Below are positions 1 through 64,000 of a stretch of DNA of 64,000 nt, piece after piece (the first letter of the stretch is position 1; each line of letters opens with the position of its first letter). Where the stretch lies: positions 48,863 through 112,862 of IMG/VR virus record IMGVR_UViG_3300025372_000010. One strand, written 5' to 3'. Origin of the DNA: a virus. Lineage: Duplodnaviria; Caudoviricetes. A program made the position numbers and the translations under genes. Below the pieces are notes generated by a model. The model was not told the origin of the DNA and did not search any database. It saw only the letters and a list, made by a program, of their open reading frames with translations.

Positions 1-1
1 T

Positions 2-166
2 GAAGATGTAACTCCTGATCAAGTGGTAGGAATGATCCATAGTAATATAGTTCAGTTGATGATGGTTAATCAACAAGCTAGTAAGCAGTATGAACAACAT
101 CAAAAAAGTAGTAATGCTCCTAGCTTTAATCTTCAAGCAGAGCTTAATAAACTAGGTATAAAATAA
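2..166 (+). CDS. 3' end of upstream gene (partial), probably a virion protein
   Basis: Open frame from the window edge (EDVTPDQVVG...LNKLGIK) to TAA at 164-166, 18 nt before the next ATG. Confidence 0.7.
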   Translation, partial: EDVTPDQVVGMIHSNIVQLMMVNQQASKQYEQHQKSSNAPSFNLQAELNKLGIK

Positions 167-184
167 TACATATCCTACAAACTT

Positions 185-3100
185 ATGGATTCTCTTAACT
201 TTTTAATGCCTGACAATATAAATACGGACAATCTTGTACCTCAAGATAATCCGACAGGTAGTTTATTAGATATACTTCAAACTTCTGGCCCTGGTCCTTC
301 ACAGCCAATTACTTTTGATCCTATTAAAAGTTTTCAGTTTCCTTCTTCTCCAACTTCTGAAGCAGCCGCTGCACCATTATTTTTTGATGCTCAAAGAACT
401 AATGTTGATAGATATACTAACTCAGCTTACTTTAAGCAGTTAGGTTTTAATCCTTTAGAAGGAAATGCTAATGAATACAAGTATGGCTCTATGCAAACAT
501 GGGGTGATACTATGGGTAATGCTTTAGGTGGAGCTTGGAAGTTAGGAGCTAATACATTTATACAAGGATGGGAAGGATGGGGTAATATGGCTAATGCATT
601 GACCTCATGGGATAGTAGTAAGTTAGTAGGAAGTCCAGAACAATTATACCAAAGTAACCAAGAGCAGAATGCTATCATGAACAAGTATGCAATCTTTGCT
701 ACTCCTGAATCAGATGCTGGTGGTGTATTTAATCGTAAGTTTTTTGGTGATATGGTTCAGCAAACTGGATTTGCTCTTGGAACTATTGCTCAGTTTTTAT
801 CAGAAGAGCTTATAACATATGGTTTATCTACAGAGTTTTCATTAGCTAAACTTGGAATTAAAGCTCCATCTTGGTTAGGTAAAGTTGTTACTAAATCAGA
901 GTTATTAGCTGATATGACTAAGCTGGGTGAAAATATCTATAAGGATAGAACCTTTGCTGAGAAGTTTGTAGAGAATGCTAGAAAGTTTGTTCCTTTCTTA
1001 GAGACAGGAGAAGAGATGGCTAAGTATTCTAAAGCTGGTGCTGGTGCTGCTCAAATAGCAGCTATTGGCGTTGGTGGATTAAGAAGAACATTAGCTGAAG
1101 CTAATATGTCTTTTACAGAAGCTCGTATGGAAGCTGCTAACACTTATGGTGATCTTTACAATAAGTTATATGATGAAGAGGTTGATAAGACAGGAGAAGT
1201 ACCATCTGGTGATAAGTTAGCTAGAATGAAAGAGATAGCAATGAAAGCATCTAGTGATAACTTCTTTGTTAACTCAGGAATCTTAATGCTATCTAATAGA
1301 TTACAGTTTGATAATTTATTAGGCAAGTTTAGTTTTGGTAGAGAGATATTAGGAGAAGGTGGTGGGTTTGCAGAAGACATCTTAAAAGTTACTGGTAAGG
1401 TAGGAGAAAATGAAACAACTAAAGTGTACCAAAAAGGATTGATGGGTACACCTGGATTATATGGTAAGATAGCAGAAGACTTTGGAAAAAAAGAAGCTGC
1501 TTGGCAAGTTGCTAAGAGCTTAGGAAAGCATGCATTCAAATGGGAAACTAGTGAGGGTCTTCAAGAGGTTTTCCAAGATTTAAGTAATCAGTCCTTACAA
1601 AACTACTACTATGATTTGTATCATGGTATAAAAGGAGCTGACTTTAGTCCTAGCTTAGAAAAAGCTTGGGCACAGGAGAATCAAGGTAACCAAGGGTTAA
1701 AGACTTTCTTAATGGGAGCTTTAACTGGAAGCTTGATATCTCCTATTGACTTTGCTATAGGCAGAGCCAAAACTTATGGAATGTCAACAGCTGAACAAAG
1801 ACAGACAAGAGAAGCTGATGTAAAAGATGCTGTTGAAATGCTTAATGGTTTTTATGAGAATCCAAACCGTTATCTTAATGAGCATATTGCTAATGTAAAG
1901 TTACAAGATCATGTAGCTAAAACTATGGATGAAGCTATTGCTAATAGAGATAAATATGTGTTTAATAACTTTAGAGATAGTGGATTTGCTAAGATGGTTT
2001 CAGCTGCTATAAAGACAGACATGTATGAGTCTGTTATGAGCACATTAAGAAACTACGGTGAGAGTATGACTGACCAAGACTTCAAAGAAGCTTTTGGTAT
2101 GGAGAAGAATAAATATAATATAGATTCTATAAAAGGATTCTTTGATAAGGTTGCAAGTAGTGTTGAAGAGTTTCATAAGAACTGGAAGACATTACGAGAT
2201 AGATATGCTGACTCTGTTATACCAGAAATATATAAAGATGGCACTCCTGAAAAGAAGATTAGTTTAGCTGCTAAAAGAGCATTAGATGATGCTATTGAAA
2301 TACTAGCTACTAACTCTTATAAAGGACAGAATGCTATTGTCAGAGCTACTGATTTACAAACTCAAATGGCAGCAACTCCAACTATTGGAGGATCATTAGA
2401 GAATGCATTTAGAATATTAGGTCATGCAGGTGAGACAGCTCAAGAAGCATACTTATTAGATCAAGAGATAACATCTTTAGAAAGTGCTGATAAGATTGAT
2501 AGAGAAACTCGTAAGCTTATTACAGCTAAGAAAAAGCAATTAGCTGCTCTTACTGATTGGTTAAAGAATCAAGATGCTCTAGAAAAGATGGGTATTGAAG
2601 AGAAACGTAGATTCAATAAAGCTAGAAAGTCTTTTAGAGACTATGTTAATTCTAAGAATGAGCAAGCTAAGCTAGATGTATCTATAAAGAATGATGACTT
2701 TGAGGATATCTATAAAAACTTCTTAGACTATATTCAACTTAATAGTGATGCTAAACAGTATGTAGATGCATACAATGTTCTAGCTAATCCAACTAAGTTT
2801 ATCTTAATGCATGAGCGTATGCTTGATGCTATATTAAAAACTGAAGAGACTTATAAGAAAGAACATGAGGCTGAGATTAAAGGTGAAAAACCTGAAGCTG
2901 AAGAAAAAACTGGTAGCTTAGCTGATTTAATGGAGAAAGGATTAACAGTTGATGAAGCTAATCCAGAGAAAGTAGAGAAAGAAGAAGCTGAGAAAAAGAA
3001 TGTAGATAAGCAAGCTTTAGAGACTGAGTTACACGATGCATATAGAACATATGCACAAGAAGCTTATGAGCAAGGTAATACTCCAGCTAAACCATCTGAA

Positions 3101-5731
3101 TGGATTCGTTTTGGTGAAACTGCTAGAAAGATATTAACTAAATATGGTGCAACTAAAGAAGATATCTATCATAATATAAATAATGTAACTGAAGATAATT
3201 ATAATGATATATCTTTTAGTTATGGAGAACCTATTGCTGCAGCTCAACCTGCTCCTTTAGAAACTACTGAAGATCAAACTGCAGGTGGTACTAATATTGA
3301 GCAAGTAGATCCTACAGCAGCTGAAACTCCTGCTGAGCAAGCTGTCACTACAGAATTACCTGATAATGTGATTGCTGGTATGGATACTGGTGCTCAACAA
3401 AATCAAGGAGCTAGTCAGTCAGTAGTTATTGGTAAACAAACAATCAATGTAGGTGACAGAATCACTGGTAATCCTGGTGGTGATTTAACTGTTACAGGTA
3501 TTAATTCTAAAGGTGATGTTACATTAGCTAATGATGAAACTCAAGTTACACTTCCTAAAGATGACTTAGCTCAACTAATGGCTAATGGATATAGTCAGAT
3601 AGTTAAAGCTGCAACAAAGACAACAGGCAAAGCTACTCCTAAAAAGACTACAGCTCCTGTAGTTAAGAAACCTACTTTTGAAAATGGTGAGATAAACAAT
3701 GTAGAGCAGACTCGTGCTGCTATGCTTAATCAAGCTAATAAGAAAGGTGGTGTTGATGATCAGTTAGAAAAAGAAACTCCTGGTGTAGTAGAAGGTAAGA
3801 AAGTAATTAATGGTGCTACTAAGATTAACAATCGCACTGAAGACTTTACAGCTACTACAGATAATAAAGGTAAAACTATTCGTCAGATTACTGGTGTAAA
3901 TAGTAACTACCCAATGATTATGGCTACTAGTCGTATTAATATGGGTACTGGTATTACATTAAGAGTAGATACTAGCTTAGCTAACTATGATGAGTATGAG
4001 TATATTAATACTAATAATGTAACTAAGCGTTCTAAAGAAGATTTCTTTGAGAATGGTAAAGTAAAACAGTCAGCTGTAGAATCTTTTCCAATTGCTATCT
4101 ATACTAACTATAATGGTCAAGAAGTAAAATTAGGTTACTTACCTACTGTTGAATGGGTAAATGCAAAGTATCCTAATGGATCTACGGTGAATGTCGTAGA
4201 TAAAACTTATGATAAAGATGGTAATGAACAAGATAATCTTGGACCTAACTTAGCTCAGTTGAGAAAGATTAGACAAGATTTGATGAATGGGTTTAATACT
4301 GCAGGTAAGACTGAATGGACAGCTATAGTAGATAATAAATCTGATGGTAATCTTAGAACTATATCTGGTGTTAATAAAGTAGCAGATGTAGTGAGCCCAG
4401 GTACACAGATTGGTATTATAAAAAATGGTGTTGTTTATACAGGTAAGAATGTAGAAGCTACAGGTCAGATTATACTTCCAAGTGAAGTATCTACTACTAT
4501 AGAGAACAAGAATACAGAAGGCTGGCCAGTTGTATTGATTAATACTCCTACTGGTAAAAGATTAGCAAGCTGGGTTAGTGTTCCAACATTGAATAAAGAA
4601 CATCAAGATCTTATTTTAAATGCTTGGAGTGCGTTCCATTTATTAAACAATAATGCTAAAGCTAACGAGCCACATGATACTAAGTCTAAAGCTTATGAAA
4701 TAGCTAGTGCAATATATGAAGCATATGGGGCTAAGCTTGCAGTAGATGAACAACCTAACTTTAAGCTTTTACAAGACTATGTTAATGACTACATCACTTT
4801 TACAGGTGGTAAGAATGATGAGAAGAATGGTTATAAAAAGTACGATCCATTGAAGCCAGGATCATCTTTATTGACTATATTGCCAAATGGTACTTTGATT
4901 ACATGGGTAGTTCAAACTGGTGTTGAAGCTAACGATAAAGTGTTAATGACTGATCCGTCCAGATTGACTGATGAGAATAAGAACAAGTTCTATAACTTAG
5001 CAGATCAAGTGCACTATAATATTAAGTTTAGTGATAAGAATAATAATGGTATCAACTCTGATAGTAAGATGAGATTTTTAAGTATGGTGGGTGATTCATT
5101 AATTAAGTCTGAGCCTATGACATATAATGAGCATGTATCTAATCTATTAGAGACAAACATAGAGCCAGGTATTCCTTTAGATCCTAAGCAACCAGATGGA
5201 GAAAGAGTTTATTTCTCTAACCCAGTATTGAATTTTAGCTTTACAGAGCCTACAGAAACTAAAGTTACCACTCAAAAAGAAAATGCTGCTGTTCCAGCTG
5301 AAACTACTCTTGTTACTACTAATATAGAATCTAAGAAAGCTGATATAGAAAGAAGAAGACAAGAGCATATTGACTTAATTGAGCATAATGAAAATGCAGA
5401 TGGTAGTGAAGAATCACAAGCATATGACACATCTTGGAGTAAAAAAAATGAATATGAATACTTTTCTGGTAAAACAAAGAAAGAAGTAGTAAATAAAATA
5501 AATGCTAAGTATGATGCTGAACTAGCTGCTTTAGAAGGTGGTAAAACCAAAACTGTAAAGAGCTTAGCTGATGAATTATTAAATATGGACTTTGGTGAAG
5601 GATTAACTGACTTTGGTAACTTTGATCAAGGCGTGATTGATGGAGATCTTCCAGGAGATAAGAAATCAATAGCAACTAAAGTGAATGATATAGTAAACGA
5701 TAAAGAAATAGATAAAAACTGTAACGGATAA
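185..5731 (+). CDS. Giant virion cargo/ejection protein 1 (1848 aa)
   Basis: Very long ORF directly upstream of the vRNAP. Gly/Ala-rich amphipathic N-terminal segments and a single Cys. Matches the crAss-like arrangement of three large cargo genes. Confidence 0.75.
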   Translation: MDSLNFLMPDNINTDNLVPQDNPTGSLLDILQTSGPGPSQPITFDPIKSFQFPSSPTSEAAAAPLFFDAQRTNVDRYTNSAYFKQLGFNPLEGNANEYKYGSMQTWGDTMGNALGGAWKLGANTFIQGWEGWGNMANALTSWDSSKLVGSPEQLYQSNQEQNAIMNKYAIFATPESDAGGVFNRKFFGDMVQQTGFALGTIAQFLSEELITYGLSTEFSLAKLGIKAPSWLGKVVTKSELLADMTKLGENIYKDRTFAEKFVENARKFVPFLETGEEMAKYSKAGAGAAQIAAIGVGGLRRTLAEANMSFTEARMEAANTYGDLYNKLYDEEVDKTGEVPSGDKLARMKEIAMKASSDNFFVNSGILMLSNRLQFDNLLGKFSFGREILGEGGGFAEDILKVTGKVGENETTKVYQKGLMGTPGLYGKIAEDFGKKEAAWQVAKSLGKHAFKWETSEGLQEVFQDLSNQSLQNYYYDLYHGIKGADFSPSLEKAWAQENQGNQGLKTFLMGALTGSLISPIDFAIGRAKTYGMSTAEQRQTREADVKDAVEMLNGFYENPNRYLNEHIANVKLQDHVAKTMDEAIANRDKYVFNNFRDSGFAKMVSAAIKTDMYESVMSTLRNYGESMTDQDFKEAFGMEKNKYNIDSIKGFFDKVASSVEEFHKNWKTLRDRYADSVIPEIYKDGTPEKKISLAAKRALDDAIEILATNSYKGQNAIVRATDLQTQMAATPTIGGSLENAFRILGHAGETAQEAYLLDQEITSLESADKIDRETRKLITAKKKQLAALTDWLKNQDALEKMGIEEKRRFNKARKSFRDYVNSKNEQAKLDVSIKNDDFEDIYKNFLDYIQLNSDAKQYVDAYNVLANPTKFILMHERMLDAILKTEETYKKEHEAEIKGEKPEAEEKTGSLADLMEKGLTVDEANPEKVEKEEAEKKNVDKQALETELHDAYRTYAQEAYEQGNTPAKPSEWIRFGETARKILTKYGATKEDIYHNINNVTEDNYNDISFSYGEPIAAAQPAPLETTEDQTAGGTNIEQVDPTAAETPAEQAVTTELPDNVIAGMDTGAQQNQGASQSVVIGKQTINVGDRITGNPGGDLTVTGINSKGDVTLANDETQVTLPKDDLAQLMANGYSQIVKAATKTTGKATPKKTTAPVVKKPTFENGEINNVEQTRAAMLNQANKKGGVDDQLEKETPGVVEGKKVINGATKINNRTEDFTATTDNKGKTIRQITGVNSNYPMIMATSRINMGTGITLRVDTSLANYDEYEYINTNNVTKRSKEDFFENGKVKQSAVESFPIAIYTNYNGQEVKLGYLPTVEWVNAKYPNGSTVNVVDKTYDKDGNEQDNLGPNLAQLRKIRQDLMNGFNTAGKTEWTAIVDNKSDGNLRTISGVNKVADVVSPGTQIGIIKNGVVYTGKNVEATGQIILPSEVSTTIENKNTEGWPVVLINTPTGKRLASWVSVPTLNKEHQDLILNAWSAFHLLNNNAKANEPHDTKSKAYEIASAIYEAYGAKLAVDEQPNFKLLQDYVNDYITFTGGKNDEKNGYKKYDPLKPGSSLLTILPNGTLITWVVQTGVEANDKVLMTDPSRLTDENKNKFYNLADQVHYNIKFSDKNNNGINSDSKMRFLSMVGDSLIKSEPMTYNEHVSNLLETNIEPGIPLDPKQPDGERVYFSNPVLNFSFTEPTETKVTTQKENAAVPAETTLVTTNIESKKADIERRRQEHIDLIEHNENADGSEESQAYDTSWSKKNEYEYFSGKTKKEVVNKINAKYDAELAALEGGKTKTVKSLADELLNMDFGEGLTDFGNFDQGVIDGDLPGDKKSIATKVNDIVNDKEIDKNCNG

Positions 5732-5734
5732 CAT

Positions 5735-8700
5735 ATGTCTTGTATATACACTATAAATGGTAAGCAGTATTCTGACTCTGAGGTTAAACAAGTCTTCAGT
5801 AGTATCCTAGCTGTTCCTGGTAATGAAAACTTATCGAATGAGGAACTAGTAGCTAAGATTACTGAGCTTAGTAAAGATAGATTTGTTGATGTAAATCTAT
5901 TTAGCCCATATCAAGAATCAGCTTACACTAACATCATCTTTTCTGAGGTTGTTGACCAACTTGGTGTTTTAAAACCTAAGATGGAGATTAAACAATCTGC
6001 AGGTAAAGTATTTGGTGATACTTATAGTCGTTTCAAGAATGAAGCTGCTAAGTTTAATGCTATCTCTGAAAAGATAACATCAGAAGAAGCTTACAATCAG
6101 TTTAAGCAAGTTGAGGGTGTAGCTGCAAAGTTTCCTGAGATTGCTGCTTTAAACTATAATCAGTTCAAGAGTATGGTTGATCAGTTCAATCATATTGTAA
6201 ATGAAGAGAACTGGAAGAAGTTTACTCAACTAGCTGAGCAAAAGCTTAGACAGCTTGGGTTAACTATTAAAGATGGTAATATTGTAGAAAAGAAGTTTGA
6301 TGCTACAGAGATTGCTAAGAGATTAGAAGAGGATCAGAATGATGAGAATGAACCAGAGTATGAAGATTCTGAAAGAGAAATCAATGAGTCATACGAAGAT
6401 GGTCGTGCATTTAGATTATCTCCTAAAGATACTGCTAGCTATCGTGTAAAGTTATTCTTATCTACTATTCCTAACTACGAGAGAAACATCTTTGGTAAGA
6501 AAGACTTTGTGTCTATGGACCAAGTGTTTGAAGACTTGTTGCAAACAGCTGCAACTCTTCCTGTAGTAAACTATAAAACCTTTACAGAAGCTTTATTATC
6601 TAAAGCTGAGGGTAAACCTTATTTACATAATGTAGTAGGTAAGTTAGATAGATTACAAAAAGACGGTAACGTAAAGCTTCGTAATGAAATCATTACAGTA
6701 TTTAATAAAGCCTTTACTGACCATGTGCTTGTTTTATGGAACCCTTCTGAAGGTGGTGTTAAAGTTAAAGTGATTAGCTCTAACCGCAATAGTATAATCC
6801 GCCAAATCAAGCAAGACTGGATTGAAGCTCAGAAAAGATCTGCTATTATCTCTACAGATACTATTGGTGATCTAGTAATAAATAAAGAGAAGGTTAAAGA
6901 GTTATATGATTCTTTAAAAGAAGCTAATAAGTCTAAAGATATCACTGATAAGAAAGCTTGGGTAGCTGAGTTCTTTAAATCAGTAGGTATTGACTTTGAT
7001 GCAAAGATGATTGATGCATTAGTAAAGAGTGCTAATAACGGTTTCTTCAAGTATGTACGTAGTGCTAACTTTGCTGCTATGTTCAGACCTAATGGTGTGT
7101 TTGATAACATCATGAAGACTTATTCTAAAGAGGGTGATGGTAAATCAGATAACCGCTATGAAGATTCTAATAATGCTATGATCCATGAGCGTGCATTTGA
7201 CTATCTAGCTCAGATCTTCTTTGACTTTAATGGTAATAAATATCAGACTGGTACTTTCCAGAATGGTGAGAATAAAACTATCTACTCATACATCCAACCT
7301 AGTTATTTAGAGACAGTTAAGAAAAAGCTTAATAATGGTGACGGTTATTTAAAACGTCTATCAGAAGCTTCTTTCTCTAAATCATCTGAGGTAGTTGCTC
7401 AGTTATTAAATAACCTTACAGAGAATAGTAATAACTTTGTATATCGTATTAGATATGCAGATAGCTTAAAGAATGACACTGCAGAGAAAGCAGGTATAGT
7501 TCGTAAGCGTATGAGCCGTAAAGAAATGTTATTTGATTCATTAGTTAAGTATATGAACTCTGGTAAAAATACAGGGTTGTATAACATGTTTACATTGTCT
7601 GATAAGACAGTTACGCCTGTTATAGAAATGACTAAAACTAAGCTTGATCCAACATTTGATATCTTATTACGTCCTTCTAAGAATACAACTGTAAGAACTA
7701 GCTTTGATTTCAAAGATGGTTTTGCAGATAAATTATACACCCTAGCTAAGTCTGAAATAGATCGTATGGTTGACTATGCTAATAATGCTAATAAAGCAGG
7801 ATTAGGTATAAACAACTTTGATAAGTCTAGTCAGATCTTTTATTTATTCCCAGCTCTTAATAACAAAGAGGATGCTGATCTTAAATCTATTGTAGATTCT
7901 ATACAAGCGGGTAATCAGCCATCTTTAGCAGATGAGAACTATATCAAGAAAGTATTAGTGGATGTGTTTAAAAATGATGTAATGAAGTCATTTAGAACTC
8001 TTACTGATATAGGATTGATTAAGAAGTCTGAAGCTTTAGATGAGAATGATAAGAAGACTATCTTATTAAACTATGATCAATTAGATAAAGACTATCTAGC
8101 TCAATATTCTAATCTAACAGATAAGCAAAAAGGAGTTATGATAATATCTGAATTTAAGTATAATAACTTAAAAGCTCAGATTAATAGTTTACAAGTGTTA
8201 GGTGCAGATCCTGCATTATTTTACAAGACTAAGATTGGAAAAGCTAAAGAAGCTCTTACTACTTCTGATGTTAACTCTATAGTAAAAACTACTATGGATG
8301 AATTCAGTAAGCGTGCTGCAATGTTTATTGCACCAGGAGCTCAAGGTACATTTGAGTGGACTGACTTAAATGGTCGTCCTGTTGATAGAACAAACTATGA
8401 TATAGTTACTATCAAAGATGTGGTTAAGAATGTAGGTGGTTTTGAGAAAGTTAATATTGCAGATGCTCAGGAGTTAGTAACTCTACAAGAGCATATTGAT
8501 AGATTAATGTCTGAAGGTCGTATTGACTTAGAAGACTGGCAGTCTATTACTGATAAAATAGAAAAGAATAAAGGTAAGTTTTATGAGCTTAGCGATAAAG
8601 AAAAGCAGATTGCTTTACAACCAGCTAAGCCTGTATATAGTTCTAATACTTTTGTAGATGGATTTAGTAGAATAGACTATATTAAATCTTCTACATACCC

Positions 8701-11700
8701 AATGATCCCTGAAGTAATTCAAGGAACTGAGTTAGATAAAGTTAGAGCTTGGATGGAGAATAATAATATTAGCTCAGCACCTTTTGAGTCTGCTAAAAAG
8801 ACTGGTATTCCTGCAGCTCCATTAGAGTTGTTTGATGCTAATGATAACTTTGTAGAGCCTACTAAAGAAAGATTAGCTGAAGTGAGACAAACTCTTAACA
8901 GAGAAGGTCTTCGTACACAGCAAGAGATCCCAGCTCAAAAAGATGAGATCAACGTAGTTTCTCAGATGGACCGTCAATTATTTGAGGGTTTACTTGGTAT
9001 TAAAGGATTTATGTTTGATGCTCATAGTTACACTGGCTCTGAACTTAAAAAGCTATCAGAAGCTATTCGTATTGCTTTCTTCTATAAGAACCAGCAGGTT
9101 TTGGCTGATAGATTAAATATAAAGATCACTGATAACAATGTAGTATTTAAAGATCAAAAAGCTTTAGCTGATTTATTAAAAGAAGAAGCTTTAGATAGAG
9201 ATTTCTCTGCTAATGATATTAAAGCCATCCAAACTAATGAGGATGGTAATCTTGTTATTCCTATCTACTTAATGGCTAAGGGTAAGAGATTTGAAGGATT
9301 AGTAACAAGTATTTTCTCTAAGTTAGTAAAGCTTAAAGTGCCTGGAACTAGTTTAGTACAGGTGTCTGGTGTTGGTACCAAAGTAAAAGAGTCTGAGCTT
9401 ACTGATAAAGTAAAGAATCAAATCATCTATACAGATGCTTATGATGCTTCTAAAGGATTACAATACATTCGTAAAGAAGCTACAACAGTTGATGATAAAG
9501 GTAATGTAAAGAAAGGTAAGGCAGTTCAACCTGCACAAGTATTTGTTTCTCAATATCTTAAAGACAAAGAAGGAAACTTAATAGACTTAACTAAGTATGT
9601 TAAGAAAGATGCTCAAGGTAGAATGATATTAGATAGTAATAAGATCGATAAAGACTTATTACAGTTTATTGGTGCACGTATTCCTAACCAAGGTCATTCA
9701 TCAATGTTACCTATAGAAGTGGCAGGGTTCTTACCTAGCTTTATGGAAAACACTGTAGTAGTGCCGGACGGTGTCACATCACAAATGGGATCTGACTTTG
9801 ACGTAGATAAGTTATACTCTTATATTAGTTCTATAGAGAATGTTACTGATGATAAGATCTCTAGTCAGAAGTTTGATAGCTCAATCTATAAGAATGACTA
9901 CGAATCTTTAATGAGTGCTTCAGAAGCTGAGTTATTACAAATGTACAAAGAAATACATTGGTCAGTGTTAACTCATCCGGATGTATTTGATAAGATCACT
10001 CGATCTACAGAGTTTCCAGATATTAGTAAAGAGATTGAAGTATTTGAGAAAGCAGGTTTATTAGAAGATAAGGTGTCTGCATTGCCTATGGACTTTGAAG
10101 CTCAGATTAAAACCTTTTTAGATAACCGTAGTGGTAAATCTGGTACAGGTATATTTGCTCAGATGATTTCATTCTTAGCTGAGCACCAAGATAAAGATAT
10201 CAAGTTAAAGTCTTTCTTAGATAACAATGATAATCCTATACAAGAGTCAGTTAAGTTCTTAAAAGACAACGGTGAAATATTAAAGCTATTTAGATTTACG
10301 GCTGAGGGTAGAAGTGAGACTGAAAATGGTGAGCGTTCTAAGACTGATAATACATCTATATTCCTTTCTGAATCAGTGGATAATGCTAAGAATAAGAACT
10401 TAGATAAGTTCAACTTAACTGTTGAAGCTATGAACGCAGTGCGTGCTGTGATAGGATTAAGTTCAGAAACTGGAGAGATTGCTGATATTAGATATGTGAC
10501 TAGATTGATGCCACAACCTATTATCAAGAACTACTTAAATGAAATAGAGTTATCTCGAGATAGCTTTAGCGATAAGTACACTAACAAGTTTGATATTGCT
10601 ACAAAGATGATTAACACTTATAATAGTTATTTATCTGATGTAGCTGAAATAGATATAGATCAAAGATTATTCTCTCCTGCTACATTACTAAAAGCTTTAA
10701 TAGATGGGAAAGACTTCGGTGAGAAGTTAATCAATGATGCAAAGAATGGTGTATTATTAAATAGTCAGCAACAAGCTCAGCTTAATGAGTATATAAATAA
10801 TCAAGTATCTATCTTAAAACTTTATACTCAATTAGATAATATTGGTTGGGCAATGGGTAAGTTGATGACAGGTACCAATGTTACAACAGCAGGTATTGGG
10901 TCAACTTTATTTGCTGTAGCAGATAAGTTAAGACAAGTAAAAACTGTTGCTCTTAATACTGTATTCCAAAACACTGAACAACTATTAGGTGATATTGCTT
11001 ATGATGGTACGATTATAAATCCTACTAGTCAAGCAGGACATGCTATGAATGTAGCTCTATCTTTTGGTAGAGATGTATTATCTAAGCTTGCACCTATTCA
11101 CTTTGGTGCATCGTTTGACCAATTGAGAGACAAAGTAGTTAGAGAAAGATTTAAAGATTCTAATATATCCAACTGGGGTAAGACTAAGTATATGGAGTTA
11201 AGTGAAGACTTAATGAAATCTGCATATGCTTACTTATTAACTAACCCTGAGTTAGGAATGGTTCAAGATACTCAAAATGATCGCACACGTTTACTTTATG
11301 GAGCTAACGGTGAAAGATCTTTAGGTGAGCGTATTATAGCTCTTAAAGAACAGCTTAAAGATACTAACTACTTTATAAATAGATTACAAGTTACAGCTCC
11401 TATAAATAAAGCTGCAGATCCTTATTTAGTTAAATATAGATCTCCATTCAGTCAAGATATAGATGAGCAGGCTAACAATAAAGGATTCTTAGAGTTAATA
11501 TTAAGCGGTGATAAAAACCAGATTGATATTGCTCGTGATCTAGTTACTTATGCATATCTTACTGGATATGATCAAGGATCTTCTTCTTATTTGAAGTTTA
11601 TCCCTGTAGAGTACTTAATGTTAAACCAGAAGTTTACTAACGGTTTAAAAGACTTTGCTTCTACTTTTGATGACATGGGTACCTTCTATAAGCAGTTTAT

Positions 11701-13612
11701 TCAGAACAATCCTGATAGAGCTCTTAATATGGGTAAGAAGTTATTTGAGGATGTCTTCTTTAAAAAGATAGACAGTGATGATGTAATCCATATAGCAGAT
11801 GATAAATTAGCGGATGCTTTATTAGTACAAATGCCTAAAGAGGAAGGAAACGGATATAAGTATGCTGATTACATTAAGGGTATAAAGTATGTAGGTGATC
11901 AAAGAAGAGTATATTTATTTGAAAGAGTTGTAGGCAGTAGAGAAGATGACAGTAGATCCTATAGACGTATACCTACATTAGGTAACGGAACTATATCTGA
12001 GTATGTATATGATTCTGAAGATGTTAAGTCTATCTTCTTTAATAACCTTACTCCTACTCAAAAGATGGATACTCTATCTACTAATCCAGAGAATCCATTC
12101 AGAAAGATTAAGATATACAATGCTCAATACTTTGACTTGAGATACTTAATCCCAATGGGAGATACCGCTACACAGTTTATTGGTCTAGACATAAGCAATG
12201 CTAGTAAGACTACTAAGACTGCATTAGAAGCTTATAAAGATAAATCTAATACAGGTGAGTATGCCCCAACAGATAAAGTTATTATCTCTGGTAATACATT
12301 ATTACAAACTGTAAAACCTAAGGAAGGAACTACTAAGTTAGATGTGTCTGATATTAATTCAGCTTATTCTATATTAGAGTCAGTATTTAATGATCACTAT
12401 GCTCCAATGATAGATAAAGCTATTAAAGCAGGTGCTGACTTTATGGTAGGTAGTTTAACAGGTATGGAAGAAGTTGCTAAGAAGTATTTAAGAAACGAAG
12501 GCTTAGCAGAAGATACTGATGATAAAGGAGTTACAACATTTAAGAACCCTAAGAGCAGTGAAAAGATAGAAGCTCAACCTACAGAGATTAATGATTCTGA
12601 TGTACCAACTATTAGTTTATTTGGTATAGGCGGTGAGCAAACTGCAAGTGAAGAAGAGTCTGCTGGTGCTTTTGGTTTTGAGTTTGCTAATGATGATGTG
12701 GCACCACAAGAAGCTACTCATATGATTACTGAAGGAGTAGAGAAAGCAGGACCTGTACAAACAGACGCTGATATAGTTAACAATTATACTAATGATCCTA
12801 GTAAACCTAGTACACTTAAGTCAGTGTTAAGTAAAGTTGGTACAAATACAGATAATGAGTTCTATAAGACACTAGTATCCGTATTTAGAAAAGCAGGCTT
12901 CCCTGATATAAATGTTAGTTTCTCTGAGGCTATTAATAATCCTGGAGAGTATAATTCAATAAATGGTTCTATAATTATTAATCCAGCTCTTGCTATATCA
13001 GACAATACTAGATTAAACCGTCAGCAAAATTTAGAGTCTACTATTATACACGAAGCACTTCATGCATACATTTCAGATATCCTATCTAAGATTAGCTCTA
13101 ATGATAAGAGTCTCACTGAAGCTCAAAGAGTATTTGGAACTGCTTTGAAACAATTGTATAAAACTACTGTAGAAAAAGTAATGGATGACCCGCAGCATTC
13201 TGATAGATTAGTTGCTACTAATAATATGATCAAAGAAAAAGGTTATATTAGTACTGAAGATAAAAGCATGTACTATGGCTTAACTTCTGTGGATGAGTTT
13301 GCTAGTATGTTATTTACTAACCCAACCTTCCAGCAGTTTATGAATACTACAATAGTACAGGAGACAGGAAAGCTTTCTGTAATAGATAGATTCAAAGCTT
13401 TATTAGCTAAATTACTTAAGAGCTTAGCTAAGAGCTTAAATATTGTGACAGAAGGATCTGCTTTAGAACAAGGAGTGAATGACTTATTTAATCTTATTAG
13501 TGTAAGTCAAGAGAAAGCTGGTGGTGAAACATCTGCAAAAAATCAGTTATCTTTGTTCAGCATGTCTACAAGACAGATGGAAAACTATACCTTAGAAAAT
13601 CAATGTAAATAA
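5735..13612 (+). CDS. Virion-associated double-psi beta-barrel RNA polymerase with C-terminal zincin-like domain (2625 aa)
   Basis: RIPNQGHSS...QMGSDFDVDKLY with DxDxD at 9794-9808, typical of crAss-like/phi14:2 gp66 RNAPs. HEALH at 13049-13063 followed by DEF. Confidence 0.92.
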   Translation: MSCIYTINGKQYSDSEVKQVFSSILAVPGNENLSNEELVAKITELSKDRFVDVNLFSPYQESAYTNIIFSEVVDQLGVLKPKMEIKQSAGKVFGDTYSRFKNEAAKFNAISEKITSEEAYNQFKQVEGVAAKFPEIAALNYNQFKSMVDQFNHIVNEENWKKFTQLAEQKLRQLGLTIKDGNIVEKKFDATEIAKRLEEDQNDENEPEYEDSEREINESYEDGRAFRLSPKDTASYRVKLFLSTIPNYERNIFGKKDFVSMDQVFEDLLQTAATLPVVNYKTFTEALLSKAEGKPYLHNVVGKLDRLQKDGNVKLRNEIITVFNKAFTDHVLVLWNPSEGGVKVKVISSNRNSIIRQIKQDWIEAQKRSAIISTDTIGDLVINKEKVKELYDSLKEANKSKDITDKKAWVAEFFKSVGIDFDAKMIDALVKSANNGFFKYVRSANFAAMFRPNGVFDNIMKTYSKEGDGKSDNRYEDSNNAMIHERAFDYLAQIFFDFNGNKYQTGTFQNGENKTIYSYIQPSYLETVKKKLNNGDGYLKRLSEASFSKSSEVVAQLLNNLTENSNNFVYRIRYADSLKNDTAEKAGIVRKRMSRKEMLFDSLVKYMNSGKNTGLYNMFTLSDKTVTPVIEMTKTKLDPTFDILLRPSKNTTVRTSFDFKDGFADKLYTLAKSEIDRMVDYANNANKAGLGINNFDKSSQIFYLFPALNNKEDADLKSIVDSIQAGNQPSLADENYIKKVLVDVFKNDVMKSFRTLTDIGLIKKSEALDENDKKTILLNYDQLDKDYLAQYSNLTDKQKGVMIISEFKYNNLKAQINSLQVLGADPALFYKTKIGKAKEALTTSDVNSIVKTTMDEFSKRAAMFIAPGAQGTFEWTDLNGRPVDRTNYDIVTIKDVVKNVGGFEKVNIADAQELVTLQEHIDRLMSEGRIDLEDWQSITDKIEKNKGKFYELSDKEKQIALQPAKPVYSSNTFVDGFSRIDYIKSSTYPMIPEVIQGTELDKVRAWMENNNISSAPFESAKKTGIPAAPLELFDANDNFVEPTKERLAEVRQTLNREGLRTQQEIPAQKDEINVVSQMDRQLFEGLLGIKGFMFDAHSYTGSELKKLSEAIRIAFFYKNQQVLADRLNIKITDNNVVFKDQKALADLLKEEALDRDFSANDIKAIQTNEDGNLVIPIYLMAKGKRFEGLVTSIFSKLVKLKVPGTSLVQVSGVGTKVKESELTDKVKNQIIYTDAYDASKGLQYIRKEATTVDDKGNVKKGKAVQPAQVFVSQYLKDKEGNLIDLTKYVKKDAQGRMILDSNKIDKDLLQFIGARIPNQGHSSMLPIEVAGFLPSFMENTVVVPDGVTSQMGSDFDVDKLYSYISSIENVTDDKISSQKFDSSIYKNDYESLMSASEAELLQMYKEIHWSVLTHPDVFDKITRSTEFPDISKEIEVFEKAGLLEDKVSALPMDFEAQIKTFLDNRSGKSGTGIFAQMISFLAEHQDKDIKLKSFLDNNDNPIQESVKFLKDNGEILKLFRFTAEGRSETENGERSKTDNTSIFLSESVDNAKNKNLDKFNLTVEAMNAVRAVIGLSSETGEIADIRYVTRLMPQPIIKNYLNEIELSRDSFSDKYTNKFDIATKMINTYNSYLSDVAEIDIDQRLFSPATLLKALIDGKDFGEKLINDAKNGVLLNSQQQAQLNEYINNQVSILKLYTQLDNIGWAMGKLMTGTNVTTAGIGSTLFAVADKLRQVKTVALNTVFQNTEQLLGDIAYDGTIINPTSQAGHAMNVALSFGRDVLSKLAPIHFGASFDQLRDKVVRERFKDSNISNWGKTKYMELSEDLMKSAYAYLLTNPELGMVQDTQNDRTRLLYGANGERSLGERIIALKEQLKDTNYFINRLQVTAPINKAADPYLVKYRSPFSQDIDEQANNKGFLELILSGDKNQIDIARDLVTYAYLTGYDQGSSSYLKFIPVEYLMLNQKFTNGLKDFASTFDDMGTFYKQFIQNNPDRALNMGKKLFEDVFFKKIDSDDVIHIADDKLADALLVQMPKEEGNGYKYADYIKGIKYVGDQRRVYLFERVVGSREDDSRSYRRIPTLGNGTISEYVYDSEDVKSIFFNNLTPTQKMDTLSTNPENPFRKIKIYNAQYFDLRYLIPMGDTATQFIGLDISNASKTTKTALEAYKDKSNTGEYAPTDKVIISGNTLLQTVKPKEGTTKLDVSDINSAYSILESVFNDHYAPMIDKAIKAGADFMVGSLTGMEEVAKKYLRNEGLAEDTDDKGVTTFKNPKSSEKIEAQPTEINDSDVPTISLFGIGGEQTASEEESAGAFGFEFANDDVAPQEATHMITEGVEKAGPVQTDADIVNNYTNDPSKPSTLKSVLSKVGTNTDNEFYKTLVSVFRKAGFPDINVSFSEAINNPGEYNSINGSIIINPALAISDNTRLNRQQNLESTIIHEALHAYISDILSKISSNDKSLTEAQRVFGTALKQLYKTTVEKVMDDPQHSDRLVATNNMIKEKGYISTEDKSMYYGLTSVDEFASMLFTNPTFQQFMNTTIVQETGKLSVIDRFKALLAKLLKSLAKSLNIVTEGSALEQGVNDLFNLISVSQEKAGGETSAKNQLSLFSMSTRQMENYTLENQCK

Positions 13613-13614
13613 TT

Positions 13615-16600
13615 ATGGCTTGTTACGTTAAAAAGAATGACCTTGGTTTAATCACAGAAGTAAGACTTCCTGATGGAAAAACTATGTCTAAAGCTTACTA
13701 TGACATCTTACAACATGTTCAAGAAGGTATTCCTTCTGAGCACATTATGAATACTTTAGCTTCTTTACGTGAGTATGAAGGTAAATATATCTCTGATACA
13801 AAGAGTAATGATCAACGAGCTCTTGGATTATACATGCATTTATATGACCAGTCTTTTAGACAATGGTATGGTGATTGGACAACTGAGCCAAAGATTAATA
13901 ATGATGCTACTATTACTAGAGCAGATGGAGAGACTCGTTCTATCTATGACTTTGGTAAATATAAGAATAATGCAAGCGAGACTTTATATTCCGCTAGAAC
14001 TGCAGCAACAGGTAGATTACTTAAACAAGTAGATTTAACTGTTAAGGAGTTAAGAGACCGTATTAAGCTAGCTATTGATGCCCGTGAGAAATCTAAGCTT
14101 AACGCTGACTACACTAAAGATCAGAAGATCGAGAGAGAAAGATACTATAACAAGATTATAAAAGTACTTAACCAACAAGTTGAGACTCTTATAAAGAATA
14201 ATAATGTTGACTATGTGTTAGCTCAGGGATTGTCTGATATGAAAGTCATTAAGAACATATTATCAGGTCCTATAGTCAGTCTAACAGAGATCAGATTTAT
14301 GGATGACATCGTTCAAGCTTGGACAAATATTGAAACTGTACTAGGTATACAGTCAATTGATGATCTACCAGAAGATAACGAAGAGCAAAAGAATAGAAAG
14401 GAAAGAGCTACACAAATATTAAATAATGCTGATTTTGCTAAAAAAAGTATTGCTAACTTAGCTAAGAAGCAAATTGTTGAAGCTTATAACAACTCTATGC
14501 CTGAGGGTCAAGAGATCACAGTAAAAGACTTAAATGCATTTAAAGATGTATCTATGTGGAAGTCTTTAGCTAGAGATATCACAACTGTAGATAATAAGTC
14601 TGTAGCTTATTTAGCTAAGATTATCAATGAAGCTAATCTAAAGATAACTAAAGAGCACAACAGAAACTATGAGTCTATAGATAAGGCATATGATGATATC
14701 AAGAATCACCCAGAGATTGTTAAGAATGGATTTAACATATTCATCAAAGAACAAAAGGGAGCTCTTGGTACAAGTACTTTAGGATTGACTAATAGATTCT
14801 CTCAGGTGTTTTATGATACTATGAGAAATCAAGGAGCCATCTTAAATGCTAAAATTGAGGCTGCCGGGGAAGATAAAGAAGCAGTAAAAGCTGCTTACAA
14901 AACTTATAATGATTGGGTGGCTAAGAATACTGTGTTATTTAACTCAGCTCCTTTCTTAAACACTGAAGCTTATACAGATGCACAAAGAATCGAAGTAGTA
15001 AATGATCTTAAGAAACAAGGATTCACTGAAGATGAGATTGGCGATATGATTCGTGAAGCAGGTAAGAGATACCAAGATTATAATGAGTATGCTGAAAAGT
15101 TCAGAACTACTTTATATCTAGATATTATGTCTGGTGACTTGGAAGTACCAGAAGGAGAAAATGAGGATGAGTTTGTTAACAAGCGTGTTGAAGAATGGAA
15201 AAAGATTAACGATCCTATTGCATACATAGAACACATTAACAACTTGAATCAAGGATTGTTTTCTACATTCTCTGCTTTTAAAGGCGGACGTTATGCTGTT
15301 AAGTTTCCTCAGAAGACAGTTGACGGTAAAGATTCTAACTATTATGATGACAACTTTACTAAGATTGCAGCTGATAAGAAGCTATACAACTTCTATTTAT
15401 TCTTTAGAAACTTTGTAGAAGAACAACTTAGTTATCTTCCTCAGGAAGAAATCGATAAGCTTGGCTCTAACTTCTTACCAGTTATTATGGAAAGAATGGC
15501 TAAAGAATATGGTTTTAGTAGCTTAAAAGAAGTGAGTAAGAATATGGGTGATTGGTTCTTTAAACAGTTAACTAGTGTTGACTATAAAGAAAATAAGCGA
15601 ATAGATCCTATTACAGAAAAAGTAAGAAGAAGCTTTACTACTAAATTCATCAATGAAGATGTAGACACTGAAGAAAGATCTAAAGATATGGTCTTGATGA
15701 TGAAGCTATTTAGTGATATGGCTTTGATATATAAACACAAGATCCAAATTCAGGATCAGGTAGATAGTATTAATGATATTATACAAAGTGCAGATGCAAC
15801 TATTGTACAAAACAATCTTGAAAAGCGTGAAGAAAAAGGTAAAGCTCCTGCTAATCTACAGAACATGGTGGGAAGTGCGGTGCTTAGATCTTTTTATCAA
15901 GTGGCACCAGAACCTCAGGGGTTAATTCAAAACAGAAGATTCTATAATGCATTAGAGCTATTAAGCTTTGGTACGGTTAAATCTAAAGAGTATAAACAAG
16001 CTCTTGTTTTACAACAAAGTATACAAGATCTATCTAAAAAGTTAGAGTCTGACACTTTGAAAGAAGCAGACAGACTTAAGTTAGAAGAGCAGGTTCGTAA
16101 CTTAAAGAAAGAATACTATGAGCTTGGAGGTCGTAACCTAAGTATGAGCTCTGTATTGGATGGTATGAATAAACTTACTCGTCAAAAAGGTATTGGTCTT
16201 AACCCTTTTGCAGCTATTAGAAACTTAGCGGTGGGTGGATTGAATAACTTCATCCATGCTTATGGAGGAGAAGACTATTCTACTAAAGACTTTTACACTG
16301 CTACAGGTATTATAAAAGACAGTGCAGCTAAATATCTTACATGGGGTAATAGTAACTCTATTAATGCTATGAAGATATTGAAGTTCAATCTAGATTCTAA
16401 GATTGTTGATGGAGAGGATGAGATCTTTAAAGGAAGTGTAAGTGCTATTAATAAAGCTAGCACATGGGAAACTATTAAGAAATATGTACCTAGTCCTTTT
16501 GGATTGATGAGATCTACTGACTATTTGTTTAAATCTCAAACATCTGTATCTATGATGTTAGCTCAGAAAGTTGAGACTAGTAAAGGTACGTTTAACTTAT

Positions 16601-17400
16601 TTGAAGTTATGGATGAGAATCTAAACTTCAACTCAGCTAAGTATGGTGAGTGGGATGTAGAAAAGAATGGTGGTTTAACTTTTGATGAGTTATACGATAA
16701 GTTCTCAGCTAAAGTGGGACAAGTAGCTAGAAAGCTACATGGTTTTGCCGGTGGTGGTTTATCATTAGCAGCTAAAGATTCTATGTATTGGAGAATGCTA
16801 ATGGTGTTTAGAACATGGTTACCAGAGACTATTGCTAACCGTTTTGAAAAGAATAGATATGACCCTATCTTAGAACGCAATACAGAGGGTTATTACAGGA
16901 CTTTTTGGAATGTTCTTAAAGAAGATCCAGCTGGTATATTTAAAGCGATGTATCAAGCTGCAGTGAGCAAACAAGTGGGTAATCTATCTAAAGAGGAAGT
17001 AGCTAACTTAAGAAAGATGATGATGGAGCTTACTACGATTATGGGATTATTCTCTATGTACTTAGCATTATCTGCTAGTGTAGGGGATGATGATAAGACT
17101 AAATGGAAGAGATTAGCTCTTAACCAGCTTAACTTATTAGCCCGAGATATGACTTACTATCTAGATCCATACTCTGCTAAATCTCTATTAGAGAATACAG
17201 TACCTGCAATGACTACTGTTACACAATCATTAGATGCTCTTAAAGCTATAGGTAACTATGCGGTGGGAACTGAAAATGCACAAGGTGATCCACTATATGA
17301 TGGACAAAGAACTATATTAAAGATTACAAAAGCTCTACCTTATGTCAACAACGTAAATAGAGTGATCTATTACTCTGGTAGAATGGGTAATGTAAGATAA
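13615..17400 (+). CDS. Giant virion cargo/ejection protein 3 (1261 aa)
   Basis: Long helical ORF directly after the RNAP with a C-terminal hydrophobic segment; last gene of the plus-strand block. Confidence 0.7.
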   Translation: MACYVKKNDLGLITEVRLPDGKTMSKAYYDILQHVQEGIPSEHIMNTLASLREYEGKYISDTKSNDQRALGLYMHLYDQSFRQWYGDWTTEPKINNDATITRADGETRSIYDFGKYKNNASETLYSARTAATGRLLKQVDLTVKELRDRIKLAIDAREKSKLNADYTKDQKIERERYYNKIIKVLNQQVETLIKNNNVDYVLAQGLSDMKVIKNILSGPIVSLTEIRFMDDIVQAWTNIETVLGIQSIDDLPEDNEEQKNRKERATQILNNADFAKKSIANLAKKQIVEAYNNSMPEGQEITVKDLNAFKDVSMWKSLARDITTVDNKSVAYLAKIINEANLKITKEHNRNYESIDKAYDDIKNHPEIVKNGFNIFIKEQKGALGTSTLGLTNRFSQVFYDTMRNQGAILNAKIEAAGEDKEAVKAAYKTYNDWVAKNTVLFNSAPFLNTEAYTDAQRIEVVNDLKKQGFTEDEIGDMIREAGKRYQDYNEYAEKFRTTLYLDIMSGDLEVPEGENEDEFVNKRVEEWKKINDPIAYIEHINNLNQGLFSTFSAFKGGRYAVKFPQKTVDGKDSNYYDDNFTKIAADKKLYNFYLFFRNFVEEQLSYLPQEEIDKLGSNFLPVIMERMAKEYGFSSLKEVSKNMGDWFFKQLTSVDYKENKRIDPITEKVRRSFTTKFINEDVDTEERSKDMVLMMKLFSDMALIYKHKIQIQDQVDSINDIIQSADATIVQNNLEKREEKGKAPANLQNMVGSAVLRSFYQVAPEPQGLIQNRRFYNALELLSFGTVKSKEYKQALVLQQSIQDLSKKLESDTLKEADRLKLEEQVRNLKKEYYELGGRNLSMSSVLDGMNKLTRQKGIGLNPFAAIRNLAVGGLNNFIHAYGGEDYSTKDFYTATGIIKDSAAKYLTWGNSNSINAMKILKFNLDSKIVDGEDEIFKGSVSAINKASTWETIKKYVPSPFGLMRSTDYLFKSQTSVSMMLAQKVETSKGTFNLFEVMDENLNFNSAKYGEWDVEKNGGLTFDELYDKFSAKVGQVARKLHGFAGGGLSLAAKDSMYWRMLMVFRTWLPETIANRFEKNRYDPILERNTEGYYRTFWNVLKEDPAGIFKAMYQAAVSKQVGNLSKEEVANLRKMMMELTTIMGLFSMYLALSASVGDDDKTKWKRLALNQLNLLARDMTYYLDPYSAKSLLENTVPAMTTVTQSLDALKAIGNYAVGTENAQGDPLYDGQRTILKITKALPYVNNVNRVIYYSGRMGNVR

Positions 17401-17404
17401 TAAT

Positions 17405-17438
17405 AAAGAAGGGGACCATTACAATCCCCTTTCTTATT
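17405..17438. terminator. Bidirectional intrinsic terminator
   Basis: AAGAAGGGGA...TCCCCTTTCTT hairpin between convergent gene blocks. Confidence 0.75.
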
Positions 17439-17617
17439 TAGTCCTTACGCTTCTTCCAAATACTAAAGTTAATCGTGAGTAACATTAACCCGATTGCAAA
17501 AGTCTTTCTTACAACTGGTTCTCCTGTTTCAGCATCAACCTCTTCATATCTATGAAGTGCGATACCTAGATCAAACATTAAGTAGTGCGGATCAAACACG
17601 ATAATCTCTATTTGCAT
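17438..17617 (-). CDS. Hypothetical protein
   Basis: Start at MQIEII avoids a long overlap with the upstream gene. Confidence 0.55.
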   Translation of the reverse strand: MQIEIIVFDPHYLMFDLGIALHRYEEVDAETGEPVVRKTFAIGLMLLTINFSIWKKRKD

Positions 17618-17622
17618 AATTG

Positions 17623-18063
17623 TTATTTTTCCATAGTAAAAGGATGCTTGCCTAAGTAGCAATCTTGGTCCCAATCCATGTGCTTCTTAAATCCATTTAT
17701 GTAGCTTTGAATATTACTCGCACCTACGGGATTATGGCTGTGCACACAACAGCTATTTATTTTTTGCTTATGATTGACAGCGTATTCAACTAAAAACTTA
17801 GCACAGTCAAGGCCAGTTTTTTCTTTGAAGCTGTCATAGTCTGGATGCTGATAACCATGCATAGCAACTTGATTATAATAATCGTTGATATGCTCATCTG
17901 CTAAATCATGGTCAAAGCTAACCAAGTCAGGTATACCATTTTTTGTTATCCAAGCAGCAAACTCATTATAGTTTCTTACTACTTGCCAGGGATGGTAACC
18001 TGGTATTGTGTCTGTGGGAGTTCTGCAGTCATCTAAGTATAGACAATTCTTAAGCTTTTTCAT
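17623..18063 (-). CDS. Cyclic-phosphate-processing receiver (cREC/REC-like) domain protein
   Basis: LYLDDxRxP, VRNYNEF, SFDHDL, TGLDCAKFL and VHSHNPVG motifs. Confidence 0.75.
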   Translation of the reverse strand: MKKLKNCLYLDDCRTPTDTIPGYHPWQVVRNYNEFAAWITKNGIPDLVSFDHDLADEHINDYYNQVAMHGYQHPDYDSFKEKTGLDCAKFLVEYAVNHKQKINSCCVHSHNPVGASNIQSYINGFKKHMDWDQDCYLGKHPFTMEK

Positions 18064-18499
18064 CTAGTCTTTTTTTAAGTTCTACAATCTCATTCTGCAT
18101 AACGATTTGATTACCAACTAGTTTTGCAAACTCTTCTTGTATCTTGTGGTTGTTTATTTTTATAGCATCTTCTAGCTGTAACACCCTACTTGATAAACTA
18201 TGTAGTGCTTTAGTATAAGCACTTAAATCTATTTGACTAACATGTGTACCTCCTATTGGGGTACCATCTATTGTACACTTACTTTCTACACTAAATCCTG
18301 TAGGAATATTAACATACTCTACATTTTTATAGTCAGAATAAGGCTCTATATGAATTACAGTTAATGCACTAGATCCTTGTTTTACTGTAGTAGTTACACA
18401 AGATAAGTTGTCTGATAACCAAGCTATCATTTCTTCATGTAAAAAGAACTTAGGTTTCTGACCCTCCGTCCTTTGTTCTGTTAGTATCTCTGTCAGCAT
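18050..18499 (-). CDS. Hypothetical protein with C-terminal coiled coil
   Basis: ORF in the operon; likely start MLTEIL. Confidence 0.55.
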   Translation of the reverse strand: MLTEILTEQRTEGQKPKFFLHEEMIAWLSDNLSCVTTTVKQGSSALTVIHIEPYSDYKNVEYVNIPTGFSVESKCTIDGTPIGGTHVSQIDLSAYTKALHSLSSRVLQLEDAIKINNHKIQEEFAKLVGNQIVMQNEIVELKKRLDEKA

Positions 18500-18659
18500 C
18501 TTCTTGTAATTTAGTATTACCTCTTTTATGAGGTTTTGTATAAGGACAATGTCTGCACTGATTACCACAACAGCTTTTTCTGTTCTTATGGAACTCTGCA
18601 GTGAATATCACTCTATCTTTTTCTAGATAGTAATCTCGGTTAAACTCTATTACTTTCAC
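18450..18659 (-). CDS. Small Cys-rich protein (DUF5522-like)
   Basis: YYLE..VIFT..FH..R..CCGNQCRHCPY motif. Confidence 0.65.
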   Translation of the reverse strand: MKVIEFNRDYYLEKDRVIFTAEFHKNRKSCCGNQCRHCPYTKPHKRGNTKLQEDADRDTNRTKDGGSET

Positions 18660-19129
18660 AGGTCTTTATTTTCTTCTGTCTTATTAGCTTCTATTTCTGA
18701 AAGCTTAAGCTGAATAAGCTTTTCACATTTCTGTTTCCAGCCACCAGATTCCACTTGAATCATAGTGACATTACAGTCATGGTTTTTAGCTTGAGTAAAC
18801 TCTTCAGGATTATCATCTAAATGCCATAAGAACTTAGTACCATTTAGATAGTTATACTTCCATTCCATGCATGTAAAACGTACATGATATCTAGGTATAC
18901 CTAATCTATCTACTACTGCCCACAGCTGAGCATTTGGATCACCAGTTGTGTTACTAGTAATCTTAGCCCATAATGCTTCAGGATATGCTTTAAACCATTT
19001 ATGTTGATGGTTTGAATCATAGCGGGTAGTAACTACCCATACTTCTACTCCTAGCTTAATAAGCTGAGCAGCATATTTTTGTACATCAGGTCTTTCTAAT
19101 GTACCATCGAAATCAAAAGAACATTTCAT
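18656..19129 (-). CDS. HAD-superfamily hydrolase/phosphatase
   Basis: DFDGTL motif I, VVTTR motif II, HLDDN motif IV. Confidence 0.75.
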   Translation of the reverse strand: MKCSFDFDGTLERPDVQKYAAQLIKLGVEVWVVTTRYDSNHQHKWFKAYPEALWAKITSNTTGDPNAQLWAVVDRLGIPRYHVRFTCMEWKYNYLNGTKFLWHLDDNPEEFTQAKNHDCNVTMIQVESGGWKQKCEKLIQLKLSEIEANKTEENKDL

Positions 19130-19242
19130 GCTAAGAAGTGTGTTATTGTTTTAATAATATAATACCATAGAGTTATCCCTATAGCAAATGCTGCACCCCA
19201 GAAGATTATGAAGTGCCAGTTCCAGTTTCTAATTCTTTTCAT
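19126..19242 (-). CDS. Small membrane protein (38 aa; not in ORF track)
   Basis: MKRIRNWNWHFIIFWGAAFAIGITLWYYIIKTITHFLA fills the gap and overlaps the next gene by ATGA. Confidence 0.55.
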   Translation of the reverse strand: MKRIRNWNWHFIIFWGAAFAIGITLWYYIIKTITHFLA

Positions 19243-19426
19243 CTGTAGCATTTTCATTAAAGTGTTCTATACTATATGCTGCAGTAAGACTATCAATTTT
19301 CTTTTCTAGTGTTGGTATCTCCTTCACTTGTTCTTTTAATGTCTTTATCTGAGTTCGTTGATTCTCTATCACGTAGAATAGCAATCCAACAGAAGCTAAG
19401 CTTAAAATCCCTTTTAGGTATTTCAT
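19229..19426 (-). CDS. Hypothetical membrane-anchored coiled-coil protein
   Basis: N-terminal hydrophobic helix followed by heptads. Confidence 0.6.
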   Translation of the reverse strand: MKYLKGILSLASVGLLFYVIENQRTQIKTLKEQVKEIPTLEKKIDSLTAAYSIEHFNENATDEKN

Positions 19427-19704
19427 AGACTGTAATATTTTGTGGTTTTATCAATAAGTTCCAGGTCTCCATCTTTTATGGCTGATAGTCTAACAGCAAC
19501 TTCGATTTGTAATGTAGGAGAGAATACTCTCTTCTTAGTATTACACTTATCGTGAATTCGAGTGGGAGTTAATCCCAACCGATGTCCTGCTTTCGCAAAG
19601 CTGCTGTAGACTGCTATCAGTTCTTGTTTTTCAGGGTTATATACTTTTATACATGTGTCTTTGTAAAATCCGTTTAAATCGTTCTTCAGTTTCGGTGTTC
19701 CCAT
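19423..19704 (-). CDS. NUMOD1-like HTH DNA-binding protein
   Basis: IKVYN...LIAVYSSFAKAGHRLGL...IHDKC pattern; preceded by TAACTTTG. Confidence 0.5.
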   Translation of the reverse strand: MGTPKLKNDLNGFYKDTCIKVYNPEKQELIAVYSSFAKAGHRLGLTPTRIHDKCNTKKRVFSPTLQIEVAVRLSAIKDGDLELIDKTTKYYSL

Positions 19705-19725
19705 TCAATCTGTGATTTATAAGAT

Positions 19726-19733
19726 CAAAGTTA
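19726..19733 (-). promoter_or_regulatory. Bacteroidota sigma-A -7 element (TAACTTTG)
   Basis: TAnnTTTG consensus about 21 nt upstream of the ATG at 19704. Confidence 0.55.
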
Positions 19734-19750
19734 AGTAACTCGTTTAACTT

Positions 19751-20008
19751 TTACAAATTTACTGTACTATTTTTAATAGCCTCTTGCTGTTCATAATAGA
19801 GTTCTCTCACTCTGGCTCCTAACTCAGCATCGTTAGAAGTCTTATAAATAATAAAGTTAGGTACTACTATAGAAGATCGATCAGTTCCTGCAGAATAACA
19901 AGCTCTGCACATCTGACCAATACCTTCAACATACCCTAGTCTCATGTCAATATGGATAGACTCATCATAAGATGTTTCTACTCCGCATACTACGCAATTG
20001 TCTTTCAT
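19751..20008 (-). CDS. Zinc-ribbon hypothetical protein
   Basis: CVVC...CRAC. Confidence 0.65.
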   Translation of the reverse strand: MKDNCVVCGVETSYDESIHIDMRLGYVEGIGQMCRACYSAGTDRSSIVVPNFIIYKTSNDAELGARVRELYYEQQEAIKNSTVNL

Positions 20009-20011
20009 AGT

Positions 20012-20863
20012 TTAAAATATATAACGGATATTAATAGGATCAAAGTACTCTGCGTATAAAGCAGTGAACTCTTCGATCATTTGTTTTTTAAGCTGCCACT
20101 TGTATCTAATGTTATCTGGAGCATACTGAGAATCTTTTGACTCTTGTATATCAGGTTTCCATAAAAGATCTCTGACAATATCTGAGTTACGCTCATGCTG
20201 ATGTATGTTATGTGTTAGGAATATACACTCACACTTAACATCCACACCTGCAGCTTTAAGCTGTTCAAATAACTTGCGGTATTCTTCTAACCAGCCCTTT
20301 TCATAAATGATAGGACTGAAGTTAATATGTACTTCCATTACTTGTTGTAGCTTAGGTATCTCATTAATACGATCAATGATTTTATCTGTACCTGGCTCTA
20401 GTACATCTGAGTAAATCTGTGGCATAAGACTCACTCTGATTCTATGTTTCTCTTTAATGAGTTGATAGTTATTAGGTAGGAACTTAGTAGGATATTTAGT
20501 AGCAAATGTAGTCTTTAGAAAAGGATCGATATTAAATGTATCGAATACTCTTTGCCAGTTATAATGCTTACTCATTAAAGGTATATCTGTACTACAGCCA
20601 ATATCTATTGTGTAATAAACTGGATCTATCTGATTAGGTGTTTTTGGCCAATGCTGTTGACCTAACCAGGTTAGAATAGATCTAGTAATTTGATCAGTAT
20701 TTGTATTTACATATACCTTATCATGATTGTATCTACCTACATAACAATATGATTTCATACATCCCCCTAGACATCCGTAGACGTAGTTTGGACTAATAGC
20801 ATCAGAGCTTCGTCCGTTGTCTCGTGTCTTTAGTGTTTTCGTAGACTGTTCTATTATTTGCAT
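20012..20863 (-). CDS. Spore photoproduct lyase-like radical SAM protein
   Basis: GCLGGCMKSYCYV cluster motif, DIGCSTD, FATKY and RIRVSLMPQ...LEPGT...RI resemble the SplB family. Confidence 0.75.
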   Translation of the reverse strand: MQIIEQSTKTLKTRDNGRSSDAISPNYVYGCLGGCMKSYCYVGRYNHDKVYVNTNTDQITRSILTWLGQQHWPKTPNQIDPVYYTIDIGCSTDIPLMSKHYNWQRVFDTFNIDPFLKTTFATKYPTKFLPNNYQLIKEKHRIRVSLMPQIYSDVLEPGTDKIIDRINEIPKLQQVMEVHINFSPIIYEKGWLEEYRKLFEQLKAAGVDVKCECIFLTHNIHQHERNSDIVRDLLWKPDIQESKDSQYAPDNIRYKWQLKKQMIEEFTALYAEYFDPINIRYIF

Positions 20864-20952
20864 ACACAGCTTTATTATCTTTTATAATAACCTTTGCGTA
20901 AGGTACTTTAAATCTTCTTCTCTTCTTTACAGAGATATCAGTAACTGGTTGG

Positions 20953-21258
20953 TTATTCATCATCTTCTGTTGGATAAGGATGTTTACATAATCTATTTTG
21001 AACTAAATCAGCTAAGGTAGTTTTACCTTCTAATATCATTTTAGCATGATTCTCACAAGGAACAAACCCTTCATGATCAAGAACCTTAGCTTGGTTTATT
21101 GATAAACTAAATTTTCGTTTACCATCTACTACTTCTCCACAAAAAGCTTCTATACAACATTCTGGATAACCAAAATATCTACCAGTTATTTTCCAGTGTT
21201 CAACATCTTCTGAAAGTGTCTCTTCAAAAAACTCAGTTGGTTCACATGTTTCACACAT
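20953..21258 (-). CDS. Hypothetical Cys-rich protein
   Basis: GRYFGYPECCIEAF and FVPCxxH motifs. Confidence 0.65.
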   Translation of the reverse strand: MCETCEPTEFFEETLSEDVEHWKITGRYFGYPECCIEAFCGEVVDGKRKFSLSINQAKVLDHEGFVPCENHAKMILEGKTTLADLVQNRLCKHPYPTEDDE

Positions 21259-21974
21259 TATAATATGTTTTCTTTTACTAAAATATTTTTTACTGTAGCA
21301 GTAAGAGCTTCAAGATCAGATACGTTAGCTATTTTATAATCAAAGTTCCAGTTGTCAAGTCCGACTTCTGAAGGATGATTGTTAATAGGTTTAACTCCTG
21401 GTCTATCTACACGGATTATTATACCTTCTGCTTTCTTAATAGCTTCTGCTTCATTAGGAAAGCGGGTGTCTGTTATAATCCAGTTAGGATATTTACCAAT
21501 AGCAGTACCTCCAAATCTTACAGGTTCAATACCTGTAGCTTTGTAGTCTGCCATAAGAGCATTAACCCATGTATTAGGATGTAAACCATCTCTAAGACCA
21601 TCGGTACCTAACTTTTGTAAGAACTCTCTAACAGACATAGGAATCTCTTCATGTATTATATAAGATTCTTTAGGTGTAAACTTAGTAGTATCTCTAGCTT
21701 TATTCCATTCAGGACCAAGATTAGTCTTTTTAAACTGTTGATCCTCAAACATATTTTTATCTATGCCTGTAAGAAGACTAGCAATAACTTTAAGCTTGCC
21801 TGCCCACTTTTTGATCTGCCACTCAGATTCATCTACTAACCACCACTCATTGTGTACATAGTTATTAAGTACTTCTTCTAAAGTGATTGCAGTAGGTCTG
21901 CATTGTAAATATTGTATAATAGTTCCTACGGCATCTTTTCCGGAACCACTATAGCCCGATAGTCCAATAATCAT
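21258..21974 (-). CDS. Deoxynucleoside monophosphate kinase (T4 gp1-like)
   Basis: GYSGSGKD P-loop, REFLQKLGTD, ITDTRFPNE, HPSE. Confidence 0.88.
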   Translation of the reverse strand: MIIGLSGYSGSGKDAVGTIIQYLQCRPTAITLEEVLNNYVHNEWWLVDESEWQIKKWAGKLKVIASLLTGIDKNMFEDQQFKKTNLGPEWNKARDTTKFTPKESYIIHEEIPMSVREFLQKLGTDGLRDGLHPNTWVNALMADYKATGIEPVRFGGTAIGKYPNWIITDTRFPNEAEAIKKAEGIIIRVDRPGVKPINNHPSEVGLDNWNFDYKIANVSDLEALTATVKNILVKENIL

Positions 21975-22300
21975 ATAGCTTCATTTGGGTTTATACCATG
22001 TTTCAGGCAGTGAACAACTTTATCATGTCCTGCTTTAGCTTCCTCCCATGTACAGTATCTCCACATTTCTTCATCATACTGTCCACCAAAGATCATAGTT
22101 TCAAATAATACAGGTCTTTTATCTTCAAACATCATATTATGATCCATGTGTAAAAATACTGTAGATACTCTTTGACCATCTATAGTCTCATCACCTACAT
22201 GTTTTAAAGGACTACGTAAATCTCCATTTAAAGGATATTCTCCTTCTGGATAAGGCTCAGTAGTATGATCTTCATTTAGCTTATACCATTTCATCATCAT
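21971..22300 (-). CDS. Conserved phage hypothetical protein
   Basis: VSTVFL...LFETMIFGG...RY.TWEEA..GH; likely start MMMKW. Confidence 0.65.
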   Translation of the reverse strand: MMMKWYKLNEDHTTEPYPEGEYPLNGDLRSPLKHVGDETIDGQRVSTVFLHMDHNMMFEDKRPVLFETMIFGGQYDEEMWRYCTWEEAKAGHDKVVHCLKHGINPNEAI

Positions 22301-22643
22301 TAGTTTTAGGTGGTTCAGGAAAAGGTAAAGAGTCAGCTTTCCACTTGGCAGCCTGCTCTTCATTAAAGAACACTTCATCAGTTTCTTTAAATCTTTCTTT
22401 TTGTAACTCGTTTATTTTATGTTTTGTAAGGACTTCCTCCCTTTTGGTTAAATGATAGCCAAAACAGTGATGACAAAAATAATATCTACACTGCTCGACT
22501 TTTTGTACTCTTCTATTAACTCTTTTACCAAGGATATAATCATAATGTCTACCCATGGTTTTGAGACCTATAAGAGCATTTTTTGCTTCTCCTGCTTTAG
22601 GATAACGAGTCTTCCCCGTTGCTTGACATTTGCTCTTTGCCAT
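22281..22643 (-). CDS. Zinc-finger hypothetical protein
   Basis: C..TGK.RY...RYYFCHHCFGYHLT. Confidence 0.65.
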   Translation of the reverse strand: MAKSKCQATGKTRYPKAGEAKNALIGLKTMGRHYDYILGKRVNRRVQKVEQCRYYFCHHCFGYHLTKREEVLTKHKINELQKERFKETDEVFFNEEQAAKWKADSLPFPEPPKTNDDEMV

Positions 22644-22974
22644 ACTTATTGTCTACATAGTTTTGTACTAAGTCAATGACATTTTCCATATCATCTCCCT
22701 GCAGCTGAGACAGTTGTTCTGTTAAAAGCATTACATATACCATATCTGATTTATCTAGCTCTTTCTTTACTTCCATTACTGCTTGTGAGTTAGGTAGTAA
22801 ATCATAAAGACTAGTCATAGCACTTTGGATTCTTTTCATTGACTGATCCAAAGCATACTTTTGCTTCTGACTGGTTAACGCTTTAGCATATTGTATTCTT
22901 ATCTCTATGCATTTCATATGCTGTAATACACAAGTAAATAACTGTTTAACTGATTGTTTACTTAATTCTTCCAT
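22597..22974 (-). CDS. Hypothetical protein
   Basis: 125-aa ORF in the operon. Confidence 0.6.
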   Translation of the reverse strand: MEELSKQSVKQLFTCVLQHMKCIEIRIQYAKALTSQKQKYALDQSMKRIQSAMTSLYDLLPNSQAVMEVKKELDKSDMVYVMLLTEQLSQLQGDDMENVIDLVQNYVDNKYGKEQMSSNGEDSLS

Positions 22975-22994
22975 TATACACTGACTTATTTAAG

Positions 22995-23022
22995 TTCGGG
23001 GAAAAGATGAGTTTTCCCCGAA
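22995..23022. terminator. Intergenic hairpin (terminator or processing site)
   Basis: TTCGGGGAAAA-N6-TTTTCCCCGAA, perfect 11-bp stem; no long U tract. Confidence 0.5.
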
Positions 23023-23028
23023 ACTAGA

Positions 23029-23838
23029 TTACATAAAACTTACTCCAAAATCTACAGTCTCTTCAACTGTATCTTCTATGACCATAGGTAATTCCTGTTG
23101 TACAAATGTTGGAGTCTTTATAAGAGTTCCAAACTCATCTACAAAGAAACCATGCACTATTTGATGATCTGATAAGTAAGTGAGAGGATGTGACTCTTTT
23201 AAAGCAGTCGTAACATGATTGTACAAGTCCCATGCTGAGTCAGGATTTCCGCTATAATAGTAAGTTGGCTTATCTAATTCACGCTTAACTATTCCTACCT
23301 GCGTAAGCGTTAACACGCCTAGATCTGCATACAACTCTCCAATAATAGCACCTTGTTGTTTTCTAGTTAAATAGACATTCTTAAGCATCTCTTTATCTTC
23401 TACTAAGTTATCATAATATAGCTTAGCATTAGATATTTGATGCTGTATAGTTGTAGTCGCATCGCTTAAAGCTGTACCAGTATGTTTACGCTTGTAGTTT
23501 CCTATGTCTCCAGATACTACACCGTTCATACATATAAATACTTGTGCTCCAATAGCACACTTAAATCTCATCATCTTGTTATAAGAGTTAGACCAAGCAA
23601 ACATCAATCCCATATCAGAATCGTTTCCATAGTCTAAATGATATATACCTTGTGCAACTTGTGCATCTAGAGTTGTTTTATATAACTCTTTCTTGATTGT
23701 GAAACCCGCTGCAGATAATTCTTTACGTGTTTCATCTATAATGTGACCGTGTGGTATCACGGCATATCTCTTCCCATGATTAGGAAGAGCAGCAAATCTA
23801 AGTAAGTCACTAGTGACAAACTCTGTTTTAATTGGCAT
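23029..23838 (-). CDS. DUF932-family protein
   Basis: NSYN......GAQVFICMNG...KRKHTG and SAWDLYN.VT..LK pattern. Confidence 0.7.
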   Translation of the reverse strand: MPIKTEFVTSDLLRFAALPNHGKRYAVIPHGHIIDETRKELSAAGFTIKKELYKTTLDAQVAQGIYHLDYGNDSDMGLMFAWSNSYNKMMRFKCAIGAQVFICMNGVVSGDIGNYKRKHTGTALSDATTTIQHQISNAKLYYDNLVEDKEMLKNVYLTRKQQGAIIGELYADLGVLTLTQVGIVKRELDKPTYYYSGNPDSAWDLYNHVTTALKESHPLTYLSDHQIVHGFFVDEFGTLIKTPTFVQQELPMVIEDTVEETVDFGVSFM

Positions 23839-23848
23839 AACCCTAAGT

Positions 23849-25807
23849 TTAAAAAAGTGATAGTTGGCTAAACGATTTAGGTTTAACCTTGTTAATTTGT
23901 TCTATCTGTTTATAGATCTCTTGTAGATAATACTTCTTGTCAATATCATAACTGTTTAGAGGTTTAGTAGGATCAATATGATTGATTGTTGTTTGCAACC
24001 ATTCACCTGACTCTACTTGTATCTCTCTACCATCAGGATTACACTTGACAAGCTTACTACCTTGATTAGAGATAAAATATCTTACAATCTTCTGTAGTTT
24101 AGTACTTACTAGTTGACCATTCTCAATGCGTCTTTCTTCAAAGTGCCAAACACCTTTAGCTTTAACGCCCGCACAATAGTCAAATACGTTTTGATTACTC
24201 TCCAGATAATCCTCTGGTAAGATATCATGTAATAAATAAGCAGAGATTGCTTTAGGAATAATTAGAAAGGACTTGTTTTTATGGAAGACAGCTACTTTCT
24301 TCTTATCTAGATCTTCCCATTCAAAGGCACCCTTAGACTTTACTTTATCTTTAGTAGTGATAGCCATGTAATTATTTACATCACGGATGATCATCTTTTT
24401 ATATTGATCGTGCTCTAGATTAAGCTGAGTTAATAAAGACCACTGATCACATACTTTCATATAATCATCTATACGATGTGTAGGTATCATCATCTCGAGA
24501 CCATCAGTATTCTGCATAAGAGGCTTTGCTTCTGGTATAGCTAGTGTTAACATCTCATATAGTTGAGACAGTAATAGCTGACCGTTAATAGTGATCTGCA
24601 TAGTCATTTTAGGATCATACAGGAAGCTATTCTCATCGCCTGTTAAGCCGTAAGTTGAGTTAAGAATAATCTTATAAACATAGTTTCTAGGATCAGTCTT
24701 TGGTATCTTCTTTCTTTCTTCAAAGAACCACTCATACAGTTCTCCAAACTCTTGTTGTGGAAGATGTTCAGGATGAAACTTATTCTTAATAGCTAGATTA
24801 GGATAGAATGATGTTACATCAGAAGTCATGATTATCCAACCTGCATCAGCTGTATAAACACCAGATGTTGTGGCACCATGAATACCGCCTAGACCATAAT
24901 CAGTTTTAACACCTTTATAGTCTAGAGTGTATTTAAACCCATCTTTAGTGGATGTAATAACTTTAGTTCTAAAATAGTCGAGGATCTTTTGGAATTCAGG
25001 AGTCTGAAACTTTACATAAGGGAGTATACAGTCTGCTAAAACTATATAGTCACGCTTTGTTCTAAGTTGTTTAATATCAGACTTTTCCCATCCAAGCTTT
25101 TTTGATAAGAAGTGTAGGAATAACTCTTTAGATATTCTTGGCTCTGATGCAGAATAGAGATCAATCCCATATTCTTTTGTCAGAGTTTGTCTAAGCTGTA
25201 TTTGTTCTTTAGAATGGTCTAATATCTTTCTAGTAGATAATACATCATTGAAACAATACTCGATGATATCTTGCAATGTGGCATCATCAGGAACAGGTTC
25301 GTTATGTTTATGAGGCATCTCTTCAACATTCTCCCAGTCCATAGAATACTGTATCCATTTCAAGCTACTCATCTTAGCTTTATTATCCCAATGGTTCATC
25401 TTAAAAAGATCGATCTGTCTAATCTTAAGCTTAGCAGGTGAATAGTCTGCAAACTTACCAGCATCAGCTGTACTGATTACTTTTTGTGCATACGCATAGA
25501 TATGTTCTATAAGCTTATCGGTGGGTAGCTTTAGTAACATCTTTTGCTTATCTAGCATCCATTGAGTTATCTGAGCATCAAAAGCTAATCCATTATAGGA
25601 TATGTGCCATTGATTTAGATCTCTACAGTCATTAAGAAACTTAATTAGTGTAGGAAAATCATTCTGACTTCCATGAATAACAAAGACCTTGCTAATACTA
25701 TCGTCCTTATAGTGTTGAAACACTGCGACAAAAGTATCCATCAAGGTCTCATAGTCCATTACCCAGTGGGTGGCTATTTTCGGAGTTGTGGTAGATTCAC
25801 TACTCAT
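23849..25807 (-). CDS. polB: Family B DNA polymerase with 3'-5' exonuclease
   Basis: Exo I DYET, Exo II YNGLAFD, Exo III YCFND; polymerase motifs SDVTSFYPN, KIILNSTYG, NTDG. Confidence 0.93.
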   Translation of the reverse strand: MSSESTTTPKIATHWVMDYETLMDTFVAVFQHYKDDSISKVFVIHGSQNDFPTLIKFLNDCRDLNQWHISYNGLAFDAQITQWMLDKQKMLLKLPTDKLIEHIYAYAQKVISTADAGKFADYSPAKLKIRQIDLFKMNHWDNKAKMSSLKWIQYSMDWENVEEMPHKHNEPVPDDATLQDIIEYCFNDVLSTRKILDHSKEQIQLRQTLTKEYGIDLYSASEPRISKELFLHFLSKKLGWEKSDIKQLRTKRDYIVLADCILPYVKFQTPEFQKILDYFRTKVITSTKDGFKYTLDYKGVKTDYGLGGIHGATTSGVYTADAGWIIMTSDVTSFYPNLAIKNKFHPEHLPQQEFGELYEWFFEERKKIPKTDPRNYVYKIILNSTYGLTGDENSFLYDPKMTMQITINGQLLLSQLYEMLTLAIPEAKPLMQNTDGLEMMIPTHRIDDYMKVCDQWSLLTQLNLEHDQYKKMIIRDVNNYMAITTKDKVKSKGAFEWEDLDKKKVAVFHKNKSFLIIPKAISAYLLHDILPEDYLESNQNVFDYCAGVKAKGVWHFEERRIENGQLVSTKLQKIVRYFISNQGSKLVKCNPDGREIQVESGEWLQTTINHIDPTKPLNSYDIDKKYYLQEIYKQIEQINKVKPKSFSQLSLF

Positions 25808-25854
25808 AGGAATGATTGTTCAGTTAAGCTGTTCCCCCTTTAAATCTTAGAGCC

Positions 25855-25879
25855 AAAAAAAGCAGCCTAAACTGCTTTG
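25855..25879 (-). terminator. Intrinsic terminator
   Basis: AAAGCAG-TTTAGG-CTGCTTT followed by a T tract on the minus strand. Confidence 0.6.
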
Positions 25880-25902
25880 TTCGGTCTGGGATAGTTGGTT
25901 AT

Positions 25903-26316
25903 TTATCCAGGAATTATAGTTGGCTGAGTTACTATCAACGGTTCTGCTGGTGGATTTAAGTATTGATTATAATCAAATGTATCAGCGTTAACTGCTACTA
26001 AGTTAATGATATCAATAATCTCATTGTTTCTCTCAACATAATACTCATAGAATGTTTCTAATGTCTTACGCTCTTCAGCATAATCTTTTCCATTAGCACG
26101 TCTACCAATCTTAGATGTAATAGGGTCTCCCTTATCATCAAGTTTAGCTAACATATGTAAAGATTGTTTCTTTTCTTTACCTATTAAAGCTAATACTTTA
26201 CCATCTAAATCATAGATAGCTTCGTTAAAAGTACTATCTGGTGATACTGGTATCATTTTAAAAGTTTTTTTGTTACCCCAGCTGCTGGTAACTAGCATCA
26301 TTGTTTTACTGCTCAT
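25903..26316 (-). CDS. Hypothetical protein
   Basis: 137-aa ORF preceded by TAACTTTG (26335-26342). Confidence 0.7.
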   Translation of the reverse strand: MSSKTMMLVTSSWGNKKTFKMIPVSPDSTFNEAIYDLDGKVLALIGKEKKQSLHMLAKLDDKGDPITSKIGRRANGKDYAEERKTLETFYEYYVERNNEIIDIINLVAVNADTFDYNQYLNPPAEPLIVTQPTIIPG

Positions 26317-26339
26317 TGTGTTGGTTTAAGAGTACAAAG

Positions 26340-26900
26340 TTATACAGTTTTAGCTGACATCTCCAAATCTTTTACATGTATTTTTAAAGTTTCTTTGGAA
26401 GAGTCATATGGGTCGCATAGTTCACCTACTTGTTCTAGTAGACTAACAGGTACATTAAGAAGCTTAGCATATACCCCGAAATACTTTTCAGGGTATAAGT
26501 AAGTCTCAATGTATTTATATTCAGCGGGATTGTTACTGTAGTAGTACTTTATAGCTTTTTTAAAGATAACAGATAGCTTTGAATACTTACCCATCAGAAA
26601 GTTGAACCAGTCATCTTGGTAAACCTCAAAGTTAAAGATGTACACTTTTTGGTCGTGTATATATCTACATTCTTTAAAGAGAGGGTTATCTAGAAGCATC
26701 ATCTTCTCAAAAGCTGCAAACTCTTCTGACTCATTTTGTTCAAATGTACAGATTAGTAAAGCATCTTCTGGGTTAATACTATCTTCTAGAGAGACATAAG
26801 TACCTGTTGGCACAAACTTCCCGCCTTTCTTTGTTCCTATAAGAGGATATAAGAATGATCTAGATTTCTGAAAGTACTTACCGTATAAACTCTCTATCAT
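26340..26900 (-). CDS. Hypothetical protein (replication module)
   Basis: 186-aa aromatic-rich ORF next to the exonuclease. Confidence 0.7.
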   Translation of the reverse strand: MIESLYGKYFQKSRSFLYPLIGTKKGGKFVPTGTYVSLEDSINPEDALLICTFEQNESEEFAAFEKMMLLDNPLFKECRYIHDQKVYIFNFEVYQDDWFNFLMGKYSKLSVIFKKAIKYYYSNNPAEYKYIETYLYPEKYFGVYAKLLNVPVSLLEQVGELCDPYDSSKETLKIHVKDLEMSAKTV

Positions 26901-26912
26901 AGTTTTATCTTT

Positions 26913-27971
26913 TTACAAAGATACTTTACCTAAAGCAAACTCTTGAGGTAAATCGTAACTTTTATTTACATAATGCCACTCAGCTGTTTCTAAAGTCTTA
27001 GTAAGTTTACTAAACCAAGAGTTTAAAGTTTCTTGAGTTACTGGAAAAGCGTAAACCTGGAAGGTTTTGTTAATCACAATAAAGTTAAACTCTAAACTAT
27101 ATCCTTGTTCAATATATATACTATATTTAACTCCTACTAGTGTACAGTAAATAACAGCTTGAAGCCAGTAAGAATAATACTCAACTGTCTCTGGGAAGTC
27201 TTTTAACTCTTTACTAGTAGTTTTAATATCATTGATACGAATTACTTTCTTATCATGATCTAATACTAAGTTATCAATAATTCCCTTAAGACCAAAAGAT
27301 TTTCCTGTTACTTGACAGTCTAAAGCTATCTCGTTATAGACATCTATGTTCTGAAAGTCACTAGTGTTACAAGCTATTAGGTCACAGATATTCTTATTAG
27401 TCTTCATTAAGTCTACAGCATTCTTACAGAAGTCGAAGTCTTCTTGATTGACTAATATCTTACCGTTTTTCTTCTTTAAGAATTCCCAGTAGTGTAATAT
27501 ATCAGGAGTGATGACCTTTTCAATACGCTGAGCATCTGTCTTTAGATTCTGAAAGTAGTTCATATCTTTCATTACATCTAATATAGCAGACTCAAACTCT
27601 ACTAATTCAGTTCTATTATCTCCATTACGAGAAAGCTCTTCATAGTGTCTAAACACTCTATCCGCTACAATACGAGGATTACCTGTAGGTACGTTTGAAG
27701 GAGTGATCATAAACTGATCGTTAATATTCTCTTCTTCTAATAATAAACAGTGGATTAACTTACCCTGTACTAGATGTGAGTCTAGTCTTTCTTCCTTGTT
27801 ACCAAGGATGTACAATTGATAGAACACAGCTGGGTTCCATAATAACTTGCTTAAACTGCTATAGCTAAACTGAAACGGCTTAGCATAAAACTCATCTTGC
27901 TTAAGCATTATGGTTTCTTGCATCATATCATCTATCATAGCGTTAAAGTCCAACTCTTCGGTTAGTTCCAT
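26913..27971 (-). CDS. PD-(D/E)XK (RecB/Exo VIII-like) exonuclease
   Basis: SYSSLS, GKLIHC, E...KGIID...INDIKTT...YWLQAVIY motifs. Confidence 0.85.
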   Translation of the reverse strand: MELTEELDFNAMIDDMMQETIMLKQDEFYAKPFQFSYSSLSKLLWNPAVFYQLYILGNKEERLDSHLVQGKLIHCLLLEEENINDQFMITPSNVPTGNPRIVADRVFRHYEELSRNGDNRTELVEFESAILDVMKDMNYFQNLKTDAQRIEKVITPDILHYWEFLKKKNGKILVNQEDFDFCKNAVDLMKTNKNICDLIACNTSDFQNIDVYNEIALDCQVTGKSFGLKGIIDNLVLDHDKKVIRINDIKTTSKELKDFPETVEYYSYWLQAVIYCTLVGVKYSIYIEQGYSLEFNFIVINKTFQVYAFPVTQETLNSWFSKLTKTLETAEWHYVNKSYDLPQEFALGKVSL

Positions 27972-28282
27972 CCTTCTTCTGTTTTTTGGTTTAATAATTT
28001 TTGTGCAACCTCGCATAGCTGCATACCACTGATTTGATCACAGTCTATACTATGACTATAACTAAACTCATAATACTTGTCGTAAAAACAAGCAGCTATA
28101 CTTCTCCAAGTTAGATCTTCTTCACAACGCCATCTTCTGATATCATTTATCATATCTATAGTGAGGTCATTTGTTAAGCTTTCTATTTCTTGGTTCCATC
28201 TTTTTTGAAACAGCTCTCTTCCTTTTTGTAATTCAGGATCATTAAGCCAGTTTTCTAATAAGCCTTCACTAGTCTGGGACAT
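27962..28282 (-). CDS. Hypothetical protein
   Basis: 106-aa ORF in the operon. Confidence 0.6.
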   Translation of the reverse strand: MSQTSEGLLENWLNDPELQKGRELFQKRWNQEIESLTNDLTIDMINDIRRWRCEEDLTWRSIAACFYDKYYEFSYSHSIDCDQISGMQLCEVAQKLLNQKTEEGWN

Positions 28283-28679
28283 GTTCTCCTGTTTTTTCTC
28301 TGTTATCTAATTCGGTTTGCATAATCTTTCTCATCCATTCAGGTGCATGTGTTTGCGTATCTAATACAGCTTGTAAATGTTGATCAGACATATCTGCTAC
28401 ACACTTCCATTGTAAAGGTTGTTTACCATCTTTACCACGGTTTCCCCAATGAGCAGTATATCTCATCTTTTCATGATCGTCAGATAGATATATACTAATA
28501 GATCTATCTACTTTAGACATGTCATGGCCGCCATAGCGTTGGTAGTCATTGCCACCATCTACCATAGTTTGATTAGGACACTTACATGTTTTGTAATCAT
28601 GTCGATGATAAGATATTAATACTTCCCCGCATTCTTTGCATAGTACTCTATTAAGTACCATTTGTTCTAATCCATTCAT
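28269..28679 (-). CDS. Zinc-binding phage protein
   Basis: CKECG...S..RHDY..CKC....VDGG.DY.R. Confidence 0.7.
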   Translation of the reverse strand: MNGLEQMVLNRVLCKECGEVLISYHRHDYKTCKCPNQTMVDGGNDYQRYGGHDMSKVDRSISIYLSDDHEKMRYTAHWGNRGKDGKQPLQWKCVADMSDQHLQAVLDTQTHAPEWMRKIMQTELDNREKTGEHVPD

Positions 28680-28682
28680 AAC

Positions 28683-29117
28683 TTACTTTTTTCTAGGTGA
28701 CCATTCACCTCTGTTAATAGATTCCGCACAGGTTTTACATACTATAGTAACCCAACGAGATGTTACTCCAAGGTCTTCTTCTGTTCCGCAGTTTTCACAT
28801 ATGTTACTGCACATATGCTCTGCCATCAATATCATACCTTGTATTTTTTTATCTGCATTACCATCTGTATAGAATCTTAGTCTTCCAAACTTCTCTTTCA
28901 TTTGAAAACAGGTTATCTGCTCTACTTTTTTATCTCCTGAAAAAGTATAACGATTCCAATCATCTATATAAGATTGTATAGAATCACATAATATATCTAT
29001 AATAGGTAACCAAGCTTTAGGTACGCCAGTCCAGTTACATCTACCTGGATTACCTTCATAGTCTACAAATATCTTAGGATACTTGTCTATTAGCTCTTCG
29101 ATTGTGATTTTGGCCAT
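28683..29117 (-). CDS. Conserved phage protein with Zn ribbon
   Basis: QMKEKFGRLRFY...CENCG...CKTC. Confidence 0.7.
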   Translation of the reverse strand: MAKITIEELIDKYPKIFVDYEGNPGRCNWTGVPKAWLPIIDILCDSIQSYIDDWNRYTFSGDKKVEQITCFQMKEKFGRLRFYTDGNADKKIQGMILMAEHMCSNICENCGTEEDLGVTSRWVTIVCKTCAESINRGEWSPRKK

Positions 29118-29332
29118 ACTTCTATCTTTTTAAGTTTTTCACCAATACGTATTTGACTACGTGTATCAACAGTGTAAGCTTCTTCGTATTCTAGAAACTC
29201 CACAAGCTCTTTTAGAGTAGCTTTTAATTTAGTGCTTTCTTTATGTGCTATGTATAACGCATGGGTTAGTTGCCCACTTTCAGCTTTAGCATCTTCTGCC
29301 ATAAGCTGATACTTGTTTAAATCATCGCTCAT
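29090..29332 (-). CDS. Hypothetical protein
   Basis: 80-aa coiled-coil ORF with ATGA overlap. Confidence 0.55.
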   Translation of the reverse strand: MSDDLNKYQLMAEDAKAESGQLTHALYIAHKESTKLKATLKELVEFLEYEEAYTVDTRSQIRIGEKLKKIEVWPKSQSKS

Positions 29333-29724
29333 TTCTTTTCTTTTTGTGTTTTCATATCGTGACAGGTCTCACAGAGCACCTGTAGATTATCTATCTCACA
29401 GAATAGTCTCTCTACAAAGTCTGGTAGATCATTCTTCGACTTTAATGTGCCGGCTGGTATAATATGATCTACATTGATCTTCTTTTCAGGAAACCAGTGT
29501 TTACACTTATTACATAGATATTCATAACGCTGTCTCTTATTAGGTCCCTTATAGGCTCTTCTAGCATTCATTTTACATTGAGTGATAGGTTTCCACCATC
29601 TTGACTTTTGTCTTAATGCACTACGGATAAAGCTCCAGAAAGCTGATTCTGTCATAGTACCAGCATTTCTAACTTTAGTAGTTACTTTACGGGTTGTCTT
29701 AGGCACCTTTTTAACAGGAGACAT
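29329..29724 (-). CDS. HNH endonuclease
   Basis: CNKC...VDHIIP...NLQVLCETCH. Confidence 0.85.
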   Translation of the reverse strand: MSPVKKVPKTTRKVTTKVRNAGTMTESAFWSFIRSALRQKSRWWKPITQCKMNARRAYKGPNKRQRYEYLCNKCKHWFPEKKINVDHIIPAGTLKSKNDLPDFVERLFCEIDNLQVLCETCHDMKTQKEKK

Positions 29725-29725
29725 G

Positions 29726-30709
29726 TTACGATATTTTTTTGTTTATTAATGTGATGAGCACTTCTCTAGTCTTTTTTGCTCCATGATCTTTAATAGAATC
29801 AGAGGGATCTTTACTTAGAGGTAGTACAGCCACTTCTACAAAAGGATAGTTTTCTTTATACTTCTGCATAGATTTAATACCAGCTTCATCGTTATCAAAG
29901 ATAATAATAATCTTTTTATAACTCTCCTGGAATTCTTGCATCTGCTCTGCTTTAATCATTGTGTTCTCAGAGTCGGGAGCTACTACATCTATAGAAGATA
30001 GTTTAAGCGATTTAATAGACATTATATCCTTAAGGCTAGAAGTGATAACAAGATAGTCTTGCTTACTCAATTGCTCCATGCCTTGGATGTAGTCTCTCAC
30101 CTTTATAAACTTTTTATCTAGCGTCTTGGGCTGATAAATCTTATAAAGAGATCCATCTTTCTTAAAATATCCATAGAGATAGTTACTGCTAATCACTAGC
30201 GTTTTATCATCACTATCAGATTCTTCTTTATGAAGATAATAACTACTTAATGGACGAACATTATATTCGTCTAGCATCTTAGATCCTATATTGAACTGTG
30301 TCCAATAATAAGCATCTTGATTAGTCCAGCCTCTCAGTACATACTGACTCACCTTGTATTTAGATTGCTTTTTAAAGATACCTACATCATAGCCTCCATT
30401 GTTATGAAGGATAAAGTCGTTGTAGATTTCAATAATAAGCTCTGCAGCTTGATGAAACTTTAGCTGATGCATATCTTTTACAAGATCTATAGCTGAGCCT
30501 GATTTACCAGTAGAGAAGTCCTTAAACTTGTAAACTCCAGTTTTACTTACATAGATGCACATACTAGGTGTACGTTCTTTAGAGTTAAATATACTCTTGA
30601 TCTTTACATCTTGACCTGTAAGTTTTTCTTTGAGTTTGCAGAAGTGTTCAAACATCCAGGGGATGGGTACATCTTTTATATTGTGTACCAAGTTCTTTGT
30701 CTTAAACAT
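29726..30709 (-). CDS. DNA primase (TOPRIM, crAss-type)
   Basis: ERTPS..FKDFSTG, ITSSLKD, FDNDEAG, KDPSD. Confidence 0.85.
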   Translation of the reverse strand: MFKTKNLVHNIKDVPIPWMFEHFCKLKEKLTGQDVKIKSIFNSKERTPSMCIYVSKTGVYKFKDFSTGKSGSAIDLVKDMHQLKFHQAAELIIEIYNDFILHNNGGYDVGIFKKQSKYKVSQYVLRGWTNQDAYYWTQFNIGSKMLDEYNVRPLSSYYLHKEESDSDDKTLVISSNYLYGYFKKDGSLYKIYQPKTLDKKFIKVRDYIQGMEQLSKQDYLVITSSLKDIMSIKSLKLSSIDVVAPDSENTMIKAEQMQEFQESYKKIIIIFDNDEAGIKSMQKYKENYPFVEVAVLPLSKDPSDSIKDHGAKKTREVLITLINKKIS

Positions 30710-30723
30710 AGGATATGAAGTTT

Positions 30724-30753
30724 AAAAAAGAGGGGGATGTAGAAACACCCCCC
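30724..30753 (-). terminator. Intrinsic terminator
   Basis: GGGGGTGT-TTCT-ACATCCCCC then T tract; the same TTCT loop recurs at ~57680 and ~63005. Confidence 0.7.
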
Positions 30754-30784
30754 GACTGTGTATATATAGTCAGAACTAAAAGGC

Positions 30785-31399
30785 TTACATATCGAAGTCA
30801 TTATTAGCTGGCTCAAAGCTACCAACTGCTTTTGAAGCAGGTAAAGCTTTGTAATGATACTGATTGTTCTTATCGAACTTATCTAACTTGCTATCATCAG
30901 AGCTTACAAACTTAAACTTAGGCAAAGATAACTTAACTATTGTTTTTCCGTTGTATTCTTCCTCTGTACCTTTTAAGAAGAAATACACATTGTTACCCTT
31001 AACTATGTTAATAGCTTGTGCAACCCAGTCTTCAATGCTTGAAGCAGAGATAGAATCGATCTCACTTCTCAACCCTAACTCTGCAGCTATTGTTGTAAGT
31101 TTGTACAAGATCTCATTCTTCATAACATTAGTCTCATCGAATTGATCAGTCCAAATAGTTGCAGTAACTCTTGCTGATTGACCTTTAAACTTAGGGCCAT
31201 CATCGTTACCTTTCTCAATTGACCAACCCTCAAAGTCTGGTAAGGCTGGACCTTCTAATACTAACTCAAGGACTTTCTTATCCTTCTTGTTAGATGTTCT
31301 TAACGCACCGCTGTAGATGTGTGCATAAACTACTCCTGGCTGTAAGGATTTTGCTACTCCTCCGCCTTGTTTTACTTCTTGTCCTTTTGTACTGAACAT
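30785..31399 (-). CDS. Putative ssDNA-binding protein
   Basis: Lies between the AAA ATPase and the primase; beta-rich with an acidic/aromatic C-terminal tail (NNDFDM). Function inferred. Confidence 0.55.
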   Translation of the reverse strand: MFSTKGQEVKQGGGVAKSLQPGVVYAHIYSGALRTSNKKDKKVLELVLEGPALPDFEGWSIEKGNDDGPKFKGQSARVTATIWTDQFDETNVMKNEILYKLTTIAAELGLRSEIDSISASSIEDWVAQAINIVKGNNVYFFLKGTEEEYNGKTIVKLSLPKFKFVSSDDSKLDKFDKNNQYHYKALPASKAVGSFEPANNDFDM

Positions 31400-31425
31400 A
31401 GTGGTTTGTATTTAATTATTAATAA

Positions 31426-33081
31426 TTACTTTTCATAGTCTAATATAGACTGTCTTACATAAGCTAAATCATTAGCTATCTCAAAGCTTGGGAACATACC
31501 TCTTGGACTCTTACAAGTATTCTCACCATTGTTAGATGTCTCAAATACATAACGGATGTTACCATCTTTGTCTTTCTTTACCTTACCAAATAATACGATA
31601 GAGAATAAACCCTCTAGGGTTAACTTTTCATCTACCATTTTCTTTTACTACCTCCAGTTTCTTGGAGGAATAGACTATATCTTCTAAATTTTATATTTCC
31701 ATATCAGACCGCATGCAGACTTGGTTCTACCTGCACATACGTTAGCAATCTGACCTCTTCTACAATTATGCTCAATAGCAGCTTCTTGTATAGAAGAGTA
31801 TTCTTTTTTAATATTACCATCACTATCTATAAGAAGAACAGGTTTATATCTTTTTCTTTTTGTTTCTTCTGATTGCTTTTTACCTAGGTTATGCTGTCTT
31901 ATTTTATTTTTAGTTATTTCTGATAACTTTTTACCTAAGTGAGCTTTACTGATTTTAGCTTTAACATCAACAGGTCTTTCACGACCTTTTAGAGATTTTG
32001 ATCTTTTCAGTTTACTTTCTTCTGATACTATTTGTTGTTGATTGCCATCTCCACCAATAGTCATATTTACTAAGGAATATCCCCAGGATTTTAACTGACT
32101 GATCCAGTATTGCTCAAGCTTTTTCCAACATTCATTTGGCTCTACAATGTCAATAACTTCTATAATTGGTATTGTACCTTTTAAGAGTAATCCTTTGATC
32201 CAGGCTTTTTTATAAGTGCTTGTTCCATTGTGTAAGCTATCATGTATGTGTTGCGATAGTCTATATTTTAAAGAACTTGTGGTTTTTCCTATATATCTGA
32301 TTTGTTCAGTTATAGGATCCGTTAGGGTGTAGATTATTATAGTTTTCATAAGTGACTTCTATAATATAATCTACAAAACCTTTGGTTAAATACAAAATTT
32401 ACTTCACCATTTCCCCCAAGGTTTTCTTGGAGTACTCCCCATCACAGGGATAGTCGTTGAACTTTTATCCTTGGCACCATCCAGTAGGATACTTAGCTGC
32501 TGATTACCCAATCTCTATCTCTTTTACTATATTACAATTATTACTATTGTAGGGAGTGTATAGAGCTCTAAGGGTGTCCCAGTCAATTAGATGAATACAG
32601 GCAAAATGATTTCACCAATAGTTTTTGCTTTAAACTTACGTTTACCCTCTAAGTCAGTTGACTCTTCAGCATGAGTTAAGAAATAAACTTGTAAGTCCTC
32701 TCTTAGATCTTTTGGCATTCTAGCTATACGAGCCAAACCTGCACCGATCTGAGTAAATTTTTCGTAGCCTTTCTCGTCACTTCTATCAAAGTACTCGAAT
32801 GAAGACATGTATTGAAAGTCATCAACGACTACTACCTTTATTTCAGGTCTTTTGTCACTGATGTATTTCAACGCTGCTTCAATAGCTGGTACACTTGCTT
32901 TGTCATACATATTACCTTGTGGGTTTTCTTTAGACCAAAGTGTGTACTTTGATTTCCATCCTCTGAAAGGAAGAGCTTTGTTAGCTACGTTAATGATAAA
33001 AGTCTCCTTAGGATTTAAGGACTCAATGCTAGTTGATTTACCAGCACCACTTTCTGCGATTACTAATACGCCTGTTGCCAT
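31426..33081 (-). CDS. AAA_24/Sak4-like ATPase, spliced: exon 1 32614-33081, exon 2 31426-31641 (227 aa)
   Basis: AESGAGKS Walker A and VVVDD Walker B; removing the intron gives continuous KAKTIG|KMVDEKLTLEGLF. Confidence 0.85.
31642..32613 (-). mobile_element. Group I self-splicing intron (972 nt)
   Basis: P AAUUGACUGGGA, Q AAUCAGCAG, R UUCAACGACUA, S AAGAUAUAGUCU; 5' splice after U with P1 GGU/GCC; terminal G at 31642; P10 CAUUUU/AAAAUG. Confidence 0.92.
31684..32349 (-). CDS. Intron-encoded GIY-YIG homing endonuclease (NUMOD3/NUMOD1)
   Basis: IIY...YIGKT...R..QH...LE..WI...N...GGDG; lies between the R and S elements. Confidence 0.9.
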   Translation of the reverse strand: MKTIIIYTLTDPITEQIRYIGKTTSSLKYRLSQHIHDSLHNGTSTYKKAWIKGLLLKGTIPIIEVIDIVEPNECWKKLEQYWISQLKSWGYSLVNMTIGGDGNQQQIVSEESKLKRSKSLKGRERPVDVKAKISKAHLGKKLSEITKNKIRQHNLGKKQSEETKRKRYKPVLLIDSDGNIKKEYSSIQEAAIEHNCRRGQIANVCAGRTKSACGLIWKYKI

Positions 33082-33089
33082 GTTGTGTG

Positions 33090-33701
33090 TTATTTATTGT
33101 TTTTGATAAGTTCGTTTAACCAAGTTTTTGTACTTACTGGTCTACCAGTATGTATAGCAAAGTAGTCTCTAATAGTCATCTGTGAATATAAAGCATCTTC
33201 CATAGGAGCAGGTGCTTGATATGCAGGAATAGTTGGAGCAGCTAGAGATTGTGCAGTTACCCATGGCTTAACTGTATTAGTTTCTGTATCATCATCTTTT
33301 AATACATCATCTAATATAATAGCAGTAGATACTGGACTTATTACTTTTGCTTCTTCTAATGGAACTAAGTATGAGTTCTTCTCATTAAGAACATACTCAT
33401 CTTCAAAGTAGTCATTAGGTGCAATGCGATAGATTTTACGATCTGTAGATTGATAGTTTCTTGTAACGATTTCAAAGAACACACCCTTTGGCATCTTAAA
33501 CTCTGATGCAAATACTCCTATATAGAGTTTGCCATCATTAAGTGATTTGTCATAAAAAGCCATCTTAAATGTAAAGTTACTTTCAGAAACACCAAGATCT
33601 TTAATCATAGCTTTATGATACTCACGGATCTCTTTGCGTTTCTCTGCTCTTTCATCTACCGGCTGTTGTTGTGGATTGTAGTTTGCTGTATTGAAAGTCA
33701 T
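33090..33701 (-). CDS. Hypothetical protein
   Basis: 203-aa ORF between the helicase and the ATPase. Confidence 0.7.
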   Translation of the reverse strand: MTFNTANYNPQQQPVDERAEKRKEIREYHKAMIKDLGVSESNFTFKMAFYDKSLNDGKLYIGVFASEFKMPKGVFFEIVTRNYQSTDRKIYRIAPNDYFEDEYVLNEKNSYLVPLEEAKVISPVSTAIILDDVLKDDDTETNTVKPWVTAQSLAAPTIPAYQAPAPMEDALYSQMTIRDYFAIHTGRPVSTKTWLNELIKNNK

Positions 33702-33726
33702 GTTGTTAATTGTTTCTTTTTAAGAA

Positions 33727-34791
33727 TTATAGTTCTTCCCCTATATCTGCTGATACAGCTCTACCTCTTCTTCTGTTTCCAAATGTACTTACCCCATTAT
33801 TAGCAATAGATACATTTGTGTTGGGTTCAGGTACTTCTACCAATTGACCTTTATCAAATTCTGTCTTCATAAATAGTACATTATTATCATCGTTACCATT
33901 ACGAATCTTTAGTAGATGCATAAATACATCTCCTTTTTGACAGATATATTCTTTGGGTCCATAGATAGGAATATCTGCTTTTAATGGATTAGCTAATACA
34001 ATAACCATCTCAGATGCTTGCATAAAAGCATCACCTCCAAATATATCAGACGAGGTAGGATAGTTCATAATACTACCAGGAGTCTTTCTACTTGGCTCAT
34101 CAATACTTCTATTGAGCTGAGTGATCATTATAATAATAATAGGGAGTTCTTTCTTCACCTGCATAAGAGCTTCTGCAGTGTTGTAGAGAGTTTGTATCTT
34201 CTCTCTTTCATCATTAGCTTTCTTAAGAAGCCAACTGTGGTCAATAGTTACGATCAAAGGCTTACGTCCATTCTCATTGTAGAAGTAGTGTATAGCTTTA
34301 ACCATCTCCTTATGATCCATAGGTTCGTTTATAAAGTTACGCACCACACCTTTACGCTCTAACATCTCTGTTTCTTTAACTAGCTTTTCTATTAGTTGAA
34401 AAGTGTAGTCATCAAGAGCTTGTTTAGAACTTAGTATCACTCCGTAGTCTTTTGCTGTCTCTGCTGCAAAGTGTCTAGCACCATACTGCTCAGGAGCCAT
34501 CTCAAACTGGAACTCTAAGATACCAAAGTCTTGGTCGGGATTTAATAAACGAGATTGTCTTAGTATCTGACTAACAATCATAGTCTTACCGGCACCAGGT
34601 CGAGCTCCAATAGTAATCATAGATTGCCATTCTAACCCACCTAAGCTTGCATTATTCAAGCCGGCCCATGGTGTTTTAAAGGATTTGATCCTACCATGTT
34701 TTCTATTCTCTATATTGTGAAGAGCTTTCTTCAAAACATCAGAGAACTTAAGAGACTTATAGGGTCTCACAGTTTGTTGTTGTTCACTCAT
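33727..34791 (-). CDS. DnaB-like (SF4) replicative helicase
   Basis: GARPGAGKT, FQFEM, IDH, TQLNR, KIRNG. Confidence 0.9.
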   Translation of the reverse strand: MSEQQQTVRPYKSLKFSDVLKKALHNIENRKHGRIKSFKTPWAGLNNASLGGLEWQSMITIGARPGAGKTMIVSQILRQSRLLNPDQDFGILEFQFEMAPEQYGARHFAAETAKDYGVILSSKQALDDYTFQLIEKLVKETEMLERKGVVRNFINEPMDHKEMVKAIHYFYNENGRKPLIVTIDHSWLLKKANDEREKIQTLYNTAEALMQVKKELPIIIIMITQLNRSIDEPSRKTPGSIMNYPTSSDIFGGDAFMQASEMVIVLANPLKADIPIYGPKEYICQKGDVFMHLLKIRNGNDDNNVLFMKTEFDKGQLVEVPEPNTNVSIANNGVSTFGNRRRGRAVSADIGEEL

Positions 34792-34795
34792 AAGA

Positions 34796-35029
34796 TTAAA
34801 CTAATTCTTCTTTGATTTGAAATACTTCTTTGATCATACTAGTTAAATTAGTAGATGCATCTTTTAAACCTTGTAGATAAGCTACCTTAACTAAATGGTT
34901 AGCAATGTACTCAAAGTTTTTAAAATCAGTGACTCTTAGTTCAGGTCTTTCTTTTAGAGCAATTGAAGATCTTTCAAACAGCTCTCTTAAGTTGTCAAAC
35001 TGTGGGATGTTGATTGTTGGTTCTGACAT
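34796..35029 (-). CDS. Hypothetical protein
   Basis: 77-aa ORF preceded by TTTG-N20-TAACTTTA (35051-35082). Confidence 0.6.
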   Translation of the reverse strand: MSEPTINIPQFDNLRELFERSSIALKERPELRVTDFKNFEYIANHLVKVAYLQGLKDASTNLTSMIKEVFQIKEELV

Positions 35030-35107
35030 ATGTTGTGTATTTTGGGGTTGTAAAGTTAGTGTGTTGTGGTGATGATTACAAATAAATCTACGACTTATTT
35101 TTTAGAT

Positions 35108-35683
35108 TTATGAGTAGATAATGTTAGGGTTATCTAGCAACATTTGGCAATGATCTGCTAATGAACTCTTTACATCTTTTGTAGTGGTGTCACTTTTTTT
35201 AATAAAATATGCACTAGTCATCATGTACATATAGTTCTTTAAACTAAATCTGTGCACATAGTACTCAGTTGCATCTAGTACAAGATCCCAGTCATATTCT
35301 GGATAGTTTTTAAAGAACCAGATGAAGTTATCTTTTAGCTCTTTCATACTTTGACGAGCTAACTGATTGGACGGCAAACGCTTAGCTGGGAATATCTCAC
35401 GATACTCTTTAATCTTTTCCATAAAGCCTTCACCTAATACATCTGTTGCTACCTTCTTCTTAGTCTTAACTAGATAGGTTTCAAACTCTTCTAGTATAGC
35501 TAAGCCTTTAGCAGTGATAACATTGCTATCACTTAATAATCCAGCATCTCTACAAGACTGTGCAACTTGCTCAGTATCAATAAGATCTGATGGTTTAATC
35601 TTTTCCCTGCAACAATCAAGCAAGTAAATCTGATTCGGGGATACTTTGTGTCGGACTATCGTAGTCCATAGTTGATGGCTCAT
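35108..35683 (-). CDS. Hypothetical protein, possible replication initiator/loader
   Basis: Winged-helix-like N-terminus (ITAKGLAIL); upstream of the helicase. Function inferred. Confidence 0.5.
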   Translation of the reverse strand: MSHQLWTTIVRHKVSPNQIYLLDCCREKIKPSDLIDTEQVAQSCRDAGLLSDSNVITAKGLAILEEFETYLVKTKKKVATDVLGEGFMEKIKEYREIFPAKRLPSNQLARQSMKELKDNFIWFFKNYPEYDWDLVLDATEYYVHRFSLKNYMYMMTSAYFIKKSDTTTKDVKSSLADHCQMLLDNPNIIYS

Positions 35684-36128
35684 AAACTTCCTGGTTATAT
35701 TGTGTTTTAATGTGGTTGATTATTGATGTGTACTTAATCTTAAAGTTAGCATCAGTTTCAGCTAAGTTATTAAAAGTAGTGATATTATGTATCACTGTTG
35801 TGTGATCCATCTTTAAGTGCTGACCAATCTTTTTTAAAGAGTAACCCATAGTTCTAGCTATTTTAAAGAACATAGCTCTCACTTCTACCAACTCTCTGTA
35901 TCTACGATGAGTTCTAATAGTGATTCTTTCTTTCTTTAAGTGGTCAGGTAAATGTGGGTTAACACACTCTTCTAATACATCTAAAGCCAACATCGGAATG
36001 TATCCGTCACTATCTGTATACACCTTAGTGACAATAATAGGATAGTACCCAATCTTATCAAAGAACTTAGCTTTGAACTCCTCAATCATTTTTCTTTCTA
36101 GTTTACTAGCATAGTTTTTACTGTCCAT
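35616..36128 (-). CDS. DnaA C-terminal (domain IV) HTH protein
   Basis: R.RELVEVRAMF..IAR..GYSLKKIG..L.MDHTTVIH signature. Confidence 0.8.
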   Translation of the reverse strand: MDSKNYASKLERKMIEEFKAKFFDKIGYYPIIVTKVYTDSDGYIPMLALDVLEECVNPHLPDHLKKERITIRTHRRYRELVEVRAMFFKIARTMGYSLKKIGQHLKMDHTTVIHNITTFNNLAETDANFKIKYTSIINHIKTQYNQEVYEPSTMDYDSPTQSIPESDLLA

Positions 36129-36145
36129 ATTGGTTATTTTGTGTA

Positions 36146-36227
36146 CAAATGTATATTATTTCGGTATAAGTTAACATAGTTATCCAGGTTTTTTTTATAA
36201 AAGTCTAGAAAAAACCTTATATTATAG
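36146..36227. promoter_or_regulatory. Divergent promoter region
   Basis: TACATTTG (minus, 36146-36153) for the replication operon; TTATATTATAG (plus, 36217-36227) ahead of the lysis block. Confidence 0.5.
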
Positions 36228-36285
36228 TGTAGGGTTTTGTGTAGCTCTACACTTCTTAAGTTTATATTTATTAAATCTTATTAAT

Positions 36286-36567
36286 ATGTCTTATCCTCAA
36301 AACTTCTACGCTCAGAAGGATTATTTAGGATTTCCTATCCCAGGTACTATGATGTCTGTACCTTATGGTAAGGCTATTCCTAAAACTAGTATTGCTATTC
36401 CAGCAGCTGATGTTACTCCAGGTAACGGTCAAACTGTTGTTGCTCACAAAGACAACTTACGTTATTTTGTACGTAAAGATCAAGCTGGTAATATCATACC
36501 TAACTCATTGTTTACCAGTTATAAAACACCAACTGGATTAGTATATGAGTTTAAATTAGTTCACTAA
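36286..36567 (+). CDS. Hypothetical protein
   Basis: First gene of the plus-strand block; internal repeat FY(A/V)xKDxxGxxIP. Confidence 0.7.
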   Translation: MSYPQNFYAQKDYLGFPIPGTMMSVPYGKAIPKTSIAIPAADVTPGNGQTVVAHKDNLRYFVRKDQAGNIIPNSLFTSYKTPTGLVYEFKLVH

Positions 36568-36588
36568 TCCTTAAATCTTGAGATACAA

Positions 36589-36879
36589 ATGGCTGCTTCT
36601 ACAATAGATAAAATTAAGCTTTGGCTATTTCCAGGCTTAATGAGTTGCTTAGCTGCTCTTATATGGGCAGATGTATCTGAGATTAAATCAGATGTTAAAA
36701 CATTAATGGCTGTCTCTATAAAAGATGGTATTAGGATTGATAATTTAGAAGGAAAGCTAAAAACAGCTTCTATTCCTTCAGCTCCAAAAGATGAGATTCC
36801 TTTTATGTTTGAAAGAGTAGCTGTTGTTCCAGATAACAGATTATTTGCTCAAGCTAAATATATAAAACCACTAAAATAA
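36589..36879 (+). CDS. Single-TM membrane protein (lysis module)
   Basis: N-terminal TM helix followed by a short coiled coil. Confidence 0.6.
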   Translation: MAASTIDKIKLWLFPGLMSCLAALIWADVSEIKSDVKTLMAVSIKDGIRIDNLEGKLKTASIPSAPKDEIPFMFERVAVVPDNRLFAQAKYIKPLK

Positions 36880-36885
36880 CTTACT

Positions 36886-37155
36886 ATGACATTCAAAGAA
36901 TGGGTTGTTGATTTATTCAAAGACGAAAGAGGAGCTATCTCTATAAAGCCAGTTGTTGCTTTTATGGGAGCTTTATTCTTATGTGTTACATTATGTGCTA
37001 ACTCTTTTACAGAAGAGAAGTTTAAACCTGCTGATAAATTAGTGGACGCTGTAATGGTGATCACTGCTATCGGAATGGGTGCTGACTCATTAGATAAATT
37101 CACTGTAAAAAAAGATGTATCTGCACCAGCTGCTGAAGAAAAATCTGAAGAATAA
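36886..37155 (+). CDS. Putative holin
   Basis: 89 aa, two hydrophobic helices, charged C-terminus, upstream of the endolysin. Confidence 0.55.
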   Translation: MTFKEWVVDLFKDERGAISIKPVVAFMGALFLCVTLCANSFTEEKFKPADKLVDAVMVITAIGMGADSLDKFTVKKDVSAPAAEEKSEE

Positions 37156-37781
37156 TGAATAAGATAATGACCTTATTAGTCCTTGCACTAATAGGTATTA
37201 TCGTTTTAGAGAGAACAGGTTGTAGTGGAGCTCTTGGCTTACACTCTAAAGCTGACACTCTGATAACGCATGATACCACTTATGAAGTGCATGACAGTCT
37301 AATCACTAAAAAGATGGTGGTTAATAATACAGTATTTGAACCAGAATATATCAAAGGTGATACTAAGTATATTCCAGATACTAACTATGCTGTCCTTAAA
37401 GCTCAGTTTGAAGCTCTTGTAAAAGAACATGCTTCTAAGAATATGTATAAGGATAGTTTGAAGTTAGATTCAATTGGTTATGTAGTGGTTAGTGACACTG
37501 TACAGTTTAATAAATTAGATAACAGAGGATATCAATATCACTATAGCCTACCTCATTATAACACTACTATGACGATCACTAAACATGATCAGCCAAAGAC
37601 TCAGTTATATATTGGTGGTGGTATAGATGGTAATAGAACATTAGGAATCACAGGAATATCTGCTGGATTACTATTGAAAAACAAAAAAGATCAGATATAT
37701 GGTTTAAAAGTAGGTACTGACATACATGGACAAATCGTCTATGGTATGGAGTCTTACTGGAAGATCAAACTTAAAAAGTAA
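37155..37781 (+). CDS. Putative spanin-like exported protein
   Basis: N-terminal anchor with Cys, DT-rich periplasmic region, C-terminal amphipathic beta strands; lysis context. Confidence 0.5.
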   Translation: MNKIMTLLVLALIGIIVLERTGCSGALGLHSKADTLITHDTTYEVHDSLITKKMVVNNTVFEPEYIKGDTKYIPDTNYAVLKAQFEALVKEHASKNMYKDSLKLDSIGYVVVSDTVQFNKLDNRGYQYHYSLPHYNTTMTITKHDQPKTQLYIGGGIDGNRTLGITGISAGLLLKNKKDQIYGLKVGTDIHGQIVYGMESYWKIKLKK

Positions 37782-37787
37782 TATACT

Positions 37788-38006
37788 ATGAAAAAGATTA
37801 TTGACTTAATCAAAGCTTTACTTGGTGGTGGTTCTTTAGCAGAAAAAGCTATAGAGCTTAAACAATTAGAGTCTGCTGTAAAAGAAGAAGTTGCTACTGT
37901 AAAAGAAGTGGTAGCTGAAAAAACAGCTGAAGTTAAAGCTGTTGAGACTAAAGTAGCTAATAAGATAGCTCCTAATAAAAATAACAAACCTAATAAGAAA
38001 AAATAA
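37788..38006 (+). CDS. Hypothetical Lys/Glu/Ala-rich protein
   Basis: 72-aa ORF in the operon. Confidence 0.6.
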   Translation: MKKIIDLIKALLGGGSLAEKAIELKQLESAVKEEVATVKEVVAEKTAEVKAVETKVANKIAPNKNNKPNKKK

Positions 38007-38012
38007 AACCCT

Positions 38013-38636
38013 ATGGATTTAAGTAAACTAAAAGGAAAAGGCGTGCCAGATAGTATCTTAGCGATTCTACCTGAAGCTTTCGCAAAGTATGAAATCAACA
38101 GTGTGTTAAGAGCTGCTCATTTTTTAGCTCAGATTGCACATGAGTCTGGTGACTTTACAATCAAGACTGAGAGTATGAACTACTCTACTCCTGAGCGTAT
38201 TGTAGCTATATGGCCTAGCCGTTTTAATTTAGACGGATCTAATGGTAAGAAAAACGCACATGATTACATTAAGAATCAAGAAAAACTTGCAGAAGCTGTA
38301 TACGGTGGCCGTATGGGGAATAACAACCCAGGTGACGGATTTAGATTCCGTGGTGGTGGATTTTTACAGCTTACAGGTAAGGACGCATACAAAGGTTATG
38401 CTGCTTATCTTGGTAAAACAGTTGAAGAAGCTGCAGACTTATTAAGATCTGACAACCACTTTGCATTAGATGCAGCTTGTTGGGAGTATGTAAATAACAT
38501 GAAACTAAATGCTGTAGCTGATACAGGTTCTAGTGATGAAGTTATTACAAAAATCACTAAGCGTGTTAATGGTGGTACAATTGGTTTGTCAGAACGAATT
38601 AAAGAATTTAAACATTTTTATAGTTTACTTAAATAA
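38013..38636 (+). CDS. Endolysin, glycoside hydrolase family 19
   Basis: FLAQIAHES, DGFRFRGGGFLQLTGK, ITKRVNGG. Confidence 0.9.
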   Translation: MDLSKLKGKGVPDSILAILPEAFAKYEINSVLRAAHFLAQIAHESGDFTIKTESMNYSTPERIVAIWPSRFNLDGSNGKKNAHDYIKNQEKLAEAVYGGRMGNNNPGDGFRFRGGGFLQLTGKDAYKGYAAYLGKTVEEAADLLRSDNHFALDAACWEYVNNMKLNAVADTGSSDEVITKITKRVNGGTIGLSERIKEFKHFYSLLK

Positions 38637-39331
38637 TGGATTACCAAAAACACTATAATAAGTTGATGGAATCTAGGTTACTTTTAAAGACTGAAAGGTA
38701 CCAAGAAAGAAAAACTGGAGGATATTATGAAGGACATCATATTATTCCTAAAGCTAAAGGAGGAACTGGAACTAGTACAAGAGGTTTAAATCATCCTAAT
38801 ATAGTTCTTCTCACTGCTCGTGAGCACTTTTTAGCCCATTGGTTATTGTGGAAAATACATGGAGATAGAGCTTCTGCGTTAGCTTTTCACAAAATGATGT
38901 CTACTAATAAAAACCAAGATCGTATAGTTTCCTCTAGAGGATATGAAGAAGCTAGATTAGCTTTTTCAGAAACCAATAAAGGAAATCAATATGGTAAAGG
39001 AAAAACAAAAGTGGTTACAGAAGAACAAAAGAAAAGACAGTCTGAACTTATGAAAGGAAGATATTCTGGACAGAACAATCCTTACTTTGATAAAACTCAT
39101 TCAGATGAATCTAAAAGAAAAATATCAGAAAAAGCTAAAGCTCGTCCTATAGAAACTAGAAGTGGTTACAAAGGATTGAAGATAGTTATAAAAGATGGAG
39201 TTATATTAGGAGAGTTTAAAGAATCAAATGATATTGCTAAATTTATAGGATGTTCTCACAGTAACATAAGACATGTACTAGCAGGACATCAAAAAAGTGC
39301 AAAAGGATATACTATACAATATAAAAACTAA
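38636..39331 (+). CDS. Free-standing HNH homing endonuclease with NUMOD3
   Basis: YYEGHHIIPK...NIVLLTAREHFLAH; HSDESKRKIS. Confidence 0.85.
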   Translation: MDYQKHYNKLMESRLLLKTERYQERKTGGYYEGHHIIPKAKGGTGTSTRGLNHPNIVLLTAREHFLAHWLLWKIHGDRASALAFHKMMSTNKNQDRIVSSRGYEEARLAFSETNKGNQYGKGKTKVVTEEQKKRQSELMKGRYSGQNNPYFDKTHSDESKRKISEKAKARPIETRSGYKGLKIVIKDGVILGEFKESNDIAKFIGCSHSNIRHVLAGHQKSAKGYTIQYKN

Positions 39332-39337
39332 CAAACT

Positions 39338-39466
39338 ATGGCAGGTAAAAAAAGCAGTGCTGATAACCGTAAGGTGACTTTCGGTAAGCGTAAAAGAGGT
39401 AAAGCGTCTAAGACGAAAGGACCAAAAGATAAACCAGTTAAACAATATCAAGGACAGGGTAGATAA
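39338..39466 (+). CDS. Small basic protein (42 aa; not in ORF track)
   Basis: MAGKKSSADNRKVTFGKRKRGKASKTKGPKDKPVKQYQGQGR with an A-rich leader. Confidence 0.65.
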   Translation: MAGKKSSADNRKVTFGKRKRGKASKTKGPKDKPVKQYQGQGR

Positions 39467-39496
39467 TTTCTACCCTTTTCTTTTAAAACCACTCGT

Positions 39497-40135
39497 ATGA
39501 ATATAATAATCAATAGAGCTAAACTATACTTTAGCTATTTATTTTTATCCTTATTAGGGCTTTGGTTAGCCTTTGCTTTAGGTCTTTGTTTTTACACTGT
39601 AGCTCTTGAGCTTATGGGTAAAGAAGATACATTACAAGATATGGCTAACAAGTTTGCTTGGAAGTTTGATGGGACTTTTAAAAACAGTCCTGGTAATATC
39701 TGGTATAATGAAAAGCGTATCTCTATAGGTGCTGTGAGCAATAAAGTTCAGATTGGATCTTTAGCCGGCAACCGTAATTTAGAGTTTGGTATCAAGAGTG
39801 TACTAGAAGAAGTCATTCAAGATAAAGGATATGATATAGATCCATCTTCTAAGAATAACATAGAAGTTGATGTAGTGTACTTAGATGTTCTAAAGACACA
39901 ATCTAGCTTTTCAGTAATGCATAAAGATAAAGAGTCTGTTGTAATTAGATTACAAGGAAGACTGTTTAAAGATGGAGAAAAGAAACCAAGTAAGAAGATC
40001 CTTGTAGAAGAATCAGCTGATGAAGTGAGTATGTCTACTTTGGCTATTGACCAAGGTGGTAAGTTCAATCAAACTAATCTAAGCTCAGCCCTTAAAAAAG
40101 CAACTGTATCACTTGTAAATAAACTATTAGACTAA
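39497..40135 (+). CDS. Membrane-anchored exported alpha/beta protein
   Basis: N-terminal TM; C-terminus (KFNQTNLSSALKKA) resembles that of the CsgG-like gene at 42968. Confidence 0.6.
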   Translation: MNIIINRAKLYFSYLFLSLLGLWLAFALGLCFYTVALELMGKEDTLQDMANKFAWKFDGTFKNSPGNIWYNEKRISIGAVSNKVQIGSLAGNRNLEFGIKSVLEEVIQDKGYDIDPSSKNNIEVDVVYLDVLKTQSSFSVMHKDKESVVIRLQGRLFKDGEKKPSKKILVEESADEVSMSTLAIDQGGKFNQTNLSSALKKATVSLVNKLLD

Positions 40136-41964
40136 TGAAGAAACTTTTAACGACACTTTTTGCGACAGTTTTAGTATTTATCACGACACTTTCTTTTGCT
40201 CAGAATCCTATTAAGTTCAGACTTAGTGCTTCTGTTGCAACAGATGCTCCTGATACAGTTAAGACTAACACAAATGGTACTCTTTTACATAAAGGAGATC
40301 AGTTTGTTGTATACTTATCTGCTAACGGTAATGGTAACACAACCACTAGACAGTTATTATTAGATTTTCAGTATGATAATAGTGCGTTAACTTTAACCTC
40401 TATTGCTAATACTGGTACTGGTGGAAATGGTGGTGTATTACCTCAAGGGTCAAATGCTCAAGAATCTTTCTATCAATACCCTGGATACTCTTTTCATAAA
40501 ACTACTCAGAACACTACAAGTAATGGTACCACAAACTATCAATACTGTAACTATGATTATACTAGTGGAGGTAGTTCTACCATTGTAAGATATAACCTTA
40601 CTTGGTCAGGAACTCGTGGAATGCCATATGCTAACTATTGGGGATTAATAAAAATGGTTTTTACTGTTAAACAGACAATGACAGGATACCTTATGAATCC
40701 GATACAGCTAAACTTTGTTTCAGCTTGGACTGGTACTGGATCATTAGATGCTACTACTCAGGAAAATCCATTAACTATTAAGCCCTACTTAAATCCTAAT
40801 GCTGACTCATATGTTAATGCTACTATTGATATTAACGCTAACATGACAGCTATATCTCCTATGAAAGTGTTATTCCAAGATACAACTACTAAGATGTCTC
40901 ATTTGTATGATATCACTTCTAATGGACAGGTAAATGTAAATCAACCAGACTTATCTCCAAACACTGTTTACAGAGTTATGGGTATGGTAAATATGGATAA
41001 GCTATATAATGTTTATAATGCTGCTGTCACTGTATCAGACTTCACAGGACCTCAGAATGAATTCGTAAGTGCTAACCTAGATGGTACGCCTTCTTATTCA
41101 GTTATGACTACAGGACCTAGTTTCTTAGCAGCTGATATGAATAATGATAAAGTATTTAATGGATCTGACTTACCAATATTATTAGCAGCAGCTATTGCAC
41201 AAGATACTCTTGTTAAACTTCCTCCAGGTTATACTCCTGGAACTAATGGATATATGTCTGTATGGACATTTACTGACACTGTATTTAATAATATGACAAC
41301 TAGTTCTTGGAAAACTCTAGATCTTACAAAACCAGTATATTTTAAGACAGGTAATGTTGGAGATTATCTACCATTGAATCTTAAGTATTTATTATGGGGG
41401 GATGTAAATAGATCTCACTCTTCTCAAGTGATTATTAATGGCTCACCAGTATCTAGTGCACTTCCAAGCTTACAAAAGTCTGGACAGTTATCTACGTTTG
41501 CTGTTGGATCTAATGCTATATTATTAAATACAACTAGAGATATACCTAGTATTGATGTAAACTTAGTGAATAATACTGTAACATCTAATACCATTTCTAT
41601 ACCTGTATCAGTTGACACTAAAGGATTATCTCTATCTGCTTTACAGTTTGAGTTTGAATATGATCCTGCTAAGATATCTTTTGATCAGTTAAGCTTAGGC
41701 TTACCTAATACATGGTATTCATTTGTATCTTCTAAAGCTGGTAAAGTGAAGTTTGGTGCTCTAGATAAATCTCTTATCACTGCTCCTTTAACAGGAGTAG
41801 CCACTCCATTCACTCTTAAGTTTTCTACTATAGGTGATGGTGTTGATATCTTAACGTCAATCAAAGTTACTGCTACAATGGATGCTTCTGATACAAAGGG
41901 TAACCAAGTGGGGATTAACTTAAACACAACAACTATTAAATTAACTGGATATAACAACTTCTAA
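40135..41964 (+). CDS. Secreted protein with two cohesin-like domains and a dockerin-like Ca-binding motif
   Basis: Signal peptide (SFA-Q); LDFQYDNSAL and SALQFEFEYDPAKISF cohesin-like strands; ADMNNDKVFNGSD and GDVN. Confidence 0.65.
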   Translation: MKKLLTTLFATVLVFITTLSFAQNPIKFRLSASVATDAPDTVKTNTNGTLLHKGDQFVVYLSANGNGNTTTRQLLLDFQYDNSALTLTSIANTGTGGNGGVLPQGSNAQESFYQYPGYSFHKTTQNTTSNGTTNYQYCNYDYTSGGSSTIVRYNLTWSGTRGMPYANYWGLIKMVFTVKQTMTGYLMNPIQLNFVSAWTGTGSLDATTQENPLTIKPYLNPNADSYVNATIDINANMTAISPMKVLFQDTTTKMSHLYDITSNGQVNVNQPDLSPNTVYRVMGMVNMDKLYNVYNAAVTVSDFTGPQNEFVSANLDGTPSYSVMTTGPSFLAADMNNDKVFNGSDLPILLAAAIAQDTLVKLPPGYTPGTNGYMSVWTFTDTVFNNMTTSSWKTLDLTKPVYFKTGNVGDYLPLNLKYLLWGDVNRSHSSQVIINGSPVSSALPSLQKSGQLSTFAVGSNAILLNTTRDIPSIDVNLVNNTVTSNTISIPVSVDTKGLSLSALQFEFEYDPAKISFDQLSLGLPNTWYSFVSSKAGKVKFGALDKSLITAPLTGVATPFTLKFSTIGDGVDILTSIKVTATMDASDTKGNQVGINLNTTTIKLTGYNNF

Positions 41965-41966
41965 CT

Positions 41967-42359
41967 ATGAAAAGATTCTTTAACATTTTTGTTGACACTC
42001 TTATTGTATTGTCTTTAATACTATTTGTATTTATTAGCTGCAGAAAAACTGTTGGAGTTGATCCAGTGGTAGCTGCAGGTATAGATCTTGGTAAAACATC
42101 TACTAGTACTAGTATTAAGACTTTTTCTCAAACAGGTAGTACAGTAACTATGGAGTTTGCAACAACTCCAGGAGCTAAATACTCTGTACAGTTCACTCCG
42201 TTTGCATTAGATAATACAGTGAAGACTGATAAGTTTACAGCTACAGATACTGTAACTAAAAAGATATATGATTTAAGTGATCTTCCTAAAAAAGACTATG
42301 ATGTGCATTTTATTGACATCCAAGGTAAGGAAGACAAGCATCCAGTAATAATTAAATAA
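41967..42359 (+). CDS. Lipoprotein with Ig-like/T9SS-CTD-like C-terminus
   Basis: FISC lipobox; YDLSDLPKKDY...VIIK end. Confidence 0.55.
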   Translation: MKRFFNIFVDTLIVLSLILFVFISCRKTVGVDPVVAAGIDLGKTSTSTSIKTFSQTGSTVTMEFATTPGAKYSVQFTPFALDNTVKTDKFTATDTVTKKIYDLSDLPKKDYDVHFIDIQGKEDKHPVIIK

Positions 42360-42367
42360 CTATAACT

Positions 42368-42721
42368 ATGGCAACTAAAAAGCAACAAGAGCCAGAAGAT
42401 AAAATGGCTAAGAACGAAAAGCATAATGACGGTACAATGACTGGTTTAAAGAAGACAATCATTGGTACAATATCTACTCTAGTAGTAGGTGGTGGTACTT
42501 TCTTAATGTCTTACTTACAAAAACCAAAAGAAGATGCTAATAAAACAGCTCAGCCCGCTATCAATATTAACATCCCAGCTCAACAACAAGCTCAGTCTAC
42601 AAAGACAGTCATTGTTAAAGAAGGGTCTAGTTCAGCAGCAAAGCCAGTTGAAAAACCAGCAGTTGCTAAACCTAAAAAGAAAGAAGGAGATGAATTCAAA
42701 GAAGAAGCTCCTAAGTGGTAA
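42368..42721 (+). CDS. Single-TM protein with low-complexity tail
   Basis: IIGTISTLVVGGGTFLMSYL helix. Confidence 0.65.
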   Translation: MATKKQQEPEDKMAKNEKHNDGTMTGLKKTIIGTISTLVVGGGTFLMSYLQKPKEDANKTAQPAININIPAQQQAQSTKTVIVKEGSSSAAKPVEKPAVAKPKKKEGDEFKEEAPKW

Positions 42722-42752
42722 CGAAACTTAAACTCTATGGACTTAGATAGTT

Positions 42753-42971
42753 ATGACAAGAAACAAACACAAACGCTTAGTATTTTTCAAAGAGACATCT
42801 CTGATGTTGGCAATGTTCTTTCTACCATTTGGCTACGATGCCTTGTTCAAATGGATTATGGATCTTACAGGAAGTTATTGGGCCGCAGATGCAGTCTTTT
42901 ATTCTATTTCAGGGCTATTCTTTTTGTCTTATATATTATTAAGCAGATCCTTAACTAAACATTACAAATGA
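42753..42971 (+). CDS. Small two-TM membrane protein
   Basis: Two hydrophobic segments; ATGA-type overlap with the next gene. Confidence 0.6.
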   Translation: MTRNKHKRLVFFKETSLMLAMFFLPFGYDALFKWIMDLTGSYWAADAVFYSISGLFFLSYILLSRSLTKHYK

Positions 42972-43687
42972 AATATCTTATTGTATTAATAGCACTATGT
43001 TTTGTAACTGTAATAAAGTGTCATGGTCAAATAGCTAAGACCTCTACAGAGAACTATAAAGCTAGTTTTGAGAAGTCAATCGACATCTCTCAGTTTATGG
43101 ACTATGACGGTCCACAGATTCCTATACAGATACTAAAGTGTGGAATTAATGATGAGATGTATGAGATGTATCCTGAGCTTAAAGAAAAGCGTGTAGGACT
43201 TGGTGTAGCTAACATCTCTATGGAATATTTAGAGAATCTTAATAGATTCAAGTTTACTGAGGATAAAACAGAGATAAAGAACCGTATGGTTAAGCAGTTT
43301 CAAGCTAGCCAAGCAGGTATCTCTGAAAATAAGCTAGATGGTCGTGGTAAGATCAATCTAGCTAAATACTTTGTTACTATAGAATGCTATGACTATTCTG
43401 TATCAGAAGATGAAACAGTATCAGCTAAGCTATCTACAAGCCAGTTAATGGTCACTAGGATCGGTTTACAGGTCAGATTTACTGACGCTGAGACTGGTGT
43501 AGTTTTTTCTGGATCTGGCCTTGGTGAGGCTAAAACCACTAAAGAAACATCAGGATTATCTGACGCTAGTCTAGATCCTGTTAAATTTAATCAATCGACC
43601 ATATCTATTGCTACAAAGAAGGCTTTGGATATAGCTTGTTCTCGTATATTGGATAGAATGGTAAAGAAAGGAATCTTTACTAAGTAA
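42968..43687 (+). CDS. CsgG/HfaB-like exported protein
   Basis: Signal peptide; NRFKFTE, AKYFV.I..YD and GLQVRFTDAETG.V.SG.G pattern of the CsgG-like fold. Confidence 0.6.
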   Translation: MKYLIVLIALCFVTVIKCHGQIAKTSTENYKASFEKSIDISQFMDYDGPQIPIQILKCGINDEMYEMYPELKEKRVGLGVANISMEYLENLNRFKFTEDKTEIKNRMVKQFQASQAGISENKLDGRGKINLAKYFVTIECYDYSVSEDETVSAKLSTSQLMVTRIGLQVRFTDAETGVVFSGSGLGEAKTTKETSGLSDASLDPVKFNQSTISIATKKALDIACSRILDRMVKKGIFTK

Positions 43688-45078
43688 TGAAACAGTTTAT
43701 ATTATCACTAATACTAGTAGTAATACTACCAATATATGCGTTCTCACAAACCATTGTACAAGTTTTTCAAGATCCCTGTACAAAGATTACTAGTACTTTT
43801 GTCATACCTGTTAGTGGTAGGACTACTATTGTGTTCTATAATAAGTCAAGGAGCTTTTCTGCTGCTGACGTGGCCAGCGGTGCTTTTCAAACGTGGATTA
43901 ACCAAGTATATGAAGACTATAAAGCCTATTCTCCTTGTTCTGTTTCTCAAGTGTCATCAACTGCTACACAAGTTACAGCCTCTGCTGTATCCTCTGCAGT
44001 AAGTACTGCTGTATCTGCTGCAACATCTGCAGCTGCAAGTGCGGCTGTAAGTTCAGCTACTGCCGGTGCAGCCTCAGCAGCCACATCTAGTGCTGCTTCT
44101 TCTGCAGCAAGTTCAGCTGCAGGCTCAGCTGCTTCTAGTTCTGCAAGTAGCTCTGCCACCAGTTCATCGGCCTCCACCTCTTCTGGGGGAAGTACTTCTG
44201 AATCTAGTAGCAGCAGCTCATCAAGCAGCTCGTCACAAAGTGAGGGTAATTCTTCCTCCTCTTCTTCAGATAGTAAGGGTAGTTCCTCTTCATCATCTGA
44301 TTCTAAGTCTGAATCTAAATCAGAATCTAAGTCTGAAAGTAAATCTGAGAGCAAATCTTCTAGTAAAGAGTCTAAAAAAGACTCTAAGTCTAGTAATAAG
44401 TCTCAGGCTAAAATGAATCCTATTATATTCAACTCTGATCTCACAGGAGGCCAGAATATGGATAAGTCTATTGCTTTGGTTGCTAGTGGAGGTATGTCAC
44501 AGTCTTCTATGACTGGAGCAGACTCTTGGGGCATTAGTGCTATGGCATGGAGTAATCTCCAGCAGTTTGTACTATCTAGTAGATATACTAAGATGAACTT
44601 TAATAATGGTAAGATGGAGAGTATATCCAACTGGGGATTTACTACAGCTCTTATGTATGGTAATTTAACTAGTTTTATTACTTATGCGTATATATACCCT
44701 ATGGGTAACTACGGGGTGACAGGGGCCAACTACACACTCACTTTTTCTAAATCTTCCTATCTAAAGAAAGATGGTACCTCTGATAAACAGTGGGTGCTAT
44801 CTCATTCTATGATGTTCTTTTACACAAAACCTTTTAGTCTTTCTAAAAGACTCACACTTGGTCCAGAACTTTATGTTTCAGGTAGTCCGGTTACCTATAA
44901 TACTAAAGAAAATATATTTGTAGAATCCCATGATATAGGATTCTTTACTGGTATCTCTGGTGATTATGCTATTACTAAGAGATTTAAGTTTAACATGGGT
45001 TTGAGAACTAGTGCTAATACTAATCCTCAAGTACCCATGCTATTCTTTATGGTAGTAGGTTCTAAAATAAACTTATAG
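43687..45078 (+). CDS. Secreted Ser/Ala-rich protein with C-terminal outer-membrane beta-barrel
   Basis: Signal peptide (AFS-Q), two-Cys N-domain, ~150-aa S/A linker, alternating amphipathic strands ending VGSKINL. Confidence 0.6.
   Translation: MKQFILSLILVVILPIYAFSQTIVQVFQDPCTKITSTFVIPVSGRTTIVFYNKSRSFSAADVASGAFQTWINQVYEDYKAYSPCSVSQVSSTATQVTASAVSSAVSTAVSAATSAAASAAVSSATAGAASAATSSAASSAASSAAGSAASSSASSSATSSSASTSSGGSTSESSSSSSSSSSSQSEGNSSSSSSDSKGSSSSSSDSKSESKSESKSESKSESKSSSKESKKDSKSSNKSQAKMNPIIFNSDLTGGQNMDKSIALVASGGMSQSSMTGADSWGISAMAWSNLQQFVLSSRYTKMNFNNGKMESISNWGFTTALMYGNLTSFITYAYIYPMGNYGVTGANYTLTFSKSSYLKKDGTSDKQWVLSHSMMFFYTKPFSLSKRLTLGPELYVSGSPVTYNTKENIFVESHDIGFFTGISGDYAITKRFKFNMGLRTSANTNPQVPMLFFMVVGSKINL
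44296..44355 (+). repeat. 12-bp coding tandem repeat S(D/E)SK x5
   Basis: Degenerate codons encode SDSK-SESK-SESK-SESK-SESK. Confidence 0.8.
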
Positions 45079-45082
45079 TTTA

Positions 45083-46630
45083 CTATACCGTATTACCATT
45101 TGCGTCAACTTTTTTGATAGTTGACCCATTAAATATGATTACCTGCGATGCATCAGAATACTTTTTGATAGTTTCTTTCTGAAAACTATCAAATCTAGCT
45201 CCTTGTACACCGATAAAGAAAACTCTCTCAGAGTAAATATTACAATGATCTTCTGCGTCAGTTAATATGATAGCATTTCTATCGTTACTTACAACTTTTT
45301 TTACAGCCTCATTGATTGTCGTACCGCCATTACAATCTAGCATAGCTAAACTAATTGTATCAGACTTATACTTCTTTACAGAGTTATTAAATACATACAC
45401 TTCGTTAAGCATATCCATCTCTGCAAGCTTAACAGCGAATGACTTTGCAAAATCGATACAGCTGATGTCGTTGTTATCTTCATCTTTTATACCAGAGCTA
45501 CCAGACATAGATCCGGAAACATCGATATATAAATCAAGCTTACCAACACTCTTAGTATCTTTTACTACTATATCATCTACCATTACTTTTCTAAGCTTAG
45601 GATGTAAGAATTCATATTCTTCCAATCCAGCTATGTTATCACTGTTAAAGATATCTTCATAGATAGTTTCTTTTCTACTAGAGAAATAGCTAGCAGATTT
45701 ATCTAAAAGCTTTTTGATTCTCTCTTTAACAGAGCCCATAGACATCTTAAGCTTGTTTAATCTTTGACTAACAGTTCTAATATAATCAGGACTTAGATTA
45801 CCAGCTTCTTTACCACCAGATTTATGAGCTTCGTCAAACATTTGTTGTTGAGTCTCTTTATCAATGCTTTCATCAATAGACTTACAAGTGTCTTGAGCAT
45901 CTTTAAGCATGTCATCCATCATGTTTTTACTAAGCTGATTGTTCATCATCTTATCTAAAGCTTCATCTATTCCTTGATTATCAAAGTCAGAACTACCTCC
46001 AAGACCTTTACCGATCTTATCAGCATCTTCTTTATCAACATATTCCATCATAGTAAGCTGCATAGAATAATACAACATCATGTTCCTAGTAAAGATAGCA
46101 GACTTTAGAGCACTGCTCTCAGCCATAATCTTACCTACTGGATTATTACTCTTCTCTAAAAACTTATACTTAGTATAGTTTTTATCATCTCTGTCTTCAA
46201 ACTCAAGCTTCTCAATCTTAGAATAATACATCTTATATATATCGTTCTTTAAATGAGCTGGAATACTTCTATAAGTATCCTGTAGCTTTTTATTAAAACT
46301 AGGCCAGTCTGGTTTCTTATCTTCATCTAGTCTTTTGAACTTTGCACTCTGAGCAAACTTGTTATAAAACTTATTTACCTCAGATTGATTAGTGACATGT
46401 GTTTTACATATACTAGATAATCTATCCTCATCTATATAATGCATATACGGTTTAATAAGATCTGCTTTCTTATAAAAGTTAATCTTACCAAATAAACCAT
46501 CGCCTTGCTTATAGTGAGTTGGGATTTCACCCTTCTTTACTTTCTCTAATATGGTATAAACATTCTTATATTGTTTACCACCACCTGTTTGTATTCTCTC
46601 ACCTGTAGTGAGACTTCTTAAGTTAGCCAT
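45083..46630 (-). CDS. VWA-domain protein (ViaA-like MoxR partner)
   Basis: MIDAS DVSGS, GGTT, ILTD. Confidence 0.85.
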   Translation of the reverse strand: MANLRSLTTGERIQTGGGKQYKNVYTILEKVKKGEIPTHYKQGDGLFGKINFYKKADLIKPYMHYIDEDRLSSICKTHVTNQSEVNKFYNKFAQSAKFKRLDEDKKPDWPSFNKKLQDTYRSIPAHLKNDIYKMYYSKIEKLEFEDRDDKNYTKYKFLEKSNNPVGKIMAESSALKSAIFTRNMMLYYSMQLTMMEYVDKEDADKIGKGLGGSSDFDNQGIDEALDKMMNNQLSKNMMDDMLKDAQDTCKSIDESIDKETQQQMFDEAHKSGGKEAGNLSPDYIRTVSQRLNKLKMSMGSVKERIKKLLDKSASYFSSRKETIYEDIFNSDNIAGLEEYEFLHPKLRKVMVDDIVVKDTKSVGKLDLYIDVSGSMSGSSGIKDEDNNDISCIDFAKSFAVKLAEMDMLNEVYVFNNSVKKYKSDTISLAMLDCNGGTTINEAVKKVVSNDRNAIILTDAEDHCNIYSERVFFIGVQGARFDSFQKETIKKYSDASQVIIFNGSTIKKVDANGNTV

Positions 46631-46657
46631 TGTCTCCTCCGTTTATTTTTTTTACGA

Positions 46658-46713
46658 GATCCTCAAGAGAAATGATGGACGATCCGAAGACCGCCATCAT
46701 TTCCTGAAGGGAT
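46658..46713. other. Intergenic stem-loop between MoxR and VWA genes
   Basis: GAAATGATGG...CCATCATTTC 10-bp stem with flanking extension. Confidence 0.55.
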
Positions 46714-46735
46714 ATGTTTGTTGCTGGACCTCTGC

Positions 46736-48160
46736 TTAGAAAGAAGCATTAACTGCTCCTGATGCATCACTTTCTACTTCACTCATAAGAGCTTCAAAGT
46801 CTTCTGTAGTTGCATAGTCTTTACGTGCAGGGTGGTTCTCTAAGATATAAGCCATAGAAATCTCTATCTCTTCTACTTGAGTTTCATCCATGATACCACG
46901 AGAAGCATAAGTGTTGATCAAGCCTTCGATCTCTGCTACAGCAAGCTCTAATTGCTCATTGTTCTGATGTGAGTGTAACATCTCCACTTTAGACATTACT
47001 GCCTTAACTTCTGGAGACATCAACTTGTTCTGTAACTCAGAACCTGCAGATTGAGATATCATAATCTGAGCAGTTTTAACTAATGCCTTATCTAAAGAGA
47101 TATCCCAGATATAACTAACAGCTTTAGCTAAGCCAGGAACAAAAGTTAATGTTCTGTCAGAGCTGTTGTTATAACCTACTTCTAAATACTTCTCTAACTT
47201 GTTAGTAGGGATTTCTAAAGAAGCTATCTCTGCTTTGTTAGGAATACCGATGTTGAAAGTTTCACGATAGTCTCTAGCACCTTTGTTAAAATACTTAACT
47301 AACTCGCCTGCAGACACACGATTAACTGTCATCTTCAACATGAAACGATCCCAGAATGGAGAACCAACTTCATCCTTAGGGATTTCATTACAAGTTGCTA
47401 CAAATAACTTCCACTTACAAGGAATCTTATGCTTACCGTTGAATAAGAACTTTTCGTTCATAACACCCAACATTGCATTACGGATAGCTGAGCTAGCCTT
47501 GTCAACCTCGTTAATGATTACAATCTCAGCTTCTGCTATAGGAGTATTTAACTCATATTGATTGTCAGTAAATAATTTACCTAAGTCTGGCATACCCTTA
47601 ATCTCAGATGCTTTAGTACCCTCATCTGTTTCTAGGATATAAATCTTTTCAGCAAAGTCTTTAGCTGTCATCTTACCATCTTTGTTTAACCATGCTTTAG
47701 CATAATCAACAACAGTTTTAGTTTTGGCAACACCGGGTTGACCAATTAATAAGCAAGGTAAACCTGTGCTCTCTGCTAATGCTAGCATCTTAAATACTTC
47801 CTCCTTATTGATTAAAGAGGTTTCAATGTTTCTCACTTCTTGAGTTGTCTTCTTTGTGATTGACTTTACTTTTGCCATGTTTTTGTTTAGTTTAAATGTT
47901 TGTGGTGCATTTGGATCGATAGTTGTGTCGACCCATTCTGTTTTGCCATCTGTAGTTACAGTGGAAGCTGAATAAGCTGCATGCGAAGGCATGATTAAAT
48001 TAGTAGCTGATTGATTGTGGGATCTTACCCATCTATATACACCATTTGAGGTGCTTGCGACCTCCCAGATATTGCCATCATTACCCATCATTCTTAATCC
48101 TATGGCGTATAATGTTGCACTATCTGTTGGACTTGGTCTTGTTGTTCCTGTTACTGCCAT
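46736..48160 (-). CDS. MoxR/RavA-like AAA+ ATPase (alternative internal start at 47878)
   Basis: GQPGVAKT, IINEVDKA, ATCNE, FWDRF. ATG 48160 follows the upstream stop; the 48364 start in the track overlaps another gene. Confidence 0.85.
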   Translation of the reverse strand: MAVTGTTRPSPTDSATLYAIGLRMMGNDGNIWEVASTSNGVYRWVRSHNQSATNLIMPSHAAYSASTVTTDGKTEWVDTTIDPNAPQTFKLNKNMAKVKSITKKTTQEVRNIETSLINKEEVFKMLALAESTGLPCLLIGQPGVAKTKTVVDYAKAWLNKDGKMTAKDFAEKIYILETDEGTKASEIKGMPDLGKLFTDNQYELNTPIAEAEIVIINEVDKASSAIRNAMLGVMNEKFLFNGKHKIPCKWKLFVATCNEIPKDEVGSPFWDRFMLKMTVNRVSAGELVKYFNKGARDYRETFNIGIPNKAEIASLEIPTNKLEKYLEVGYNNSSDRTLTFVPGLAKAVSYIWDISLDKALVKTAQIMISQSAGSELQNKLMSPEVKAVMSKVEMLHSHQNNEQLELAVAEIEGLINTYASRGIMDETQVEEIEISMAYILENHPARKDYATTEDFEALMSEVESDASGAVNASF

Positions 48161-48164
48161 ATTA

Positions 48165-48590
48165 TTATAAGTTGGCGAAGGCGTCTGCTGATACTGCGTC
48201 TGATAATGCTCTATGGTTGCTTGCATTAACAGTTTCTCTGTAATCTCTAGCCTCTGGGATATTAATGTCTGATCCGTATATTTCTGTTGTATCTCCAGAA
48301 ACCTCTGCCAGATTATTTGCATCTTTTTGTTCAATAGTGGTATTGATGGTTGTATCTCTTTCATTTATGTTATTATCTTTAGTGTCATCAATTACAGTGA
48401 ATACTGTTACAGAAGTCTCTGCATCTTTTAAAGCAGGATGTTTACGGATCATGTTGATCTGTTGATCTTTAGCGTTATACTTTTCTTGAATAGAACCGTA
48501 GCCAAGATCATCTTTCTTTAACCATGTTAAACCGTTGTCTAGATCTTCTAAGATTTGTGATACATAAAGACTCACTTTGTTAATAGCCAT
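48165..48590 (-). CDS. Hypothetical protein
   Basis: ORF with an acidic tail; likely start MAINKV. Confidence 0.65.
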   Translation of the reverse strand: MAINKVSLYVSQILEDLDNGLTWLKKDDLGYGSIQEKYNAKDQQINMIRKHPALKDAETSVTVFTVIDDTKDNNINERDTTINTTIEQKDANNLAEVSGDTTEIYGSDINIPEARDYRETVNASNHRALSDAVSADAFANL

Positions 48591-48610
48591 GTTAGTTTGT
48601 TTAGATTTGT

Positions 48611-49327
48611 TTACCAATTGATTGTGAATTGAGGACCGTTGTTCTTTTTAATAATATCGTTAGCCTCAATAAAGATATTATTGCAGTCCCATACTGTTTT
48701 AGTATAAGCCGCTGACGCAGGATGCGATGCTTTTAATACATAGTGATTAGGACCAATCATAGATTCTAACTCTTGAGCTTGTTTACCTAATAAGATAAAA
48801 ATCACTCCTGAATTAGTTAGATTAATCATGTCTAACACATACATAATAAAGTCATTCCAGATAGAATAGTGTGAACCCACTTTATCTATCTGACAGGTTA
48901 AAGCCCTGTTAAGTAATAATACACCTTGATTAGCCCAACGAGTTAAGTTAGGATCTTGGTGAGTCGGAAACTCTTGATATACAGTTTGTTCTATAGCCTC
49001 AAACATATTCTTGAGACTAGGTTGTGGTTTAAGAGTATTACCACATGAAAAAGCTAGACCGTCTGCCACTCCAAAAGTGGGATAAGGATCTTGGCCTATC
49101 ATTACAATCTTTAAATCGTTTACAGGACATTCTTCAAACGCTCTAAAGACTTGTTTTAAAGGAGGAGTAAATCTCCTACCTTCTTCTTTTTCATTATATA
49201 ATTTATCTAGTATCTTATCAAAGTCACTAGACATAATAAATCCCCTAAGCTTTGTAGTCCAACCCGAAGGGGTAAGCTTATCTATTAATTTTGTCTTGAT
49301 CTCCTCAAGATTGATAGTTGGTATCAT
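48611..49327 (-). CDS. ung: Uracil-DNA glycosylase, family 1
   Basis: GQDPY, GLAFS, PSLKN, WANQGVLLLN, HPAS. Confidence 0.93.
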   Translation of the reverse strand: MIPTINLEEIKTKLIDKLTPSGWTTKLRGFIMSSDFDKILDKLYNEKEEGRRFTPPLKQVFRAFEECPVNDLKIVMIGQDPYPTFGVADGLAFSCGNTLKPQPSLKNMFEAIEQTVYQEFPTHQDPNLTRWANQGVLLLNRALTCQIDKVGSHYSIWNDFIMYVLDMINLTNSGVIFILLGKQAQELESMIGPNHYVLKASHPASAAYTKTVWDCNNIFIEANDIIKKNNGPQFTINW

Positions 49328-49360
49328 AAAAGTTCTTTATCTTTGTACAAATAATAATCC

Positions 49361-49669
49361 ATGGCTAAATACATAGGTATTAAAAAGGAAACTACTTTTC
49401 CTATAACCGTAGGAGGTAATACTCTTATCAGTTTACAAAAGCTATTATTATATGTTCTTGCTGACAAGTCAGAAGAAGAGATTAATAAAGCTTATGAAAA
49501 AATACTTAAACAAGAGTATGATGAAGACTGGTATGAGCACTATGCTTTCTTATCTTTTACAATTCATCAGATGGAAAAGAAAGCTTTTGAATTAGGTCTC
49601 ACTGTAGAAGAAGAAATGCCTGATCAGCCTACGTCAGGGGAAAGTTCACCTCTTCCCCAATCTGAATAG
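49361..49669 (+). CDS. Hypothetical acidic protein
   Basis: Fills the gap on the plus strand; TATCTTTG at 49338-49345 upstream. Confidence 0.7.
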   Translation: MAKYIGIKKETTFPITVGGNTLISLQKLLLYVLADKSEEEINKAYEKILKQEYDEDWYEHYAFLSFTIHQMEKKAFELGLTVEEEMPDQPTSGESSPLPQSE

Positions 49670-50039
49670 CAGCTTGAATAGCTAAAGATAATTCCTCTTT
49701 AGAACACTCTGCAAAGCTTTTAGCTAAGAAATACTCTTTGCCTGCCACTTCACGTGCTATACAAAGACCAGCTCTATCTTTTACTAGTATTTTCATATCT
49801 TCTACTGTCTCGCCAATATGTGTTGCTAAATGTTTTAGCATTACATGTAGCTTAGCGAGTTGTGGTAGAGTACCATCATCATGTTGTACTTCATAGAAGA
49901 ACTCTATAATACTTCCTTCCGGTGCTTTAGAAACAAATAGCTCATATTGCTTAGCTGTAGCTAAACTAGAAAACTCTAGCCGGCCATGTTTCTTAATCAT
50001 CTTACCGTTAAAATGCTGACTCATAATTAGATTGTTCAT
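49629..50039 (-). CDS. NinB/Orf-like protein
   Basis: T..QLAKLHVML..LA...GET.EDMK...KS.AECSKEEL pattern. Confidence 0.55.
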   Translation of the reverse strand: MNNLIMSQHFNGKMIKKHGRLEFSSLATAKQYELFVSKAPEGSIIEFFYEVQHDDGTLPQLAKLHVMLKHLATHIGETVEDMKILVKDRAGLCIAREVAGKEYFLAKSFAECSKEELSLAIQAAIQIGEEVNFPLT

Positions 50040-51141
50040 GTGTTACATCAAAGTACTTAATCTTCTTAGGGTCTAAATCTTTCAGAGCTTCTGTCACCCA
50101 CTTCTCATCCACTGTATTCTTATAACAGAGAATATTAATGTAGGCAGTGTCATCTGGATTTAGTCTAAGTAATCTACCGATTCTTTGACTTGACTTACGC
50201 TCATTACCATAAGCGTGCATAATAATACCTGCTCTTAAGTTAGGAATGTTAACACCTTCATTTAATTGTAGTACACAAGATAGTTTGTCTATCTCACCAT
50301 CTTTAAACATCTGTAGATTAGCTTCTGCGTTTTCATTACCTGAATGTACAGAATGCTCACATATTCTATCAGCTTGTTCTTGTGTATTACAGAAGACTAA
50401 GCACTTATCTTCTATCTCTGATAGTAGTTTCTTTGCATACTCTTCTTTAGTTTTGAAGTCCATTAGCACCCGCATTCTCATAACAGAGGCTATTTGCTCC
50501 TGTTTTTTACTAGTTGCATTCATTATTCTTGTAGACCAATACTCATAGTTCTTCCTTTCTGAAGTGAAGAACTTACTTTCTTTTAGTACTACAGGAATAT
50601 TATTAGTAGTAGACAATGGCATCCTATGTACTAATATTCTATAGTCATTCAGGATGTCATCGTCTACAGCATCATCCGTAATATATTTATACAGGATAGG
50701 ACAATACTTAAAAACCATTTGACCTTTCTCGCTCTGTATATATCTAGGAGGAGTGCCAGTTAAACCTAGCACTCTACCATTATACATTTCTAAAAAGATC
50801 TTGTGTGAATCTAGTAAACTGTGACACTCGTCAAAGATTACAAGATCATAGGTGTGCGGATTATATTTGTTTAGTGACAAATACGTAGTGAAGTCCACTC
50901 CATCTAAAGAGATGCCAAACTTATTAGCATCATCTTTCCAGCTATCAAATATAGATAGTTTTGGAGCAACTACTAAAACCTTTAGCTTACGCATATTAGC
51001 GTCTTGATAATGGTCTAGATACTTTAGTCCAATGAGAGTTTTACCAACCCCCATGGAAATTGATAAGCCTACTTTTCTATACTTTAAAGCTATTTCAAGA
51101 GCCTCATTTTGTATTTCATCTCTTGTTTTACGAGAAGTCAT
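50008..51141 (-). CDS. Superfamily 2 DExH helicase
   Basis: SMGVGKT, DECH, LTGT, EGVNIP, QRIGRLLR. Confidence 0.92.
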   Translation of the reverse strand: MTSRKTRDEIQNEALEIALKYRKVGLSISMGVGKTLIGLKYLDHYQDANMRKLKVLVVAPKLSIFDSWKDDANKFGISLDGVDFTTYLSLNKYNPHTYDLVIFDECHSLLDSHKIFLEMYNGRVLGLTGTPPRYIQSEKGQMVFKYCPILYKYITDDAVDDDILNDYRILVHRMPLSTTNNIPVVLKESKFFTSERKNYEYWSTRIMNATSKKQEQIASVMRMRVLMDFKTKEEYAKKLLSEIEDKCLVFCNTQEQADRICEHSVHSGNENAEANLQMFKDGEIDKLSCVLQLNEGVNIPNLRAGIIMHAYGNERKSSQRIGRLLRLNPDDTAYINILCYKNTVDEKWVTEALKDLDPKKIKYFDVTHEQSNYESAF

Positions 51142-51934
51142 ATTTCATAACTTTAAATTTTTTAAATAACAGTTTTGATTTAATCATTGCTCCTTTTACA
51201 GAGCCTTGATTACAACCTAATATTTTAGCTGCTTCCATTAAAGTAGGAAACACGTACTCTTCTAATGTTAATGTGTTTATTACTTTAACACATATACCAT
51301 CTGATCTAAAAGTTTTTTCAGAATAGCACGGTTCTTCTGGTCGTATCAAGAAATGTTGCTTATACCGTTTTCTTTTAGCTTTTTTAGAACGTAGATTTAC
51401 TGTATTATTTACTACGGACTGAGCATGCTTAAGTCCTGGATATAGTTCTTCTAATTTTTTAGCGGCTGCTCTTTCAGACTCATATTTACCAATACAATTA
51501 CAATCTGTATTATAAATAACTACTGGTTTTTTCTTATCATTATGTTTAGGATATTTAAGAAGACCAAGTCTTTTTTGTTCTTTTAAAGTAGCTGATATTT
51601 TAAGTCTAGACTCTAAAGAAGGAGTATTTCTAACAACTTCGGTAGTAATATTATAATCAGGTTTTAAGCTATCTATATATTTTTGCTCAACTCTTTGAAG
51701 ATCTGAAAAAACTACTTCCTCAAGTATAGAAACACTAAAAGCAGAAGATCCATACTTTAAATAACTGTTTTGTAAATAGGGATTAGCATGGCAGTTTCTA
51801 TTAAGCTCAGAATAATGTCTTTTTAATCTATAGTATATATTTTTACTACTACCTATGTAAATCTTATTGTTTACAGTATTAGTTATACAATATATACCAC
51901 AGATCTTAAGACCAAATGATTTAGGTATATTCAT
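51128..51934 (-). CDS. Free-standing GIY-YIG homing endonuclease
   Basis: GIYCITNTVNNKIYIGSS...R...H; EQKYID...YN; NUMOD1-like tail. Confidence 0.9.
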   Translation of the reverse strand: MNIPKSFGLKICGIYCITNTVNNKIYIGSSKNIYYRLKRHYSELNRNCHANPYLQNSYLKYGSSAFSVSILEEVVFSDLQRVEQKYIDSLKPDYNITTEVVRNTPSLESRLKISATLKEQKRLGLLKYPKHNDKKKPVVIYNTDCNCIGKYESERAAAKKLEELYPGLKHAQSVVNNTVNLRSKKAKRKRYKQHFLIRPEEPCYSEKTFRSDGICVKVINTLTLEEYVFPTLMEAAKILGCNQGSVKGAMIKSKLLFKKFKVMKYDFS

Positions 51935-51935
51935 A

Positions 51936-52070
51936 TTACATGTTTATACTACAAATATACAGCTTTTCTTTTGTTTTTACAAACAAACCCATAGATATAC
52001 CTAAACCACATCTTTTGTGCCCTATAGCAATCTTTAAGGCTTCTTGTTGGATTTCTTCTCTTTTAGACAT
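51936..52070 (-). pseudogene. Orphaned 5' fragment of the SF2 helicase gene
   Basis: MSKREEIQQEALKIAIGHKRCGLGISMG aligns with the helicase N-terminus RDEIQNEALEIALKYRKVGLSISMG, then diverges and stops at 44 aa. Confidence 0.8.
51952..51983 (-). promoter_or_regulatory. Bacteroidota sigma-A promoter
   Basis: TTTG-N20-TATATTTG, a full -33/-7 consensus. Confidence 0.7.
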
Positions 52071-52381
52071 TATAAAGTTGTTTGTTGTTCAAGAGCATCT
52101 TTGAAAGCCTTAGCTAAATAATACGTATCAATGTTTTGATAAGCTTGATAGATAGTTCTAAGACTACTCATTACATCGTTATCTGCAAATCTAATAACAT
52201 TATATAAGTTATTAGCTAAGAAAGCTTGTATAAAGCTTCCACCGTGGTTAACAATCTTATCTCTGTGTAACAATAGATTGATAATAATATCTTTTACATG
52301 ATCTGTGATCGTGTAGTTATTTCTTTTAGCCCATTCTGTAACCAGAAAGTCGTAAGATTCATTTAGTTTTTCTAAAGTCAT
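52070..52381 (-). CDS. Hypothetical protein
   Basis: 103-aa ORF; GGSFIQAFLANNL. Confidence 0.65.
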   Translation of the reverse strand: MTLEKLNESYDFLVTEWAKRNNYTITDHVKDIIINLLLHRDKIVNHGGSFIQAFLANNLYNVIRFADNDVMSSLRTIYQAYQNIDTYYLAKAFKDALEQQTTL

Positions 52382-52390
52382 ATGTTATTT

Positions 52391-52723
52391 TTAAATAGTT
52401 ATAAATACTTTAAAGTCATCTTTATAGAAATCTTCAACAGTTAAGTTAAAGCTAGATAACTCTTTATTAATAAATATTAAGTGTCTACTACGAATAGTTT
52501 CTTTTGCTTTTTCAATAAGCTCAGGAGTAGATTTATATTCAGGAGATACATAAACACTATACCAGCAACGTTTTTTATTAAGTATAACACTTCCTCTAAG
52601 AGTTACATATCTTTTACTCTTATTTTTTGAGTCTTTTAGTATATTTATCCTAAAAGTACTATCAAGCTTTTTATAAGCAGCCATTATAGCTCCTACTTTA
52701 ATAGTTTTTTCAATTACATCCAT
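52391..52723 (-). CDS. Hypothetical basic protein
   Basis: 110-aa ORF. Confidence 0.55.
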   Translation of the reverse strand: MDVIEKTIKVGAIMAAYKKLDSTFRINILKDSKNKSKRYVTLRGSVILNKKRCWYSVYVSPEYKSTPELIEKAKETIRSRHLIFINKELSSFNLTVEDFYKDDFKVFITI

Positions 52724-52748
52724 AATTATTGATTTTTAGCTACTTTAA

Positions 52749-53141
52749 TTAGTTATTTAATCGTGATTCAGATAAGCCAAGCTCTTTAGCTGCATCAGGG
52801 TTTTCTTCTACCCATCTATGGCAACTACGACATAATGCTTTCCACTTAGAAATGTTGAGATAGTTATCTCCCACTCTTCCTGCAGTGTGATGTACATCAG
52901 TTGCTTTAGTTGTGCATCCTAATAGTTTGCCTTGACAGTTTGGATTAGCTATTAAGAATAGATTTCTCTTTACAGAGTATTCATCCATTTCTACCTGCCT
53001 CTTTTTAGAGACAGGAGAAATAGACTTAGGTTTATCTATACTATACCAGCATTCTTTGCAATACTTATCTTTACCGTGTGACTTCCAGATGTGTTTTTCA
53101 AGACTACATCCTGCACATTTTTTAAGCTTTGGTTGTATCAT
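52749..53141 (-). CDS. HNH-like zinc-binding nuclease
   Basis: CAGC, CKEC, DVHH..GR, LCRSCH. Confidence 0.7.
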   Translation of the reverse strand: MIQPKLKKCAGCSLEKHIWKSHGKDKYCKECWYSIDKPKSISPVSKKRQVEMDEYSVKRNLFLIANPNCQGKLLGCTTKATDVHHTAGRVGDNYLNISKWKALCRSCHRWVEENPDAAKELGLSESRLNN

Positions 53142-53650
53142 GTGTTAAAAAAGGTTTGCGGTAACAATCTTGCTTCTACAAGAGATGTTGCTATTTGCTT
53201 AAGACTAATACCAAGTTCTCTAAAAGAGAACTCAGACATATCAATAGACGCATCATACCCGTTAAACTCTTTCATCTGTTTAACTATAGGTGAATGCGGA
53301 AATAGCTTATCTAAGAAAGAATCAATAGATTTATTCATGACATCTTGTTTAAGCTTGTCTATTACTTTTTGGGCTTTCTTATAAGCCATGGTGATTTTAC
53401 TCTTCTTAGTGTAAGACATCTTTTCTACTTTCTCATAAGGATAAGCAGCAAATCCGTACATTACTCTTTCAAGGAGCATGTGTTGTTTTTCTGTTAGTGG
53501 TTCCTCCACTACTAGTTTTTGATACTTTGTTGTACCATTCAGCTGCACACTTTGTACATATTCAATGTGTTGACGCTTCTTAGCATCATTGTAGGATATT
53601 ACTATCCCTTTAGGTCCAGCTGACACGATTTTGTTAGCATTGTAACGCAT
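53138..53650 (-). CDS. Hypothetical protein
   Basis: 170-aa ORF. Confidence 0.7.
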   Translation of the reverse strand: MRYNANKIVSAGPKGIVISYNDAKKRQHIEYVQSVQLNGTTKYQKLVVEEPLTEKQHMLLERVMYGFAAYPYEKVEKMSYTKKSKITMAYKKAQKVIDKLKQDVMNKSIDSFLDKLFPHSPIVKQMKEFNGYDASIDMSEFSFRELGISLKQIATSLVEARLLPQTFFNT

Positions 53651-53704
53651 GTGTTGATTATATTAAGGATGATAAATATACGAAATATTGATGAGATAAT
53701 AAAC

Positions 53705-53734
53705 AAAAAAGGAGCCTAATTAAAGGCCCCTTTT
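53705..53734 (-). terminator. Intrinsic terminator
   Basis: AGGGGCCT...AGGCTCCT followed by a T tract. Confidence 0.6.
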
Positions 53735-53746
53735 GTGCTTAACAAA

Positions 53747-54211
53747 CTATAAATTCACATCATCTAAACTCGAGATTTCTCGCTGTGCTGCTAAGACTTC
53801 TTTGATCTCTTGTCTACAAGACTCATCGTGATCAATAAGCTCATCAGTAGCATTCATATTAGTTGTGTAAAAGGTCTGACGATAGATGGGTTGATCATCT
53901 ACTCTGCAGATAATGCCAGTCTCACCAGCAATCTTAAGATCTCTCTCAGGATTATCTAGATTGAATGGTCTTAATGACTCATGAACTACAATCTTACCAG
54001 GTAGCTCTAAGCCATCTTTAAATTCAGCATCAAGAAGGTCTTTTACTTTACCTTTGATTAATGCATAACGCTTAGCGTTTCTTAACCAACCTTGGTGGTT
54101 GATTACCATTACATTTTGTTCTACTCGAACAAAACCATACTCAGGATTGTTCTGTGACATCCCGATAATGTTGCCTAGTTTATCGGCAACTACTTTTACA
54201 TGAGTACTCAT
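53747..54211 (-). CDS. Hypothetical protein
   Basis: Likely start MSTHV; beta-rich. Confidence 0.7.
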   Translation of the reverse strand: MSTHVKVVADKLGNIIGMSQNNPEYGFVRVEQNVMVINHQGWLRNAKRYALIKGKVKDLLDAEFKDGLELPGKIVVHESLRPFNLDNPERDLKIAGETGIICRVDDQPIYRQTFYTTNMNATDELIDHDESCRQEIKEVLAAQREISSLDDVNL

Positions 54212-54230
54212 GATTGTTGGTTTTAAAAAT

Positions 54231-54261
54231 AAAAAGCCCAGAGACAAGGAGTCTCCAGGCT
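54231..54261 (-). terminator. Intrinsic terminator
   Basis: AGCCTGGAGAC...GTCTCTGGGCT followed by TTTT. Confidence 0.6.
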
Positions 54262-54282
54262 AAATAATAAGATTTATTTATA

Positions 54283-54534
54283 CTATTCTTCTGTATTGAA
54301 GTCTGCGTCTAATTCGTTGATCTTATCGATCTCAGGGAATTCAGTTAAATCAGGAAGAATATCTACTACATCATCTTTAGGTGCTTGCTTTACTAATACA
54401 GAGCCAAACCATGGATCTTCTACTACATCTCCATAGTTGTAAGCGATTAAATACTCAAGCTCTTCGTCTGACATTTCTAGATATTGTTCCGTACTTATCT
54501 CAATTGCCCTTCCATTGGGTAGTTGATATAACAT
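54283..54534 (-). CDS. Hypothetical acidic protein
   Basis: Likely start MLYQLPNG. Confidence 0.65.
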   Translation of the reverse strand: MLYQLPNGRAIEISTEQYLEMSDEELEYLIAYNYGDVVEDPWFGSVLVKQAPKDDVVDILPDLTEFPEIDKINELDADFNTEE

Positions 54535-54628
54535 ATGATATTGAGTGTTTCTTAACATAAAGCTATGAAATACAATCGATTCTATGCATATAATTACCAA
54601 TAATGACAAAAATAAACGGATTATAGAG

Positions 54629-54805
54629 CTATAACAGATTAGTTACAGCTGCTTTTTTCTTATGATACATCTTTTTCTTCCAATAAGCATTAGTACGATT
54701 GATCTCGTCTTGCTTTCTCTCAATCTTTTCCTTAAGCTCTTGGTTTTCTCTTTCAAGATCTTTTACTCTTTTATAGGGGAACAGAGTTACTAATGATTTA
54801 ATCAT
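54629..54805 (-). CDS. Small coiled-coil protein (58 aa; not in ORF track)
   Basis: MIKSLVTLFPYKRVKDLERENQELKEKIERKQ...; overlaps the upstream stop. Confidence 0.55.
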   Translation of the reverse strand: MIKSLVTLFPYKRVKDLERENQELKEKIERKQDEINRTNAYWKKKMYHKKKAAVTNLL

Positions 54806-55379
54806 ACTTTTTTGGGTTTAAAAACTTTTTATACAATCCAGTAAACCTACCACTTACAGGTTTTTCACCAGCGTCAATCATTTCTACTAGTTCTATAATA
54901 TCAATAAATGCACCATCTGAATTAACTTGTTTACCGTTTCTTTTTAGTTCGTAAACATAACAATCATTATGTGTATCACTCTCAATAGAGATAATAACAA
55001 CTTCTTTTTTGATAGGTAGTTCTTTGTAGTCATCAACTTCTGGATCAAAATCATCTACATGGGCTTCTCTAAACCAACCTTCGGCTGCCCATGCAACGCC
55101 TTGAGGTTCAAAACGCTTATTAAGCTCCACTGCAATCTCAGGTATCATCTTGTTCACAAAGAGATCTTTACCTCTTTCTGAGTCCATGAATTTACTTGGT
55201 ACAGGGATGTGGATAATAGCGTTTTTTTCTATTTTTGAATCTTCTTCAGACTCGTCATCATCAGAACGCTTTACAGCAAATACTGTAACGTGTGGTTGTA
55301 AGCCACCTGTTTCTGATATAATACTTTTAATGTTTTTAAGGTACTCTCCCTTAATGTCTTGATAATACTCTTCAGTCAT
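54798..55379 (-). CDS. Hypothetical protein
   Basis: 193-aa acidic ORF. Confidence 0.7.
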   Translation of the reverse strand: MTEEYYQDIKGEYLKNIKSIISETGGLQPHVTVFAVKRSDDDESEEDSKIEKNAIIHIPVPSKFMDSERGKDLFVNKMIPEIAVELNKRFEPQGVAWAAEGWFREAHVDDFDPEVDDYKELPIKKEVVIISIESDTHNDCYVYELKRNGKQVNSDGAFIDIIELVEMIDAGEKPVSGRFTGLYKKFLNPKKYD

Positions 55380-55391
55380 AACTGATTGTTT

Positions 55392-55967
55392 TTAATCCCA
55401 CCAATCGGCAGAATATCGTTTAAGAATCTCAAATATAAGATCGTCAGCTTTTTTTTGACGTATATGACACATAAAGTGTGACAGTGCATCTTTGTCATTA
55501 AAGTGAGGATATGTAGGATAGTTCTTTTTAACAGCTCTTGCAGCACTAGGATATTTCTTAATATAATCATCTAGTCTTTCTGACTTATATCCGTCTGCAA
55601 ATAGCTCATATAAATCATCTGGTAAGTTTAAATAATCATACTTCTCCATTTGATAATACTGTGCATGTCTTCGCTCTAAAAGATTAAGAACTACTGTCAT
55701 CCAATAGTTATCCCTATCTATATTGACGTGTCTATTAGCTCTTACTAAAGCCTCTCGTTGGTGTTCTATTTTCTTCTGCAGTAGCTTTGTAATAAAGTAA
55801 TGATCCCAATCCTTATCTTTGTAGATGGTGGGAACCCATCTAATTATATTCCAAACACCTTGAAAGAAATATCTTATTCTCCAATGAACATACTTACCCC
55901 ATTTAAATCTTGTACTATCCCAAGCTGAGTCTTTTGGGATTGGTAGTTTAGTATACTGTTTCATCAT
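55392..55967 (-). CDS. Hypothetical protein
   Basis: 191 aa; W.P.IYKDKDWD...WWD phage-type motif. Confidence 0.7.
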   Translation of the reverse strand: MMKQYTKLPIPKDSAWDSTRFKWGKYVHWRIRYFFQGVWNIIRWVPTIYKDKDWDHYFITKLLQKKIEHQREALVRANRHVNIDRDNYWMTVVLNLLERRHAQYYQMEKYDYLNLPDDLYELFADGYKSERLDDYIKKYPSAARAVKKNYPTYPHFNDKDALSHFMCHIRQKKADDLIFEILKRYSADWWD

Positions 55968-56223
55968 CTAGATGTTTAGCTAGTACTCTAAATTGTTTAG
56001 CATGCTCTTTAGTGAGTATAAATTCATCCCAGTCTCCATATCTAGATGTATGACCAAAGATATACTTTATACCATGTACTAATCTTTTGTACCAAGGTGT
56101 CCAGTCTGTTAAATGTACATGCATATATACAACAGGATCTTCTCCATCAACATCTGCATGAAATATAACTTGATGCTCATCGCTGCGACAATCGCATAGC
56201 ATTAATGTTGTTTCTTCACTCAT
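55948..56223 (-). CDS. Hypothetical protein
   Basis: CDC...H; KYIFGH.SRYG.WDE. Confidence 0.65.
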   Translation of the reverse strand: MSEETTLMLCDCRSDEHQVIFHADVDGEDPVVYMHVHLTDWTPWYKRLVHGIKYIFGHTSRYGDWDEFILTKEHAKQFRVLAKHLDDETVY

Positions 56224-56225
56224 TT

Positions 56226-56411
56226 TTATATTTTTTGTTTATACCAGTCGTTTATATCACTAATACCAACTATAATAAAGTTAGTAAATAGTAGTAGTAC
56301 AACTATAAGAGCTCTACCGTTTAATGCTATATTGTCACCATTAACGATAAAAAGAGCTAATAGTATATATATTATACTACCAACTATGTGTGCAAATAAT
56401 CCTTTGTTCAT
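56226..56411 (-). CDS. Small two-TM protein
   Basis: Two hydrophobic helices. Confidence 0.6.
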   Translation of the reverse strand: MNKGLFAHIVGSIIYILLALFIVNGDNIALNGRALIVVLLLFTNFIIVGISDINDWYKQKI

Positions 56412-56414
56412 AGG

Positions 56415-56702
56415 TTATTTGTTTTGGTTATATAATCCATCATTTTCATCTTCTTTCATAATGTCTATGATGTGTTGCTTTGTGTTATAGGTTTGGTTGT
56501 AGTAATAATTGCCGTTATCTTTTTCTTCATCTTCATTAGTATAATCATTTGAGCCAACAACGCAACCAGTGCTATATCCTTTTTCCCAAGTATATATTAT
56601 CTGCTCTTTTTCTTTTTCAAGTGCTTCTTGAAATACACCAGACGGTATTGTTTCACCACGGTCAACATACTGTTCTTTTAACCACTGTACTGCTGTTTTC
56701 AT
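56415..56702 (-). CDS. Hypothetical protein
   Basis: KTAVQWL...EKEKEQII...YYNQTY. Confidence 0.65.
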   Translation of the reverse strand: MKTAVQWLKEQYVDRGETIPSGVFQEALEKEKEQIIYTWEKGYSTGCVVGSNDYTNEDEEKDNGNYYYNQTYNTKQHIIDIMKEDENDGLYNQNK

Positions 56703-56862
56703 AGGTTATCTATTTGTTTTAATAAACTATATACACACATGAATACAAATGAAAATAATAAAGAGACACATGTTGTTATAGGATATGTTATCCCTGCTAA
56801 GATAATTATACCAACCGATATGGTTATACATATAGTAATCCAAAGTGCTTTTAGTTTTAGCT

Positions 56863-57132
56863 TCATGATTGTGATTTAAAGTAGTGATCAATAATATCTT
56901 TAGTAGATACATCTCTACGCATAGAGTCTTGCCAGCCAAAGCAGAAGTCTTGATCTATGTGTGTAGAATAATGTTTTAATAACCAAGTAGTATATACACC
57001 TAATTGACGAGTGTTTGCTTCTTTCTCTTTTTCCTTAGCTTGTTTAATCTCATCTTGACAAGTGTTGAGGATTGCATTCTTGAATCTCTCTGGTAGGTTT
57101 TCTATAAACCAATCTAATGGTGATTGTTCCAT
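56863..57132 (-). CDS. Hypothetical protein
   Basis: QSPLDWF...QAKEKEKE, similar N-terminus to 56415-56702. Confidence 0.6.
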   Translation of the reverse strand: MEQSPLDWFIENLPERFKNAILNTCQDEIKQAKEKEKEANTRQLGVYTTWLLKHYSTHIDQDFCFGWQDSMRRDVSTKDIIDHYFKSQS

Positions 57133-57135
57133 AAG

Positions 57136-57354
57136 TTATTTTTTAGGTCTTTTGAATCTAAATGAATCTAATATTACCAAAGGTACAAAGAAAGGAGCTA
57201 GAATAAATGCCGGTAATAAAAAAGCCACTACATCTAATAGAGTGTAATACTCCATATCATGACCTCGTCTCTGAGACGGGTTCTTTATCAACCAATACAC
57301 TCCATATACGGTTGTTGCTATCCAGTAAATTAATATTACTTTAATCATGTGCAT
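57136..57354 (-). CDS. Small membrane protein
   Basis: Two hydrophobic segments. Confidence 0.6.
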   Translation of the reverse strand: MHMIKVILIYWIATTVYGVYWLIKNPSQRRGHDMEYYTLLDVVAFLLPAFILAPFFVPLVILDSFRFKRPKK

Positions 57355-57663
57355 AGCTTTTAAAATACTGCTTAATACTCCACCAGATTATTTTTCTGAG
57401 AGCTTTGCGTTGGTCTTTCTTAGGTTTTGTAAAGAAAACCTGATAGACTTTGAATACTGGATCCATAGTTCTTCAATGATTTGTATGCCTGCCATGATAG
57501 CCAAAGCCACATATGCTAAGCAGAAGATGATGTAAAAACCGACTAGATATATTATCTGTCGTTGATGTACTTTGAAAGTACTTTCGTTACGATTGTTTTT
57601 AGGATTTCCCATACAATAATAGTTAGGATAATTAATTTCATAGTTTTGTAAAGATAGTGAAAT

Positions 57664-57692
57664 AAAAAAGCCCAGTGTAGAAACACTAGGCT
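57664..57692 (-). terminator. Intrinsic terminator after tmRNA
   Basis: AGCCTAGTGT-TTCT-ACACTGGGCT followed by TTTTT. Confidence 0.75.
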
Positions 57693-57718
57693 GTATTAAT
57701 CAAAGTAGAAGCTGTGGA

Positions 57719-58143
57719 GGTGGACCCGTTGGGAGTCGAACCCAAGTCTTGATAAGTACCAATAATACCATTCTTACATGCTTAGATCTATTTGATATAG
57801 GAGTTTGCTGTAGCGTATCCTATGTTTCAAGCTTGCGTATTTACTACAGTCCGAAGCTTCATCTTAATCAGTAGTTGGGATCGCAGGTCAGTGCTATCTA
57901 CCACCACTCTGTTTTATGACTACAGAGAAAACGCTTGTAACTTTCTGTTTCGAGGTTGTTACCACCCAGTTGCCCTTAAGCTGCAATAGCTACAGGAGCG
58001 AAAGCCATAGCAATGATGCTAGCACCTTCTGCAACACGCTCAGATTGACTCTTTACGGTTATTTTTCGATAGATTGTTTAGACTCTACCAGTCTTTGCAT
58101 GTGATACTACCTGTCTCATATCAATCAATTCCAGGGCGGGCCC
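57719..58143 (-). ncRNA. ssrA: tmRNA
   Basis: Acceptor GGGCCCG/CGGGUCC with G3:U70; T-arm UUGGG-UUCGACU-CCCAA; tag frame 57976-58056 ending VAIAA-stop. Confidence 0.92.
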
Positions 58144-58152
58144 AGAATATCA

Positions 58153-58247
58153 GCACGACCGGAGGAATCGAACCTCCATTGCTAGCTCAGATATTCATAC
58201 TATATATAACACCTGGTTTGCAGTTTTACCATTAAACTATAGTCGTA
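58153..58247 (-). ncRNA. tRNA-like RNA 1 with aberrant extended anticodon arm
   Basis: ACGACU/GGUCGU stem, D-arm UAGUUUAAUGGUAAAAC, T-arm GGAGG-UUCGAUU-CCUCC; no canonical anticodon loop. Confidence 0.65.
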
Positions 58248-58411
58248 TAAAACAGTTGTTAAGCACAACTGTGGAAAGCCAACTATTTGTAGGGGTTGCC
58301 TAACAGGTTGTCAACCTAGTAATACGTGCATGCATACCAAATAATCCATGTAGTAACTACTTCTACTTGCTATTATTCAGGACGGAACTAGTAGCTCGTT
58401 AAGCTACGCCA

Positions 58412-58512
58412 GGGAGGATTCTAGGTATCGAACCTAGCTAAAACAGCTTAAGTATTCATATACTTTTGCAGGGTATATAATACTTAGATATTATAGTTCC
58501 ACAATATCCTCC
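58412..58512 (-). ncRNA. tRNA-like RNA 2 with 14-bp anticodon-like arm
   Basis: GGAGGAU/AUCCUCC, T-arm CUAGG-UUCGAUA-CCUAG, long stem capped by CUGCAAA. Confidence 0.6.
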
Positions 58513-58516
58513 ATGT

Positions 58517-58633
58517 GGCTATGTTATTAATACTCCGATCCAGTTGTGCATACAGTTCTGCAGAAACTTCTATGAGGCGGTATATCTTTAAAAAGGAGCT
58601 CCAATTCCTTTAGAGTGTTTAATAACATCAGCC
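58517..58633 (-). ncRNA. Stem-closed structured RNA (family copy A)
   Basis: GGCU-G-AUGUUAUUAA / UUAAUAACAU-AGCC closing stem; starts 7 nt downstream of a promoter-like element. Confidence 0.6.
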
Positions 58634-58639
58634 GTACTA

Positions 58640-58670
58640 CTAAGTTACAACTTTTTAGTACTTTTACAAA
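58640..58670 (-). promoter_or_regulatory. Promoter for the ncRNA cluster
   Basis: TTTG-N19-TAACTTAG, one mismatch from consensus. Confidence 0.55.
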
Positions 58671-58965
58671 GAAATTACTATATATCTTTTCATACACCAC
58701 TACCGGTCATGCCGAGGTTGTTACAATCTTCTCATCAATATAGTAAATAATAAGGTCGTTGATTACTTTTACGGTTCAGACCTGGAAAGTTTTACCGACT
58801 GTTTATTCTGCTTCTACTACTCGGTTAATATAAGTAGCTTCCAGACGTAGAATTTCACCAACTACTCCCAAGTATCCGGTTTTATCACGGCTCCCTACGA
58901 TCTCAGATCAAGGGGACATCTCACGTAGCCGGTTTTATTGCTACTGACTTCAACTTGGTAATATT

Positions 58966-59700
58966 TTAGTGGAAGTATACTTTTTTAGTTTCCTTCCAGT
59001 TATAGATATCTTGTAATGTATCCAAGTAATCTTCAGTTTTACTAAAATCATGAATCTCTTTACAACGCTTAGGCATCTTACGTAATAATCTTTCTAAGCT
59101 AAAGTCTTTGTTATTCATCATAACAATAATAGCTGAAGCAAAACCACGTTTGTTAAACCCAGCATAATAAACTGATAACTGCTTAATGGTCTCAGCATAA
59201 TTCTTAGCTTTAGTATAGCTCTTAATCTTGAACTTACCAGCTTTAAATGCTGCTTCTAAACCAGAACCAGACGCTGCACCGTTGTTTAACATCATCATAA
59301 TGATACCATGAGAAAATGCTGGATATAAATCAGCAAAAGATAAATACAAACGATAGTCGTTACCTTCTGGAATACTAGCAAAACTAGATGCATAGTCTCT
59401 ATTGTTCCAAGACTTTGTTGTTGACTGTAACTGAGCAATCTCTAATGTACTCATCTCATTATCATCAATAATATAATCTACAGGGATCTGTAAATTAACA
59501 CAAGCTTTTAATCTATGTTGACCATCAGTAACTACATAGTTACTATCAACTTTGATTGGAAGCTTTTGACCCATATGCTGGATGCTTTCCATTAAGTTAA
59601 TAACATTGGAGTCATTGATAGGTCTGTTGTCTAGTCTAAAACTAAACTTAGTATAATCTTTAGTTTGGTAGATCTTACCTACCACTTTATCTTGTTTCAT
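58966..59700 (-). CDS. ParB/Srx N-terminal domain protein
   Basis: NRPI...L.ESI...G...PIKVD....VTDGQHRLKA. Confidence 0.8.
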   Translation of the reverse strand: MKQDKVVGKIYQTKDYTKFSFRLDNRPINDSNVINLMESIQHMGQKLPIKVDSNYVVTDGQHRLKACVNLQIPVDYIIDDNEMSTLEIAQLQSTTKSWNNRDYASSFASIPEGNDYRLYLSFADLYPAFSHGIIMMMLNNGAASGSGLEAAFKAGKFKIKSYTKAKNYAETIKQLSVYYAGFNKRGFASAIIVMMNNKDFSLERLLRKMPKRCKEIHDFSKTEDYLDTLQDIYNWKETKKVYFH

Positions 59701-60081
59701 GTGAAACTTTTTAGATGTGAATAATTTAAAAAAGGTCTATCTCAGGGTTACATAGTTCTTATGGATCTAGTACTGTCCTGATCAGGCTACTAGGTATAGT
59801 TATCGTTCGTTTGACGGAGCTCTATCATCATGTCGTACTACTGAATAGAAAATACGGGTTTGCGGATACTGTCCTGACTAATTTAGTTAATACGCTACTT
59901 AGCTCCTAAGATCAGACCTTTCATTTTATGACTATCATAGGTGACTCTGCCGAGGGTCTTATGTGTCCACTACAATCAGTCAATTCGTTAGCTTGGGCTC
60001 AGGACTTATTAGTATAATAGCGTAGTTGTATACCTATTATATGTTGCCTGGCCCGTTGCTATTAAGAAGTTATAATACTCG

Positions 60082-60366
60082 TTATTTAAGTATCACAGTA
60101 ATATATGTTAAGTTCTTACCTCGATATCTTCTCATAATAACACCCTTATTAACAAGACTCTTTAAAAGTCTTTTAATAGATGATTCAGACATATCCATCT
60201 CAGAAGCCAAGCGTTTTTCTCCAACAGTTGTTTCGTTGGTTATACTATCAGAGTAACTAGCTAATAGAGAATATAATCCTTTTTCTGTAGGAGTTATTTG
60301 AGGATCTCTTACTACTAGATTACTAATGATACCAAAGTTGCCTTTTAATCTTGAGTTCTGTTCCAT
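60082..60366 (-). CDS. Winged HTH protein (HTH_36-like)
   Basis: EKGLYSLL.SY...LASEMDMSESSIKRLLKSLVNKGVI; TAGATTTG upstream at 60396-60403. Confidence 0.75.
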   Translation of the reverse strand: MEQNSRLKGNFGIISNLVVRDPQITPTEKGLYSLLASYSDSITNETTVGEKRLASEMDMSESSIKRLLKSLVNKGVIMRRYRGKNLTYITVILK

Positions 60367-60414
60367 GAAAGTGTGTGTTGTGTGTTATGAGACTACAAAT
60401 CTAGTACACTGTTT

Positions 60415-61062
60415 TTACAAATCAGCGTCTTCATCTTTCTTTTTTGATAAAAGATAGTCTAGATATGCATCTACATCTCTTGTAGGATCAGGAGGTGCTA
60501 CTTCTACATCATCTCCACTAAGAAGTTTTCTGTATGTCTTATAGTCTCCATTAGATTTCTTGATGAGCTTAATACGATTAATGATAGCTGTAGGATTAAG
60601 TGTTTCCTCTGCTGAGTTTTCTAACTTATCTTCATTATCATCGTCATCATGTTGTCTACTATCTATTAAATCTTTAATAGCTAACATCTTACGAAGTATT
60701 TCAGCTTTAACACGCTGATCTTCATCCATTTGGCTTCTTCTATCTTTATCATAAGCATCTAAGAAAATCTTAAATGTAGTGACAGCAGCTCTTTGGTATT
60801 CAAAGAAATGTAATAACAAGAAAGAATATTCTTCTTCATTGTTGATATACTTTAATGCTGCTTCTAAGTCCGCTGTTTTAGTAGCAACTTCTTCTGGAGC
60901 TTCTATGTTTTTCTTATCATAATTCTCATACTGATCTATAGCATTTATTATAGTAGTAAATATGATAGCTTCAGCTGCATTATCTGCTGCTGATTTAGAG
61001 ATTCCACAAGCCAAGTTTACATTGTTTATCTTGTGGTTAAATGTTACGTTTTTTAGAAACAT
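60415..61062 (-). CDS. Hypothetical protein
   Basis: 215-aa ORF. Confidence 0.7.
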   Translation of the reverse strand: MFLKNVTFNHKINNVNLACGISKSAADNAAEAIIFTTIINAIDQYENYDKKNIEAPEEVATKTADLEAALKYINNEEEYSFLLLHFFEYQRAAVTTFKIFLDAYDKDRRSQMDEDQRVKAEILRKMLAIKDLIDSRQHDDDDNEDKLENSAEETLNPTAIINRIKLIKKSNGDYKTYRKLLSGDDVEVAPPDPTRDVDAYLDYLLSKKKDEDADL

Positions 61063-61084
61063 ACATCAGTTGTTTAAAGGGTTA

Positions 61085-61483
61085 TTAACTAGATAGTTTG
61101 TCAGCGATAAACTTAACAAACTCTTCAGGAGTTTTAGTATCTCCTGCCATATAATCTTCTATTAAGATCATATCTTTAATGCTATCTACAGATGCAGAGA
61201 CATGTTCTCTGATATAGATGCATGGTTTATCACGACTATAAAGACTAATAGATACATCAGCAATCTTTGTAGAGTTGCCTTCTTGTATACTGTTCTTTAA
61301 TTCAGATCTTTTAGCTTCAAGCTCATGAATCTGATTGTCAATTTTAAGAAGCTCTTTGAAGTCTTTAGACTTCTCAATCTTAGCTTTAATAGCTTCAGAT
61401 GTACCTTTGTTACGAGCTATTAATTCAGCTCTCACCTTCTCTGCTAGGGCTCTAGCAATAGTTGTTGTTAGTTTTTTAGACAT
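61085..61483 (-). CDS. Hypothetical coiled-coil protein
   Basis: 132-aa ORF. Confidence 0.7.
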   Translation of the reverse strand: MSKKLTTTIARALAEKVRAELIARNKGTSEAIKAKIEKSKDFKELLKIDNQIHELEAKRSELKNSIQEGNSTKIADVSISLYSRDKPCIYIREHVSASVDSIKDMILIEDYMAGDTKTPEEFVKFIADKLSS

Positions 61484-61856
61484 TGTCTATTGGTTTTTAT
61501 TATTAAATGAATGAATGTAAAAATAACCAGCTTCATGTACTGGCTGTGAAACAGTTTCCAATCATTATATAGCGTAGTTTATACCTATATAGTGTTAGTG
61601 TTGTATGCATGTTCAGAGCTTTGATATGAAATATATTACTCACTGCGAACATAACCCGTTTACAACAGATTCTTCTGCAATAGCTCATTAGTTGATCAGG
61701 CTTAATGTCTAGATTCGGACAAGAGCGTGCCCATGCTAGTTAACGCTAGCTTCACCGAGTTAAATAAGTTTAAAATAAGGGTTTTAGAGATGCCACCCAT
61801 AAACTGCTAGTTGCGTGAAGTCCAACCGGTCCAAGTCCTGCTCTAGGGGAAGAATA

Positions 61857-61991
61857 TTATCGTCTGTTCAAAACAGAGTTAGACCACTCATTAAAACCTT
61901 CTACAGGTTCTATGCGAGGATAAAGATCCTCATCTTGAAGTGGCTGTCTTTCTTGGATAAATCCAAATAGTTTAAGAATCCATCTTTTCAT
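61857..61991 (-). CDS. Small protein (44 aa; not in ORF track)
   Basis: MKRWILKLFGFIQERQPLQDEDLYPRIEPVEGFNEWSNSVLNRR. Confidence 0.5.
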   Translation of the reverse strand: MKRWILKLFGFIQERQPLQDEDLYPRIEPVEGFNEWSNSVLNRR

Positions 61992-62011
61992 GACTGATAA
62001 CTATTTAAGAG

Positions 62012-62446
62012 TTAGAAAGCATCGACTTGATCAGCTATTTCTAATGCTTGATCGTATGTTTGAGCCCACACTTTATAACCGTTAATAATCCAGAGTTTTT
62101 TATCTCCATCTACCTGTTGTGGTGATGGATCTTTACCCCACTCTGTTTCAGGGTTAAGAACACATACAGGAATCTCTACGAATCCTGAAGTTACGTACTT
62201 TCCAGTTTCAAATACAATGTTGTTCTTCACAAGGAAGTTTAGCATACCGATGTTTTCTGAATAGTCTTTGATTAAGACTTCGTTGTCTAATAGTAAAACA
62301 TCAGGTAGGTTAGTAGACGCTGTAGCATATGGAATGCCATCTTCTGTGTCTATTAGTGTAATTGATGGTCTATTATTGGCATATCTACCAATATTTACTT
62401 GGACCATTGAGCTCTCGCCCCATGCGTGGATGATGAACTTGTTCAT
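62012..62446 (-). CDS. DUF4313-like protein
   Basis: PYATASTNLP...IKDYSEN...FL..N.I...TG....SGF...P. Confidence 0.6.
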   Translation of the reverse strand: MNKFIIHAWGESSMVQVNIGRYANNRPSITLIDTEDGIPYATASTNLPDVLLLDNEVLIKDYSENIGMLNFLVKNNIVFETGKYVTSGFVEIPVCVLNPETEWGKDPSPQQVDGDKKLWIINGYKVWAQTYDQALEIADQVDAF

Positions 62447-62579
62447 GTTTGATGATTTTATAATGATGGTGATGAAATATATGCTGATGTACGTTTCTTG
62501 GTACAAAGCAGCCAGAGAACAACACACCGATTAGCATGCCAACCAGTATGATTTTAACGAATAGGTTAAGATCTTTCAT
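62385..62579 (-). CDS. Possible small lipoprotein
   Basis: Hydrophobic N-terminus with FSGC; overlaps the downstream gene. Confidence 0.4.
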   Translation of the reverse strand: MKDLNLFVKIILVGMLIGVLFSGCFVPRNVHQHIFHHHHYKIIKHEQVHHPRMGRELNGPSKYW

Positions 62580-62587
62580 AGTGTATA

Positions 62588-62968
62588 TTAGTTTATTATA
62601 CGAAAATAGATCTTATTTGGATAACTTCCACCAAATACGTATTCTGTAACAGGACAGAGCCACAATCTATGCTCTTTAGGCTTGTGATAGTAATAACCGC
62701 CATAAGGAACGATAGGATGGCCTAATTCTTCTAAATTAGGTATTCCCATGTACATATGAGAGATCATGTCTGTATGGCCTTCAAATGGTCCGTCAGATAT
62801 CTCTAAGGTTATCTTGCCTGTATTGTTAGACAGATAGTCTAAAAAGGTATCAGCTCCACCGACCATCATAAGATTGGCTTGCGTGCCTAATCCTTGGTCT
62901 AGATATTCTGGTAGGTCAATGTACCAGATTCCATCGTCTTCTTTGTAGAAGGAATGTTTTGCTTTCAT
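62588..62968 (-). CDS. Conserved phage protein (DUF6717-like)
   Basis: WYIDLPEY...MVGGADTFLD...LWLCPVT.YVFG..YP..IY. Confidence 0.65.
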   Translation of the reverse strand: MKAKHSFYKEDDGIWYIDLPEYLDQGLGTQANLMMVGGADTFLDYLSNNTGKITLEISDGPFEGHTDMISHMYMGIPNLEELGHPIVPYGGYYYHKPKEHRLWLCPVTEYVFGGSYPNKIYFRIIN

Positions 62969-62989
62969 AATGTTAATGAATTGATTTAA

Positions 62990-63018
62990 AAATGAGCCCC
63001 TCATAGAAATGAAGGGCG
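62990..63018 (-). terminator. Terminator-like hairpin
   Basis: GCCCTTCAT-TTCT-ATGAGGGGC then TCATTTTT. Confidence 0.5.
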
Positions 63019-63168
63019 TGTTAACCTAACAACTGTATGTTGTCTTTTTCTTTTAATGGATTGAAATCCCCTTTTGTTTGGGTGAAGAAAGCTGTTGCAG
63101 GGACTTCCTTCACCCCAGGATTGAGGGCACTCTTCCTGTTTGTTTGTTCACTTGACTGAACAAGATTA

Positions 63169-63266
63169 TAACCATGCTACCAGCAAACGAGCTTAACTTG
63201 CACTTTTAGTGGAGGTTACTCACTATATTGGGCCCTCACCCCAAATTCGTCTGATAGCATCGGTTA
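63169..63266 (-). ncRNA. Stem-closed structured RNA (family copy B)
   Basis: UAACC-G-AUGCUAUCAG / CUGGUAGCAU-GGUUA. Confidence 0.6.
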
Positions 63267-63274
63267 ATGATGTA

Positions 63275-63379
63275 TAACCATGCTGCTGGTAGTGAGCTTT
63301 AAATCTGGTTTCTTAGGGCAGAAGAAGGTGACTCTTTATGTTACTGACCCACTGTAACACTAGCTAGCAGCATCGGTTA
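63275..63379 (-). ncRNA. Stem-closed structured RNA (family copy C)
   Basis: UAACC-G-AUGCUGCU / AGCAGCAU-GGUUA, compensatory changes relative to copy B. Confidence 0.6.
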
Positions 63380-63625
63380 ATAGATTATGCACCCAGCCAT
63401 GTGGAACGTACCGTCCTGGGACTGATAGACCAATGGCCGAGCTGCAATAAGGTATGACTAGAGCCCTGCTGTACCCTACACTCCATTACAGATCAGCTCT
63501 GTCTTATAAAGGTCTCACACAAGAGTTCTATAAAGTCTTAGTGGCGTGGGAATGACTCGTAGTCAATTAGTTTTAGAATGGCACCCGTTGAAGTTATCGC
63601 TGGGTCACCATCCATAATGATGTAA

Positions 63626-63717
63626 GTTTTGGAGGTATTACCCATAGTACTTCCTAACAATAGTAGTATATATATTAACTACTATTGATTAGGGCTCACC
63701 CATAGTACCTCCAAAAC
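63626..63717. repeat. Long nested inverted repeat with internal direct repeat
   Basis: GTTTTGGAGGTA...TACCTCCAAAAC enclosing CCTAA-CAATAGTAGT...ACTACTATTG-A-TTAGG. Confidence 0.75.
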
Positions 63718-63720
63718 ATG

Positions 63721-63975
63721 TTAAAACCTGTTTTTGAACACTTGCGGCTTGGATTTAGTGCTAAGAACACTAAACTCTTCTCTTATATCGTCAAAGCCTG
63801 CGTATAGCAAGAATGTGACAAAGCAATAGAAGGCAATGAAGAACTTAAACCCGTCTGATACGATTTGCTCAGGATAGGAGAAGTGTAACAAAGAGACTAT
63901 CCAGAAGAAAGCGGTTACAATGTAAGGAACCGTCCAGATAGCGAATAGATTGATGAGGTGTTTAATAAGTCTCAT
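63721..63975 (-). CDS. Two-TM membrane protein
   Basis: 84 aa, two hydrophobic helices. Confidence 0.65.
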   Translation of the reverse strand: MRLIKHLINLFAIWTVPYIVTAFFWIVSLLHFSYPEQIVSDGFKFFIAFYCFVTFLLYAGFDDIREEFSVLSTKSKPQVFKNRF

Positions 63976-64000
63976 AGAATAAATAGTTTTTGGTGTGACC

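Follow-up and report, generated by a model that had tools for sequence, protein, structure and literature searches.

The window (the whole 64,000-nucleotide stretch of DNA that was analyzed) encodes three giant proteins of a freshwater crAss-like phage, which are referred to here as P1, RNAP, and P3 (Table 1). The three genes are adjacent and co-oriented, and their open reading frames (ORFs) contain no internal stops. Searches of Pfam and PHROG returned no family for P1 or P3.

Table 1. Positions in the window of the cargo genes, their cysteine codons, and other features.
Feature	Position	Strand	Remarks
P1, giant cargo protein, 1848 aa	185..5731	+	Proposed first chain link; P1 profile match (profile from 17 split loci)
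TGT codon, P1 Cys1846	5720..5722	+	Sole Cys of P1, third residue from C-end (..KNCNG)
RNAP, crAss-like virion-type, 2625 aa	5735..13612	+	Proposed middle link; PHROG 16227, tblastn to Fpv1 and phi14:2, PDB 6VR4
TGT codon, RNAP Cys3	5741..5743	+	Faces P1 C-end; alignment conservation
DFDxD catalytic motif, RNAP residues 1354-1358	9794..9808	+	Invariant columns and regex
HExxH zincin-like motif, RNAP residues 2439-2443, C-terminal domain	13049..13063	+	Invariant columns; folded domain in model
RNAP C-terminal tail, residues 2589-2625	13499..13609	+	AlphaFold2 model of last 400 aa
TGT codon, RNAP Cys2624	13604..13606	+	Penultimate (..NQCK); faces P3 N-end; alignment conservation
P3, giant cargo protein, 1261 aa	13615..17400	+	Proposed last chain link; P3 profile match
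TGT codon, P3 Cys3	13621..13623	+	Sole Cys of P3; alignment conservation
P3 N-terminal small alpha/beta domain, residues 1-110	13615..13944	+	AlphaFold2 model

The middle protein matched PHROG 16227 (E=5.8e-45), the structure 6VR4 in the PDB (E=1.6e-20 across residues 191-1367), and, by tblastn, phages phi14:2 and Fpv1. Residues D1354, F1355, D1356, and D1358 are invariant in an alignment of 22 homologues (alignment A1), and H2439, E2440, and H2443 are likewise invariant in the alignments. Judged by its motif and by these similarities, RNAP is a crAss-like virion RNA polymerase of the phi14:2 gp66 type (two-barrel, DFDxD). It is probably packaged in the virion and injected, since its homologues occur in the virions of phi14:2 and crAss001. 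The C-terminal domain that bears the HExxH motif is folded in the AlphaFold2 model, and its matches to zincin folds are weak.

An earlier note on this DNA had claimed that the three proteins contain four cysteines, located only at adjoining termini. Translation confirmed the claim with the positions exact: the 5,734 residues of P1, RNAP, and P3 include four cysteines, all of them terminal, and a check of the three ORFs for overlooked internal cysteines found none. Since the remaining 60-odd ORFs of the window contain 1.25% cysteine (159/12,724 residues), ~72 cysteines would be expected in the cargo proteins. Four further ORFs located just upstream in the same genome (1015, 524, 1099, and 1024 aa) are free of cysteine. 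The chance figure of ~2e-11 that the earlier note attached to this placement is post hoc, and the stronger evidence is the conservation of the cysteines in relatives of 22-28% identity.

The cargo cysteines were tabulated across crAss-like genomes, as the earlier note had proposed, in a sample of 80 related IMG/VR loci plus phi14:2, crAss001, and Fpv1, which were sorted by means of profiles for P1, R, and P3. The related loci were found with profile A1 (a query with a single protein gave none). Conserved terminal pairs were observed at the split junctions. At the P1-RNAP junction both facing cysteines are present in 38/40 split cases and neither in 31/31 fused cases, and at the RNAP-P3 junction both are present in 47/48 split cases and neither in 27/27 fused cases. 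The loci that break the pair rule number three (L034, L052, and L083). RNAP Cys3 is invariant in alignment A3 and close to invariant in alignment A1, RNAP Cys2624 is invariant in alignments A3 and A4, and P3 Cys3 is invariant in alignments A2 and A5. The same placement of cysteine was found in 85/106 database proteins that match the RNAP profile alone. Counted over 156 distinct cargo ORFs (421,839 aa), the cysteines number 154 at the termini and 95 in the interior (0.0225%). Taken as a property of these sequences, the terminal pair is a rule of the family and not a product of chance.

The pairs also track gene fission and fusion. In loci with a single fused junction, exactly the two cysteines that would face each other there are gone, and the pair at the other junction is kept. 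The polyproteins in which the whole block is fused (L028, L046, L049, L060, L063, L073, L077, and L082; 4,447-6,647 aa) contain zero cysteines, and the same is true of the whole-fusion proteins P0121, P0131, and P0135. One locus (L025) has an extra split in which the N-terminal module of RNAP stands alone as a protein of 238 aa, whose cysteines are Cys 4 and the penultimate residue, and the remainder of RNAP begins with Cys 6, so that the extra split is accompanied by an extra facing pair. In a tree of the RNAP core the junction state changes at least nine times for J1 and at least eight times for J2. Independent contrasts gave 7 same, 0 opposite, and 1 tie for J1 (p=0.016) and about 6 to 0 for J2 (p=0.03). 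Pairwise alignment of fused with split junction regions revealed only an unconserved linker with no informative register. The claim that the two junction cysteines act as a pair is borne out by their joint gain and loss.

The cysteine codons could in principle be a by-product of a nucleotide signal (translational coupling, a ribosome binding site, or a terminator) or of chance. In favor of this, the sequence TGT..TAA..ATG.nCT.TGT recurs at both junctions of the window, where the gaps measure 2-3 nt. However, crAss001 gp47 keeps its C-end cysteine although its gene is on the opposite strand and distant from the start of gp50; the pair persists where 5.4 kb (L025) or 1.5 kb (L079) is inserted; the codons used are both TGT (128) and TGC (34); and the cargo cysteines lie anywhere from 1 to 15 residues from the protein end and hold at 22-28% identity. 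The evidence of strand, inserts, codons, position, and divergence refutes this explanation, to which we assign next to no probability. The earlier suggestion that the proteins are linked in gene order has to be given up on the same grounds, as the pairing follows the protein ends when a partner is on the opposite strand (crAss001 gp47) or when genes lie between the partners (L025 and L079).

It is also conceivable that each terminal cysteine acts singly, as a bond to the capsid, portal, or tail, as a site of chemical modification, or as part of a packaging tag on each separate protein. The N-terminal sequences M-x-C-P-N-x-x-S-x-E-W of RNAP and M-A-C-K-Y-x-x-N-G-x-E-Y of P3 resemble portable signals, and upstream ORFs in two loci (L033 and L076) have a lone C-terminal cysteine with no obvious partner. 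A tag on every protein would not account for the outer ends, where cysteine was found at the N-end of P1 in 0/35 cases and at the C-end of P3 in 0/44, nor for the removal of exactly the two facing cysteines, with the other pair staying, when a junction is fused. Since the fully fused polyproteins lack cysteine, a cysteine anchor is not needed for packaging or ejection, and we regard the single action of these residues as rather improbable. The outer ends that never carry cysteine and the fully fused polyproteins without any uphold the head-to-tail topology that was originally proposed. The pairing of the RNAP N-end with its own C-end and of P1 with P3 was ruled out, as fusion of a single junction leaves the cysteines of the other. 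A reading of the cysteines as part of a protease site was ruled out by the fused polyproteins that lack junction cysteines.

One characterized relative is Cellulophaga phage phi14:2. Its proteins gp078-gp077-gp076 (g067-g066-g065 in the paper; the vRNAP is 6VR4) are homologous to the window proteins at 22% identity and are encoded in the same three-gene order, and their cysteines match those of the window (the last residue of the first protein, residue 3 and the penultimate residue of the second, and residue 3 of the third). The HExxH motif of phi14:2 is found in the downstream protein (gp076 residue 245) whereas that of the window is found in RNAP; because the motif is on the other side, the junction is placed differently relative to the domains in the two phages. 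The text of the preprint on the phi14:2 vRNAP contains neither 'cys' nor 'disulfide'.

In Bacteroides phage crAss001, the proteins gp47, gp50, and gp49 were found in virions as RNAP-associated cargo (PMC10172136). The single cysteine of gp47 is third from the end, gp50 has Cys 5 and a cysteine ninth from the end, and the single cysteine of gp49 is Cys 5. Unlike the window, crAss001 has one internal cysteine in gp50, has its HExxH motif in gp47, and encodes gp47 on the other strand. The virion tail of crAss001, a gut phage of an anaerobe, contains inter-protein disulfides, and the paper that reports them is silent on the cargo cysteines (PMC10172136).

The fused forms (Fpv1 gp33, L046, L049, L060, L073, L082, and others) share the domains and the domain order of the split block and are also cysteine-poor, but the junction cysteines are absent and a peptide bond takes the place of the putative clasp. 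The Schitoviridae (N4 and DEV) resemble the window in that a giant virion RNAP is ejected with partners and cysteine is strongly suppressed. Their RNAP type is unrelated to the crAss-like RNAP. The Schitoviridae proteins are essentially free of cysteine including the termini (vRNAP 0.00075%) and have no clasp, whereas the window proteins retain four conserved terminal cysteines.

A solved precedent for such a bond is found in the cyanopodophage A4 (Anabaena phage A-4L), where a disulfide between gp27 Cys1715 and gp26 Cys5 was observed in the cryo-EM structure of the pre-ejectosome (PMC12002296; PDB 9K2V). As in the window, the genes are adjacent and co-oriented and encode large ejected proteins; gp27 (1717 aa) has a single cysteine third from the C-end and gp26 (1114 aa) a single cysteine at residue 5. 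At both window junctions the facing cysteine of the upstream protein likewise lies near the C-end and that of the downstream protein within the first six residues. The cysteine of gp27 is carried by a C-terminal helix, with which the terminal helix predicted on the low-confidence tail of the window RNAP may be compared. This type of cysteine signature is retained in Pf-WMP3. The crAss P1, R, and P3 profiles found no match on the cyanophage A4 proteins, and the Foldseek match to 9K2V had an E of 0.29. With no similarity detectable in either sequence or fold, the precedent has the standing of an analogy, and the resemblance is best read as one of mechanism and not of descent. Unlike the window, cyanophage A4 has one clasp between two proteins and no RNA polymerase in the chain, and the paper treats the bond as a detail of the structure, drawing from it neither a rule nor a tie to gene fusion (PMC12002296).

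The same chain topology could be achieved with other chemistry if the facing cysteines shared a metal ion (e.g. Zn or Cu) or formed another reversible docking link. The covariation with fission and fusion demonstrates that the two cysteines act jointly and not in what manner. Metal binding, unlike disulfide formation, would be feasible in the reducing cytoplasm ahead of packaging. Each junction offers two thiols only, with no conserved nearby His, Asp, or further Cys in the N- and C-terminal contexts, and the sole solved case with such a signature is a disulfide; we therefore consider a shared metal ion unlikely.

The observed placement, conservation, and covariation of the cysteines, together with the solved structural precedent, favor a reading (with a probability of about 0.68) in which packaged P1, RNAP, and P3 are chained tail-to-head by inter-protein disulfides that replace the peptide bond and are opened in the host cytoplasm. 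The disulfide as the link in this lineage, the time of its formation, and its purpose are what we infer. Cysteine would have been purged from the three proteins, as in other ejected phage proteins, except at the termini that meet the next protein. In the particle, one inter-protein disulfide would hold the C-terminal tail of P1 to the N-end of RNAP, and a second would hold the tail at the C-end of RNAP to the N-terminal domain of P3, so that the three proteins make up one covalent chain without branches, much like a polyprotein. In relatives with fused genes this task falls to the peptide bond. Because the links are only a few residues from the chain ends, the chain should still be threadable through the portal and tail.

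Predicted structures are consistent with this chain. In the AlphaFold2 model the RNAP tail is a low-confidence linker followed by a predicted helix (2607-2623) that ends at Cys2624, and residues 1-110 of P3 (pLDDT 76-93) have a beta-hairpin (5-7, 13-17) directly after Cys3. As modeled, a flexible RNAP tail with a cysteine-bearing helix and a P3 Cys3 at the start of a folded domain argue for the clasp. A complex prediction for RNAP 2326-2625 and P3 1-650, with separate 22-row alignments for each, gave a score of 0.23 against a mark of 0.32, a value that weighs neither in favor of binding nor against it. Foldseek searches of the PDB with the N-terminal 600 aa of P3 and the C-terminal 400 aa of RNAP returned no match at E<=0.001; among the weaker matches were the cyanophage A4 pre-ejectosome (E=0.29) and zincin proteases (E about 0.05). 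The residue at -1 of the C-end cysteine is K or R in 55% of cases vs a background of 12.9%. By general thiol chemistry, a lysine or arginine beside a cysteine favors a reactive thiolate.

The host cytoplasm is reducing, and it would open the links and free the separate proteins. Because of this reducing environment, and as no thioredoxin or glutaredoxin genes were found in the 113-kb phage record, the disulfide would have to form after packaging or lysis. Candidate purposes are 1:1:1 co-packaging, a stable pre-ejection assembly, or ordered ejection, and given post-packaging or post-lysis formation the disulfide alone could not explain co-packaging. Gut crassviruses inhabit anoxic surroundings; that they keep the pair despite this speaks against a disulfide. 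Drobysheva et al. suggested that the fused polyproteins are cleaved after assembly, and if this holds, the phages with fused genes can do without a permanent covalent chain.

It is possible, if doubtful, that such clasps are a general device that evolved more than once, by which podophages string separately encoded ejection proteins together as a threadable covalent chain, with gene fusion as an equivalent alternative. On this view the chain would be untied by reduction once in the host cytoplasm, which would free the active RNAP, and the delivery of the infection's first enzyme would be redox-gated. The earlier note knew of no prior description of such a link, and this stands in part: a literature search found no paper that describes the terminal-cysteine rule in crAss-like phages, but one such bond had been described, in cyanophage A4 (PMC12002296).

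The human gut's most abundant phages belong to the Crassvirales, whose particles carry about 0.7 MDa of cargo protein for injection, among it the RNA polymerase with which the infection begins. The rule, as read from sequence, would tell which protein ends touch, predicts a covalent P1-RNAP-P3 thread, and would account for the varying number of genes in the block, from one to four. An aid to annotation may also follow, as facing terminal cysteines in otherwise cysteine-free giant proteins would point to ejected partners.

The three giant proteins of the window (Table) will be referred to in gene order as P1, RNAP (a virion-type RNA polymerase) and P3. An earlier note had stated that they contain only four cysteines, all at the ends that face a neighboring protein, and a script count over the 5,734 residues agreed: there are exactly four, none of them internal. 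They are residue 1846 of P1, which is third from the end, residues 3 and 2624 (penultimate) of RNAP, and residue 3 of P3. Because cysteine makes up 1.25% of the other ORFs of the window, ~72 would be expected in these cargo proteins. The source record is a 113-kb virus contig of which the window is the 3' portion, and directly upstream of P1 it encodes four consecutive cysteine-free ORFs of 1015, 524, 1099, and 1024 aa (G000:C1:37958-49028); ahead of these lies a protein of 1289 aa that has 8 cysteines. The cargo block therefore consists of seven proteins, ~9,400 aa, with four cysteines in total. The DNA of the record occurs in freshwater metagenomes, although the two in which it is best represented may be the sample it came from.

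Table. Giant cargo ORFs of the window
Protein	Position	Strand	Description
P1	185-5731	+	1848 aa; first of three co-oriented giant ORFs opening the window
RNAP	5735-13612	+	2625 aa; middle giant ORF
P3	13615-17400	+	1261 aa; third giant ORF

RNAP has matches to PHROG 16227, labelled 'virion structural protein', and to 6VR4, the solved structure of the phi14:2 virion RNA polymerase, is 22-28% identical to giant structural proteins of the Flavobacterium phages Fpv1 and FpV4 and the Cellulophaga phage phi14:2, and contains an invariant DFDxD motif at residues 1354-1358. Its C-terminal part contains an invariant HExxH motif (residues 2439-2443; window 13049-13063); the domain that bears this motif was folded confidently in the model, and its matches to zincin-protease folds were weak. 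P1 and P3 had no family in Pfam or PHROG. Homologues of all three are virion proteins in cultured relatives. The RNAP homologues P0017-P0098 have varied extra domains, including helicase (PF13604, PF13245), YbiA-like (PF08719), AlkB-like (PF13532), SprT-like (PF10263), and kinase domains, and it seems that the injected RNAP protein is a platform for accessory enzymes.

The placement of the terminal cysteines is a family rule. When cysteine positions were tabulated across crAss-like relatives, phi14:2, crAss001 and most homologues were found to keep the facing cysteines. The four-cysteine layout is shared by phi14:2 (last residue of gp78, residue 3 and the penultimate residue of gp77, residue 3 of gp76), and in crAss001 cysteines are located third from the end of gp47, at residue 5 and ninth from the end of gp50, which also has one internal cysteine, and at residue 5 of gp49. 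Nearly all of 120 database RNAP homologues (26-100% identity) have a cysteine at residue 3-5 and another at one of the final three positions; internally they have 0-2. Terminal cysteines number 154 and internal ones 95 (an internal frequency of 0.0225%) in the 421,839 residues of 156 distinct cargo ORFs. Two 12-residue N-terminal tags, M-x-C-P-N-x-x-S-x-E-W and M-A-C-K-Y-x-x-N-G-x-E-Y, recur on RNAP or P3 depending on the clade, and the second forms a beta-hairpin in the P3 model. Additionally, smaller upstream ORFs in two IMG/VR loci (L033:1707-3146, 479 aa; L076:339-1406, 355 aa) each have a lone cysteine, either last or third-last in the protein, and no adjoining N-terminal cysteine is an obvious partner for it.

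The DNA of the two junctions of the window resembles each other, as would be expected if the cysteines came from a nucleotide signal, but this source was ruled out by strand, gap, codon, and position evidence. The gene for crAss001 gp47 is on the opposite strand, far from the start of gp50. The facing pair is kept across a 5.4-kb gap in locus L025, and in L079 it is kept despite a 1.5-kb insert between RNAP and P3, probably a mobile element, that encodes a RepL-like ORF and a GIY-YIG/T5orf172-like ORF (L079:15310-16390). The terminal cysteine codons are mixed (128 TGT, 34 TGC), and the distance of the cysteine from the protein end varies from 1 to 15 residues. The HExxH motif is found in the RNAP protein of the window, at residue 245 of the downstream protein gp076 in phi14:2 and at residue 2157 of crAss001 gp47. 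Hence, either the split points have shifted with respect to the domains or they arose independently, and the cysteines follow protein ends rather than homologous positions.

Gene fission and fusion provide natural experiments on this rule. An RNAP profile retrieved 80 IMG/VR loci, whose large ORFs were all assigned with P1, RNAP, and P3 profiles built from 17 clearly split loci. Four architectures emerged: no fusion, fusion of P1 with RNAP, fusion of RNAP with P3, and fusion of all three. In counts that include near-duplicate loci, both facing cysteines were present in 38/40 split P1|RNAP junctions, after artefacts were resolved in L030 (over-long ORF), L056 (missed P1 profile match) and L066 (frameshifted RNAP whose last piece ends in KKKCK), and the N-terminal end of the fused protein had no cysteine in 31/31 P1|RNAP fusions. 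At RNAP|P3, both cysteines were found in 47 of 48 split junctions, and all 27 fused ones were free of cysteine; the outer ends had none (0/35 P1 N-termini, 0/44 P3 C-termini). Five polyproteins of 5,005-6,647 aa, matched by all three profiles and complete at both ends within the locus (L046, L049, L060, L073, L082), contain zero cysteines, as do those of L028 and L077, which extend past the locus boundary, and L063, where the P1 profile had no match. Among database proteins, RNAP+P3 forms kept the N-terminal cysteine alone in 22/25, P1+RNAP forms kept the C-terminal cysteine alone in 10/10, and whole fusions had no cysteine in 3/4. In L025 (2925-8363) the N-terminal module of RNAP stands alone as a protein of 238 aa, which shares 43% identity with residues 1-148 of the L024 RNAP and has Cys 4 and a penultimate cysteine; it is followed by a 4.7-kb insert with ORFs of 486 and 454 aa (no Pfam family) and by the remainder of RNAP, which begins MSLANC (Cys 6). 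Thus, an extra split comes with an extra pair. Mapped onto an RNAP-core tree, the state of P1|RNAP switches at least 9 times and that of RNAP|P3 at least 8 times; phylogenetically independent contrasts agreed with the counts, with 7 same, 0 opposite, and 1 tie (p=0.016) for the former and about 6 to 0 (p=0.03) for the latter.

As read from the sequences, these data require that the two cysteines of one junction act jointly and are dispensable once a peptide bond joins the proteins. Of the earlier proposal that each pair forms a disulfide or a shared metal site, the joint action is borne out by their loss together on fusion, and an inter-protein disulfide would be the simplest chemistry, supported by a case in cyanophage A4. 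The gp27-gp26 pair of A4 is a solved disulfide case with the identical terminal-cysteine signature (PMC12002296): the genes are adjacent, the sole cysteine of gp27 (1717 aa) is residue 1715 and that of gp26 (1114 aa) is residue 5. The distant relative Pf-WMP3, whose identity to A4 is just 23% and covers a short stretch, keeps the signature: the one cysteine of ORF26 is penultimate, and that of ORF25, the next protein, is residue 5. No relationship was detectable between the A4 proteins and P1, RNAP, or P3, so the likeness is one of mechanism. Whereas A4 has one terminal clasp, a three-link chain around the virion RNA polymerase is proposed here. The earlier note knew of no description of such links; full-text literature searches found no paper that mentions terminal cysteines of crAss cargo proteins, and the phi14:2 preprint text contains neither 'cys' nor 'disulfide', but one terminal clasp was already known from A4. 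A three-link chain of this kind, interchangeable with gene fusion, would appear to be undescribed.

Links at the extreme ends would leave the chain unbranched and hence threadable through the portal and tail, which would explain why proteins that otherwise avoid cysteine tolerate it at their termini only. Reduction in the cytoplasm would release the proteins. Given that the cytoplasm is a reducing environment and that no thioredoxin or glutaredoxin genes were found in the record, a disulfide would arise only once packaging or lysis has taken place, and by itself it cannot bring the cargo proteins together. Several observations are consistent with a disulfide. The residue before the C-terminal cysteine is K or R in 55% of cases versus a background of 12.9%. 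In the models, RNAP ends in a flexible 37-residue tail with a helix ending at the cysteine, and the small folded domain at the N-terminus of P3 has Cys3 at its beginning, directly before a beta-hairpin. crAss001 virions also hold other inter-protein disulfides, and the crAss001 atlas discusses those of the tail only (PMC10172136). Cysteine suppression in ejected proteins is known from the Schitoviridae.

Three loci did not fit the rule. In L034 and L052, P1 and RNAP are separated by an unassigned ORF of 394 or 406 aa (L034:7896-9080, L052:7836-9056) that has CxxC at residues 41-45 and matches no Pfam family; P1 lacks the C-terminal cysteine and RNAP keeps Cys 3. RNAP and P3 of L083 flank two inserted ORFs, one ferritin-like and one of 345 aa (17016-19189), and in place of the terminal cysteine this RNAP has two further in, at 27 and 29 residues from the C-terminus. 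Separately, the RNAP frame of L058 is broken for 84 nt within a conserved motif (13357-13442), the second ORF starting MPLEIVGFLP; the break has no cysteine and could reflect misassembly or a short intervening sequence.

Follow-up and report, generated by a model that had tools for sequence, protein, structure and literature searches.

Copies A, B and C, the three small RNAs of the original prediction, are carried by an uncultured crAss-like phage from fresh water. Phages of this kind rank among the most abundant. The window, that is the whole stretch of DNA analysed here, is 64,000 nucleotides long and belongs to a record that is 87% complete; other assemblies of the same phage are 99.98-100% identical. 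The region of A, B and C is gene-poor and is probably the early region of the phage. Its protein genes include those of an HTH_36 protein and of a ParB-like protein. All three copies are read on the minus strand, which is the strand of every neighbouring gene. G:U pairs favour this strand in A (one pair) and B (three pairs); C has none, and its strand is indeed ambiguous from such pairs alone, as had been pointed out. The elements and signals of the region are the following:

57669-57692: terminator after the tmRNA
57718-58143, minus strand: phage tmRNA, last gene of the RNA cluster headed by copy A
58188-58216, minus strand: long arm of tRNA-like RNA 1 (58154-58246), with the bulged helix GUAU-G-AAUA as in tRNA-like RNA 2
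58450-58485, minus strand: long anticodon-type arm of tRNA-like RNA 2 (58413-58512), GUAUAU-G-AAUACUU with AAGUAUU-AUAUAC (z -3.5 and sequence read directly)
58517-58633, minus strand: copy A, 117 nt; closing stem of 4 bp, unpaired G, 10-bp helix, 5-bp helix, 5′ hairpin, apical domain closed by GAU/AUC
58640-58670, minus strand: promoter-like site of Bacteroidota type, TTTG-N19-TAACTTAG, 7 nt upstream of copy A
59730-59922, minus strand: 193-nt RNA, closed by GAAAGGUCU-G-AUCUUAGG / CCUGAGAU-AGACCUUUU, then a U run
59929-59982, minus strand: element D, 54 nt, UGACU-G-AUUGUAG...CUAUGAU-AGUCA; same handle, small head
62996-63017, minus strand: terminator-like hairpin and U run, ending the 0.7-kb non-coding block that holds C and B
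63169-63266, minus strand: copy B, 98 nt; closing stem of 5 bp, unpaired G, 10-bp helix (one U:G), 5-bp helix (two wobbles)
63275-63379, minus strand: copy C, 105 nt; tandem twin of B, handle UAACC-G-AUGCU as in B

B and C lie within a 0.7-kb non-coding stretch and are not separate genes; the block 63005-63720 folds with a z of -4.7 relative to shuffles. The modules follow one another in tandem with short AU-rich spacers, of 8 nt between C and B (whose tandem arrangement had been correctly recognized), of 4 nt between A and tRNA-like RNA 2 located downstream of it, and of 6 nt between D and the 193-nt RNA (3-7 nt in relatives). Several terminators interrupt the operon. The promoter element announced 7 nt before copy A was found and ends at 58640. 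Taken alone it is weak evidence, because about 46 such sites occur per strand in the genome, and a conserved leader block upstream of copy A may reflect an earlier transcription start.

The fold common to A, B and C is a branched junction made of a long closing rod, a side hairpin on the 5′ strand and an apical domain, with a continuous 3′ strand. Each RNA is closed by 4-5 bp (GGCU/AGCC in A, UAACC/GGUUA in B and C), one unpaired G and a helix of 8-10 bp beginning with AUG, which is AUGUUAUUAA/UUAAUAACAU in A, AUGCUAUCAG/CUGGUAGCAU in B and AUGCUGCU/AGCAGCAU in C. The layout is positionally identical: in the three copies, a 5-bp helix occupies positions 18-22, a 5′ hairpin starts at position 23 (AAAGGA/UCCUUU, UUGGG/CCCAA and UUAC/GUAA, respectively) and the apical part is closed by GAU/AUC or GAG/CUC at positions 46-50. 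In B, where the apical domain is closed by GAG/CUC and the hairpin is UUGGG/CCCAA, the folding z is -3.4. The inner hairpins covary between copies, in differing sequence. With a comparison resting on three paralogues within one phage, 97.7% of the cells of the closing helix are paired and 8 of the 15 pairs have changed on both sides yet remain paired. None of 500 shuffles reached this level of compensation, and sliding the partner strand out of register lowered the pairing to 19-60%. Thus, both the architecture described from the start (closing stem, bulged G, AUG helix, 5′ hairpin and apical closure, all present on the minus strand) and its compensatory changes were borne out. A, B and C are confirmed as real folded RNA modules, predicted from sequence.

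The three elements are not equally related. The alignment of B with C scores above 300 of 300 shuffles, as expected of clear sequence paralogues. Similarity of A to B and C is undetectable at the sequence level, since 63 and 292 of 300 shuffles, respectively, score as well. A model built on B and C only gives A 17.6 bits, the level of unrelated hairpins in coding DNA; with model R1, copy A scores 82.9 bits. Hence, just two of the three supposed copies are true duplicates: B and C are recent tandem duplicates, and A is a separate module having the same closing helix and layout. The idea of a three-copy family holds for B and C, and A shares with them only the closing helix and layout. No further copy of A, B or C was found in the present genome, in five related phage records or at 20 other loci. 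The search of phage genomes with a model made from the three copies, as had been suggested, retrieved no homologue of A, B or C outside the present phage; its only matches were D-family elements of other phages, with E values from 2.4e-4 (L042) to 0.14. A model of the D family detected neither A nor B nor C.

Additional information comes from element D and the 193-nt RNA, both of which are conserved and show covariation among related crAss-like phages. D shares with copy C the 9-mer AGAGUCACC. Its orthologues in related phages occupy the same place, directly upstream of the 193-nt RNA, and some relatives have a third module with the handle, E, giving an E-D-193 array. Across ten distinct sequences of the D family, pairing holds in 92.7% of cells and 14 of 23 pairs show compensation, with little or no variation at C-G, U-A, the unpaired G and the first A-U. 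In the 193-nt RNA, whose core of 38 nt is near-invariant, covariation of the closing stem surrounds an invariant CUGAUC/GAUAG (8 phages). Both heads bear conserved unpaired motifs. The closing helix Y-G-AU / AU-R is common to A, B, C, D and the 193-nt RNA. The register of the bulge may be read in two ways, as an unpaired G followed by an A-U pair or as a G:U pair followed by an unpaired A. A descriptor of this handle, defined after inspection of the data, comprised a closing helix of at least 4 bp, a pyrimidine followed by an unpaired G, and a helix starting with A-U and U-A, on the gene strand and in non-coding DNA. In 226 kb, both strands included, it gave 12 hits at 11 distinct places, one hit being a B-C hybrid, and A, B, C, D and the 193-nt RNA account for 5 of these 11 places. 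In the present genome, five elements recognized by this strict descriptor fall within some 3 kb of non-coding DNA, versus six matches in the other 223 kb (both strands). Across 13 sources, 20 matches fall in 40 kb of non-coding DNA versus 9 in 200 kb of coding DNA. Since the closing helix is common to A, B, C and these better-conserved neighbouring RNAs, it likely serves one shared, putative binding or processing factor.

A related helix is found in the tRNA-like RNAs. The long arm of tRNA-like RNA 2 consists of a bulged-G helix with a loop as its cap; both tRNA-like arms read U-G-AA, not the Y-G-AU of the handle. ARAGORN and Rfam identified only the tmRNA and one tRNA-like gene, and nothing on A, B or C. 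An assignment of A, B and C as tRNA or tmRNA was rejected, neither program detecting a cloverleaf with a T arm. More generally, no Rfam family matched A, B or C, even at E<=10 on the elements alone (inputs of 141-231 nt). A new class of non-coding RNA, the fallback of the original prediction, is supported in a modified form only: nothing catalogued was matched, and the handle is shared with conserved unclassified RNAs.

Considering these data, the explanation that we tentatively prefer, while granting it somewhat less than an even chance, is that A, B, C, D and the 193-nt RNA are handle-and-head small RNAs derived from early non-coding transcripts, whose bulged helix docks one common candidate factor. 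The modules would be made as parts of longer non-coding transcripts, copy A heading a cluster with the tRNA-like RNAs and the tmRNA, C and B being comprised in the 0.7-kb leader, at the end of which a terminator lies. The modules would be released by cleavage within the short AU-rich spacers, and RNase P cutting at the adjacent tRNA-like RNA could free copy A. The closing rods would give stability to the modules. The handle, seen as a short helix, one unpaired G and then a helix starting with A-U and U-A, would be the sequence-constrained docking site of one common protein, of host or phage origin, and the heads would differ. Two tRNA-like RNAs carry a loop-capped form of a similar helix, an observation that agrees more readily with a docking site than with a signal for end processing. 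The logic would be that of Y RNAs or of protein-sponge RNAs, and not that of 6S RNA. A precedent for the position of copy A exists in the tRNA cluster of phage T4, where the small stable RNAs species 1 and 2 (rnaC/rnaD) are co-transcribed with tRNAs and released by tRNA processing. Copy A is equally placed, 4 nt upstream of a tRNA-like RNA; in contrast, C and B are not beside tRNA-like genes, and a sequence relation with the T4 RNAs is not expected. In a bolder version, to which we give a low probability, at least seven RNAs (A, B, C, D, the 193-nt RNA and two tRNA-like RNAs) would form an undescribed handle-and-head system in one genome, with one docking helix and a single putative protein, uncatalogued and distinct from any recognisable Ro60. 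The heads, interchangeable and in some cases tRNA mimics, would direct this protein to or from the host RNA-handling machinery early in infection. No candidate for the binding protein came to light, and no RNA-binding domain was recognized in 18 neighbouring proteins.

Other roles may be envisaged for the same elements. The rods, with 19-20 bp and one bulge, could be cleavage or insulation signals that cut early transcripts and protect their ends, the heads being functionless. We regard this processing role as rather unlikely. In phage T7, early genes are separated by bulged RNase III processing hairpins of about 20 bp, and the present hairpins are likewise bulged, about 20 bp long and found between the units of a long early transcript. 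The tandem arrangement with short AU-rich spacers, closing rods that are similar in overall length among A, B, C and D, and the terminator-like sites at which the blocks finish also agree with such cassettes. However, a plain double-strand cleavage signal needs no invariant bases, whereas in the D and 193-nt families the handle keeps GAU/AU and the flanking pair. Moreover, the heads are elaborate and those of D and of the 193-nt RNA have conserved unpaired motifs, helix P1 varies from 4 to 12 bp, and a similar helix is capped inside tRNA-like RNAs, where cutting would destroy the RNA. A control in cis, through ligand-sensing aptamers or antitermination similar to that of HK022 put, would have A, B and C govern read-through of terminators in their own transcript. 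Tandem three-way-junction domains with a closing P1 helix are typical of riboswitch aptamers and resemble the present modules, several terminators occur within the operon, and some 150 nt separate C and B from a downstream terminator-like site that precedes a DUF6717 gene. Yet copy A belongs to an all-RNA cluster with no protein gene to control, two more hairpins lie between B and the terminator, an alternative terminator/antiterminator pairing could not be made out, and riboswitch and put families were unmatched in Rfam. Relatives also keep the downstream gene without A/B/C elements. A cis-regulatory function appears improbable. An action at the DNA level is still less probable. The elements would then be single-strand hairpin promoters or priming signals, binding sites for HTH or ParB-like proteins, or small mobile inverted repeats. 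The virion polymerase of the crAss-like phage phi14:2 transcribes denatured DNA (bioRxiv 10.1101/2020.03.07.982082), HTH_36 and ParB-like proteins are encoded in the region, and A, B and C are lineage-specific in an insertion-like manner. Nevertheless, the G:U pairs of the RNA-equivalent strand would turn into A:C mismatches in the template strand, a separation of 50-190 nt between the arms does not resemble known protein operators, and there are neither target-site duplications nor copies elsewhere in the genome. The internal hairpins covary, which the terminal inverted repeats of mobile elements do not need. A miniature inverted-repeat mobile element in particular was rejected, with only three copies, two of them adjacent, no flanking duplication and covarying inner hairpins.

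Two further possibilities refer to known small RNAs. The original prediction viewed A, B and C as 6S-like decoys that would titrate the host sigma-A holoenzyme through imitation of an open promoter. Small stem-closed non-coding RNAs are plausible decoy candidates in a phage that needs to take over host transcription, and a promoter-like site precedes copy A. But 6S RNA is rod-shaped, measures about 180 nt and has, between its closing and terminal stems, a large central bubble open on both sides. The architecture of A, B and C, with 98-117 nt (about half the 6S length), a branched junction, a hairpin on the 5′ side only and a continuous 3′ strand, led us to reject it. The proposed Rfam comparison was negative: 6S (RF00013) gave no match at the gathering score, nor at E<=10 when 7 kb or just the elements were scanned, and 6S-Flavo (RF01685) none at E<=10. 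As A, B and C are also absent even from close relatives, a 6S role is highly improbable, and this tempting but wrong label can be removed. Another parallel is offered by Y RNAs such as bacterial and phage YrlA (RF02553), partner of Ro60/Rsr (Chen et al., 2014; PMC4201824). The elements would be Y-RNA-like partners of a host Ro60 (Rsr), the bulged helix mimicking the Ro60-binding stem and the phage adding its own heads, including tRNA-like ones. The plan is the same, with paired ends, one bulged base, variable or tRNA-like heads and tRNA-like relatives in the same cluster, and a TROVE gene is present in a Bacteroidota control genome. The 5′ strand of the closing helix reads GNCGAAN0-1G in bacterial Y RNAs and GGUCCGA in vertebrate ones (PMC4201824). 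B and C read ACCGAUG, which agrees at 4 of the 6 fixed positions, the 193-nt RNA reads GGUCUGAUC and A reads GGCUGAUG. The geometries resemble each other, but the sequences diverge, both in the flanks and in the bulged base, which is G (or A) and not C. Furthermore, YrlA was unmatched at E<=10 in the whole genome as well as on the elements. The present record and the five related ones (three of the five at least 92% complete) have no Ro60-type gene (TROVE or DUF2828) and no reverse transcriptase. A genuine Ro60 partnership therefore appears doubtful.

The docking of a common factor through the handle, which we prefer, may be placed beside the case of phi14:2, a crAss-like phage of the Bacteroidota Cellulophaga. 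In both phages, long gene-free stretches occur among short genes adjacent to a genome end. Bases 1-9000 of phi14:2 have no sequence or model similarity to the present elements. Two intergenic regions of phi14:2 are the source of abundant early non-coding RNAs of unassigned function, and transcription of the gene-free stretches is seen at the first time point already, at a level exceeding that of most genes (Drobysheva et al., bioRxiv 10.1101/2020.03.07.982082). The RNAs are transcribed there, with no published structure, whereas the present modules are predicted from sequence. The sole studied crAss-like case makes very abundant early non-coding RNAs, and a sequence-constrained helix borne by several differing RNAs gives a concrete experimental hook for finding the putative factor.

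One sequence-constrained bulged helix is kept in this phage across RNAs whose heads vary in size and shape. All credible genes from 53.7 kb to the end of the window are on the minus strand, and almost the whole of the genome's long gene-free DNA also lies in this stretch, distributed as follows with the elements considered here.

57613-58965, gene-free block 1, holding the tmRNA and a tRNA-like gene
57669-57692, terminator-like site after the tmRNA
57718-58143, minus strand, phage tmRNA with a predicted 26-residue tag ending AIAA
58154-58246, minus strand, tRNA-like RNA with acceptor and T arms, between copy A and the tmRNA
58413-58512, minus strand, tRNA-like RNA with the same arms and situation
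58517-58633, minus strand, copy A
59701-60081, gene-free block 2
59730-59922, minus strand, 193-nt RNA
59929-59982, minus strand, element D
61484-62011, gene-free block 3
61525-61545, terminator-like site after the third block
62996-63017, terminator-like site after the block carrying copies C and B
63005-63720, gene-free block 4, carrying copies C and B
63169-63266, minus strand, copy B
63275-63379, minus strand, copy C

The window takes up the final 64 kb of a virus record of 112,862 bp. The phage is crAss-like, going by its giant ORFs (1848, 2625 and 1261 aa), its family-B-like DNA polymerase and a match to the crAss-type virion protein family. Both a bog-lake metagenome and an ENA contig of 123,572 bp contain the same phage. 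These assemblies are 99.98-100% identical across the shared part, hence there is no strain variation to exploit. DNA of this phage is likewise present in sample 3300003815 and in runs SRR5260929 and SRR5260694. Exactly at position 64000, the end of the contig, three independent assemblies stop and two others read through, so about 10.7 kb is missing from the record; this break may correspond to a physical end or to an assembly-breaking repeat. Parts of the non-coding blocks other than copies A, B and C share 80-86% identity with phages that have only about 44% protein identity. No RNA-binding domain came up when 18 neighbouring proteins were scanned against Pfam.

In copies A, B and C, a terminal helix of 4-5 bp is followed by one unpaired G and by an 8-10 bp helix starting AUG, as originally predicted, the bulge register being ambiguous between an unpaired G and an unpaired A. 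This closing helix is hereafter called the handle, and the remainder of the module the head. In eight of the 15 closing-helix pairs both bases vary from copy to copy, and 97.7% of the cells pair, a level of compensation reached by none of 500 shuffles; sliding the partner strand destroyed the pairing. Next comes a 5-bp helix, at positions 18-22. The expected 5′-side hairpin begins at position 23 and its sequence is wholly different in each copy, yet it pairs every time. After an A-rich joint comes the apical domain, closed at positions 46-50 by GAG/CUC or GAU/AUC in agreement with the earlier proposal, and the 3′ strand is uninterrupted through the last three helices. On the minus strand, A has one G:U pair, B three and C none; the strand of C is indeed ambiguous from such pairs alone, and folding energies by themselves do not settle the strand for any of the three. 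The minus strand was assigned because of context and wobble pairs. A pseudoknot between the G-rich loops of the 5′ hairpins and an ACC(N)CC motif was not adopted (3-4 bp, differing registers), and short ORFs starting at the conserved AUG (10, 14 and 33 codons) were rejected, their products being unrelated and their stops unaligned.

The three copies had been taken as one family. B and C are genuine paralogues; 300 out of 300 shuffles score below their alignment. A shares their closing helix and layout but has no significant sequence similarity to either, and under a model derived solely from B and C (24 pairs) it gets 17.6 bits, the level of unrelated hairpins in coding DNA. It is thus better to describe the set as the twins B and C, with A as a separate, third module. 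At 44148-44219 (minus strand), antisense to the gene at 43687-45078, a GC-rich 72-nt hairpin containing one unpaired G scores the same as copy A with this model; it is probably due to chance.

Searching with a covariance model of all three copies turned up no additional copy, whether elsewhere in this genome, in the sequence that the longer contig adds, in five related phage records searched whole, in phi14:2 or in 20 other loci. The suggested search of phage genomes with such a model was therefore negative for A, B and C, and on eight metagenome loci the model matched only elements of the D family. An exact pattern scan of IMG/VR for the B/C handle returned 12 matches, every one in unrelated coding DNA, and blastn of the region against 50,697 phage records gave no match. 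The closest relative of the neighbouring DUF6717 protein, among 5.8 billion proteins searched, is 60% identical. With no model match for them in related phages, the three copies are, on present public data, restricted to this phage.

The handle itself extends further. Element D, a 54-nt RNA found through a weak match of the A/B/C model, reads UGACU-G-AUUGUAG...CUAUGAU-AGUCA. It has orthologues at the same place, just upstream of the approximately 190-nt RNA, in all related phages examined. Over 10 distinct sequences, 92.7% of the D cells pair and 14 of 23 pairs change on both sides, with many G:U pairs; in its handle, C-G, U-A, the unpaired G and the first A-U are invariant or nearly so. The A/B/C model matches the D elements of other phages with an E value of 2.4e-4. 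The D model does not detect A, B or C; their heads are larger. In two relatives, the D handle (UAACU-G-AUU / AAU-AGUUA) differs from that of B and C (UAACC-G-AUG / CAU-GGUUA) at two base pairs: a compensated one in the terminal helix, where B and C have C-G and the D handle has U-A, and the third one of the inner helix. The 193-nt RNA is closed by GGUCU-G-AUC.../...GAU-AGACC, with outer pairs covarying about an invariant core in eight phages. It is kept in at least 12 related phage contigs with a near-invariant 38-nt core, AGUAGUACGACAUGAUGAUAGAGCUCCGUCAAACGAAC, and no Rfam family matches it. In some relatives, a further module, E (12 bp, unpaired G, 8 bp), makes an E-D-190 array.

A strict descriptor, written after the data had been seen, requires a pyrimidine, an unpaired G, AU and 10 or more non-wobble pairs. 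In this genome its matches in a stretch of about 3 kb are A, B, C, D and the 193-nt RNA, against six scattered matches in the other 223 kb (both strands). Across 13 sources, the descriptor gives 20 matches in 40 kb of non-coding DNA versus nine in 200 kb of coding DNA. A loose descriptor allowing any bulged G was useless, with about 100 chance matches per strand. Its AU-rich candidates (loci L002/L003, L004, L017 and L020) misfold relative to the prediction or sit in coding DNA, and a 115-nt candidate (L038/L043) is antisense to a gene.

A helix similar to the handle, GUAU-G-AAUA, is also carried by the two tRNA-like RNAs, where it is loop-capped and extends the anticodon arm. This arm is a 13-bp bulged helix, with a CU-GCA-AA loop in one RNA and just 3 nt in the other. 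The promoter element announced 7 nt from copy A corresponds to a Bacteroidota-type promoter-like site ending there. Upstream of it, a 28-nt block, AACCUCGGCAUGACCGGUAGUGGUGUAU (58692-58719, minus strand), occurs unchanged in locus L019, immediately 5′ of the tmRNA gene. The block could belong to a conserved tmRNA leader and, from its sequence and position, transcription may begin earlier than the promoter-like site. A tmRNA also occurs in the related phages L018 and L019.

Because a constrained helix is associated with differing heads, and occurs in capped form on tRNA-like bodies, our best reading, a tentative one, is by analogy that one shared factor would dock on the handle, as Ro60 does on Y RNAs or the cognate protein on a sponge RNA. 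A link to Ro60 itself is unsupported: YrlA gives no match on A, B or C even at E<=10, TROVE and DUF2828 genes are absent from this phage and five related phages, and the Y-RNA motif fits the handle only partly. A plain processing or stability role of the modules is the main rival. The tandem arrangement and the short AU-rich spacers would suit it, whereas the invariant bases and the conservation of the heads are less easily explained by it, and we consider it unlikely. DNA-level roles are disfavoured, the wobble pairs being strand-specific.

The modules had also been proposed to act as 6S-like decoys of RNA polymerase. The fold common to the three modules is a branched one, without a two-sided bubble, and Rfam returned no family for A, B or C, 6S and 6S-Flavo included, at gathering score or E<=10 (inputs of 64 kb, 7 kb, 231 and 141 bases). 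Beyond general shape, nothing is in favour of a 6S function. Hammerhead core, C/D-box K-turn, SRP, 5S and retron each fail on sequence or for an absent partner gene; no reverse transcriptase gene was found for the retron case. No RNA run was listed among the sequencing runs containing this DNA, and the only experimental parallel for possible expression of the modules is phi14:2, in which two intergenic regions near the genome end yield early RNAs more abundant than most mRNAs (bioRxiv 10.1101/2020.03.07.982082). No similarity of these RNAs to the present ones was found.

Other structured elements are found nearby. The whole C/B block (minus strand, 716 nt) folds with a z of -4.7 and reads as a chain of stem-closed modules. 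One of them, of 112 nt (63454-63565), has a closing stem with 5 bp on either side of an unpaired C. The block also includes a 92-nt hairpin at 63626-63717, in which there are two 25-nt direct repeats. Downstream of a ParB-like gene, an RNA-like element of about 200 nt (58762-58963, minus strand) shows about 80% identity with L003 and can be aligned collinearly with L017, L021 and L023 (61-71% overall), with covarying hairpins whose loops carry AUAAAACCGG. A hairpin with a conserved GUAUAMAACUACG loop and a covarying 7-bp stem occurs twice, at about 60013-60041 and 61565-61595 (minus strand), each time near the start of a non-coding block. Finally, just past the window end, locus L024 of the same phage has two copies of a pseudoknot-like motif (L024:1615-1680 and L024:1905-1968), made of a stem-loop, UAUAAACCRUGUUARGC and a strand complementary to the loop, with covarying pairing (ACUAG/CUAGU versus UCUGA/UCAGA).
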